Part shown: positions 1-32,000 of the stretch, in pieces
Position numbering within the stretch: the first letter of the stretch is position 1
Layout: every line of letters begins with the position of its first letter
DNA from: Delftia acidovorans NBRC 14950
GTDB lineage: Bacteria; Pseudomonadota; Gammaproteobacteria; Burkholderiales; Burkholderiaceae_C
Reading direction: 5' to 3'
Assembly (NCBI RefSeq): GCF_001598795.1
Contig: NZ_BCZP01000016.1
Coordinates: 1-32,000 of the forward strand
DNA: 32,000 bases
Notes under the pieces: model-generated
What the model saw: only the letters and a program-made list of their open reading frames with translations
The model's database searches: none
Told to the model about the DNA's origin: nothing
Translations under genes and position numbers: made by a program

Positions 1-192
1 AAGTCTGGCCTGGGCACGATCAAGGCAGACGCTGAGGTGTCCATCGTCCGCGCGAGCATCCGGATTCGCCGCCGCGCGGGCGTGGACGCCGCCATGCGCG
101 TGCTGTTCGGGTCGTCCGTCTACAGCATCGAGGCAGTGCTTCCCGGGCCGACCCGTGAATACATGGACCTTGTCTGCAAGCTCATCCAGTGA
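1..192 (+). CDS. Phage head-tail adaptor / head-closure protein, C-terminal part (5' end outside window)
   Basis: Frame 1 is open from base 1 to TGA at 190-192 (...SSVYSIEAVLPGPTREYMDLVCKLIQ*). The C-terminal pattern, and the position directly upstream of an HK97-gp10-like gene, fit the head-tail joining module. Confidence 0.5.
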   Translation, partial: KSGLGTIKADAEVSIVRASIRIRRRAGVDAAMRVLFGSSVYSIEAVLPGPTREYMDLVCKLIQ

Positions 193-201
193 GGGGAGGC
201 A

Positions 202-756
202 ATGGCGAATGGAGATAACTCTTTCACCATCCGTGCTGACACTGCGGGCCTGGATGATTTCCTGGATGCGCTGGGCGAAGCTGCCGACCAGGCCGTGCGC
301 CCCGCTGCGCAGGCCGGCGCGCAGGTGCTCTACGAGGCGGTCAAGGTCAACATCAGTTCCATAGGCAGCGTGACCGGCAACCTGGGCCGGGCGGTCTACC
401 AGGCATTCTCTCCAGAGCACTCCATCGATGGCGTGCAGGCGCAGTACCACGTCAGCTGGAACGCCAGGAAAGCGCCTCACGGCCATCTGCTGGAGAGGGG
501 GTGGGTACAGCGCTACGCAGTGACCATCGCCAAGGGGGGCAAGTGGGTCACGCGAGTGCGGCCCGAAGCGCAGGGCAAGCCCCGGCCGAGGCGCCGCGCC
601 ACACAGGCCGAGAAAGATGCGTACTACGTGCCTCGGCCTGGAGGCCCCGTCCACCGGCTGGGATATTTCTTTGTCGCTCGCGCTGAAGACTCCATGTCCA
701 AAGCCATTGAGGCTGCGAATCTGGAGCTGCAAAAGCGCTATGACCAGGTGAAGTGA
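202..756 (+). CDS. HK97 gp10-family head-tail connector / tail component protein
   Basis: 184-aa ORF with AGGGGAGG upstream of the ATG. N-terminal MANGDNSFTIRADTAGLDDFLDALGEAADQA... and TGNLGRAV motif resemble the HK97 gp10 family; syntenic position. Confidence 0.65.
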   Translation: MANGDNSFTIRADTAGLDDFLDALGEAADQAVRPAAQAGAQVLYEAVKVNISSIGSVTGNLGRAVYQAFSPEHSIDGVQAQYHVSWNARKAPHGHLLERGWVQRYAVTIAKGGKWVTRVRPEAQGKPRPRRRATQAEKDAYYVPRPGGPVHRLGYFFVARAEDSMSKAIEAANLELQKRYDQVK

Positions 757-757
757 C

Positions 758-1123
758 ATGAGCTATGAACCCGACCTTGTGGCCATCCTGACGGCGCTGT
801 GTCCGAGGTCTTTGCCGGTTGTTGCCCCATGGGGAACCAAGATGCCCTATGTGATCTGGCAGCGCGTTGGCGGCCGCGCGATGCGCAACCTCGACAAACG
901 GCCAACAGGCAATCTGCGCAATGGCCGCGTAAGCATCACCGTTTGGGATGAAACGCCCGCGAAGGCCACCGCGCTGATCCGTCAGATTGAGGATGCCTTG
1001 ACGGCCTCCGATGCCATCCAGTGCACGCCGCTGGATGAACCTCTGGACATGTTCGATGACGGCGGCAGCGATGTCGTGATCTTTGGCATGCAGCAGAGCT
1101 TTTCAATCTGGGCGCGCCGATAG
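758..1123 (+). CDS. Tail terminator / tail completion protein (DUF3168-like)
   Basis: 121-aa ORF starting 1 nt after the previous stop (tightly coupled). Size, the MPYVIWQRVGG motif and the position just before the major tail gene fit this role. Confidence 0.55.
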   Translation: MSYEPDLVAILTALCPRSLPVVAPWGTKMPYVIWQRVGGRAMRNLDKRPTGNLRNGRVSITVWDETPAKATALIRQIEDALTASDAIQCTPLDEPLDMFDDGGSDVVIFGMQQSFSIWARR

Positions 1124-1146
1124 CGCCCAAAACCTTTTCAACCCCG

Positions 1147-1168
1147 GCCCGCAGCAGCGGGCTTTTTT
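1147..1168 (+). terminator. Rho-independent terminator-like hairpin
   Basis: GCCCGC (1147-1152), loop AGCA, GCGGGC (1157-1162), followed by TTTTTT (1163-1168). Confidence 0.6.
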
Positions 1169-1188
1169 ACGTCCGAAAGGAAAACGCC

Positions 1189-1659
1189 ATGGGCGCACAT
1201 ACCGTTGCCGAAACCGTACTTGCAATTTCAGCCGCATTGCCTGCGGCCTATACCGAGACCGGATACAAGGCACTGACCTTCGTGGATATCGGTGAGGTCA
1301 CCAACGGCGGTAGCCACGGCCGCACCTACCAGGTTGTGAACCACAACCCCATTGCCACACGCGGCACGCGCAAGTTCAAGGGCTCATTCAACGAAGGCCA
1401 GAAGACCATTCAGCTCGCTGTGGACAACGAAGATCCGGGGCAGGCCATCGTCAAGACCGCCCTCAATGACGATGCGTCCTATGCCTTCCGCGTGACTTAT
1501 CAGGATGGCTCCATTGACTACTTCGCGGCCATCGTGACCAGCTGGTCCAAGTCCACCGAAAGCGTGGACAGCATGTACTCGGCCAGCGTCGGCTTGGAGC
1601 TGACTACCTCCAAGGACGGCGTCGGCATCATCGAAGTGCCCGCACCTGCCGGCCCCTGA
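1189..1659 (+). CDS. Major tail (tube) protein
   Basis: 156-aa ORF with GAAAGGAAA upstream. It lies between the tail terminator and the G/GT chaperone genes; small size and acidic/beta-rich composition are typical of siphovirus tube proteins. Confidence 0.65.
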   Translation: MGAHTVAETVLAISAALPAAYTETGYKALTFVDIGEVTNGGSHGRTYQVVNHNPIATRGTRKFKGSFNEGQKTIQLAVDNEDPGQAIVKTALNDDASYAFRVTYQDGSIDYFAAIVTSWSKSTESVDSMYSASVGLELTTSKDGVGIIEVPAPAGP

Positions 1660-1712
1660 TCTTTCCCTTCGGCCTTCGGGTCACCCCAGCACCGGCCCGG
1701 CTGTTTCGTCTC

Positions 1713-1761
1713 TCAGCGGAGGCGGGCAGTCGGGCGCGGGCATTTTCATTTCCTCCGCTGA
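1713..1761 (+). promoter_or_regulatory. Perfect 10-bp inverted repeat (TCAGCGGAGG ... CCTCCGCTGA) upstream of the chaperone gene
   Basis: Arms at 1713-1722 and 1752-1761 with a 29-nt loop. The right arm ends 10 nt before the ATG at 1771, which has no Shine-Dalgarno of its own. Confidence 0.4.
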
Positions 1762-1770
1762 AAGATCGAC

Positions 1771-2250
1771 ATGACCAAAACCATCACCCAAGCCGTGGCC
1801 GTGGCCACATCCGCCGCCGTCGCTGCAGCCGAACTCGTGGACATCACCGCCTTCGACCTGGTGAGCGCCTGCGAGGCTGGCCACAAGTTCCCGCTGCGCA
1901 ACCCGGACGGCTCGTCCACCGGCATCACCCTCATCGTGCGCGGCACGTTCGCGCCCGAGGTGGTCGCCTGGAACTCCGGCGTTGCGGAAAAATTCCTCAA
2001 TGAGCAGCGCGCGGCTCAGCGCCGGGGCAAGGCTCCCAAGGCCAAGACCATCGACGAGATGGAGGCCCAGAACATCGAGGGCGCCGTGGTGCGTGTCGCT
2101 GGCTGGGAGGGCGTCCGCCAGCCCTACAGCGCCGACCAACTGCGCGCCGCGCTCAAGCGCAATCCGCACTGGGCCGTGCAGATCATCGAGGAGTCCGACA
2201 GCCTGGGAAACTTTGGCGCGACCTCGGCATCCAGCTCCGAGGCTACGTAA
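1771..2250 (+). CDS. Tail assembly chaperone, gpG-like (0-frame product)
   Basis: 159-aa ORF directly upstream of the tape measure module. It contains an in-phase slippery heptamer near its 3' end. Confidence 0.8.
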   Translation: MTKTITQAVAVATSAAVAAAELVDITAFDLVSACEAGHKFPLRNPDGSSTGITLIVRGTFAPEVVAWNSGVAEKFLNEQRAAQRRGKAPKAKTIDEMEAQNIEGAVVRVAGWEGVRQPYSADQLRAALKRNPHWAVQIIEESDSLGNFGATSASSSEAT

Positions 2251-2660
2251 AGCAACTGGCCTGGCTGCAGGCGCCCGTCGATCCGCCTAAGGGCTCCAGC
2301 GATGACGCCCCACGCCAAAGCAGGGCGCAGCGCATGGGCGATGACGCAGAGCTGCCTTTGCCCGAGCTGGAGGACGGCTATCACTTCATCGCGGCGCTGA
2401 TGGAGGTGGGGCCGGTTTCCTATGCGGGGATGGACCTGGCACCCATCTCCTGGCCGGAGATAGCCGCCTGGCAGCAGGCCACGCGGTGCCCATTTCGCCC
2501 GCATGAGCTGCAGCTGCTGCGCAGCCTGTCGGCTGCCTACCTGGAGCAATACCGGCTGTCCAAAAGCGATGCCTGTCCATCGCCAGAGATCATGCGGCCT
2601 GAGGACGGAGATCAGGCCAAGAAGCTGGCGGCCCACATCAAGAGCATGTTGCGCGGATAG
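1771..2660 (+). CDS. Tail assembly chaperone -1 frameshift fusion (gpGT-like); T part is 2211-2660
   Basis: The -1 slip at 2205-2211 joins frame 1 to frame 3. Frame 3 is open through ...LAWLQAPVDPPKGSSDDAPRQSRAQRMGDDAELPLPELEDGYHFIAALMEVGP... to TAG at 2658-2660. The standalone ATG at 2334 has no obvious RBS. Confidence 0.7.
2205..2211 (+). promoter_or_regulatory. Programmed -1 ribosomal frameshift slippery heptamer G GGA AAC
   Basis: 0-frame codons GGA (2206-2208) and AAC (2209-2211), preceded by G2205, match X XXY YYZ. I read the -1 frame codon by codon from 2205 to 2660 and found no stop. Confidence 0.7.
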
Positions 2661-2780
2661 TTTTTCTGAGGCAATCAAGTTCTCACTTGCTAGCGAGGCT
2701 CTCTATTGGCCTGGGTGCGCCCTAACGCCATTCCCATATTTTCGTCCAATAGAATCCATGGTCTCAATCAAGGGGAAATT

Positions 2781-3185
2781 ATGGGACTCGGGAAAATGGC
2801 GCTTCTGGCCACAATGCTGGCTATTTCAATAGCAGGTTGCGGAGGTGGCGACGATGGCCCTGTCACAAAGACAGGGAGCTATGAGGTCGAGGTGGGCCGA
2901 AGTGTCATTGGTGCACCAAGCACTTCACCCACACAGCCCCAGGATGAGGCAGTCGTCACCTACCGTACTCCCAGGGGTGTGCAGCAGGCTCGCACTTTTG
3001 GAGGGAAATTTTCGACGCCGATCTGGGTTGAAGATGGAGATGCACTGTACGTATCTGCACAGCGGGGTATGGGAAACGCCAGTGTCACAGTCAAGATCAC
3101 GATTGAGGGTCAGGATTTCCGACAAGCGACATCGTACGGGCCGGCGTCCATTGCCACTGCCTCGGGAACTTGCTGCCGACGCTAA
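2781..3185 (+). CDS. Lipoprotein (moron cargo inside the tail module)
   Basis: AAGGGGA lies 5 nt upstream of ATG 2781. Signal peptide MGLGKMALLATMLAISIAGC carries a lipobox (IAG|C). GC is lower than the flanking phage genes (by eye). The longer ORF from 2706 lacks an RBS. Confidence 0.7.
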   Translation: MGLGKMALLATMLAISIAGCGGGDDGPVTKTGSYEVEVGRSVIGAPSTSPTQPQDEAVVTYRTPRGVQQARTFGGKFSTPIWVEDGDALYVSAQRGMGNASVTVKITIEGQDFRQATSYGPASIATASGTCCRR

Positions 3186-3219
3186 GCCCAGATACCAGCG
3201 CGGAATTTAGGAGAAAAAT

Positions 3220-3438
3220 GTGAAGTATGTCGTTTACGCAGGCGCTGTTTTTGGTGTCTTTTTTATGTTGGGAACCATTGGCGTCAAGGGTGCTCCGCAA
3301 GAGGCTGCTCTTGCGGCAATGGCCTGTGCTTCCTGCATCATTCCATACGTTGTTTTTCGTGTCCGGCAGGCTTCCGTGGAAGAAGAGCAGCGAAAAAAGA
3401 TCATTGAGTTGCTGAGGGTGATCAGTCAGGACAAGTAG
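3220..3438 (+). CDS. Small two-TM membrane protein (moron cargo)
   Basis: AGGAGA lies 6 nt upstream of GTG 3220. The 72-aa product has two hydrophobic helices (VVYAGAVFGVFFMLGTIGV, AALAAMACASCIIPYVVF) and a charged C-terminal helix. Low GC. Confidence 0.6.
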   Translation: MKYVVYAGAVFGVFFMLGTIGVKGAPQEAALAAMACASCIIPYVVFRVRQASVEEEQRKKIIELLRVISQDK

Positions 3439-3479
3439 ACACCTCACCAGCCATCCGCACACAAGCGGAATTCCTATTT

Positions 3480-3509
3480 AGCCCCTCGGCAGTGCCGCGG
3501 GGCTTTTTT
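3480..3509 (+). terminator. Rho-independent terminator closing the moron cassette
   Basis: GCCCC-t-CGGC agt GCCG-c-GGGGC (3481-3503) followed by TTTTTT (3504-3509). Confidence 0.65.
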
Positions 3510-3527
3510 ATTGCCTGGACGGTACGC

Positions 3528-6500
3528 ATGACAGACACCACGCGCAAATCAAATCTTGAGTTTGGTGTTCGTAACAACACCAAGGCCGGCCTGTCGGAGA
3601 TCAAGCAGGATGTCAAAGCCGTAGGCGATGAGGCTGCCCAGGCAGGCACCAAGGCCGGTACGGCTTTTGACGGCATGGGCAAGAGCAGCCAAGCGGCTGC
3701 GAGCAGTATTGACCGCAGCACGCGAAGCATCATCAGCTCCCTGGAGCGTGAGATGGCCGCCATGCAGGCCGGTGGCAAGGGCACTGCCGCCTATTACGAG
3801 ACCATTGCCAGGCAGCGTGGCGCCGACATGGCTGCGTTGGGTCCGTACCTGCAGCAGATGCGCCTGTTTGAAAAACAGGCCGAGGAATCGTTCAAGACAG
3901 TCGGTATGTCTGCGCGGGCGACATCCGCTGCAATGCGAGGTGTGCCGGCCCAAATCAGCGACATCGTTGTGAGCCTGCAGGGCGGCATGCCCGTCATGAC
4001 TGTGTTCATGCAGCAGGGCTTGCAGTTGCGCGATATGTTCGGCGGCTTCGCTGCGGCCGGCAAGGCTTTGGGAAGCACCCTGCTGGGCCTGGTCAATCCC
4101 TACACCGTTGTAGCGGCTGCAGTGGTGGGCTTGGGCGCAGCCATGGCGTACTCGGAGAGCACTCTGCGCACCAACATGACGCTGATGGCGCAGTTGGAGG
4201 CCACAGGGCGCGCGGGCTTCCTGAACTCCGATGCCATCAAGCAGCTCAAGAAGGAAATGATTGAGCTGCCGGGGATCAGCAAGAGCATGGCCTCGGCCAT
4301 CATTTCGGACCTGGTGCAGGTGCGAACCCTGGGCGGCGAGGCACTGCAGAAGATCGCATTGCTGTCGGCAGACTTTGCAACCGCCACTGGCCAGGATGCC
4401 ACCGGCGCCGCCAAGGAATTGGCCAAGGCGATGGAGGAGCCAGCCAAGGGGGCGCGTGCCCTGGATGAGGCATTCAATTTCCTCACCGTGTCCCAACTGG
4501 TGGCCATTGAAGCCATGGTGGAGGCCGGCGACAAAGCCGGCGCTCAGGGCGTGGTGCTCGATGCCTTGGGCACTCGGCTCAAGGACCTTGCGGACAACAG
4601 CCTGACGCCGCTGCAGACCGCCACCAAGAACTTTGGCGATGCCTGGGACCAGGCCATGGCGAACGTCGCCAACGCGGGCACGCTGACGGCCGCCAATGAT
4701 CTGGTCGCTGGGCTGGTGAACCGCTTTGCGGAACTGGTGGGCTGGTTGAACCGGGCCCGGCTGCCTGACTGGATGGAGCAATCCTTCAAGGGCGGCCTCA
4801 ATGGCATGGTCTACAGGGCCATCGTCGGCGACAACACTCCCAAGCCTGCCTTCACTGGCGGAACGACAGGCAGCTGGGGCGACAACACGGGCGGCGCCTC
4901 AGGTGGCTGGGGCACGACAGGTGCGAAGTCCACGGCCGACCAGGAGCTGTCCGAGCTGCTGGACACCACCAAGGCATTCAAAGGGAAAAAGGATGCCGTT
5001 GAGGACCTGAACAAGACGCTCGGCAGGCTGCAGACGCAGCAGCAGCGCCTGCGCGATGAGGGGCGCGGTGATTCCAAGGAAGCGGATGAGCTGCAGACCC
5101 GCATCAACGGCATCAACGAAAAGATCAAGTCGCTGAGCAAGACGCGCGGCGACGGCGCCAAGAAAGAGCAGTCTGCCTATGCAGAACTTGCGGCCTCGAT
5201 CCAAGCCAAGATTGAGGCCAACAAGGCAGAGGTCACCCAGTCCGGCAAACTCAACGACGCCCAAAAGGCCGAGATCAAGCTCAATGCCGATCTGAAAGAA
5301 GGAAAGATCAAGCTGTCGGCCGCCCATGAGGCGGATCTGCGCGGGCGCATTGCGGTCTGGAAGCAGCAGGAAAAGGACAAGGCGCAGGCCAAGGAAAACG
5401 TCGCGCTCTACCAGCAGCAGCTGGACATTGAAAAACAGGTCACAGAGGACTATCTCAAGCGCTCCAAGGCCCTGGAATCGGCGCGCCAGGCCATGGACGC
5501 TTACGAGAAGTCGGCGAAAGAGGACTTCGAGCGTCTGCAGCTGGAGGCGGGCCTCATCGGCATGAGCAACCAGGCGCGGGCTGTGGCCTTGGCCCAATAC
5601 GATGCCGAGCTGGAACTCAAGCGCAAGATTGCCGAGATAGAGCGGCTGGATGCGACCACATCGCAAAAGGATGAGCTGATCGACCGTGCGCGCGTGGTCT
5701 CCTATCAGCGCGTGGCCAGTGCCCAGACCAAGGCCTACAACGACGAATGGAACAAGGCCTTTGACCAGGCCAGCCAGTCGCTCAGCGATGCGCTGATGGC
5801 CGGGGGCAAGAACGGCGCCGAGTACATCGAGGGCCTGTTCCGCTCACTGGTGCTGCGGCCTGTGATTCAGGCCATCGTGGCGCCCATCGCAGGTGACATC
5901 GCCTCTACGGTGCTGTCCATGCTGGGCATGGGACCCAGCGGCAGCTCGGGCGGCGGCTCTGGCGTGGGGTTGGGCAACGTCTCCACCATGTACAAGCTGG
6001 GCACCTCATCCTTGATGAAGGACTTCGGCCTGGGCCTGGGCAACCTGGTGAACAACGCCGGCGGCAAGCTCTACAACCTGGGTCTTGAGAAAGTTGGCAG
6101 TTCGCTGATCGACTTCGGCGACACGCTGACGAAGTATTCCGGCATCGTCAACAAGGCCGGCGCCGCGTTCAGCTACGTCAGCGCGATTCTCAAAATCGCA
6201 GATGGCAAGTGGGGGGCGGGTATCGGAACTGCTGTGGGGCAGTGGTTCGGTGGACCCATCGGTGCCTTTATCGGCAACTGGATCGGTGGCCTGCTGGACA
6301 AGGCATTCGGCTCGCGGGGTGCAAATCACTCGGGCGGCGTGGCGTCCACTGCCACCACGGATCGGGACACGGCTGCGCGCCAGGCCCTTGGCACTGACGC
6401 ATGGGGCAACACCTGGGGAGACTTCACCAAGCGCGCCAATAGCGACATCGACAAACAGGTGGGTGACTCCATCAAATCGATGTTGGACTTGTATAACGCG

Positions 6501-8420
6501 CTGGCCAAGTTCTCGAACGGCACAGCCAAGGAAATCGACATCGCTGGTGGGTTCTCACTCAACCCTGCGTACAGCGATGAAGGTGCCATGGGCTTTTTCC
6601 AGATTCTGGACAAAGCCACCGGCGAAGTGCTGACCAAGTACAAGAATCGGGACCTGGATGCAGATCCAAAGAAGGCCTGGGCGCAGTACATGGCGGACAT
6701 GGGCGGTGCGGTCATCGACCAGCTCAAGAAGGCGGATATCCCCGGCTGGATGCGCGAGGAATTCGATGCCCTGGGCGAGAACATCACCATCGAAGGTCTC
6801 AACGAAGCATTGCGCACCATCGCAATGATCGATGCGGCATTCCGTGGATGGGCTGACACCCTGGTGGGCTTCGCCAATCTGACCGCAAAGGCACAGACCG
6901 AACTGCTTAAGTTCTCGGGCGGCATCGAGGCACTGTCCAACAACGTCAATGCCTTCTATTCCAGCTTCTACTCGGAAGAGGAGAGGGCGGGCATCCTGCA
7001 GCGCCAGGTGAGGGAGGGGCTCAAGGCTCTGGGTGTGGACATCGACCCAGCGGGTGGCGAAGAGGCAAAGAAGAAGTTCCGCAAGTTGATCGAAGATGCT
7101 TTGGCCTCGGGCGACACGGAGCTTGCCGCCAAGCTTTTGGCATTTGCCCAGATGTTTGGCGTGGCGGCGGACTATGCCCAGAAAGCTGCGGAGACGGCGG
7201 CCGATGCGGCCAAGACGGCAGCGGACGAAGCGGCGAAAGCGCTGGCCGATGCGCGGCAAAAGGCCAAGGACGCCGCCATTGCGAACTTTGAAGCTGCTGT
7301 ACAGCGCGAGCAGGACTACTGGGGCGCCATCGCCTCGGCTGCGCAAACTGCCATCAGCAGCATGTCTGCGGTGCTGGCCACGCTCAGATCCAATGCGCGC
7401 GAGCTGTACGGCTCAGTGACTGCAACGCAGCAGATGCTGGCGGCGCAGGGCATGGTCTACATCGAGCAGGCGCTGGCCGGCGTGCGTGGTGGCGCGAAGC
7501 TGTCCAGCTACGAGGGTCTGGCGGACGCCATCAACGCGGCGCGTAGCGGCATCAACGGCGGAGCCTACGCGACTCAGTTTGAGAAGGACCGAGACACCTT
7601 GGTTTTGGCGGGCCAACTGGCCGATCTGGCGGACATGGGTGATGCCCAACTCAGCATCGAGGAGCGTTTGTTCAAAAACGCGCAAGAGCAGTTGGAGCGG
7701 CTGGACAAGACGCTGAACTACTGGCGCGAGCTGATCGAAGGCAACGAAAAGCACATTGACGCAACGCTGAGTGTTGAGGCGGCTATTCGCGCGCTGATGC
7801 CGTTCCTGGACCCCACAACGGCAACCAAGCCAGGCAGTAAGCCGGGGGACGGTGGCGCGGTGTGGGGGCCGGGTGGCGGCGGAAGCTCGCCTGTGGACTC
7901 CAAGTACGAGCGCCCGCGCTCGGATGGATCTGGTGGCACTTGGTACGAGCCCATTACCGATGTGGGGCGCGTGGCAGAGCTGGACAAGCTTTACGACGGG
8001 TATCACAAGTTCGATGGCACAGGCGACGCTGCCGGGCTCAACGCCTGGATTCGCGACAACAACCTGACGCCCAAGGACCTTGCCGATCTGTCTGGTTTGT
8101 ACGAGCGGGACTGGGACAACTGGTTCAAGAACAGCGGCCTGCCGTCCTATGACATCGGCACGAACTTCGTTCCACGCGACACGCTGGCCATGGTTCATCG
8201 GGGCGAGGCCATCGTGCCGGAAGCCTTCAATCCTTGGGCTGGTGGCTCATCTCTGGTTGGCAACAACGAGCGGCTCGAGGCACTGGTTGCGCAGCTCGTA
8301 TCGGACAACCGTGCGCAGGCAGGCCAGATCGTGCGGCTGCAGGGCCAGATCGCGAAGCTGCTTCAGCGCTGGGATGGCGACGGACTGCCGGGACAACGAA
8401 AAGAAGAGGTAACCACATGA
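3528..8420 (+). CDS. Tail tape measure protein (~1630 aa)
   Basis: Very long ORF after the G/GT genes. It is coiled-coil/Ala-Lys-Glu rich with glycine-zipper hydrophobic segments (GKWGAGIGTAVGQWFGGPIGAFIGNWIGGLL). A conserved C-terminal motif LPSYDIGTNFVPRDTLAMVHRGEAIVP is present. ATG 3528 (MTDTTRKSN) is preferred over the ORF-track start 3492, which sits inside the terminator hairpin. Confidence 0.9.
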   Translation: MTDTTRKSNLEFGVRNNTKAGLSEIKQDVKAVGDEAAQAGTKAGTAFDGMGKSSQAAASSIDRSTRSIISSLEREMAAMQAGGKGTAAYYETIARQRGADMAALGPYLQQMRLFEKQAEESFKTVGMSARATSAAMRGVPAQISDIVVSLQGGMPVMTVFMQQGLQLRDMFGGFAAAGKALGSTLLGLVNPYTVVAAAVVGLGAAMAYSESTLRTNMTLMAQLEATGRAGFLNSDAIKQLKKEMIELPGISKSMASAIISDLVQVRTLGGEALQKIALLSADFATATGQDATGAAKELAKAMEEPAKGARALDEAFNFLTVSQLVAIEAMVEAGDKAGAQGVVLDALGTRLKDLADNSLTPLQTATKNFGDAWDQAMANVANAGTLTAANDLVAGLVNRFAELVGWLNRARLPDWMEQSFKGGLNGMVYRAIVGDNTPKPAFTGGTTGSWGDNTGGASGGWGTTGAKSTADQELSELLDTTKAFKGKKDAVEDLNKTLGRLQTQQQRLRDEGRGDSKEADELQTRINGINEKIKSLSKTRGDGAKKEQSAYAELAASIQAKIEANKAEVTQSGKLNDAQKAEIKLNADLKEGKIKLSAAHEADLRGRIAVWKQQEKDKAQAKENVALYQQQLDIEKQVTEDYLKRSKALESARQAMDAYEKSAKEDFERLQLEAGLIGMSNQARAVALAQYDAELELKRKIAEIERLDATTSQKDELIDRARVVSYQRVASAQTKAYNDEWNKAFDQASQSLSDALMAGGKNGAEYIEGLFRSLVLRPVIQAIVAPIAGDIASTVLSMLGMGPSGSSGGGSGVGLGNVSTMYKLGTSSLMKDFGLGLGNLVNNAGGKLYNLGLEKVGSSLIDFGDTLTKYSGIVNKAGAAFSYVSAILKIADGKWGAGIGTAVGQWFGGPIGAFIGNWIGGLLDKAFGSRGANHSGGVASTATTDRDTAARQALGTDAWGNTWGDFTKRANSDIDKQVGDSIKSMLDLYNALAKFSNGTAKEIDIAGGFSLNPAYSDEGAMGFFQILDKATGEVLTKYKNRDLDADPKKAWAQYMADMGGAVIDQLKKADIPGWMREEFDALGENITIEGLNEALRTIAMIDAAFRGWADTLVGFANLTAKAQTELLKFSGGIEALSNNVNAFYSSFYSEEERAGILQRQVREGLKALGVDIDPAGGEEAKKKFRKLIEDALASGDTELAAKLLAFAQMFGVAADYAQKAAETAADAAKTAADEAAKALADARQKAKDAAIANFEAAVQREQDYWGAIASAAQTAISSMSAVLATLRSNARELYGSVTATQQMLAAQGMVYIEQALAGVRGGAKLSSYEGLADAINAARSGINGGAYATQFEKDRDTLVLAGQLADLADMGDAQLSIEERLFKNAQEQLERLDKTLNYWRELIEGNEKHIDATLSVEAAIRALMPFLDPTTATKPGSKPGDGGAVWGPGGGGSSPVDSKYERPRSDGSGGTWYEPITDVGRVAELDKLYDGYHKFDGTGDAAGLNAWIRDNNLTPKDLADLSGLYERDWDNWFKNSGLPSYDIGTNFVPRDTLAMVHRGEAIVPEAFNPWAGGSSLVGNNERLEALVAQLVSDNRAQAGQIVRLQGQIAKLLQRWDGDGLPGQRKEEVTT

Positions 8421-9328
8421 ACCAGCTGAGCGTCGTGAAGCCGCTCGTTGTCACGCCCGCGATGCTTGTGAGCACGGATGTGCCCGAGGCCGACTATCCA
8501 GAGTGGGCCTCGGGCACGGCTTATGCGAAGGGTGCCCGCGTGATCGTGGCCGCGCAGCACAAGGTCTACCAGAGCACTGCAGACGCCAACACGGGCAATA
8601 ACCCAACCATTCCAGTTGCAGAGCCTAAGTGGCTGGAGGTCGGCCCCACCAACCGCTGGAAGGTGTTCGACTCATCGAACTCCACACAGACGGCGCAGGC
8701 CAACAAGATCACGTACCGCTTGCGGCCTGGCCAGTCCATTCCGGCCCTGGGGGTGCTCAACATCCGGGCCGGCGTTGAGATCAAGGTCACCGTCTTTGAC
8801 GCCGGCGGGGCGCAGATCACGCAGCGCGTTATTCGCCTGGCGCGCTACCCGGTGTCGCCATCTTGGTGGGTATGGAACTTCGGTGAGAAGCGCGCGCCGA
8901 CGCAGGCCCTGATCACCGATCTGCCTTCCTATCCGACGGGAGAGATCCTCATCGAGATCACTGGCACTGCTCAGTTGGCTGTGGGCGTGATCCTGCTCGG
9001 CACCGTCCGCCGCTTTGCGCTGGGCGTCAAAGCTGGCGCACGCGTGGGCATCCAGGACTACTCGCGAAAAGAGCGTACTGAGTTCGGCGACACGGTGCTT
9101 GTGGAGCGCGCTTTCGCGAAGCGGGCCTCTCTGCAACTGCTGCTCACGGCATCCGAAGTGGACGCGCTCAACGACTTCATGGCTGAAGTGCGCGCAACGG
9201 CGTGCCTTTGGATTGGCTCCAGCCGCTACGAATCGACCACGGTCTATGGGTTCTACAAGAGCTTCGAGATCGCAATTACCTACTACGACTACTCCGACTG
9301 CGAGTTGGAGCTTGAGGGCTTGACATGA
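8417..9328 (+). CDS. Tail tip / distal tail protein with N-terminal carbohydrate-binding-like motif
   Basis: ATG 8417 overlaps the tape-measure stop (ATGA). The 303-aa product has WASGTAYAKGARVIVAAQHKVYQSTADANTGNNPT...PKWLEVG near the N-terminus, which resembles CBM5/12-type repeats. Position is immediately after the tape measure gene. Confidence 0.55.
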   Translation: MNQLSVVKPLVVTPAMLVSTDVPEADYPEWASGTAYAKGARVIVAAQHKVYQSTADANTGNNPTIPVAEPKWLEVGPTNRWKVFDSSNSTQTAQANKITYRLRPGQSIPALGVLNIRAGVEIKVTVFDAGGAQITQRVIRLARYPVSPSWWVWNFGEKRAPTQALITDLPSYPTGEILIEITGTAQLAVGVILLGTVRRFALGVKAGARVGIQDYSRKERTEFGDTVLVERAFAKRASLQLLLTASEVDALNDFMAEVRATACLWIGSSRYESTTVYGFYKSFEIAITYYDYSDCELELEGLT

Positions 9329-10560
9329 CCGATATCGTTACACCGCCAACTATTTCGGCGTTGCCACCTGCCCCGCTGGCAACCGACACCCCTACCGAGT
9401 TCGATGCCAAAGCGTTTGCGATGGTTGCTGCCCAGGTCGGGTTTGTCCCGCAGGCAAATGCGCTGGCGTCCAACGTCTTCAACAATGCGACTGCTGCTTT
9501 CGAGCGCACGGCAATTGCCCAGGCTGCAGCGTCTGCCGCATCGGGCAGCGCCTCAGCGGCGGCAGGGAGCGCGAGTGGAGCCAGTGGCAGCGCGTCAGCG
9601 GCTGCCAGTAGCGCGAGCACTGCTTCCTCTGCTGCGGGCACGGCCACAGCAGCCCTGACCGCGATGCAGGTCATGTACCTGGGCAGCAAGGCGGTCAACT
9701 CGCACCCTGCGACCGACAACATGGGCAACCCCCTGCAGGCCGGCGCCCTGTACACCAACACGGGCACGAATGCGGCGCTCAACAAGCGAGGCTGGTGGTG
9801 GGATGGCGCGGCCTGGCAGCTCGCTTGGGGCGACATCACGGGCGTCTACATGCCCACGACGGGGGGCACGTTCACGGGGCCGATCAATGTGCCTGCGGGT
9901 GCGACTGGCAACCAGGCGCCGCGTGTCAGCGAGGTTTTCAAGAAAGCTCCAGACGCATTCAACAAAACCAAACCCATGGGGGAGCTGGATGTGGGATACG
10001 CCCTGTTCACGACGACCTCGGGGCGCGGCGGGGACTGGCCACCGGAAACCTACGACGACCCGAACCAAGCCTGGCTTGTCGAGACGACGGGTGGAGCAGG
10101 GCGGGCCAAGCAGGTTGCAACGCAGCTGCTCACGACCACCTCGGCGCGCATTCAAAACAGCACATGGCAGCGTTCCCTGGAGGGGACGACCTGGGGCGCC
10201 TGGGACCGAGTGATCACCGCAAGGACTGCAATGGACCAGCAGGTGACGGCCAATGTACCCGCTGGTACAACGACATACACCCTCGACCCAAATCTGGGCG
10301 GGTCACACATCGTGACCATCAATGGCAGTTGCACGTTCAATTTGCCCGCAGGCCGTCAATACGGTGATCAGGTTGCGCTTGATGTCGTCAGTGCGGGAGC
10401 GATCCGCCCAATCAGCTTCTCGGCAAATGTCGCGCCGCCTCGCGATGGGACTGGCGCGCAATTGCCATTCCCTACGTATTCGACAGGGGCAGTTGTCTCT
10501 TTCCTTTTTCGTTGCATTTTGGTCAACCGTTGGGAATGCTATTACGCGGGGGTGCACTGA
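9325..10560 (+). CDS. Tail fibre protein
   Basis: ATG overlaps the previous stop (ATGA). The 411-aa product has an N-terminal fibre-like region and a Ser/Ala repeat (AAASAASGSASAAAGSASGASGSASAAASSASTASSAAG), followed by a globular C-terminal domain. Confidence 0.65.
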   Translation: MTDIVTPPTISALPPAPLATDTPTEFDAKAFAMVAAQVGFVPQANALASNVFNNATAAFERTAIAQAAASAASGSASAAAGSASGASGSASAAASSASTASSAAGTATAALTAMQVMYLGSKAVNSHPATDNMGNPLQAGALYTNTGTNAALNKRGWWWDGAAWQLAWGDITGVYMPTTGGTFTGPINVPAGATGNQAPRVSEVFKKAPDAFNKTKPMGELDVGYALFTTTSGRGGDWPPETYDDPNQAWLVETTGGAGRAKQVATQLLTTTSARIQNSTWQRSLEGTTWGAWDRVITARTAMDQQVTANVPAGTTTYTLDPNLGGSHIVTINGSCTFNLPAGRQYGDQVALDVVSAGAIRPISFSANVAPPRDGTGAQLPFPTYSTGAVVSFLFRCILVNRWECYYAGVH

Positions 10561-11267
10561 TGTTCGCGCGGAGTTTGATGATGGCCAGCGGGCAGCGGCA
10601 GATAACAGTCACTATCACCGCGAGTGTGCGTAGCCCAGATATCGCGGCACTTGCTACCGCGCAGGGGTGGCGCGGCACTGAAAACATCACTCTTGTGATC
10701 AATGCCGGGGTGGATGTGGCCACGCTGCAGATATCGGGCATTCCAGACGACCGGCTGCACATCATCAACAACGGTCGCATCGGCGGGGTGCTGAACAGTG
10801 GCACTGGCTTGTACACCCGCATCCGAATCCTCGTCACAAATAACGGCACGATATTCGGCAGCGGGGGCGCGGGTGGTCGAGGCAGCTCCGCAGGCTATTC
10901 ATACCCTGGGGGAACAAGCGATACAGCCCAGGGCGGAGTAGGTGGTAATGGCGCAGGATTTACTGCATCTGCAGCGGTATCCATGGTCGCCAGAGACACA
11001 AGCCCCGCCCCCACAAGCGGATCGTATGTCAGCTACTCCGGCGCGATTTTCCCTGGCGACACTCGCCCCTGGGCTCAGGGCGGCTTCGGCGGATCTGGTG
11101 GCGCTATTGGGGTTGCAGGAGCGAATGGCGAAAACGCATCCAGCGGAGGAACTGGTGCGACAGGCTCTGTCCCTGGGAGTCCGCCCGCTGCAGCTGGCTA
11201 CTACCTCGACGGAAACGCATACGTCACATGGCTTGCAACCGGCACGCGCCTCGGCCGCGTTATTTGA
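10560..11267 (+). CDS. Glycine-rich tail-fibre-associated protein
   Basis: ATG 10560 overlaps the previous TGA by 1 nt (TGATG). The 235-aa product has GGAGGRGSS...GGVGGNGAGF...GGFGGSGGAIGVAGANGENASSGGTGATG tracts. Position is within the fibre module. Confidence 0.5.
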   Translation: MFARSLMMASGQRQITVTITASVRSPDIAALATAQGWRGTENITLVINAGVDVATLQISGIPDDRLHIINNGRIGGVLNSGTGLYTRIRILVTNNGTIFGSGGAGGRGSSAGYSYPGGTSDTAQGGVGGNGAGFTASAAVSMVARDTSPAPTSGSYVSYSGAIFPGDTRPWAQGGFGGSGGAIGVAGANGENASSGGTGATGSVPGSPPAAAGYYLDGNAYVTWLATGTRLGRVI

Positions 11268-11275
11268 GGATCAAC

Positions 11276-11788
11276 ATGTACATCAACACCGAAACCGGGC
11301 AATACCCGCTGAGCGTTGCTCAGATCCAGGAGCTGCACCCGCTCACGATGATGGCCCAGCATCTGGAGTGCTATGCGCTCGTTGAGCCATCGGACACGCC
11401 GCCCCATGACGCGGACACGCACAAGCCTGTCGAGGTCGAGCCCGTGCAGGTCGATGGCGTGTGGCGGCAGCAGTGGTCCGTCGTGCCGCTGTCGGCAGAG
11501 GAACTCGCCGAGCTGCAGCGTCAGCGTGAAGCAGAAGCGGCGGCGCTGATCCCCAAGTCCTGCACGCGCCGGCAGGGGCAGCTTGCACTGCTCACCCATG
11601 GGGTGCTGGACGATGCCGAAGCGGCCATTGCGGCGATCACTGACCCCGTGCAAAAGCGCGAGGCCCAGATCGAGTACGAGGCGGACACCTGGGAGCGCGC
11701 GAACCCGTTCCTACAGCAGCTCTGGGCGCAACTCGGCGGCACGCCGCAGTCGCTCGATGAGGCCTTCGCGCTCGCTGTGACGCTCTGA
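11276..11788 (+). CDS. Phage protein, probable tail-fibre assembly/chaperone-like
   Basis: 170-aa ORF (MYINTETGQYPLSVAQIQELHP...), last gene of the tail operon before a strong terminator. Assigned by position and the N-terminal pattern only. Confidence 0.4.
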   Translation: MYINTETGQYPLSVAQIQELHPLTMMAQHLECYALVEPSDTPPHDADTHKPVEVEPVQVDGVWRQQWSVVPLSAEELAELQRQREAEAAALIPKSCTRRQGQLALLTHGVLDDAEAAIAAITDPVQKREAQIEYEADTWERANPFLQQLWAQLGGTPQSLDEAFALAVTL

Positions 11789-11806
11789 TCCAACCCGACC
11801 AACACC

Positions 11807-11828
11807 AACCCGCTTCGGCGGGTTTTTT
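11807..11828 (+). terminator. Rho-independent terminator after the tail operon
   Basis: AACCCGC ttcg GCGGGTT followed by a T-run (to 11828). Confidence 0.75.
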
Positions 11829-11857
11829 CATGCCCAAAGCAGCCCGGAGGAGGGCCA

Positions 11858-12154
11858 ATGCAAGACGACTACGGCGATGCCATCAACACGCAGACAGCGG
11901 CTGCGATCAATGCGCGGCTGGATGAGGGGGACGCACGGATGACCCGCATGGAGCGGGAGCTTGCGGCGAACACAGCGGCCACTGAACAGGTGCGAGCGAA
12001 CACAGCCGATCTGGTGGAGGTATTCCGTGCCGCGCAGGGCGCATTCCGCGTCCTGAATTGGATCGGCAAGGCCGCGAAGCCGCTGGGCTACATCGCCTCA
12101 GCCTGCGCTGCCTGCCTGGGCTTCTGGGCGGCGCTGAAAGGACACCTGAAATGA
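11858..12154 (+). CDS. Putative holin (single C-terminal TM)
   Basis: GGAGGAGG RBS. The 98-aa product has a long hydrophilic N-terminus and one C-terminal hydrophobic helix (PLGYIASACAACLGFWAAL). Its stop overlaps the endolysin start (ATGA). Assigned by position. Confidence 0.45.
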   Translation: MQDDYGDAINTQTAAAINARLDEGDARMTRMERELAANTAATEQVRANTADLVEVFRAAQGAFRVLNWIGKAAKPLGYIASACAACLGFWAALKGHLK

Positions 12155-12621
12155 GCAACAAGGCCAAACTGATCGCCGCCATCGGCGCCGCCGCTGCGGC
12201 TCTGGCCGTGCCCCTGGTCGCAAAGTATGAGGGAACAGTGCAGGCCACGTACCGTGATCCCATTGGCATCATCACCGCCTGCACTGGGCACACAGGCTCA
12301 GAACTGACCATCGGCCAGACGTTCACGCGCGAGCAGTGCGAGGACATGCTCTACAAGGATCTGCTCAAGCACACGGCCGCGCTGGAGTGCGTGCGACAGC
12401 CCATGACGGACGGGCAGAAGGCCGCGTTCCTGAGCTTCGCATTCAACGTGGGCAATGGGGCGTTCTGCGGCTCCACGCTGGCGCGCAAGGCCAATGCCGG
12501 CGACATGCAGGGCGCCTGTGCAGAGCTGAGCCGCTGGACCTGGGCGGGTGGTAAGCAGCTGCCGGGCCTGGTCAACCGGCGTGCGGCGGAGCGGCAGCTG
12601 TGCGAAAGGGGGCTGTCGTGA
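12151..12621 (+). CDS. SAR-type endolysin, GH24 (T4/P21-type lysozyme)
   Basis: N-terminal weakly hydrophobic Ala/Gly-rich segment KLIAAIGAAAAALAVPLVA. It is followed by the catalytic E-x8-D-x5-T pattern (YEGTVQATYRDPIGIITACTGHT) and the GH24 core (...FAFNVGNGAFCGSTL...). Confidence 0.85.
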   Translation: MSNKAKLIAAIGAAAAALAVPLVAKYEGTVQATYRDPIGIITACTGHTGSELTIGQTFTREQCEDMLYKDLLKHTAALECVRQPMTDGQKAAFLSFAFNVGNGAFCGSTLARKANAGDMQGACAELSRWTWAGGKQLPGLVNRRAAERQLCERGLS

Positions 12622-13127
12622 TTGCAGGGATCTACACCCATCTCGCGGCTGCTGGTGCGGCGCTGGCCATCGGTGTTGGCGGTGCCTGGTGGACCCAGGG
12701 CCAGCGCTACGGCTTGCAGATCGAGCAGCTGCAGCACCAGCAGACCATCGCCGCGTTGGCCAGCACGCAAAAGGCCGTCGCGGACATGGCCGGATTCCAG
12801 AAAGGACTGACCGATGCACTCGCAACCTTCCAGGCCACGGGCCAGCGCAACCAGGCCGCGCAGCAGGATCTGGAGCGCAGTCTGCGCGACCTGCGCACTG
12901 CTACTGCAGGCATGCGGGGCGACTTTGCAGGCCTCCCCGAGCGCATCGCTGGAGCTGCCCAGCCCGCCCTCGCTCAGTACGCCTCAACCTGCACAGCCGT
13001 ACTCCAAGAGTTGGCAGACCGAGGTGGACGCATGGCAGAGCGCGGTGCAGACATCGCGCGAGCGGCTGATGGCCACGCCGCTGACGCCGCGCTGATGCGG
13101 GATGCGTGGCCGAGGGTGTCGCGTTGA
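12618..13127 (+). CDS. i-spanin (Rz-like)
   Basis: GTG 12618 overlaps the endolysin stop (GTGA), with AAGGGGG upstream. The product has an N-terminal TM (IAGIYTHLAAAGAALAIGVGGAWW) followed by a coiled-coil-like periplasmic part. Confidence 0.7.
   Translation: MIAGIYTHLAAAGAALAIGVGGAWWTQGQRYGLQIEQLQHQQTIAALASTQKAVADMAGFQKGLTDALATFQATGQRNQAAQQDLERSLRDLRTATAGMRGDFAGLPERIAGAAQPALAQYASTCTAVLQELADRGGRMAERGADIARAADGHAADAALMRDAWPRVSR
12814..13095 (+). CDS. o-spanin (Rz1-like) embedded in the +1 frame of Rz
   Basis: The ORF lies entirely inside 12618..13127 in the +1 frame. It has a hydrophobic stretch ending in a LLQA|C lipobox-like site, and the mature part is proline-rich (ELPSPPSLSTPQPAQP). Confidence 0.55.
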   Translation: MHSQPSRPRASATRPRSRIWSAVCATCALLLQACGATLQASPSASLELPSPPSLSTPQPAQPYSKSWQTEVDAWQSAVQTSRERLMATPLTPR

Positions 13128-13234
13128 AGAGTTGCAAATACCAATTGAAGGAGGTACCAAAGGTTATCCGCGATTTGTTATAGACCTGATGTTCAGACAG
13201 CCCCTGGTAAAAGAACTGTCATTTACTTTGCAGC

Positions 13235-14155
13235 CTAATGGAATTTTCCGCAGCACTCCTTATATCGCTTGCCGCTTAAGCACGCACAAGGAGAATTTCG
13301 CGAAATCTTTGGCTGCTGTTTAGTTATTTTTTTCAATTCTTCTTCGAGGGCGAGCAATTCGCTAGCATGAATGATATAACCTAGGTTGTTTGGAATGGAC
13401 CCCACGGAAATCGCTTTTGTGTCGGTTGGTATATCAACTACAATAATTTCTCCCGTAGTAGAGTGCTGAGGGCCGGCGTATAGCGTGCCTAAAAGATATA
13501 TTCTGCTGCCTGCAATGAAGTTTCCTTCTTTGCTAACATAACTCCCGATGTTTGCCAAGAAAACCGGTGAGCCCGATGATCCCGGAAAGCATGCGGCATC
13601 TATTAAGAACTCATTCTTGCCGTTTAATTTCAACCCCGGATGGGTGGCAGTTATTCCCTTTCTGATAATTGGTAGATTATGTAGCTTGTCCCATAGTCCG
13701 TTTGGATATCCAATCATCACAATTTCCTCCATGGGAGGAAGAGAATTCAGAAGCTCCTGGCTCGCCAATAGATCGCTGCTAATTGCTCTGAAATAATATG
13801 ACCGACCATCCTTTGCCCCATTGCTAATAATTGGACCAATCGGAAATGCGGCGAGATCAATATCAGGTGATGGATGATTGACGCAATATTTATCCAAGTT
13901 GTCAAGTATGATAGGCTCGTGCTTTCCAAGGTCTGCGGTCCCGTCTTCTTTTTTCAAAGTAAGATGAAAAGTACCTTGGACTGCGCCTCGAACAACATGC
14001 TTGTTTGTTACCACGCACGGAATTGATTTGCCATCAGATTCGCAAAATAAATAAATATAGCCAGTTCCAGATGATTTTGCACCCCTTATGTTGGTGCATT
14101 CAATGCGCACTGTACTATGGACCAACTGTGAAATCGGGTGAATGAATTCAGACAT
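13235..14155 (-). CDS. Cytoplasmic trypsin-like (chymotrypsin-fold, Trypsin_2-type) serine protease with C-terminal SEC-C zinc-binding motif
   Basis: 306 aa with no signal peptide. Triad motifs are VVTNKHVV (His), PDIDLAAF (Asp) and FPGSSGSPVF (Ser). The C-terminus is SPCACLSGKRYKECCGKFH. The gene sits in a ~1 kb block of much lower GC than the phage. Confidence 0.85.
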   Translation of the reverse strand: MSEFIHPISQLVHSTVRIECTNIRGAKSSGTGYIYLFCESDGKSIPCVVTNKHVVRGAVQGTFHLTLKKEDGTADLGKHEPIILDNLDKYCVNHPSPDIDLAAFPIGPIISNGAKDGRSYYFRAISSDLLASQELLNSLPPMEEIVMIGYPNGLWDKLHNLPIIRKGITATHPGLKLNGKNEFLIDAACFPGSSGSPVFLANIGSYVSKEGNFIAGSRIYLLGTLYAGPQHSTTGEIIVVDIPTDTKAISVGSIPNNLGYIIHASELLALEEELKKITKQQPKISRNSPCACLSGKRYKECCGKFH

Positions 14156-14210
14156 ATTCAGTTGATTCTGGGGGATGCGATGGATCGATTTCTATTCGCA
14201 CATTGTGCAC

Positions 14211-14417
14211 TCAATCTTCCGGGCAGCACTCCATAGCCCAGTCCAGCGCCTCAGCCGCAGTAGGGTGCGGCCCGTTGAACGCGCGGATGCCGCGCTCATC
14301 GTCCCAGAGCGCGCCGGTCCAACGACGGGCAGCAGGGAAGGGCAGGCGGCCATAGTCCACCACGACCGCATACCAGCCCGGCGCCGTCGGCCTTCCGCCC
14401 CAGATGAACGAATTCAT
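14211..14417 (-). CDS. Hypothetical small phage protein
   Basis: 68-aa high-GC ORF (MNSFIWGGRPTAPGWYAVVVDYGRL...), same strand as and 55 bp upstream of the protease gene. No clear RBS. Confidence 0.35.
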   Translation of the reverse strand: MNSFIWGGRPTAPGWYAVVVDYGRLPFPAARRWTGALWDDERGIRAFNGPHPTAAEALDWAMECCPED

Positions 14418-14625
14418 GCGGCTCAGCCAGCGGCTGCTCGGGCTCGGGCTTTACTTGTAGAGATGGGGCTACTTCCGGGGGCATGATGACCTGTATGCAC
14501 GACCCTCGCTGTGAATCTATGGGCTCGGGAATAAGCCTCTGACGGTCGCTTCAGTGCTTGCTCAGGTTTTTATGTGTATTCCCAAAAAATCACTTAACCT
14601 ATTGATTTTTATAGATTGAGAGTCT

Positions 14626-14733
14626 GACTTTTAATCCGTTGGTCGCGAGTTCGAATCTCGCAGGACCCACCAAAGAACACAAGGCCCCGTAGCAATACGG
14701 GGCCTTTTTCTTTGCTATCGAAGAAGTAGCAAA
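14626..14733 (+). repeat. Copy 1 of the att-type direct repeat: 3' 47 nt of tRNA-Lys(UUU) (14626-14672) plus the tRNA terminator and ~40 nt beyond
   Basis: GACTTTTAATCCGTTGGTCGCGAGTTCGAATCTCGCAGGACCCACCA covers the anticodon loop CTTTTAA, variable loop, T-arm, 3' acceptor strand and CCA. The 5' half is absent (upstream sequence cannot pair). It is nearly identical to 22058-22165. Confidence 0.85.
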
Positions 14734-14754
14734 ACGGAACAGAGATTTGCGGCC

Positions 14755-14788
14755 CGTGTTCCGCAATTCTGGGCGTGTTCCGCAATTC
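14755..14788 (+). promoter_or_regulatory. Two direct 15-bp repeats CGTGTTCCGCAATTC (candidate integrase arm-type sites)
   Basis: Exact copies at 14755-14769 and 14774-14788 (19-bp period), between the att repeat and the integrase 3' end. Confidence 0.35.
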
Positions 14789-15500
14789 ACCGCACGGGCT
14801 TCACCTTCTTGCCCACCTTGTGGCGGATGTACTGCGCTGTCATGCCCTCCGTTGTATGCCCCAGCAGCGCCTGGGCATGGCGTATCCCGCCGTCGTCATC
14901 CACAGTGGTGGCGGCCGTGGAGCGCAGGTCCCGAAACTGGAATTGCGCCTTGGGAATGCCGGCGGCATCCCGAGCGGCGTCGAAGCGGTCGCGGAGCATG
15001 TTCTTTGTCAGCGGCTGACCCGCCTCGCTCACAAGCAGCTGCGCGGTGTCTGCTTTGACCTGGGCTTTGTACGCCTGGATCTTGGCCAGCAGCTCCTGAA
15101 GTGCGCCTGTTACCTCGATGCGCAGCTTGGCTGTCTTGCCCTGGCGGACGTGGAGCATGCCGCCGGCGATGTGGTCGGTGCTCATGCGAAGCACGTCGGC
15201 CGGGCGCTGGCCAGTGAGGAGCGCCAAGTGGACAGCGAACCGCAGGGATACTGCGGCCTTCTCCAACAGCCGAGCCATCAGGTCGTCGCCGACTACGACA
15301 TCCCGCCCATCCTCCCGGAAGCCTCGCATGCCTGCGCAGGGGTTGGAGGCCTTCGTGAGGCCCTGTTCCCGAGCAAAGTTCCACATGTGCGAGAACAGGG
15401 ACTTCTCCCGATTGGCGCGCACCTGGCCGATGGAATCCGGAATCGTCTGAGCCGGTAGTCCAACTTGCCTAAGGGCGCAATGCGGGGGGAGTGACTTGGC
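14787..15500 (-). pseudogene. int: Lambda-type tyrosine integrase, N-terminally truncated (catalytic domain only)
   Basis: LLTGQRPADV (catalytic Arg), FRDLRSTAAT (box with second Arg) and AQALLGHTTEGMTAQYIRH (His...Tyr) parallel lambda Int. The frame is open only from 15500. The first Arg is at about residue 73-99, against about 212 in lambda Int, so the arm-binding and most of the core-binding domains are missing. GC drops sharply at 15500. Confidence 0.8.
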
Positions 15501-15598
15501 TCATGCTGGTCCAGAACACAGAAAGCCAGCTCTGTGGCTGGCTTTTTGAAGAAGGAGAGATCAGGACAGCGCACTTCACGCGCTGTGCTCACGCACGG

Positions 15599-15622
15599 AA
15601 AAAAAGCCACTGTTGAGTGGCT
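15599..15622 (-). terminator. Rho-independent terminator of small-gene cassette copy 1
   Basis: AGCCACT gttg AGTGGCT, preceded on the + strand by an A-run (a T-run on the - strand). A second hairpin AGCCAGC tctgtg GCTGGCT TTTT lies at 15524-15547. Confidence 0.55.
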
Positions 15623-15650
15623 TTGATCTGGTTAACGAAGGTTTGCCTAG

Positions 15651-15821
15651 CTAAGCATCTCGATTTATTTGCTTTTCTTCTTCATAGATCCTTCGTTCCT
15701 CTCTGGATAAAGGGTCATTCTTTCTTTTGCTATCAAGTGCTTCTATCTGAACTCCTGGAGAAAAGATACTCTTGACGGAATCCCAAAAGACTTCCCATGG
15801 GGTGCGAGGTTGTGAAAGCAT
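15651..15821 (-). CDS. Small protein B (cassette copy 1), unknown function
   Basis: 56 aa, MLSQPRTPWEVFWDSVKSIFSP...IYEEEKQ, with GGAG 6 nt upstream of the ATG. Paralogue at 17354..17617. Confidence 0.65.
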   Translation of the reverse strand: MLSQPRTPWEVFWDSVKSIFSPGVQIEALDSKRKNDPLSREERRIYEEEKQINRDA

Positions 15822-15833
15822 ATTAAACTCCAA

Positions 15834-16046
15834 TTATCTTCCGTTGAGGTAGGGAGGAGGTGTGTCCCGCAGTTCAGCAGAATCCAAATTTATAGTAAAT
15901 TCTGTGTCCCAATCGCTGATTTTTTTCTTACGAGGTGGGTCAGGTGTGCGGAAATAGTCATCGTTAGATACAGCATGACTATCAACATCTGGAAGAGAAT
16001 ATTTATTTTGGCGGCTAAATGAGCCTTTTGTGTCTTTGACTTTCAT
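15834..16046 (-). CDS. Small protein A (cassette copy 1), unknown function
   Basis: 70 aa, MKVKDTKGSFSRQNKYSLPDVDSHAVSNDDYFRTPDPP..., with a GGAGG RBS. Paralogue at 17589..17849. Confidence 0.65.
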   Translation of the reverse strand: MKVKDTKGSFSRQNKYSLPDVDSHAVSNDDYFRTPDPPRKKKISDWDTEFTINLDSAELRDTPPPYLNGR

Positions 16047-16087
16047 GTGGACCTCCGGTCCTGTGTGTTGACCGAAAACGACCAACT

Positions 16088-16156
16088 TTTTTCACACTAC
16101 TCTGATTTCCAGCGGAAAACCGTTTGGGTAACAACAATTACCTATATGTAGAAGCG
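16088..16156 (-). promoter_or_regulatory. Conserved upstream block of cassette copy 1 (putative promoter/operator)
   Basis: About 90% identical to 17890-17957. It lies about 41-110 nt upstream of the A start and contains GGTAA-ttgttg-TTACC dyad symmetry (- strand). Confidence 0.45.
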
Positions 16157-16623
16157 GATCAGGGCAGCGAAGCCCGTCGCGAGAGGGCGCGTCTCGCGCC
16201 CCGCATCCATGCCCTCAGGAAATGTCAGGAACTGCTCGCGGTCTTTGCAAACGATCCATCTCGGGGGCTGTTATGAAGGAAAAAGACCCCTGGCAGTCTC
16301 GCATCCAGGGGCTTGGGGAGCCGCCTAGACTTGGCGCGCACCCCTTTGAGTGGCGTATGGGCCTGTCGTTGCTTAACTGTTGGCCGTTCTTATAAGAGGC
16401 TGCTTCCGGACCTTGCGGTATCTCCAGGCCGCAGGCTGGCTTGGCTGCGCGAGAAGGTACCAAGACAGCGTGCTGCACGTGCTGCGCTCATGCTTCTCGA
16501 TATGTGTACGCGGATGTAATACAGCTTCCAAAGTAACAAAAATAGGCGCCCAATGAAACTGCTCATTGGCAATTTCGTTTCCTCCAGAGGCGTTCCTTAA
16601 TTTGAAATTCGGGAGAAAATGTT

Positions 16624-16863
16624 ATGGATCAAAGAATAAGTGAGCCCGAGCTAGGGGCATTGCACGTTTGGCATGTAAGCATGGTGCTGCTGGCACGCCG
16701 TGGCGAGATGCTTGGAATTTCTGTATATGAAGCGCCTGCGATCGCAAGCCTAGCCGCACGCTGTGAGTCCCCATATCACATGCTAGTGATAGAGGTAGAC
16801 GATCCTTGGGATGTGTCCACCCAAAATTGCATTCGCGCGAGCCTTAGCAGGTTTACGGCATAG
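16624..16863 (+). CDS. Hypothetical protein
   Basis: 79-aa ORF with a GGGAGA RBS. No recognisable motif. Confidence 0.35.
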   Translation: MDQRISEPELGALHVWHVSMVLLARRGEMLGISVYEAPAIASLAARCESPYHMLVIEVDDPWDVSTQNCIRASLSRFTA

Positions 16864-17054
16864 GCTCGTCTGCGTTTAAAACACTCAGACTCTCGCCGTT
16901 TTGTCGTATAAATGACATGTTGCCCAAAAAATCCCTTTTCTGGTGCATGCAATAAACACAATGCTTGTGATAGATGTGAAATGGCTAATGGGCCTAGATG
17001 TTGAATTGCATTTGTCTTACAGCGCTCACCAGTACAGAAGCTCATGCTGTGTTA

Positions 17055-17192
17055 ATGACCACGCCTAGTAAAAAATCCCCTGGCCAAGTGCCCACATCCT
17101 CTTCTCGTAACAGGTTTTCTACGCGCAGGACACTCTACATCGGCATCGCTGTGGTAATTGTTGCTCTTCTGGTTACGCTTGTTCCCTGGTAG
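17055..17192 (+). CDS. Possible small C-terminally anchored membrane protein
   Basis: 45 aa, MTTPSKKSPGQVPTSSSRNRFSTRRTLYIGIAVVIVALLVTLVPW. No strong RBS. Confidence 0.25.
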   Translation: MTTPSKKSPGQVPTSSSRNRFSTRRTLYIGIAVVIVALLVTLVPW

Positions 17193-17313
17193 ATGATCAC
17201 GGCTGCTTTTGCGAGCTGTACGTAACAGCCTTGCGGGGAAGTGCGATCCCAAAAAGGCCTCTATGAAGAGGTTTAGGGGAGAGATTATAAAAACAGAGTG
17301 GTTCAGATGGATG

Positions 17314-17343
17314 AAAAAGAGCCCGCATTCAGCGGGCTTTTCT
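17314..17343. terminator. Bidirectional terminator hairpin (terminates cassette copy 2 on the - strand)
   Basis: AGCCCGC attca GCGGGCT, flanked by an A-run (17314-17318) and a T-run (17338-17341). Confidence 0.6.
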
Positions 17344-17353
17344 ATAATTATCA

Positions 17354-17617
17354 TTATATCGGTCTGTGATATTTATCCTCGCGTCCCTCTATATGTGCAT
17401 TGTGCCTATTGATGTGTTCATGCTGAGAAGATGCTTGGCTGTACGACGGGGCGTTGAGATTGTTTTGAAGCTCTTCTTCGTATATTAATATATCTTCTTT
17501 AGACAAGGGGTAATCTTGCTCAGTGGTTTCTATGGGATCTAGGTGAGCTTTGGGAGAAAATACGGTTTTTATAGAATCCCAGAATTTTTCAAAAGGGGTA
17601 CGAGGGAGTAAGAACAT
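17354..17617 (-). CDS. Small protein B' (cassette copy 2), unknown function
   Basis: 87 aa, MFLLPRTPFEKFWDSIKTVFSP...IYEEELQ plus a His/Gln-rich tail, with GGAGG 5 nt upstream of the ATG. Confidence 0.65.
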   Translation of the reverse strand: MFLLPRTPFEKFWDSIKTVFSPKAHLDPIETTEQDYPLSKEDILIYEEELQNNLNAPSYSQASSQHEHINRHNAHIEGREDKYHRPI

Positions 17618-17849
17618 ATTGGCCTCCAGTGTGCAAGCCATTTAGAGAGGGCGGGCATATCTGTCGTTCGCGCAATACGGCAGATTTAAGAGCGACCAGA
17701 GATGCTGTATTCCACCAGCTGCGCATTATTTTGTGCGGTGGATCAGGAGTGTGGGAGTAATCATCTCTTGATACGGAATGGCTATCAACATCAGGTAGCG
17801 AAAAACTTTCGATGTGGATGGTTGAATCAGATTTTTTTCTTAATTTCAT
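17589..17849 (-). CDS. Small protein A' (cassette copy 2), unknown function
   Basis: 86 aa, MKLRKKSDSTIHIESFSLPDVDSHSVSRDDYSHTPDPP..., with an AGGAG RBS. Its 3' end overlaps the B' start in another frame. Confidence 0.6.
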   Translation of the reverse strand: MKLRKKSDSTIHIESFSLPDVDSHSVSRDDYSHTPDPPHKIMRSWWNTASLVALKSAVLRERQICPPSLNGLHTGGQYVLTPSYPF

Positions 17850-17889
17850 GTGAAACTCCTGTTTGGATCGTTGGTCAAAGATGACTTAC

Positions 17890-17957
17890 TTTTCACACTA
17901 CTCTGATTTGCGCGGTAAAACCGTTTGCGTAACAATAATTACCTATATGTAGTAGCG
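17890..17957 (-). promoter_or_regulatory. Conserved upstream block of cassette copy 2
   Basis: TTTTCACACTACTCTGATTT...AAAACCGTTTG.GTAACAA.AATTACCTATATGTAG is shared with 16088-16156. Confidence 0.45.
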
Positions 17958-18016
17958 TTTCATGGCGTCGAAGGACATTAGAAGAGGGCGCAAGGCACTC
18001 CCTGTGCTTCTGGCTA

Positions 18017-18404
18017 TCAGGAAATCATCAGGAAACTCTCACGGTGTTTACCTGTTCGCGTTTGTCGGAACTTTCGAAGGTCCGAGATCTTCTTGTCCAG
18101 AGCCTTCGCTGCGCCATGAGCCCTGGCCAGCGGCACATCTGCCAACACTCCATCAGCATCCTCTCCGCGCTGAACCCGGGCTTTGAACTCGTTCTCGCTG
18201 ATGTGGATCCGCTTAAGGTTCTCGTGGTGGGCGTTGCTCTGGCCGTTGGCGCCGCGCGTGTTCCCGTAGAGGCGACCTGCCAGAACACGACAAGGCTCGC
18301 CGTCGAGATGGTTCCGTCGTTGGTGCCCAGCACTGCAGCGCGCAGCCAACCTACCTGAGCGGTTCATGGCGCTCAGGATGCGTTCGATAGTGGAATGACT
18401 TCAT
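18017..18404 (-). pseudogene. VIT/CCC1-family protein relic (frameshifted, C-terminal membrane domain missing)
   Basis: ATG at 18404 gives MKSFHYRTHPERHEPLR, then TAG. The adjacent frame continues VGWLRAAVLGTNDGTISTASLVV, the hallmark GWLRAAVLGxNDG motif of VIT-family proteins. Downstream frames are only weakly family-like. Confidence 0.45.
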
Positions 18405-18523
18405 AGGCATCTTTTCGTCAACGCGAGGAGCGCCAAGCAGTATGCGGCAGCGTGTTGTCGTGTGGGATGTAGTGATTATTTTCATGGCTTCTCTAGTGGG
18501 GAATAAATTTCCATTAAGCTTTA

Positions 18524-19210
18524 TCAGCCTTCGGATAATGCCATGGATTTTTTTATTCGATCGATCGCCGCAACTACGCCCGCCTCAAAATCTCTCCAGT
18601 TTTTTACGCCAGAGTGACGCATTTCATTCATCTTCTCATCTGCGGATTTAATCTCGGTATGCATTCTATTAATGTGCATTTGAATATTTACTTTGGCATC
18701 GGAGCTTGCCAAGTCATATTTCTTCTCAAGTTCTGATACCGCTGCCTTCCCTTTGGATATCTCCTTTCCGGCATTTGCTAAGAACTGCTCGCGAACCATT
18801 GCCTCGTTGGTGTAGGTGAATGCTGGCATGTCCTTCACACTTTGTTTTGTAGCCCCCATGATAATCAGTTTTCCTGATATTTCATTAATTTCACGGATTG
18901 GAATGGCCACATCATGTTGTCCTATTCCGACAAACCCTCCTGCACTCACGATGGCATAAGTCACGTTCTTGTCAGGTGAAATAATAAGATCATCTACTCT
19001 GCCAACTTTTCCCCCAGTGTCGTTAAATATAAACTTTCCTATCAGTGATTTCTTTGCGCTCCATCCCAGGGCAGCGCTGGTGGTTTGGGAGGTCTTAACA
19101 TCCATTGTGGTAGTTGATCCTGCAATTTGTGCCCTTGCTGTTGCAGCAGAAGCTAGGACAGCGGCTAATGCCAGAACGGCAAGAAAATGGTGTGAATGTT
19201 GATTTTTCAT
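18524..19210 (-). CDS. Secreted PRC-barrel domain protein
   Basis: GGAGAG RBS and signal peptide MKNQHSHHFLAVLALAAVLASAATARA|Q. PRC-barrel-like core GKVGRVDDLIISPDKNVTYAIVSAGGFVGIGQHDVAIP, then a helical C-terminal half. Confidence 0.7.
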   Translation of the reverse strand: MKNQHSHHFLAVLALAAVLASAATARAQIAGSTTTMDVKTSQTTSAALGWSAKKSLIGKFIFNDTGGKVGRVDDLIISPDKNVTYAIVSAGGFVGIGQHDVAIPIREINEISGKLIIMGATKQSVKDMPAFTYTNEAMVREQFLANAGKEISKGKAAVSELEKKYDLASSDAKVNIQMHINRMHTEIKSADEKMNEMRHSGVKNWRDFEAGVVAAIDRIKKSMALSEG

Positions 19211-19442
19211 GATTGAGGCTCTCCAAAACGTACCACATCGGGTGTTGGATGTTTGGTGTACGATTTATCGCTTTTATACTTATCAAGTAGCGCTGTCTGT
19301 ACGCGAACCTACAGTGGCTTTTTTAACCCTGACACCCTTGATGCAGAAATTTCTCTGGAAATATTTCAAGTGTGTGCTGGCGCACAGACATGATTTTAGG
19401 TTAGACATATTATTCTGATTGTTGAAGCATCTAGGAATTACC

Positions 19443-20093
19443 ATGAAAACTGACACACAATTACAGCAAGATGTAATGGCAGAGTTGAAGTGGGAGCCTT
19501 CTGTGCACGCATCCCAGATTGGTGTAGAGGTCAAGGATGGCGTTGTCACTTTGGCTGGAGAGGTCAGTAGCTATTTGGAAAAATGGGGGGCTGAAAGGGT
19601 CGTGCAACGTGTGATAGGTGTTAGAGCCTTGGCGATCGACATGACTGTCAAGTTGTCGCAAATGGGAAAGAGGACTGATACCGATATCGCGGCATCCGCG
19701 CGAAACGTGCTTAGCTGGACGAATTCGGTTCCTATCGACACCGTTCAGGTCCTTGTAGAAGATGGTTGGATTACCTTGTCTGGGGAAGTGGTTTGGAACT
19801 ATCAGCGTAGCGATGCTGCCGACAGAGTGCGCCTCTTGCCGGGAGTGCACGGTGTGAGCAACCAAATTTCCATCAAACCCAGGGCTTCAGCCATCGTCGT
19901 AAAGTCAGAAATCGAGGATGCCATCAAGCGTCGTGCGACTTCTGATACGAAAACGATTGTTGTTGATGTCACGGGTGGCGATGTGACGTTAACAGGGACC
20001 GTCCGTAGTTGGATGGAGCGTGATCTCGTAGTTCATTCTGCCTGGGGAAGCCCGGGTGTCCGCCAGGTATTTGACAGGATGACCATCATCTGA
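19443..20093 (+). CDS. BON-domain (OsmY-like) protein
   Basis: AGGAA RBS. The repeated pattern D..L...V...L.W.P.V....I.V.V.DGVVTL.G.V occurs three times (MKTDTQLQQDVMAELKWEPSVHASQIGVEVKDGVVTLAGEV...). Confidence 0.75.
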   Translation: MKTDTQLQQDVMAELKWEPSVHASQIGVEVKDGVVTLAGEVSSYLEKWGAERVVQRVIGVRALAIDMTVKLSQMGKRTDTDIAASARNVLSWTNSVPIDTVQVLVEDGWITLSGEVVWNYQRSDAADRVRLLPGVHGVSNQISIKPRASAIVVKSEIEDAIKRRATSDTKTIVVDVTGGDVTLTGTVRSWMERDLVVHSAWGSPGVRQVFDRMTII

Positions 20094-20197
20094 CAATTTT
20101 GGCGAAGGCCGGGGGCATGAATCGTTGTCGCCAATTCATAGCCATTGTCGTCGTGCCTACCTGAAGCGGATGTCTGATGAATCAGAAAGGATCTGAG

Positions 20198-20400
20198 CCA
20201 TGACCGAAACCTGTCCAAAGTATGCAGAAATAGGGTGAAAGAGGCATGATTTCGAAAACACTAGAAGCGTGGATGATTAAAAATGTGTTTTCTTTTTTGT
20301 CTATTTCAGCGGAACGGATTTTTAATCTGTTGGTCGCGAGTTAGAATATCCAAGGACCCAACAACAAAAACGCGGAAGCCGCGCTATCGTAAAAGTAGCG
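20198..20400 (+). repeat. Copy 3 (degenerate) of the att-type repeat: conserved arm (20198-20265), mutated tRNA-Lys 3' fragment (20315-20363) and a terminator-like tail
   Basis: CGGATTTTTAATCTGTTGGTCGCGAGTTAGAATATCCAAGGACCCAACA aligns to copies 1 and 2 with several substitutions. The upstream 68 bp are about 85% identical to 21924-21991. The tail CTATCGTAAAAGTAGC matches CTATCGAAGAAGTAGC. Confidence 0.6.
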
Positions 20401-20541
20401 CGGCTTTCGTTTCATCCCCAATTGAGGAATAGAGGTCTGGGCTGCTATCGGTTTCATCTTCCACCTTAGCAAGGTGTCATCAAAACCGGCAGTAGCTCAC
20501 AACGTCAACCACATGCTCAGCACTTTTTTGGAGTAGAAAAC

Positions 20542-20838
20542 ATGAAAAATTCCATCCAAGCTCCCTGTCCTCTGTGCAGCCTGACCAGTACAGCCTACTT
20601 GGAAAACTATGCCAAGTGGACGCATTTTGTGTGTCCCTGTTGTCGTGAGTTCAAAGTGAACAAGCTGGTCATTAATATGTTGCGTGCTGAATCTGTTGAT
20701 GTTCGTGAGCGGCTGTCACAGGAGGCTCGGGCGTTGACGGGGAGCAACTATCTTCATATCGCTGCAGCTGAGGGCAAGTCATTGCAACCCAAGGGGCTGA
20801 CTCCTTGGCGCGCAGAGGTGCGGCAGCGGCCGGTTTAA
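20542..20838 (+). CDS. Hypothetical zinc-ribbon-like protein
   Basis: GGAG RBS. 98 aa with CPLC...CPCC cysteine pairs. Confidence 0.45.
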   Translation: MKNSIQAPCPLCSLTSTAYLENYAKWTHFVCPCCREFKVNKLVINMLRAESVDVRERLSQEARALTGSNYLHIAAAEGKSLQPKGLTPWRAEVRQRPV

Positions 20839-21113
20839 TGTTCAGCCGTCCGGTCCATGCCCAGGGTTTGCCCAGAGCGCGATACGGGCGAACACTGGAG
20901 CCATGCTTCATCTACCCACTTGGCCCTGCAGGTCAGACCTCCTAGAAGATCCTTCACGTCGTTTCTAGCTTTCTCCGCGTATCCTTCGCCGATATGGCCC
21001 AGCTTTATTAATGTCTCCAGCATAGATAAGGCCCCTGCATTCCATGCTTCCGAAACGGTTAGGGTTGTGCGTATCTCATCTGGTAGAGCTTTTGCCCAGT
21101 CATCGAATTTCAT
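20835..21113 (-). CDS. Hypothetical protein
   Basis: 92-aa ORF convergent with the previous gene; the two stop codons share TTAA (20835-20838). Confidence 0.35.
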   Translation of the reverse strand: MKFDDWAKALPDEIRTTLTVSEAWNAGALSMLETLIKLGHIGEGYAEKARNDVKDLLGGLTCRAKWVDEAWLQCSPVSRSGQTLGMDRTAEH

Positions 21114-21174
21114 ATACGTGCCTTGTCTCCGGTGTTCATGCGGTGACTTTCAATGCGGCTTGCTTGCTCGCTGA

Positions 21175-21199
21175 AGAAAAAAGGGCCTGTTGGCCCTTT
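21175..21199. terminator. Bidirectional terminator hairpin
   Basis: AAGGGCC tgtt GGCCCTT, flanked by an A-run and T-rich sequence. It lies 20 nt downstream of the - strand small gene. Confidence 0.55.
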
Positions 21200-21218
21200 G
21201 GATTTTTATCCAGCAGAT

Positions 21219-21371
21219 TTATTGCTGAGCCTGTTCTTGCTCAGACCGCTTTTTTTGCTGCTCGGGCGCGTGCGATCCCTCTTTCAGAGGTCGGCTTTGC
21301 TCCTGCTGCGAGGGTTGCGGCTTGTTGCCTTGTTGCTGGTTGTTGCCAGGGGTATTTTGGAAAACGGCCAT
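21219..21371 (-). CDS. Small hydrophilic Gln/Glu-rich protein (stress-protein-like), not in the ORF track (<60 aa)
   Basis: Perfect AAGGAG lies 7 nt upstream of ATG 21371. The 50-aa product is MAVFQNTPGNNQQQGNKPQPSQQEQSRPLKEGSHAPEQQKKRSEQEQAQQ, followed by a terminator. Confidence 0.55.
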   Translation of the reverse strand: MAVFQNTPGNNQQQGNKPQPSQQEQSRPLKEGSHAPEQQKKRSEQEQAQQ

Positions 21372-21559
21372 GAAGAGCTCCTTGGTTATCAAAAGCCAAG
21401 ATCGGCTCCTGAGGTCTAACGATGTTCCTTTTCCTAATTTTCTGCTGTAGTCAAATAGGCCAATGATTATTTAATGTGTAAGCAGCGTGCCGAAAGGATT
21501 TTATTTTTTAGGGTAAAACTGGACCTGAATAGATTTCTGGTTTCACATAATATGTAGAA

Positions 21560-21838
21560 ATGACGTTCGATCAGATCACAATTGCCCTGCTGGGGTCCCT
21601 GGCAGCTTGGCTCTCCCAAGCCCGGGGGAAGAGCTGGCGCAAATGGGCGCCGGTGTTCGGAATGCTGGGGCAGCCGTTCTGGTTTTATGCCAGCTGGCAG
21701 GCCGAGCAGTGGGGCATCTTCGCCTTGTCGATCATCTATGCTGGCGCGTGGGCCCGGGGGCTGTGGGTCTACTGGATCTCGCCGCGGCGTGAGCATGGCA
21801 CGGAGCCCATTCAACTGGTCCCCCGCCGCAAGCCATGA
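21560..21838 (+). CDS. Small integral membrane protein (about 3 TM)
   Basis: 92 aa with a Trp-rich hydrophobic pattern (ITIALLGSLAAWL, FGMLGQPFWFYASW, GIFALSIIYAGAWARGLWVYW). Higher GC than its surroundings. Confidence 0.5.
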   Translation: MTFDQITIALLGSLAAWLSQARGKSWRKWAPVFGMLGQPFWFYASWQAEQWGIFALSIIYAGAWARGLWVYWISPRREHGTEPIQLVPRRKP

Positions 21839-21923
21839 TCTATGCCCTGCTGGGTTAGACCAAAGTGGAGATTTCTGACACCGGCGATGCGCTGATAGTG
21901 GAGGGTTCAGGCAGGCGGTGTGC

Positions 21924-22165
21924 TATGATCAAAACCTGCCCAAAGTAGGCTGAAATAGGGTGAAAAAGGCATGATTTCGAAAACACCAGATGAGTGGCTA
22001 TCGTTGCAAGTGATTGATACGAAAGGTATTTTCTCTTATGCCTATTTCGATAGATCGGACTTTTAATCCGTTGGTCGCGAGTTCGAATCTCGCAGTACCC
22101 ACCAAAGAGCACAAGGCCCCGTAGCAATACGGGGCCTTTTTTCTTTGCTATCGAAGAAGTAGCAA
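21924..22165 (+). repeat. Copy 2 of the att-type repeat: conserved arm (21924-21991), tRNA-Lys 3' fragment (22056-22104), and terminator plus tail (to 22165)
   Basis: CGGACTTTTAATCCGTTGGTCGCGAGTTCGAATCTCGCAGTACCCACCA. It differs from copy 1 by 1 nt in the acceptor strand (GTACCC vs GGACCC). The downstream hairpin AAGGCCCCGtagcaataCGGGGCCTTTTTT and CTATCGAAGAAGTAGCAA are shared with copy 1. Confidence 0.85.
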
Positions 22166-22173
22166 GAGCGGCG

Positions 22174-22420
22174 TTCAGGCCGCTTTTTTCTTGGCCGTTG
22201 TGCGGGGTTTTTTGCAAACCAACGCAACAGCACTTTTCAGCGTCTTCGTCGCCAGATGGCTGTACCGCTTCGTGCTCACTGCAGACTTGTGCACCAGCAC
22301 GCCGCCCATGGTGTACAGATCCACGCCGGCGTTGATCATCTCGCTGGCTGTGCTGTGCCGCAGGTCATGCAGCCGGGCATGGCTGTAGCCGGCCGCTCGC
22401 GCGCCAGCCTTGAACGCTTT
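22174..22420 (-). pseudogene. int: Tyrosine integrase remnant (C-terminal ~80 aa only)
   Basis: The - strand reads ...KAFKAGARAAGYSHARLHDLRHSTASEMINAGVDLYTMGGVLVHKSAVSTKRYSHLATKTLKSAV...*, which contains the HDLRH and (G/V)H...RYSH catalytic boxes. Everything upstream is missing. Confidence 0.75.
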
Positions 22421-22422
22421 GC

Positions 22423-22653
22423 GCGCACGTCGACGCCGCGCTGATGAGCAGCCACAAGTGCCTGCGCAATGTCAGGAGCCTGGAAGGCATAGGCCAGCAC
22501 CTGAATGCTTGTCTTGGCGCTGGCGATTGTGTCCAGCACCAACTTGCGGGCGGAACCTTCGGGTGAGAACCCTACCTGCACGCTCGACTGGGCAAAGGAG
22601 GCGATCGGCAGAGCGAGCAGAGCCGCCAGTGCAATGCGAGGAAGGTTTTTCAT
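22423..22653 (-). pseudogene. Nuc-like phospholipase D-family nuclease remnant (signal peptide plus the first ~60 mature residues)
   Basis: MKNLPRIALAALLALPIASFAQSSVQVGFSPEGSARKLVLDTIASAKTSIQVLAYAFQAPDIAQALVAAHQRGVDVR matches the N-terminal pattern of secreted Nuc/PLD endonucleases. The HKD region is absent, and the reading frame runs into integrase-derived DNA. Confidence 0.6.
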
Positions 22654-22699
22654 ACGCAGATAGTGCTGCGCCCGCGCTGTCTGCGGGCGCGGCGCCACT

Positions 22700-23119
22700 T
22701 CAATTCACGACTGAAATTTTGAGCGTGTACGCGGACGACTTGCCCTGCCGGGCGGCCGCACGATTGAGGAAGACTCGCACACGGTAGTCACCGCTGGCGG
22801 GCAAGGCGCCGGTCCAAGTGGGCCCGTCTGCCATTTCGCCGCGGAACAGCGCTTCATCGCTGCCAGGTGGGAGCACGTTGAAGTAGGTCGAGGTGGATTT
22901 TGTCTCCATCTGCACGGTCATCGTCTGCCCGGCGCCCGCGCGGACCACGTAGTCGCGCGTCTCCACCTTGTTGCCTTGGAGCTTGCCCTGGACGGTGGCG
23001 CTCGACGTGCCTTTCTTGAAGTTCACCGCAGTAGAGGGAACATCCGCCTGAGCCATCGCTGGCACTTGCACGACCGTGAGGCAGGCGACAAATGCAGCTG
23101 TGCAAATTCTGGAAAGCAT
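22700..23119 (-). CDS. Secreted PliG-like protein (inhibitor of g-type lysozyme family)
   Basis: AAAGGA RBS before ATG 23119 and signal peptide MLSRICTAAFVACLTVVQVPAMAQA. The pattern VNFKKGTSSATVQGKLQG...DYVVRAGAGQTMTVQM...LPASGDYRVRVFLNRAAARQGKSSAYTLKISV resembles E. coli PliG (YcgK), as recalled from memory. Confidence 0.55.
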   Translation of the reverse strand: MLSRICTAAFVACLTVVQVPAMAQADVPSTAVNFKKGTSSATVQGKLQGNKVETRDYVVRAGAGQTMTVQMETKSTSTYFNVLPPGSDEALFRGEMADGPTWTGALPASGDYRVRVFLNRAAARQGKSSAYTLKISVVN

Positions 23120-23256
23120 GCAGGTCCTTTCTAGGAGGCGCATATCGCCCCGTTCGCATACAGGCTACCAGACGATCGGGCGCATTGTGCGACAGCCTCC
23201 GACGAGCCGCCTCGCAGAGATGACGGTGCCGCCCCAAGCCTGCCACGTTTGGCAGG

Positions 23257-23430
23257 ATGAGCAAGGAACAGAAGCAAGCCCCCCAGTGGGAGCGCATTGA
23301 GCTGGACTACAGGGGCTGGCCCCCACAACGCGCCCGTAGGACTCTCGCCACCGGAATCTTGCTCAGGGACCGACAGCCTGCAGCCCGCTGGCGGGGCACC
23401 ATGCAAGCTCTGAAGAAACAGGAGCAATGA
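23257..23430 (+). CDS. Small conserved ORF (57 aa), unknown function, translationally coupled to the next gene
   Basis: MSKEQKQAPQWERIELDYR...AARWRGTMQALKKQEQ*. A second, diverged copy at 25896 differs mostly at synonymous positions. Its stop TGA 23428-23430 abuts ATG 23431. Confidence 0.45.
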   Translation: MSKEQKQAPQWERIELDYRGWPPQRARRTLATGILLRDRQPAARWRGTMQALKKQEQ

Positions 23431-23709
23431 ATGGCGATTTCAGAAAAGATCCAGGACCTGCGCAAGTGGGATGACTCTCGCAAGGGATTTACGGGAGAGC
23501 ACTGGCTGGTGCTCGGTGCTGGCCTATTGGCTCTGCGCCACGCCCGGCGGACGGAAAGTGGCATGGGCCGTGTTGTGAGTGGTGCGCTGGGCACAGCACT
23601 GATAGCGCGGGCGGTAACGGGCCGCGATGGTGTTCTGGGAACGGCAGAGCGCTTGGCTGCAAAGCCCACGCTGGCCGAGCGCCTGCAGATCGCCGCGCGC
23701 CGACTGTAG
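23431..23709 (+). CDS. Hypothetical membrane protein
   Basis: The AGGAG RBS lies inside the end of the upstream ORF. The 92-aa product has hydrophobic segments HWLVLGAGLLAL and VVSGALGTALIARAV. Confidence 0.5.
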   Translation: MAISEKIQDLRKWDDSRKGFTGEHWLVLGAGLLALRHARRTESGMGRVVSGALGTALIARAVTGRDGVLGTAERLAAKPTLAERLQIAARRL

Positions 23710-23723
23710 ACACGCAGACGAAG

Positions 23724-23753
23724 AAAAGGCCCGCAGTTGCGGGCCTTGTTTTT
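23724..23753. terminator. Bidirectional terminator between convergent genes
   Basis: AAGGCCCGC agtt GCGGGCCTT, flanked by an A-run and GTTTTT. Confidence 0.75.
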
Positions 23754-23767
23754 AGGTCAGGGCTGCA

Positions 23768-25708
23768 TCAACGCTGGCGGCGTATGCGACGCAGGCCGAA
23801 CATCGCCAGCAGGGCAGACATCAGAATGACGCCCCACTCGCTGAGCGTAGGAATGGCTGCGGCGCCGCCGACTGGAGCTGCTGCCAGCACGGGCACGAGT
23901 GGGTCTGCGATCACGCCCACGGCAGGGTTGGTATCACCCGGGCCGTTGTCGGTGATGGTGTAGGTCACCGTGGTGCGCGCACCGTTCACGATGACGTTCA
24001 GCGCGGTCACAGGGTCGAACCATCCGCCGGCTCCATCGGGCTTGCGGAACTGCACGCCCTCGGGGAGAGCGCTGGGATAGGTGAGGGTCATCGTCACAGA
24101 TCCGGTGCAGTTTTCGGCGCTGAAAGCGAATTGACCGCTGGGCGCTTGGAGGTTCGGAGGGGTGGAGGTCACAGGTCCGAAGCCGCCGCCAGGCTGCAGC
24201 GTGCAGGTGGTGCCGCCGCCGGACATCGTGGCAGACGGTATGCCGGTCATGCCAGGCACACTGCCGGGCGCGCTCACCAGTTGCAGCTTGCGCGGCGTGG
24301 CTTGTGTGCTTGCAGAGGCTGCACCGGTTGTCCCGTTGGATGCCGCGACCGTGAAGTTGTAGGTGAAGCCATTGCTCAGGCCAGCCACGACGATGGGGGA
24401 TGTCGTTCCTTGCTGAGTGATTACACCAGGCGCACCGGGCACGGCCACGGGGGTTGCGGTCACGGTATAGCCTGTGATGGGGGTGCCGCCGTTAGATGCA
24501 GGTGCAGTAAAGGTCACCGTAGCCTGTCCGTCGGCTGCAGTGACGTTGCCGATGGTGGGGGCTCCGGGTGCCGCTGCATTCACCATGAAGGTTTGAGACA
24601 CCTGTGATGCAGGCAGATAGCTTGCGTTACCACTTTGGTTCGCATCGACGGTGCAAGAGCCTGTGTTCACAAAAGTCAGCATGCCGCCCGAGGTGACCGT
24701 GCACACGGCAGTTGTGGTTGCACTGAAGGCCACGGGCAGGCTGGAACTGGCCGTCGCGGTCAGTGTTGGCGTTGTGCCGAAAGTTTGGTCGCCGGGGTTT
24801 GTGAACGTGATGCTCTGGGTTTGCTGTCCATTCACCAGTACGCCGGTCGTGGCGCCTACGTTTGCCAAATTCAGTACAACGTTGGTGCCTCCGCTCGTCA
24901 TCGTGCTCCCATTGAGATTGATGGCTGTCCCTAACGTCACTCCATTTGCATCCAAGTCACCTGGCTGCACGGTGTATATGAAAGTCAGGGTGGAGGTGTT
25001 GCTGCCACCGACGAAGTTCGCTTGCCGGACAGTTGAACCAATCGTCAAAGGAATTGACGGTGGGCCGCCAGCTGTGACGGCGACGGGAGCGCTGTAGGTC
25101 ACATTGAACTGCAGGTTCTGTCCAGCACTATAGGTTCCGTTGGGAGGAACGCTTACTGATTGCACTGAGGGGGCAGCGGCCGCAAGCATGTAGCTCAGCG
25201 CGGTTTGGCAGGCGTTGGCGTCTGTGATGGTCACCCAATATTGACCGGGAGCTAGTCCTGTCGCGGTTGCCGCTGTGCCCCCGGAGGGGATCCAGGCGTA
25301 GGTGTAGCCAGGAGTCCCCCCGCTCGCGACAACTGCTGCGCTACCGTTGTTGCCTCCAGTGGGATTGATCTGCGACTTTGTGCCTGATAGGGCTGCTACA
25401 GGTTGTCCAACTGTGACAGACGCAGTTCCCTGTAAGTTGTTCGAGTCAGTAACTTCGACGGTGTAAGTGCCAGCCATGAGCCCTGAGGCGGTAGCGTTTG
25501 TGCCTCCAGTGGGTGCCCATGAGTAGGAGAAGGGCGCAACACCGTTCTGGATGCTGTGGGCCGTGGCTGTGCCATTGTTTCCTCCGTAACACGAGACATT
25601 GGTATGTGATGTGGATACGTTGAGCAACTGTGCGCTGGCGGAGCCAGCAAAGGCCACAAGAGCCACGGCGCTGCCCAGTGCCCATGTGCGGAAATTCCCG
25701 GATGACAT
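23768..25708 (-). CDS. Secreted surface protein: two SprB-type repeats, Ig/FN3-like domains, C-terminal IPTL-CTERM sorting signal
   Basis: Signal peptide ...ALVAFAGSASA|Q. SprB-like repeats are VSCYGGNNGTATA...FSYSWAPTGG...LMAGTYTVEVTD and GGNNGSAAV...YTYAWIPSGG...LAPGQYWVTITDANAC. An FN3-like segment is APGAPTIGNVTAADGQATVTFTAPASNGGTPITGYTVTA. The C-terminus is IPTLSEWGVILMSALLAMFGLRRIRRQR. Confidence 0.85.
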   Translation of the reverse strand: MSSGNFRTWALGSAVALVAFAGSASAQLLNVSTSHTNVSCYGGNNGTATAHSIQNGVAPFSYSWAPTGGTNATASGLMAGTYTVEVTDSNNLQGTASVTVGQPVAALSGTKSQINPTGGNNGSAAVVASGGTPGYTYAWIPSGGTAATATGLAPGQYWVTITDANACQTALSYMLAAAAPSVQSVSVPPNGTYSAGQNLQFNVTYSAPVAVTAGGPPSIPLTIGSTVRQANFVGGSNTSTLTFIYTVQPGDLDANGVTLGTAINLNGSTMTSGGTNVVLNLANVGATTGVLVNGQQTQSITFTNPGDQTFGTTPTLTATASSSLPVAFSATTTAVCTVTSGGMLTFVNTGSCTVDANQSGNASYLPASQVSQTFMVNAAAPGAPTIGNVTAADGQATVTFTAPASNGGTPITGYTVTATPVAVPGAPGVITQQGTTSPIVVAGLSNGFTYNFTVAASNGTTGAASASTQATPRKLQLVSAPGSVPGMTGIPSATMSGGGTTCTLQPGGGFGPVTSTPPNLQAPSGQFAFSAENCTGSVTMTLTYPSALPEGVQFRKPDGAGGWFDPVTALNVIVNGARTTVTYTITDNGPGDTNPAVGVIADPLVPVLAAAPVGGAAAIPTLSEWGVILMSALLAMFGLRRIRRQR

Positions 25709-25895
25709 GTTGGTTCCTTTTTAGCGAACGGCTCGCTCCCTGCAGCGCTCTATACCGAACCCATGTTCGATGGCTGAATTCGTTGCAAATTGTAGAAATT
25801 TGTGTATTTTGTGTATATCACTGAAACTTGGTAGTTATTTGGAGTGGGCGGCCTGGTGCTGTGGCGGTCGCCCCAAGCCTGCCAGCTTCGGGCGG

Positions 25896-26130
25896 ATGAG
25901 CAAGCAACAGAAACAGGCGCCGCAGTGGGAGCGCGTCGAGCTGGACGCGCGCTGTCTCTAACGGCCTGCGCGAGCAATCTGCAGATGCCGCCCGCAGACT
26001 TGCCAGCACTCCCCCGCATCCGTCCTTGAATACGCCACTGCCGTCAATGCCGTATATGAAGACTGCCGCGCAGCGTATGGGGACATGGCAGCAAAGGCTG
26101 CAGGACACGCAGCCGATGTCCAATCATTAG
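25896..26130 (+). pseudogene. Second, frameshifted copy of the small MSK.QKQAPQWER.ELD ORF
   Basis: MSKQQKQAPQWERVELD, then a stop after 4 more codons. The +1 frame continues to ...AAQRMGTWQQRLQDTQPMSNH*, whose C-terminus parallels AARWRGTMQALKKQEQ of copy 1. Confidence 0.4.
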
Positions 26131-26415
26131 GTGCTGCATGGCCTGGAATATCCAAGGATTTAAATCGCGTTTAATTTCTTGGTTAGATGCTTGATTATAG
26201 GAAATCAACTAATGAATTTTTAGGTCAGAGTGTGATTTATGGTTTATCCCAAGCTCGTCAATTCCTGAAAGTGTCGCAGGATTAAATGATTCATATTGTC
26301 AGCTTGGGATTAGATTAGCTTGCGGCTAGGGATGTGATTTTTTTCTGCAGCTCCTCTAAGAGTGGCTAACCCCACTCCACCAAATGGCTCCTCAGCGGTT
26401 GTGCTCGCTGCCGTC

Positions 26416-26730
26416 ATGGCACGACGACCCGTAAGCAACGAACTGTGGCGATAGCTGCAACCCCTGATCCCAGCCTTCGTGCCTTCCGCCAAAGGTGGTG
26501 CGCGCAAGCTCGCAGTCAGCGATGAGGCCGCCCTCAACGGCATCTTGTTCGTGCTGCAAACAGGCATTCCATGGGAAGACCTCCATTGGAGCGGGGTGGA
26601 TGCAGCCGGCCAACTCGTCCAACCGGCCAGAACGGTACTGGGCTTTTGCCATAGCAGTGCAGCCGTAATGCTGACGCCCATGCCGTGCTTGGGCGGCGGA
26701 AAAAACTACTACCAGGCTGAAAGGCATTGA
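26416..26730 (+). mobile_element. IS5-family transposase relic (N-terminal HTH/DUF4096-like part, with an in-frame stop)
   Basis: MARRPVSNELWR*LQPLIPAFVPSAKGGARKLAVSDEAALNGILFVLQTGIPWEDL matches the conserved N-terminal region of IS5/IS427-type transposases. TAG at 26452-26454. No DDE domain and no recognisable inverted repeats. Confidence 0.6.
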
Positions 26731-26768
26731 AGGAATCACAGCGCACGCGCGCTGTGATCATTCCTTTT
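26730..26768. terminator. Long imperfect hairpin (possible bidirectional terminator)
   Basis: AAGGAAT-CACAGCGC acgc GCGCTGTG-atc-ATTCCTT followed by TTT. It lies between the IS relic and the 3' end of the glycine-rich gene. Confidence 0.35.
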
Positions 26769-26804
26769 GGGGCGGGTCCTCAAAAATCCGTCCCGCTCCT
26801 GTGC

Positions 26805-27896
26805 TCAGTACTGGCGCCGCGTCCTGGCTACGCCGACCAAGGCCAGCAGGCCCGACAGCAGCAGCAGGCTCCATTCGCCAAGCGTGGGGATGGCCTGGGC
26901 TGATGCGATTGGGGGCGCGAAGGTGATCAGAACGGACCCGTCCGCACCATTCGAATCTCCGACGCCACCCATCCCCGCTCCGCTGGTGGCTGCTGCGAAT
27001 GTGATTCCGGTGCCGTAGCTGCTGCCACCACCACCAGCGCCGCCTATGTCGTCAGTGTTCCCGCCGCCGCCACCACCGCCGCCGCCGTAGCCGCCGCCAC
27101 CACCACCGGCGTTGTAGCCGCCGGCTCCTCCGCCGCCAGCACCGCCACCGCCCAAACCGGGGCCCATGCTGCCGGCGCTGGCGCCACTGGCTCCTGGTCC
27201 TGCAGGACCCACGCCGCTGCCGCTGCCGCCTCCGTCATTGCCTGTGGCCGTGCTGCCGTCCCTGCTGCTGGTGCTGCCGCCAGCGCCTCCCGTGCCGTCG
27301 GTGCCAATGCCACCGGCCCCGCCTGTGCCAGCCACCGTACCGCCTGCGCCACCGGGGTGTGCCGGGTTGCCCATCGTTCCGTTGCTGCCGTTGCCACCTC
27401 CTACGCCCACTCCCGCATTGCCACCGGAAACTCCAGCGGTGTCGTTGCGGCCGGCGCCGCCTCCGCCGCCCGCCACGGCCAGAACGGTGAGGGCGGATGT
27501 GTCGATGATGCTGCTGCTTCCACCGCCCCCTGCGCCGACAGGCCCTCCTGTGGCGCCTCCGCCACCGACGCTGATCAGGAGGTTGTTGGCAGGAGTCACC
27601 GCCAAGCTGCCTGTGCCAACGGCGGCGTTTCCTCCTGTCACCATGGATGAGCTGAGAACGCCCCCGCCGCCACCGCCGATGAGGGCGACGGTCATGGTCG
27701 TGATGCCTGCAGGTACGGTGCAAACCTGGGGTCCGCCAGCGGCGGTGTAAACCGTTCCACTGACGCAGGGCGCCGCCCAGGCCGCAGGGGCCAGACACGC
27801 AGCGCAAGCTGCCAGAAGACGCGCATTCAATATGCCCTTGCGCAGTTCAGGCCAAGGCGTGATCCATCTTTGTTGATTCGGTGTTGTTGCTCGCAT
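26805..27896 (-). CDS. Secreted glycine-rich-domain protein with IPTL-CTERM sorting signal
   Basis: Signal peptide ...ARLLAACAACLAPAAWA|AP; an alternative TTG start at 27830, preceded by AAGGG, gives a cleaner signal. GGGGGG/GAGG tracts run throughout. The C-terminus is IPTLGEWSLLLLSGLLALVGVARTRRQY. Confidence 0.8.
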   Translation of the reverse strand: MRATTPNQQRWITPWPELRKGILNARLLAACAACLAPAAWAAPCVSGTVYTAAGGPQVCTVPAGITTMTVALIGGGGGGVLSSSMVTGGNAAVGTGSLAVTPANNLLISVGGGGATGGPVGAGGGGSSSIIDTSALTVLAVAGGGGGAGRNDTAGVSGGNAGVGVGGGNGSNGTMGNPAHPGGAGGTVAGTGGAGGIGTDGTGGAGGSTSSRDGSTATGNDGGGSGSGVGPAGPGASGASAGSMGPGLGGGGAGGGGAGGYNAGGGGGGYGGGGGGGGGNTDDIGGAGGGGSSYGTGITFAAATSGAGMGGVGDSNGADGSVLITFAPPIASAQAIPTLGEWSLLLLSGLLALVGVARTRRQY

Positions 27897-28167
27897 TTTT
27901 CCTCATCCCTTGGTGAATATATTTTGCGAGCGCGATGCTATGTGATGGTCTGAATATTGTCTATTGAGGAATTACTTGATTTCGGCTTGTGGAGTCAGGT
28001 TGATATTGTTTATATATTGATATAAATAAATCAATAGAAAATTAAAATGTATTGAGTTTGAGATTATTGGGTTTTATTTTTTTGGGTTTATTTCCCAGTT
28101 GAATGCCAATAAACCATCATGGTATTACTTGGCGGCGATTAGCTCTGCTATTTTTGATTTTCAATGG

Positions 28168-28198
28168 AAAAATGCCTCGAATTAATGCGAGGCCTTTT
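28168..28198. terminator. Terminator hairpin downstream of the amidase gene (- strand)
   Basis: GCCTCG aattaatg CGAGGC, flanked by an A-run (28168-28172) and a T-run (28195-28198). Confidence 0.55.
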
Positions 28199-28274
28199 CC
28201 TATGCAAAGCACAAAGCGAAATCAACATTGAGGCAGCAGTGCGCGAGCCCATGGCCTGTGCCTGAAGTTGATTC

Positions 28275-29348
28275 TCACAATCCAAGAAACTCAAACGGTA
28301 CCGATTCCTGAAAATTCCGCGTGGCATCGCCCGAGAATGTGTGGTCCTGATCCGGTCCCAGGTCGAGCTTGAGCACCTTGCCGGCTTGCTTGCTGAAGTC
28401 CAGTGCCTTGAGGTCCACCCAGAAGGTATTCGGTGTCAGGGCCGACTCGAAGAAGTAGAGCTTGCGCTGGTGGTCGAACACGGTTCTCCAGCGGGTAGAC
28501 GAAATGTTGGGCTCTTCGGGAGTGTTCAGGCCATATGGCACCGAGGCGTTGCGGATCACGCTGAAGACGCTGGCAAGCGCCTTGTTGGGGTCCGGGCTTT
28601 TGGGGATCGCGTTGACGTAGAACGATGCGCGGGCAAAGCGGTCGGCGGCCCGGTTGGTGCCGGGCAGCATGGTGGTGCCGCCCACTTGCTTCCAATAGGC
28701 GTTCAGGGCCAGTTGCTGATCGAAGGTCGGCGAGTTGGTCATGACCTGGTATTCACGGCCGTGGTGTATCACCTGCCGGCCGTTGATGTATTCGACGATC
28801 GCGCTGTCGCCGCTGGCGTCGGACATCGAGAGGTGCAGCGTCGTCAGGCGGCTCTCTCCGGGCACGTTGTCCGAGACGATGGTGAAGGGCTCTTTCTCCA
28901 AAGCCGCGACGGCTTCCTTCACGGTGGCGAAGTTGTCCAGCACATACTGCGCCCAAGCCGCAATGGTCAGGCCGGGTTTGCTGCCTGCGCCGAAAGCGGG
29001 GTATTGGGATTCCACGAGCCATAGCAGGTTGGCATTCAGGCCGGCCTCATTGACTCCATCGGTGGTGGAAACGTCATAGCCCGAGGTGACAACGCTGCCG
29101 TACCTGGAAGTCCAGCGCAGGGAATTGGGGCCGGCCTTGCCGCTGCGCTCCATGCCGCGCGGCAGTACCCAGAGATTGCTGACGATGTCGCTTTTCCAAT
29201 CCATGGAGCGTGCCGTCACGACCTGGCCATTCGCACCCAAATAGACAAGGCGAGTACAGGCCCAGGCGCTGGAAAGGGCTGCAAGCCCGGCAAATCCCAC
29301 CAGCAATGCGCCCACAACGGGACGAATCTGCAATGCGCTTTTCTTCAC
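28275..29348 (-). CDS. Secreted Ntn-hydrolase, choloylglycine hydrolase / linear amide C-N hydrolase family (penicillin V acylase-like)
   Basis: AAGGAA lies 6 nt upstream of GTG 29348. The signal peptide ends ...ALSSAWA|CTRLVYLG, exposing the family's N-terminal nucleophile Cys. Family-like motifs RSMDW and NEAGL are present. The ORF-track start 29405 is less likely. Confidence 0.8.
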   Translation of the reverse strand: MKKSALQIRPVVGALLVGFAGLAALSSAWACTRLVYLGANGQVVTARSMDWKSDIVSNLWVLPRGMERSGKAGPNSLRWTSRYGSVVTSGYDVSTTDGVNEAGLNANLLWLVESQYPAFGAGSKPGLTIAAWAQYVLDNFATVKEAVAALEKEPFTIVSDNVPGESRLTTLHLSMSDASGDSAIVEYINGRQVIHHGREYQVMTNSPTFDQQLALNAYWKQVGGTTMLPGTNRAADRFARASFYVNAIPKSPDPNKALASVFSVIRNASVPYGLNTPEEPNISSTRWRTVFDHQRKLYFFESALTPNTFWVDLKALDFSKQAGKVLKLDLGPDQDHTFSGDATRNFQESVPFEFLGL

Positions 29349-29501
29349 GGGCAATTCCTTTGTAAGCAAATGGACTGGCGCAGTGTAGGCGGCAGGCATT
29401 TGCATCCAGAGTCGGATAAAGCCGCATTGGAGACGGCCAAGGCGATGGCCGATGGTTTTATGGGCGTGGTGCAGGCAACGGCACGCGCGCTGGCAGCACG
29501 G

Positions 29502-29600
29502 TCAGATGGCGTGGCTGAGCATGGGGCTGGCCAGCATTGCGACGGCAAAGGAAATGGCGCAGATGGCAGACCACAGAAAGACGAGGAAGAGGTGTCGCAT
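29502..29600 (-). CDS. Possible 32-aa membrane peptide
   Basis: MRHLFLVFLWSAICAISFAVAMLASPMLSHAI. Its ATG overlaps the upstream stop by 1 nt (TGATG). Confidence 0.3.
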   Translation of the reverse strand: MRHLFLVFLWSAICAISFAVAMLASPMLSHAI

Positions 29601-29803
29601 CAGAAGGTTCTCGGCAGTTCGGTGGCGAATGCGGTCCGCAAGGCGCGCAAGCCCCGCGCGTACAGGCGCCCCAGGGGCGAGCGCGACTCCATGCGCAGCA
29701 GCAAAGGCTGGTTGCCGCGCACGGGAAAGGCTTCCAGCAGGCTGCGGTGGTAGCGGGCATCCGGGTCCGGGTTGAAGCTTTCTGTCGGAACGACTCGACT
29801 CAT
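29600..29803 (-). CDS. Hypothetical protein (67 aa)
   Basis: GGAGA lies 7 nt upstream of the ATG. GC3-rich codon usage is consistent with host genes (MSRVVPTESFNPDPDARYHRSLLEAFPVRGNQ...). Confidence 0.45.
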   Translation of the reverse strand: MSRVVPTESFNPDPDARYHRSLLEAFPVRGNQPLLLRMESRSPLGRLYARGLRALRTAFATELPRTF

Positions 29804-30074
29804 CTTGTATCTCCGTCACATGATTTGGAGAGGTTTCTGGGTACGTGCTCTCCTATGGGCTCTATTTCAATTGGTTGCGCGGTGTTTCTGTGCGGGCCAA
29901 GGTTGAGGTCGCATGTAGGCCGCGCCTGTACGCCGTGTATGTGTTTTGCGGACGCGCTGTGCGCTGCGTCCTCAGGCCTCGCAGGGGTGCAAGGAGTGGC
30001 CTCCAAGCCTCTTTGCGGCGGCTTGCCGTGCCTAGAATTCCTGGTCCCCATTTCATTTATGTGCCAGGAGTTCC

Positions 30075-30551
30075 ATGTCGTCCCTTGTTCCTCCGCTTCA
30101 GATCCGGCCTGTCACACAGGCGGATCACCACCAATGGCTTCCTCTCTGGCAGTGCTACAACGCCTTTTATGGGCGCGCTGGCGAGACGGCGCTGCCGGAA
30201 GGCATCACACAGGCCACCTGGGAGCGTTTCCTCAATCCGCTGGAGCCGGTGTTTGCGCTCGTGGCGGAGAGCGAGGGTGAGCTGGTCGGCCTGGCGCACT
30301 ACCTGTTTCATCGCAGCACCACGCGGCTGGAGCCGGTGTGCTATCTGCAGGATCTGTTTGCCGATGCGCGCCGGCGCAAGCAGGGCATTGGCAAGTCGCT
30401 CATCCGTGCGGTCTATGCGCAGGCTGCGCAGGCGGGAGCGCGCCGCGTGTACTGGCAGACGCAGTCCTCCAACGAGGCGGGCCGCGCGCTGTATGACCAG
30501 GTGGCCGAGCACCGAGGCTTCATCGTCTACGGGCACGAAGTGCAGGGCTGA
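30075..30551 (+). CDS. GNAT-family N-acetyltransferase
   Basis: AGGAG RBS. 158 aa with the acetyl-CoA-binding motif RRRKQGIGKSLI and a typical GNAT layout. Confidence 0.85.
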   Translation: MSSLVPPLQIRPVTQADHHQWLPLWQCYNAFYGRAGETALPEGITQATWERFLNPLEPVFALVAESEGELVGLAHYLFHRSTTRLEPVCYLQDLFADARRRKQGIGKSLIRAVYAQAAQAGARRVYWQTQSSNEAGRALYDQVAEHRGFIVYGHEVQG

Positions 30552-30692
30552 GGCTGACGCTTTGTTGTCGGGTAGGCGGCCTGGATACGAAACCTGTTGA
30601 AACAGCGGGCGTGCGCTGCCGCTGCAAGGCCTGCGGGCAGCCCGGCAACCCTAGAATCACGCGTTGTCCTATCGCTGCTAGCGCTGCACCCC

Positions 30693-31994
30693 ATGTCCAA
30701 TCTCATCGTCCACGGCGGCACGCCTTTGCGCGGCCGCGTCGTTCCCTCCGCCAACAAGAATGCCGTGCTGCCGATTCTGTGCGCCACGCTGCTGACCGAT
30801 CAGCCGCTGCGGCTGCATGGCGTGCCGGACATCACGGATGTGCGCAAGATCCTCGACATCTTTCGCACGCTGGGCAGCGAGGTGCAGCTGGACGAGACCA
30901 CGCGCACGCTGCAGCTGCACCACCGCGACACGCGCTTTGACGCGTCCTCGCACCGCCTGCCCGAGGAAATGCGCTCTTCCATCATGCTAGTGCCGCCGCT
31001 GCTGGCGCGCTTTGGCGTGGCGCGGCTGGAGGACAACGTCAAGGGCTGCACGCTGGGTGTGCGCGAGATCGATCCGCACGTGGATATCTTTCGCTCCTTT
31101 GGCGGAGAGGTGGAGCGCGCCAGCGGCTCCCTGCTGATCCACAGTGCCGCGCCGCTCAAGGCCGTGCGCCACTGGCTGGACTACGCCTCGGTCACGGCTA
31201 CGGAGAACTTCGTGCTGTGCGCCGTGGCTGCGCAGGGCGAGTCCATGCTGACCAATGCGGCCTGTGAGCCGCATGTGCAGGAGTTCTGCCGCTTCATGGT
31301 GATGATGGGTGCTGATATTGACGGCATTGGCACCTCTCGGTTGACGGTGCGCGGCGGTGCGCCGCTGGGCGGCGGCGATTTCATCTTCGAGGAAGACTTC
31401 CACGAGATCACCACCTTTCTCGCGCTGGGTGCGATCACGGGCGGCGATGTGGAGGTGCGCAACAGCACGCCGGACAACTTTCCGCTGATCGACCGCACCT
31501 TCGCCAAGTTTGGCGTGCAGGTGGAGCACAAGAACGGCTGGTCGCGCGCGCTGCGCTCGGGGCCGCTGAAGGTGCAGACGCCTTTCACCAGCAATGTGCT
31601 TACCAAGGTGGAAGCCGCTCCCTGGCCGTACTTTCCGGTGGATCTGCTGCCCATCTTCATTGCGCTGGGTGTGCATGCGCAGGGCAATGCGCTGTTCTGG
31701 AACAAGATCTATGACGGCGCGCTGGGCTGGACGGGCGAGCTGTCCAAGTTCGGTGCCCATGTGTTTTCTTCGGACCCGCACCGCGTGGTCACCTTTGGCG
31801 GCAATCCGCTGACGCCGGCCGTGGTGGAGAGCCCCTACATCATCCGCGTGGCGATTGCGCTGTTCATGGTCGCCAGCAGCATCGAGGGTCGATCGGAGAT
31901 CCGCAACGCCACGCCGATTCGCCGTGCGCATCCGCACTTCGTCGAGAACCTGCGCAGCCTGGGCGCGCGGGTGGAGTGGACCAACGAGGAGTGA
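30693..31994 (+). CDS. UDP-N-acetylglucosamine 1-carboxyvinyltransferase family (MurA-like enolpyruvyl transferase)
   Basis: MSNLIVHGGTPLRGRVVPSANKNAVLPILCATLL... parallels the MurA N-terminus. The active-site Cys context is KGCTLGVREIDPHVD. The 433-aa product ends at TGA 31992-31994. The N-terminal extension from 30597 is unlikely. Confidence 0.8.
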   Translation: MSNLIVHGGTPLRGRVVPSANKNAVLPILCATLLTDQPLRLHGVPDITDVRKILDIFRTLGSEVQLDETTRTLQLHHRDTRFDASSHRLPEEMRSSIMLVPPLLARFGVARLEDNVKGCTLGVREIDPHVDIFRSFGGEVERASGSLLIHSAAPLKAVRHWLDYASVTATENFVLCAVAAQGESMLTNAACEPHVQEFCRFMVMMGADIDGIGTSRLTVRGGAPLGGGDFIFEEDFHEITTFLALGAITGGDVEVRNSTPDNFPLIDRTFAKFGVQVEHKNGWSRALRSGPLKVQTPFTSNVLTKVEAAPWPYFPVDLLPIFIALGVHAQGNALFWNKIYDGALGWTGELSKFGAHVFSSDPHRVVTFGGNPLTPAVVESPYIIRVAIALFMVASSIEGRSEIRNATPIRRAHPHFVENLRSLGARVEWTNEE

Positions 31995-32000
31995 GATCAG

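Follow-up and report, generated by a model that had tools for sequence, protein, structure and literature searches.

We analysed a 32,000-nt stretch of DNA from Delftia acidovorans NBRC 14950 (positions 1 to 32,000 of contig NZ_BCZP01000016.1), referred to here as the window, and found that a single low-GC gene for a predicted serine protease lies between the lysis cassette and the probable attachment site of a prophage. The features of the locus are listed below.

12600..13127, plus strand: Rz-type i-spanin, the last gene of the lysis cassette (overlaps the preceding Phage_lysozyme gene; phrog_5777 match; N-terminal TM-like segment).
~13114..14165, no strand assigned: imported low-GC block, a bare ORF with ~120 nt of 3′ sequence and a 5′ leader of 5-17 nt (junction alignments and GC profile).
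13235..14155, minus strand: ORF of a 306-aa stand-alone serine protease of the PDC-S45 / phrog_7688 family, predicted to be cytoplasmic (ORF list; PADLOC and PHROG profile matches).
13244..13300, minus strand: SEC-C or SecA-type metal-binding motif, aa 286-304 of the protease (Pfam SEC-C, 23.9 bits against a cut-off of 20.4).
13556..14044, minus strand: Trypsin_2 domain (PA-clan, HtrA-like), aa 38-200 of the protease (Pfam, 36.1 bits against a cut-off of 27.6).
14211..14417, minus strand: 68-aa backbone gene, GC 0.68 (ORF list; also called as a gene in GCA_000741825.1).
14623..14732, plus strand: att repeat, containing the 3′ half of a tRNA-Lys(UUU) (14623-14672) and a hairpin terminator (14681-14706).
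14787..15422, minus strand: truncated tyrosine integrase of 211 aa, C-terminal catalytic part only (Pfam Phage_integrase, E=5.5e-18).

The slot that holds the protease gene is bounded by the spanin gene and the conserved 68-aa gene and lies ~470 nt from the tRNA-Lys att site. On one side stands a lysis cassette of a holin, a Phage_lysozyme endolysin and Rz, within which an ORF with the lipobox LLLQAC is embedded in the +1 frame (12814-13095), and on the other side stands the tRNA-Lys 3′ fragment, so the position between lysis cassette and att site given in the original prediction was correct. The att direct repeat at 14623..14732 has a second copy at 22055-22165 (97%) and a degenerate one at 20314-20400. 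A copy at 22040-22101 scores as a tRNA in Rfam, and no intact tRNA was found within the window. The tRNA-Lys fragment is probably the right end of the prophage. Alignment of the stretch upstream of the 68-aa gene did not locate the phage end, the relatives having a different gene there. The left prophage end, where the intact tRNA-Lys and an integrase are expected, falls outside the window. The truncated integrase, aligned to positions 229-435 of phrog_1 (611 positions), belongs to a neighbouring decayed island.

The base composition changed abruptly across the slot. In 200-nt windows, GC was 0.66-0.70 at 12400-13100, 0.41-0.48 at 13100-14200 and 0.69 at 14200-14400, and GC3 of the protease ORF was 0.42 compared with 0.70-0.82 for the tape measure, tail fibre, endolysin, Rz, 68-aa gene and integrase fragment. 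Alignment with related prophages revealed sharp junctions at both ends, at 13113/13114 on the left (L095 and L097) and at ~14160-14172 on the right (L095, L097, L108 and L113). Because homology to the relatives stops at 13113/13114 and restarts at ~14172, the foreign block spans ~13114-14165. The fall in GC had been placed directly after the Rz stop codon; the fall itself was confirmed, but by homology the block starts 14 nt before that codon, and the last four codons and the stop of Rz come from the insert.

The related prophages, drawn from IMG/VR, showed what else the slot can hold. They keep the flanking Rz (79-96% identity) and the 68-aa gene (homologues in 28 prophages, identity up to 96%), and the interval between the two ranges from 299 nt, where it is empty, to 2575 nt with other contents. 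None of the IMG/VR prophages sharing Rz and the 68-aa gene carries the protease gene. In one of them the slot is occupied by the gene of an acyltransferase (Acyl_transf_3), a kind of gene well known from lysogenic conversion. Megablast of positions 9000-16000 against 50,697 phage records gave no match, indicating that this region has no close relative among those sequenced phages. The insert is discrete, sits in a variable slot, is absent from close relatives and deviates in composition, as expected of a moron. Together, these results show that the protease gene is a moron, a foreign single gene in a variable cargo slot of a D. acidovorans prophage. The horizontal acquisition of a single-gene cargo, proposed earlier from the letters, is borne out by the sharp junctions, by the empty or differently filled slot of the relatives and by a GC3 of 0.42 against ~0.75.

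Since only 5-17 nt of imported sequence precede the ATG of the protease, the block has no promoter of its own. We found no sigma-70-like promoter on the minus strand upstream of the gene and no clear Shine-Dalgarno sequence ahead of its ATG, where the ribosome-binding sequence is weak. The 68-aa gene lies 55 nt upstream in the same orientation and is the probable source of protease transcription; it had no match in Pfam, PHROG or PADLOC.

Next, we examined the protein. The ORF list contains one long minus-strand ORF at 13235..14155 that starts with ATG, encodes 306 aa with the motifs TNKHVV, DIDLAAF and GSSGSPVF, and has CACLSGKRYKECCGKFH as its C-terminus, in full agreement with the original description. 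The product is 100% identical to P0001 of D. acidovorans. The protein has 4,952 homologues, and apart from identical copies the closest is 76% identical (E=1e-160), which indicates a genuine conserved gene as opposed to a fortuitous ORF. The triad of His53, Asp100 and Ser194, in that order and within the HtrA-like motif IDAACFPGSSGSP, was invariant among 30 homologues, and together with ~70 further positions it was invariant in hosts from Delftia to Francisella. In Delftia it is a full-length ORF that keeps every invariant residue of the family. The earlier claim of a complete His/Asp/Ser triad is borne out. An AlphaFold2 model of the protease (pLDDT 79.3, pTM 0.79) was compared with known structures by Foldseek, as had been suggested for this protein, and matched DegQ, DegP, DegS, TEV protease and FAM111A with probability 1.0 and E ~1e-7, so that the model has a chymotrypsin-type fold. 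The maximum Kyte-Doolittle mean over 19 residues was 1.19 and the N-terminus is not hydrophobic; the protein therefore has no TM segment and no signal-peptide-like N-terminus. The first reading had already called the signal peptide absent, and this absence places the protease in the cytoplasm. From these features the product is predicted to be a PA-clan serine protease of the cytoplasm, its triad intact, that also bears the SecA-type motif CxCx8CC.

In the structural model, the C-terminus consists of a helix followed by SEC-C. The tail residues are C290-x-C292-x8-C301-C302, with S294, Y298 and the basic residues K296, R297 and K299, and the A1 profile matched YchJ-C and SecA tails in the PDB. 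The Pfam score above threshold, the CxCx8CC spacing and the conserved Ser and Tyr agree with the SEC-C type motif that had been noticed at this end of the protein. The motif is defined from SecA, whose C-terminal domain binds SecB and ribosomes, such binding relieving autoinhibition, and many bacterial methionine aminopeptidases bear a SecA-like domain (bioRxiv 10.1101/613315). Rugutis, a validated lactococcal defence protein, also has a SEC-C motif. By analogy, the tail of the Delftia protease most probably serves in docking or autoinhibition. SEC-C belongs to a minority subclade, most members of the PDC-S45 family having none. It is an accessory feature and does not define the family, and because most members do without it, the tail is not essential and cannot be the core of the mechanism.

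The original prediction had not recognised the protein as a named defence system. A PADLOC run, which it had recommended, showed instead that the protein is catalogued as the candidate PDC-S45 (E=2e-116, 386 bits, aa 5-279 against profile positions 14-288 of 293), and it also matched phrog_7688 (E=6.9e-69), a PHROG family without assigned function. What defined the PDC families was their location within operons of BREX, DISARM or Type I R-M systems (Payne et al. 2024, bioRxiv 10.1101/2024.01.29.577857), and PDCs are explicitly described as unvalidated. Our literature search found no published experimental test of PDC-S45 or of any protein combining trypsin and SEC-C.

The family forms ~1,780 clusters at 50% identity and is patchily distributed, with 203 matches among 185,579 species genomes in a pattern scan. 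All-versus-all clustering of neighbours at 85 loci revealed no conserved neighbour, the commonest neighbour family occurring at 12 of the 85 in scattered positions. This is a single-gene family without an obligatory partner, as the S in the PDC-S45 label implies, and its members do not sit in the stable housekeeping neighbourhoods that would have counted against a mobile origin. Furthermore, the homologue was AT-richer than its flanks at 48 of 76 loci (p=6e-9). The majority of homologues are found away from recognisable phages, on chromosomes, in integrase islands and on plasmids (36 plasmids carry one). Homologues adjoin integrases in Kluyvera and Xanthomonas, and in a P2-like prophage of Variovorax the gene sits between ogr and gpD/gpU, beside an AAA_15/21 ATPase and HigB. 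In Shigella phage SfII, the sole match in a tblastn search against phages, a partial homologue (32% identity) follows the lysis cassette. The Salinibius homologue comes after hsdR, and that of Kluyvera is beside the hsdSMR genes of a Type I R-M system. By jackhmmer, at least 9 of 84 loci had an HsdM-like gene within 10 kb. The sensitivity of these jackhmmer counts is low, and for integrases, hsd genes and ATPases alike they serve as lower bounds and not as enrichment statistics; the Delftia integrase fragment, for instance, was unseeded. Only one of ten large immediate neighbours had a PADLOC match, and ordinary chromosomal genes account for many of the neighbours, so that the family is no more than modestly associated with recognised defence genes. 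Two candidates were rejected: an AAA_15/21 ATPase as regular partner (AAA_21 in only 3 of 148 proteins within ±2 neighbours at 37 loci, and none in the window), and P0084 (505 aa) as a domain fusion, its N-terminal part resembling spanin sequences that gene calling had joined together.

We compared the protein with the closest known systems. With PDC-S45 it shares a near full-length profile match, a single gene and no conserved partner (Payne et al. 2024, bioRxiv 10.1101/2024.01.29.577857). The PADLOC profile, however, ends before the SEC-C tail, the Delftia copy occupies a prophage slot instead of a BREX, DISARM or Type I R-M operon, and the family is itself a prediction. With HtrA, DegP, DegQ and DegS (MEROPS S1C), the top Foldseek matches, the protease shares the chymotrypsin double barrel and the His-Asp-Ser order, at only 15-18% identity and a TM of ~0.45. 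The HtrA active-site motif is TDAAINPGNSGGP, which IDAACFPGSSGSP of the Delftia protease resembles. Unlike the HtrA family proper, the protease has no PDZ domain by Pfam and neither signal peptide nor TM segment, having a helix and SEC-C instead, and its gene is mobile and patchily distributed. The tail resembles the C-terminal domain of SecA, and those of YecA and YchJ, in its CxCx8CC spacing, its Ser and Tyr, its basic KRYK patch and its C-terminal position after a linker; here the domain, with its putative binding of Zn or Fe and of ribosomes, SecB or DNA, is attached to a protease. YchJ bears the same motif in a redox-sensing, DNA-binding protein. The trypsin-MBL proteins of Hachiman and Avs2 and the nuclease-protease pairs likewise use a trypsin-fold protease, with proteolysis as an antiviral switch. 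Theirs is encoded beside the sensor and a cleaved pro-effector, whereas the Delftia gene has Rz and the 68-aa gene as neighbours; because no neighbour is conserved at 85 loci, its protease would have to find trigger and target elsewhere. The type XI retron RT-protease gave a marginal match to the protease part only (E=0.002), and no RT is present in the ORF or its neighbours.

We consider that the locus is best explained overall as a moron encoding a stand-alone HtrA-like PDC-S45 protease that blocks other phages, with a probability of roughly 50%. A defence or exclusion role for the protease is plausible, with chances about even. Transcription would run on from the 68-aa backbone gene into the protease gene, on the strand antisense to that of the late operon, and because of this probable transcript the protease is likely expressed in the lysogen. 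There it would be kept latent, one protein acting as both sensor and effector. When another phage infects the cell, the protease would cleave a host or phage protein and so block phage production, either as abortive infection or as superinfection exclusion. The tail may tune the place or time of this action. The closest functional analogy is Lit of the e14 prophage, a latent single-protein protease that in response to a phage product cleaves a host translation factor and aborts infection; the analogy is one of logic only, Lit being a zinc metalloprotease unrelated to the Delftia protease in sequence or fold. In a more specific version, SEC-C would dock the latent protease on the ribosome or SecB, where it would sample new phage proteins and, once triggered, cleave a component of translation or secretion. 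This version, drawn by analogy, is improbable. If true, it would be a one-protein, ribosome-resident sensor and effector of abortive infection, undescribed for any defence system, and the tail-less relatives would use another address.

Other explanations have to be weighed against a protease that blocks other phages. Carriage in prophages at lysis- or att-proximal positions and a PHROG family of unknown function would also suit a protease that serves the phage or element itself, in counter-defence, host takeover, regulation of lysogeny or prophage competition, where a rival's repressor could be the target. The trypsin-like defence proteases retrieved by our literature search act on a specific partner protein and not in bulk, which points the same way. 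Such a role is nevertheless unlikely: most homologues are outside recognisable phages and have no common partner, the antisense orientation to the late operon speaks against lytic takeover, and the R-M and BREX embedding behind the PDC listing suits host defence better. The gene might instead be a silent passenger, a promoterless bare ORF that landed in a recombination-prone slot and is unexpressed or functionless in the Delftia prophage. The 5-17 nt between the right junction and the ATG, the want of a promoter-like minus-strand site, the weak ribosome-binding sequence and the visible decay of the neighbouring island, with its truncated integrase and degenerate att copies, are consistent with this. 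We regard it as decidedly unlikely, however, given a full-length ORF with all invariant family residues, a conserved co-oriented backbone gene 55 nt upstream that could drive the protease, and other cargoes in the same slot that suggest slot expression.

An addiction or toxin gene that stabilises mobile elements is quite unlikely in turn. Here an unlinked or variable partner would restrain a latent toxic protease, on the model of ietAS, in which IetS and IetA form a protease/ATPase toxin-antitoxin pair that is also anti-phage. Members of the family turn up repeatedly at mobile-element borders and on small plasmids, and AAA_15/21 ATPase genes lie within a few genes of it in Kluyvera, Variovorax and GCA_902156615.2. 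Against this stand the lack of a conserved partner (AAA_21 in only 3 of 148 neighbouring proteins, no neighbour family above 12 of 85 loci), the absence of any ATPase near the Delftia copy, and the fact that IetS is described just as a serine protease and is absent among the PADLOC matches. Finally, a phage-unrelated housekeeping protease for cytoplasmic quality control, which SEC-C would tether to the ribosome in the manner of methionine aminopeptidases with a SecA-like domain, would account for the HtrA-like active-site motif and would exploit the ribosome binding of SecA-type domains. It is very improbable, since the family is patchy with a different neighbourhood each time, the gene is AT-rich relative to its flanks and travels on prophages, plasmids and islands, and SEC-C is absent from most members.

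The Delftia locus is a clean new example of a catalogued family and not a new kind of system. PDC-S45 is large and scattered, has no assigned function and has been flagged for immunity by genomic association only. In this setting the locus is an unusually clean natural experiment, with a bare ORF in a defined slot and isogenic-like relatives in which that slot is empty or differently filled, and it lends itself directly to a test of lysogen protection by one protease gene. If the gene is not protective, one PADLOC candidate could be retired. If it is, a minimal one-protein serine-protease system would be added to bacterial immunity, and the widespread SEC-C tail would gain a testable role as an address or a switch.

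The plus-strand genes before the slot (the interval between the i-spanin gene Rz and a 68-aa gene of the prophage backbone) are predicted from their sequences to form the late region of a siphovirus-type phage. The prophage end carries the following features.

Late region, plus strand: neck or tail-completion protein and major tail protein
Late region, plus strand: tape measure, 1,630 aa (TMP_2)
Late region, plus strand: GP38-type protein and tail-fibre-like protein
Lysis cassette, plus strand: 98-aa holin-sized ORF
Lysis cassette, plus strand: endolysin (Phage_lysozyme, E=9e-40)
12600..13127, plus strand: Rz of the lysis cassette, 175-aa ORF with an N-terminal TM-like segment
13235..14155, minus strand: protease, 306 aa, sole long ORF in the low-GC block
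14211..14417, minus strand: 68-aa ORF, 55 nt from the protease start, GC 0.68 (native), also in the assembly's own annotation
14623-14672: 3' half of tRNA-Lys(UUU), ~200 nt past the 68-aa ORF, with a strong hairpin terminator next
14787-15422, minus strand: truncated tyrosine integrase, 211 aa, C-terminal catalytic half only
15293-15610, minus strand: 105-aa ORF, out of frame, upstream of the integrase remnant

Rz contains a +1-frame ORF with the lipobox LLLQAC, the usual Rz/Rz1 spanin arrangement. In 200-nt windows, GC fell from 0.66-0.70 (12400-13100) to 0.41-0.48 (13100-14200) and was 0.69 at 14200-14400. GC3 was 0.42 in the protease ORF versus 0.70-0.82 in the tape measure, tail fibre, endolysin, Rz, 68-aa gene and integrase fragment. 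The product contains TNKHVV, DIDLAAF and GSSGSPVF and ends in CACLSGKRYKECCGKFH. Thus the GC windows and ORF list agreed with the original prediction, which had described a GC drop after Rz and a single long minus-strand ORF with these motifs. A search of 5.8 billion proteins returned 4,952 homologues (a 100% match in Delftia acidovorans, the others at no more than 76% identity), indicating a real gene rather than a chance ORF. Mean hydropathy over 19 residues peaked at 1.19, in the active-site strand, and hydropathy revealed no hydrophobic stretch at the N-terminus. There is thus no sign of export, in line with the claimed lack of a signal peptide, and the protease is predicted to be cytoplasmic.

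The slot was then compared among related prophages. In IMG/VR, 23 prophage contigs carry an Rz 79-96% identical to that of the window and 28 carry the 68-aa protein at up to 96% identity; the comparison used five contigs having both anchors.

Slot contents in the five IMG/VR prophage contigs and the window
L095: 299 nt, essentially empty, GC 0.62
L097: 517 nt, 156-aa protein with a signal-like N-terminus (secreted-looking)
Window: 1089 nt, protease
L113: 1283 nt, Acyl_transf_3 acyltransferase, GC 0.36, a classic type of lysogenic-conversion gene
L108: 1748 nt, two unknown proteins
L094: 2575 nt, unknown proteins, one of 313 aa with a weak DnaJ-type zinc-finger match

The protease was absent from all five contigs, and no recognised PADLOC system was found among their slot cargo. 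Alignment with relatives showed that homology stops on the left at 13113/13114. This is 14 nt short of the Rz stop, and the final four codons of Rz are therefore insert-derived; Rz1 ends at 13095, intact and outside the insert. On the right, homology restarts at ~14172, leaving only ~17 nt of upstream sequence before the protease ATG (14155). These junctions revealed that a bare ORF, with ~120 nt on its 3' side and next to nothing on its 5' side, was imported into a variable prophage slot beside the att site. The claim of horizontally acquired cargo at the lysis/att junction is therefore supported and sharpened by exact junctions, a swappable slot and the GC3 value. We found no sigma-70-like promoter on the minus strand upstream of the protease and no clear Shine-Dalgarno sequence before its ATG. 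Any expression of the gene would most likely come from transcription that reads through from the 68-aa gene, in antisense orientation to the late operon.

The tRNA-Lys(UUU) 3' half, the hairpin terminator and ~25 nt beyond form a repeat unit of ~110 nt present in three direct copies (14623-14732; 20314-20400, degenerate; 22055-22165), the first and third being 97% identical. ARAGORN found no intact tRNA in the window. A 91-nt repeat (82%; 20182-20272 and 21907-21997) lies ahead of the second and third copies. Because the 105-aa ORF upstream is out of frame, the integrase remnant is probably a pseudogene, either frameshifted or truncated. Next come ~5 kb of AT-rich DNA with few ORFs (15500-20300), among them PRC-barrel and BON-domain genes, and past 22165 ordinary chromosomal genes (IPTL-CTERM surface proteins, CBAH hydrolase, aroA). 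The region resembles an integration hotspot at tRNA-Lys that holds tandem, decaying elements. On this reading the first tRNA fragment would mark the end of the prophage, the one prophage end in the window, with one or two decayed islands behind it. Between that fragment and the 3' end of the integrase remnant lies a perfect 15-nt tandem direct repeat, CGTGTTCCGCAATTC (14755-14769 and 14774-14788, 19 nt spacing), which may represent arm-type recombinase binding sites. Further on, a sub-threshold Rfam Trp_leader match (23721-23817, minus strand; 26.4 bits, gathering score 41) arises from a GC-rich hairpin and T-run downstream of a 646-aa IPTL-CTERM gene and is most likely a mere intrinsic terminator.

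The protease family had not been recognised as a named system in the original prediction, but it is already known in three resources. It matches the PADLOC phage defence candidate PDC-S45 over nearly its full length (E=2e-116) and phrog_7688 in PHROGs (E=6.9e-69, listed as function unknown), and NCBI annotation calls it 'S1 family peptidase' or 'SEC-C motif family protein'. Pfam placed Trypsin_2 at aa 38-200 (36.1 bits, cut-off 27.6) and SEC-C at aa 286-304 (23.9 bits, cut-off 20.4); the tail was the sole part matched by NCBIfam and, by sequence, in the PDB (YchJ-C, SecA). In an alignment of 30 sequences from Beta- and Gammaproteobacteria, His53, Asp100, Ser194 and ~70 other positions were invariant, confirming the proposed triad. 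The sequence around the catalytic Ser was IDAACFPGSSGSP, which we take to resemble the HtrA active-site motif TDAAINPGNSGGP. The AlphaFold2 model (pLDDT 79.3, pTM 0.79) showed a chymotrypsin double barrel, a helix at aa 266-280 and then the tail. Foldseek ranked DegQ, DegP and DegS first, followed by TEV protease and FAM111A (E ~1e-7, TM ~0.45, identity 12-18%), and gave generic 3C-like matches only among viral structures. HtrA proper was rejected as its identity: the protein is a divergent, PDZ-less, cytoplasmic relative of the HtrA group. The loop at aa 232-254 (window ~13394-13462; GPQHTTTGE...VPTDTK) is well conserved family-wide and is the sole segment scoring under 50 in pLDDT; possibly it is mobile and acts in regulation or oligomerisation.

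The predicted SEC-C type tail was also recovered, with canonical spacing (C290-x-C292-x8-C301-C302), conserved S294 and Y298 and a basic KRYK patch. The corresponding SecA domain binds Zn or Fe, SecB and ribosomes, SecB or ribosome binding lifts autoinhibition by the C-terminal tail, and the same domain occurs in YecA, YchJ and many methionine aminopeptidases (bioRxiv 10.1101/613315). YchJ carries the motif within a redox-sensing DNA-binding protein, and Rugutis, a validated lactococcal defence protein, also has it. Searching 1.84 billion representatives exhaustively with a profile returned 5,993 relatives (1,780 with E<=1e-30), most of 275-295 aa and ending near profile position 277-283; only ~8 of the 150 top-ranked reached the tail. 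Since most relatives stop short and a tail-less subclade was visible in the 30-sequence alignment, SEC-C is a minority add-on and not a family character, probably serving as an address or switch.

The family is very patchily spread. A pattern scan covering 185,579 species, each represented by one genome, confirmed 203 relatives. These fall in Proteobacteria, Cyanobacteria, Bacteroidota, Firmicutes, Planctomycetota and Verrucomicrobiota, with single relatives in a Thermoplasmata MAG and on a Piscirickettsia plasmid; 36 plasmid records include 9-13 kb Acinetobacter plasmids. When ORFs were called in 85 loci and all neighbours clustered, no conserved neighbour emerged, the commonest family occurring in 12 at scattered positions. 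Homologues are thus not concentrated in stable housekeeping neighbourhoods, and the family is clearly mobile and stand-alone, not housekeeping. Across 76 loci the gene was on average 6 points AT-richer than its flanks (Wilcoxon p=6e-9), lying >3 points below them in GC in 48 and above them in 7; with 5-kb flanks at 0.60-0.74, gene GC was 0.48-0.57. Because gene and flank GC were nonetheless correlated (r=0.79, 76 loci of the L001-L092 subset), this suggests repeated transfer with partial amelioration.

Individual loci had the following arrangements.

Kluyvera (L003): integrase, protease, 366-aa gene, AAA_15/21 ATPase, hsdS-M-R
Variovorax (L089), P2-like prophage: ogr ... HTH, AAA_15/21 ATPase, protease, HigB and small ORF, gpD, gpU; presumably the position of the P2 antiviral hotspot
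Xanthomonas: protease back-to-back with integrase, then DUF4145
Vibrio: variable region, IS110-flanked
P. syringae: IS element adjoining protease, Dam methylase and pyocin activator close by
Salinibius: Type I REase two genes ahead of protease
GCA_902156615.2 (L145): P0084, 10001-11518, 505-aa gene call with ~200 N-terminal residues merged with protease
Shigella phage SfII (L093): SfII_57, 6049-6669, partial homologue of aa 65-230, 32% identity, annotated hypothetical

The merged residues of P0084 resemble the TM segment of an i-spanin and the lipobox of an o-spanin (LALSGC); the merger is probably an annotation artefact, and it puts the protease immediately behind lysis genes in another element. 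SfII_57 follows holin-lysin-Rz/Rz1 and an IS911 copy and precedes an HNH endonuclease that lies at the end of the genome. Among 148 immediate neighbours (+-2, 37 loci), a bulk scan gave ResIII, SWI2/SNF2, REase_I, AAA_15/21 ATPases, ApeA, DpdE and other PDCs, as well as integrases, transposases, gyrA, metH and gshB; one of ten large proteins adjoining the protease had a PADLOC match. AAA_15/AAA_21 ATPase genes (GajA, PtuA, AriA or Old-like) lay one to five genes away in three unrelated hosts (L003 12471-14372, L089 2768-4540, L145 5829-7100). An AAA_21 neighbour was rejected as a general rule (3 of these 148 neighbours, none in the window), but the pairing recurs enough to be noteworthy. An association with known defence genes does exist, but it is modest, as stated for PDCs in general (Payne et al. 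2024, bioRxiv 10.1101/2024.01.29.577857).

PDCs were nominated because some members are embedded in BREX, DISARM or Type I R-M operons, and 145 entered PADLOC without testing (Payne et al. 2024, bioRxiv 10.1101/2024.01.29.577857). A later paper leaves them out 'because they are unvalidated', and the sole paper found naming PDC-S45 reports a match in a Sinorhizobium prophage and nothing more. The Delftia gene is an intact, strongly conserved serine-protease gene of this catalogued candidate-defence family, and we put the probability of a defence or exclusion role at about one half. The remaining weight is shared by a phage-serving protease, an addiction-type toxin, a silent passenger and a housekeeping role. 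For defence or exclusion, the protease would be transcribed along with the 68-aa gene in the lysogen and stay latent until superinfection, when cleavage of a host or phage protein would block phage production; we take this logic to resemble that of the Lit protease of e14. The SEC-C tail would dock or gate the protease, by analogy with SecA, and a ribosome-docked one-protein sensor-effector is an unlikely version. Trypsin-MBL and nuclease-protease modules are described as having a protease that cleaves an adjacent pro-effector; the Delftia protease differs because it has no adjacent partner. What is new here is the bare-ORF junctions, the swappable slot with empty and alternative states, the att context and SEC-C as a minority add-on. 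The locus is a good, well-controlled test case for the unvalidated candidate PDC-S45.

Follow-up and report, generated by a model that had tools for sequence, protein, structure and literature searches.

Bacteriophage morons are independent promoter-gene-terminator units located between conserved prophage genes. Other described systems with which a small two-gene operon on mobile DNA can be compared are the type II toxin-antitoxin modules, which are recognised by membership of a known family, a DNA-binding antitoxin fold and a stable complex, and the tomB-hha pair together with the hns-linked modulators of plasmids and phages. At the level of the messenger RNA, a GGA in a hairpin loop is the binding motif of CsrA/RsmA. 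The DNA analysed here (the window) is a stretch of 32,000 nucleotides from Delftia acidovorans NBRC 14950. It contains two minus-strand cassettes, A/B (15651-16046) and A'/B' (17354-17849). The reading favoured here, with a probability of about 0.6, is that each copy is an autonomous moron-type accessory operon of temperate phages or islands of Comamonadaceae.

Both cassettes had been described in an earlier note made from the sequence, and their coordinates, ORFs and proteins were confirmed (Table 1), as were the conserved protein cores in the alignment. The separate Shine-Dalgarno sequence claimed for each gene was found as GGAG or GGAGG, 5-7 nt ahead of the ATG in all four cases, and the hairpin terminators ending the cassettes were located as well. 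The hairpin after B in L018b is about the same as the terminator of cassette 1, and similar terminators lie downstream of B in L018b, L019 and L020. Attention had also been drawn to the reading frames. A and B of copy 1 indeed share one frame with a single TAA between them, and A' and B' of copy 2 overlap by 29 nt in different frames. However, the in-frame TAA has no special meaning, because the frame relation between A and B is 0, 1 or 2, varying among cassettes. In most of them, the Shine-Dalgarno sequence of B lies 12-30 nt past the stop codon of A.

Comparison of the paralogues gave pN and pS values of 0.33 and 0.67 for A/A' and of 0.30 and 0.81 for B/B'. The differences are mostly at third codon positions; synonymous sites are saturated between the copies and the proteins are conserved. 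These comparisons show that A and B are coding genes under purifying selection, and that the two cassettes are diverged, paralogous copies of a real two-gene unit. This unit has fixed limits and consists of the conserved block, a leader of ~45 nt, A, B and the terminator.

Table 1. Features of the two cassettes and of their surroundings in the window.
Feature	Position	Strand	Basis or remark
att-type direct repeat	14619-14732	+	3' half of tRNA-Lys(UUU) and its terminator
Truncated tyrosine integrase	14787-15422	-	C-terminal 211 aa; PF00589 on called gene
Intrinsic terminator, cassette 1	15603-15624	-	Hairpin 15624-15603; AAAGCCACTCAACAGTGGCTTT then T-run
Gene B	15651-15821	-	56 aa; own GGAG Shine-Dalgarno read from sequence
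Gene A	15834-16046	-	70 aa; ORF and translation, alignment
Hairpin H2, copy 1	16049-16061	-	GGACC-GGA-GGUCC; ends 2 nt before ATG of A
Hairpin H1, copy 1	16067-16086	-	8-bp stem, 4-nt pyrimidine-rich loop; compensatory changes
Promoter/operator block, copy 1	16088-16156	-	Putative promoter; 90% identical to copy 2
-10-like TAGTGT, copy 1	16099-16094		
AACGGTTTT, copy 1	16124-16116		In block
Dyad, copy 1	16142-16127		GGTAA-N6-TTACC
H-NS-family gene, 3'-end remnant	16226-16297	-	...PPRWIVCKDREQFL...; tblastn with intact L018 H-NS (PF00816), E = 0.004
79-aa ORF	16624-16863	+	Homologue of L038 84-aa gene; 57.5% identity over 80 aa, E = 4e-27
Intrinsic terminator, cassette 2	17320-17338	-	Hairpin 17338-17320; terminator-like hairpin and T-run
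Gene B'	17354-17617	-	87 aa; paralogue of B, C-terminus extended
Gene A'	17589-17849	-	86 aa; paralogue of A
5' leader, copy 2	17853-17889	-	Coordinates read from sequence
Hairpin H2, copy 2	17864-17853	-	AAAC-AGGA-GUUU; GGA again in loop
Hairpin H1, copy 2	17889-17870	-	GUCA-UCUU-UGAC core
Promoter/operator block, copy 2	17890-17957	-	Putative promoter; pattern search and alignment
-10-like TAGTGT, copy 2	17900-17895		
Dyad, copy 2	17943-17928		GGTAA-N6-TTACG
H-NS-family gene, 3'-end remnant upstream of copy 2	18026-18052	-	GKHRESFLMIS*; E = 22, not significant alone
Degenerate att-type repeat copy	20314-20400		
Partner repeat	22052-22165		115-bp direct repeats; tRNA 3' half with UUU anticodon loop

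The distribution of the two families was narrow. When 1.84 billion (1.84e9) proteins were scanned in full with HMMER, only nine representatives were returned, and their contigs together with one viral contig hold about 11 cassettes in Comamonadaceae-type DNA. Whether A-like and B-like genes co-occur was the check proposed previously, and the same order was obtained in every other complete example found: A is followed by B in L011, L012, L014, L018 (twice), L019, L020/21 and the IMG/VR viral contig L041, which is the most distant member. One orphan A (L013a) is without B, and no orphan B was seen. None of the deposited phage and plasmid genomes carries the cassette, a single IMG/VR contig does, and the cassettes of L012 and L013 have apparently chromosomal, non-phage surroundings with no hns. 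Many Delftia assemblies conserve A, and most of those sampled have the four ORFs intact. Within Delftia, pN/pS was 0.36 for A and 0.26 for B, and 0.45-0.68 for copy 2 (about 0.68 for B'). One B' variant has a premature stop, L007 shows a 1-base gap (frameshift) in A', and A' and B' are fused in one D. acidovorans strain (P0048). Judged from these sequences, the constraint on copy 2 seems to have been relaxed in part among Delftia strains.

A combines a basic N-terminus with the conserved motif LPDVDSHxVxxDDYxxTPDxP, and most of the protein is predicted to be disordered; an amphipathic helix is predicted at residues 43-63 of A'. B is hydrophilic, with a predicted N-terminal amphipathic helix PWEVFWDSVKSIF, a predicted C-terminal helix and a conserved C-terminus, INRDA. 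Overall, both proteins are predicted to be mostly disordered or helical. Searches of Pfam, NCBIfam and PADLOC gave no match to A or B at E <= 1, PHROGs gave a single insignificant match (E = 0.47), and profile searches of the PDB returned nothing significant. By these searches, A and B are two orphan small-protein families without a Pfam or NCBIfam model. AlphaFold2 modelling of fused A-B pairs on a shallow alignment yielded no confident fold or A:B interface (pLDDT 58-60, pTM 0.20 and 0.18); A was modelled mainly as coil, with a helix or two, and packing was not predicted. The size of A and B is too small for enzymes and their disorder too high; most likely, the two work as a binding pair whose target belongs to the host or a phage.

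The layout had been likened to a toxin-antitoxin module. On this view, the labile antitoxin of an addiction module would be A, which would also repress the dyad promoter, the small toxin would be B, and the unit would persist in decayed mobile DNA since its loss is harmful. The cassette shares with type II modules a compact operon of two small-protein genes on mobile DNA, closely spaced or overlapping, palindromes in the promoter region, the retention of both diverged paralogues and the existence of an orphan first gene (L013a) with no orphan second gene seen. Decay or fusion variants on the B side (P0049, P0048 and B of L018a) and the fact that the unit outlasts its decaying neighbours hns and int fit as well. 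However, A and B show no homology to any such family in Pfam, NCBIfam, PADLOC, PHROGs or the PDB, and the AlphaFold2 models display neither an RHH, HTH or AbrB-like fold in A nor a folded toxin domain in B nor a confident packing of the two, which is a weak negative given the shallow alignment. Moreover, the hydrophilic B is unlike a membrane-peptide toxin, and the extreme rarity of the family is unlike typical toxin-antitoxin families. Nothing that was tested favours the proposed resemblance, and a toxin-antitoxin module is considered unlikely.

The block upstream of A is the best conserved segment between the two copies. The identity of ~90% reported in the earlier note was reproduced (63 of 70 positions), against 62% in the 5' leader, 63% further upstream, 71% in the coding sequence of A and 62% in that of B. 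A 44-nt block pattern has two sites only in the window, with none expected from shuffles. The block is kept in 10 of the 11 cassettes, the exception being the orphan A, and among eight cassettes the block and the leader had mean pairwise identities of 0.69 and 0.68, versus 0.57 for each coding sequence; the claim that the block is constrained and regulatory was upheld on these figures. The dyad claimed for it is exact in copy 1 (GGTAA-N6-TTACC) but reads GGTAA-N6-TTACG in copy 2. The block of copy 1 also holds AACGGTTTT and AAATCAGAG. A -10-like TAnTGT stands at a constant distance from the covarying 5' hairpin described below, and the cassette is found behind unrelated upstream genes. Altogether, the alignments indicate that the block is a regulatory element constrained as DNA, and it behaves as putative promoter/operator DNA. 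Transcription may start ~7 nt past the TAnTGT. Since a sigma-70 -35 element is not recognisable in the block and a consensus promoter scan made no call, both the sigma factor and the site of initiation are guesses. A regulator could bind the GTAA-N6-TTAC dyad and/or a GGTTT...AAATC repeat overlapping the core promoter.

Alternatively, the block could be a cis-acting RNA, either a riboswitch or a leader element, with transcription starting further upstream. RNAalifold draws two extra hairpins in it (GGUAA/UUACC and GGUUU/AAAUC), and the lack of a canonical -35 element would be in line with this idea. These stems, however, are nearly invariant and show no covariation, the observed values being reached by 95-129 of 500 shuffles, and the single-sequence folds are not unusually stable (z-scores of -0.8 and -1.1). 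An Rfam scan of the window at gathering threshold detected a weak tRNA fragment only, with no match to block or leader. Conservation also starts abruptly ~63 nt ahead of the predicted transcription start, and the sequences upstream differ by locus. A cis-acting RNA is thus very improbable.

Two covarying or conserved hairpins, absent from the earlier note, were observed in the 5' leader. H1 is located close to, or directly at, the 5' end predicted for the mRNA; compensatory double changes affect four of its eight pairs, 94% of the cells are paired and slid controls collapse. H2 contains the Shine-Dalgarno sequence of A, with GGA in the loop. This GGA-loop hairpin is present in nine of the 11 cassettes, with an identical sequence in seven and rebuilt with a different sequence in two others. 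It reads GGACC-GGA-GGUCC in the seven, GGGCC-GGA-GGUCC in L020/21, AAAC-AGGA-GUUU in copy 2 and AGUC-GGAG-GACU in L013b. Most cassettes additionally have an upstream AGGA. For H1 and H2 together, 92% pairing was obtained, with double changes in six pairs, while slid controls gave 18-48% pairing and none of 500 shuffles reached the covariation score. The alignment indicates that the leader forms two conserved hairpins. H1 would be a protective 5' stem-loop starting the mRNA, and the translation of A would be gated by H2, which could open by melting or be bound by a CsrA/Rsm-type protein, with B translated from its own Shine-Dalgarno sequence. In its sequence, the cassette resembles CsrA/RsmA leaders, and Shine-Dalgarno-sequestering hairpins or RNA thermometers, by this short GGA-loop hairpin holding the Shine-Dalgarno sequence. 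It differs from them in having a single clear hairpin site, and H2 is not evident in L041 or in the orphan A of L013a. A literature search on CsrA/Rsm and such a leader returned nothing relevant.

A further explanation is that the ORFs are decaying leftovers without present function and that the 90% identity of the block results from recent gene conversion. The relaxed constraint and disruptive variants of copy 2 within Delftia and the heavy decay of the surrounding element would agree with it. On the other hand, a 70-bp gene conversion cannot account for the same block in unrelated contigs, and protein conservation despite saturated synonymous sites, the intact state of the four ORFs in most sampled Delftia assemblies and the maintenance of H1 by compensatory changes all speak against it. 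Simple decay is considered highly improbable.

The cassettes sit in a low-GC, decayed remnant of a prophage or island integrated at tRNA-Lys in the Delftia chromosome. The integrative-island setting seen before is confirmed by the direct repeats with the tRNA 3' half and by the truncated integrase. This gene lies at the end of the island, downstream of cassette 1, in the same order as in L019 (A-B-alpA-int). The Rfam tRNA match at 22040-22101 scored only 29.5 bits, and no complete tRNA was found in the window by ARAGORN. The weaker similarity extending ~100 bp further upstream of the block had been described as well; it is not regulatory, and tblastn identified there the 3'-end remnant of an H-NS-family gene. 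For the second remnant, support comes from its position and from the FLIS* ends of L018 and L038, which are equivalent.

An hns gene or remnant is found directly upstream of the cassettes in the window (twice), L018 (twice) and L019, L011 and L019 have a common post-hns hairpin sequence, and the hns 3' end forms part of the duplicated unit in the window. Two related prophages, L036 and L039, harbour hns homologues with 60-80% identity, located between recT/yqaJ-type early genes and alpA-int, and have other cargo after hns, with no A/B. The early region of L038 has the same layout, with an 84-aa gene directly after hns on the opposite strand. The homologue of this gene in the window, also called as a gene in Logan assemblies, follows the hns remnant and A'B', and delimits the slot of cassette 2 on its far side. 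Related Comamonas-like contigs lack the A/B cassette downstream of their orthologous transglutaminase gene. This prophage slot is another observation not contained in the earlier note.

Because the hns linkage recurs, nucleoid-silencing proteins are a speculative candidate target of A and B. Both could be co-factors or antagonists of H-NS-family silencers, analogous to Hha/YdgT or to phage anti-H-NS proteins, and acquired with the phage hns. The adjacent hns genes or remnants, the shared hairpin of L011 and L019, the inclusion of the hns 3' end in the duplicated unit and the AT-richness of the cassettes are compatible with such a role, and small paired proteins (~70 aa) linked to a horizontally carried hns-family gene recall tomB-hha and the hns-linked modulators. 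A and B nevertheless have no sequence or predicted structural similarity to these, including to the Hha-family models of Pfam, and their gene order and context differ. The linkage is not universal (hns is not adjacent to the cassettes of L012, L013 and L041), A and B persist where the hns copies decay, and the linkage may simply reflect a shared insertion hot-spot, since intact prophages with the same hns hold other cargo in the slot. A role as H-NS modulators is distinctly unlikely.

The favoured reading, a moron-type accessory operon, rests on several likenesses. The cassettes are regarded as moron-like because their GC content is 42-52% versus 51-68% in the flanks (window, L012, L013/14, L018, L019 and L041) and because they end in terminators, as found for both window cassettes. 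Like a moron, the cassette is discrete with its own conserved upstream block, separates two genes that are direct neighbours in a related prophage (hns and the 84-aa gene of L038) and is present or absent among relatives. It differs from morons in having two genes instead of one, in forming a tandem duplication that takes in part of the upstream hns, and in occurring also outside recognisable prophages (L012, L013); its promoter is putative. The operon would be carried in the integrase-proximal early region, in a variable slot just downstream of the phage-encoded H-NS-family gene. Two anciently duplicated [hns-A-B] units would survive in the decayed element at tRNA-Lys, in which the hns parts have decayed and the block, A and B persist.

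What results is a solid improvement of the annotation for a tiny family, and not a surprise. A broader proposal, tentative at best, is that A and B form an undescribed two-component system acting on the cell and confined to Comamonadaceae mobile elements, either a new toxin-antitoxin/addiction pair or a new class of modulators of H-NS-type silencers, with expression doubly gated by an operator-bearing promoter and a GGA-loop hairpin holding the Shine-Dalgarno sequence. If the addiction or the H-NS role were true, it would explain why A and B outlive the decay of the surrounding prophage. The cassette also shows the slot downstream of the phage-borne hns to be a cargo hot-spot. The cassette pairs orphan families with an unusually well-delimited regulatory region, made of a putative promoter/operator block and a two-hairpin leader supported by compensatory changes in H1 and by the rebuilding of the GGA loop of H2 in other sequences, and offers a compact and testable model for the control of prophage cargo genes in Comamonadaceae.

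Two minus-strand cassettes, A with B (copy 1) and their diverged paralogues A' with B' (copy 2), were analysed. The peptide cores quoted for both families in the earlier note were found in the alignment, each gene was preceded by its own Shine-Dalgarno sequence as claimed there (GGAG or GGAGG, 5-7 nt ahead of the ATG in four of four), and both cassettes end in terminator-like hairpins. Comparison of the paralogues gave pN 0.33 and pS 0.67 for A and A', and pN 0.30 and pS 0.81 for B and B', with the differences clustering at third codon positions. This pattern indicates that both pairs are coding. The duplication looks old, since synonymous sites are saturated and both the window-type and the diverged version recur in the related locus L018. 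Within Delftia, copy 1 displayed pN/pS values of 0.26-0.36, which makes it unlikely that it is merely decaying DNA. Decay is more plausible for copy 2, where pN/pS values of 0.45-0.68 were obtained and frameshift, stop and fusion variants occur. The PRC-barrel and BON-domain genes, used for comparison, gave 0.02 and 0.20 within Delftia and are under strong purifying selection.

Features of the cassettes and of their surroundings (window coordinates unless a related locus is named)
Feature	Position	Strand	Remarks
Gene A	15834-16046	minus	70 aa, cassette 1
Gene B	15651-15821	minus	56 aa, cassette 1
Gene A'	17589-17849	minus	86 aa, cassette 2
Gene B'	17354-17617	minus	87 aa, cassette 2
Terminator-like hairpin, cassette 1	15624-15603	minus	ends cassette 1
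Terminator-like hairpin, cassette 2	17338-17320	minus	ends cassette 2
Leader hairpin H1	16086-16067 (copy 1), 17889-17870 (copy 2)	minus	8-bp stem
Leader hairpin H2	16061-16049	minus	GGACC-GGA-GGUCC, holds Shine-Dalgarno of A
H-NS-family gene remnant, copy 1	16297-16226	minus	...PPRWIVCKDREQFL..., E = 0.004
H-NS-family gene remnant, copy 2	18052-18026	minus	GKHRESFLMIS, then stop
GCATGAGCAC-hairpin-GTCCTGA element	window 16185-16225; L018 300-360; L019 about 840-900; L036 8298-8400		
115-bp direct repeats	14619-14732, 22052-22165		3' half of tRNA (UUU anticodon loop) and its terminator
Third tRNA-half repeat copy	20314-20400		degenerate
Truncated integrase	14787-15422		just downstream of cassette 1
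PRC-barrel gene	18524-19210	minus	after cassette 2; apparent N-terminal signal peptide (by eye)
BON-domain gene	19419-20093	plus	divergent from PRC-barrel gene, low-GC island

The frame relation between A and B differs among cassettes (0, 1 or 2), and no B lacks a Shine-Dalgarno sequence and an ATG of its own. Stop read-through (copy 1) and +1 frameshifting at CCC UUU UGA (copy 2) were both rejected on these grounds as the source of B, and neither the TAA found in frame in copy 1 nor the overlapping genes of copy 2 therefore carry any recoding meaning. A 164-aa A'-B' fusion, P0048 (WP_454723703.1), exists in a single D. acidovorans strain. Its sequence is the product expected when one T is lost from the TTTT stretch that runs into the A' stop, CCC TTT TGA (17589-17617), and it was judged to result from this one-base deletion, not from recoding. 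A +1 slip on UUU-UGA would yield the same junction.

Neither A, B, A' nor B' gave a match at E <= 1 in Pfam or NCBIfam. The same proteins and the pair of the related locus L012 had no match at E <= 1 in PADLOC, PHROGs returned one insignificant match only (E = 0.47), and PDB profile searches with the cassette proteins produced nothing significant. In the public collection, all four proteins are present solely as Delftia "hypothetical proteins". When 1.84 billion protein representatives were scanned in full by HMMER, nine proteins matched an A+B profile, five of them A-like and four B-like. On the contigs of these matches, B directly follows A in L011, L012, L014, L018 (two tandem cassettes), L019 and L020/21, which answers the proposed check on co-occurrence in the affirmative, and one additional A, in L013-L017, is an orphan. 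A DNA motif scan of IMG/VR revealed a more distant cassette on the viral contig L041. Scans of representative genomes with B peptide patterns and a leader DNA pattern gave chance matches only, a DNA scan of JGI metagenomes gave Delftia copies and chance matches, and no cassette match was obtained in deposited phages and plasmids (tblastn), in plasmids (blastn) or with a fused A-B query in a word-indexed protein search. These searches point to a very small family. The word-indexed search and the representative-genome scans missed even the window's own cassette, though many Delftia assemblies carry it; either the representative genomes are without the cassette or these resources mask the region, and absence there does not equal biological absence.

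Judged by their flanking genes, the other contigs appear to belong to Comamonadaceae. The hns homologues carry the names Delftia, Comamonas and Rhodoferax; a neighbour gene in L013 has its nearest relatives in Comamonas and Diaphorobacter. In L041, a Usp universal stress protein gene, a RES-domain toxin gene and a terminase fragment were also noted (2397-2948 and 9488-10066), and this contig is probably another decayed prophage with stress-type cargo.

The block upstream of A (16088-16156 and 17890-17957) is 90% identical between the copies (63/70), as compared to 62% in the leader of about 45 nt that separates it from A, 63% further upstream, 71% in A coding and 62% in B coding. A 44-nt pattern of the block has two sites only in the window, in both blocks, with none expected in shuffles. 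The earlier view of the block as a constrained regulatory element was sound, since this identity persists despite saturated synonymous sites, and it can be made more specific: promoter/operator DNA, together with a leader of two hairpins. In an alignment of about 125 nt 5' of A from all cassettes, the block was found in every case but the orphan A. It comprises CTACATAT, a GTAA-N6-TTAC dyad (TGTAA-N6-TTACA in L019), AACGGTTTT after the dyad, an 8-nt variable patch and AAATC(A/G)GAGTA(N)TGTGAA, which includes a -10-like TAnTGT. Mean pairwise identity over eight cassettes was 0.69 for the block, 0.68 for the leader and 0.57 for each coding sequence.

A structured RNA was rejected for the block: two RNAalifold stems within it displayed no covariation, with 95-129 of 500 shuffles scoring equally well, and its folding stability was not unusual (z = -0.8 and -1.1). 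We read the block as putative promoter/operator DNA. It shows no canonical -35, and a consensus promoter scan made no call. In a comparison by eye, none of the sigma-54, sigma-E/AlgU, sigma-32, sigma-28 and sigma-S consensus sequences fits in both sequence and spacing. No promoter motif common to the block and the neighbouring PRC-barrel and BON genes was found.

In the leader, H1 displays compensatory double changes at four pairs. H2 was rebuilt with another sequence in copy 2 (AAAC-AGGA-GUUU) and in L013b, a cassette of L013 (AGUC-GGAG-GACU), the loop always containing GGA. Both hairpins together are 92% paired, slid controls reaching 18-48%, and their covariation score was attained by none of 500 shuffles. 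This argues that H1 and H2, downstream of TAnTGT, behave as RNA. With TAnTGT as -10, the transcript would start 2-4 nt ahead of H1. A position near the transcript start is the usual site of a stabilising 5' stem-loop. The 4-nt loops of H1 (16075-16078, 17875-17878) are mostly pyrimidine-rich (UUUU, UCUU, UUCU, UCCU); loop-loop pairing with the GGA of H2 was discarded, no consistent register being found. In the minimum-energy folds of copy 1 and L013b (L013 1776-1834), the 3' arm of H1 pairs with the Shine-Dalgarno region and replaces H1 and H2. These models make an alternative anti-Shine-Dalgarno conformer of the leader possible; a consistent register for this pairing was not found.

The window is 100% identical to the Delftia chromosome CP066006.1 (GCA_016127415.1). 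The location of the cassettes inside an integrative island was corroborated by low GC (43-56% over about 13-22 kb, in a genome of about 62%), by direct repeats of a tRNA half and by the truncated integrase. The 115-bp repeats are 96% identical and derive from tRNA-Lys(UUU); no complete tRNA was detected in the window (ARAGORN 0; Rfam best 29.5 bits). Prophage tail and lysis genes lie left of the repeats. Decayed integrative elements thus stand here in tandem at a single att site. Two of the tRNA-half copies are closely preceded by the members of a 91-bp repeat pair (20182-20272 and 21907-21997, 82% identical). Between the lysis genes and the att repeat, a low-GC gene for a Trypsin_2-family serine protease (13235-14155, minus) was found, whose Cys-rich tail SPCACLSGKRYKECCGK resembles a SEC-C metal-binding motif; it looks like another moron, an independent promoter-gene-terminator unit inserted between conserved prophage genes. 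In the PRC/BON intergenic region, 14 nt (19311-19324, plus) are perfectly complementary to 15600-15613, where the terminator of cassette 1 has its distal half (ACAGTGGCTTTTTT); the stretch may be left over from another cassette end, or may match by chance.

The weaker similarity upstream of the blocks is the 3'-terminal part of a gene of the H-NS family. This gene is intact in L018 (94 aa, PF00816, C-terminus ...NWILGKDRSAFLIS and stop), and remnants like those of the window are also present in L018b (one of the two L018 cassettes) and L019. Its homologues of 60-80% identity occur in related prophages of Comamonadaceae, within the early region, with recT/yqaJ-type genes on one side and alpA-int on the other in both L036 (GCA_041984925.1) and L039, the latter from Delftia sp. 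DLF01. In L036, L038 and L039, other cargo follows hns and A/B is absent. The window ORF 16624-16863 (plus) shares 57.5% identity (E = 4e-27) with the gene directly after hns in L038, so the order hns remnant, A'B', ORF is the one expected from insertion in the slot downstream of hns. In L019, the order hns remnant, A, B, alpA, int parallels cassette 1 and its truncated integrase. In related Comamonas-like contigs, the transglutaminase orthologue has no cassette downstream of it. The conserved GCATGAGCAC-hairpin-GTCCTGA element occurs 3' of the hns stop in prophages with and without the cassette; it is probably the hns terminator and delimits the cargo slot on the upstream side. The recurring hns linkage could reflect a role of A and B tied to H-NS-family silencers; this is very unlikely, as the linkage is missing in L012, L013 and L041 and elsewhere the slot holds other cargo.

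In every locus, the GC content of the cassette is 42-52% and that of the flanks 51-68%. The cassette resembles a moron in that its limits are fixed, it brings an upstream block and a terminator, its composition is foreign and a defined slot either contains it or does not; in contrast to the type, it has two genes, duplicated together with part of hns. Three of the four moron-defining features are found, promoter activity being putative, and the cassette appears to fit moron-type prophage accessory cargo.

AlphaFold2 models of fused A+B and A'+B', obtained from shallow alignments, reached pLDDT 58-60 and pTM 0.18-0.20, and no A:B interface was predicted in them. A was modelled mostly as coil around the invariant LPDVDSHxVxxDDYxxTPDxP, with a predicted amphipathic helix W..ASL.ALKAAVL in most members. 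B was modelled with two helices, an amphipathic one at the N-terminus (PWE.F.D.VKSIF) and one at the C-terminus that closes with the conserved INRDA. A toxin-antitoxin pair would be compatible with the layout, with the palindromes, with an A that stands alone and with survival of the unit in decayed DNA, but is rather unlikely given that no known family is matched, that the predictions lack an antitoxin DNA-binding fold and that no complex was predicted. A and B, small and with disorder predicted, are not enzymes, and a binding or regulatory pair would be the most economical reading. As prophage cargo, the cassette would represent a very rare accessory unit encoding two orphan small-protein families.
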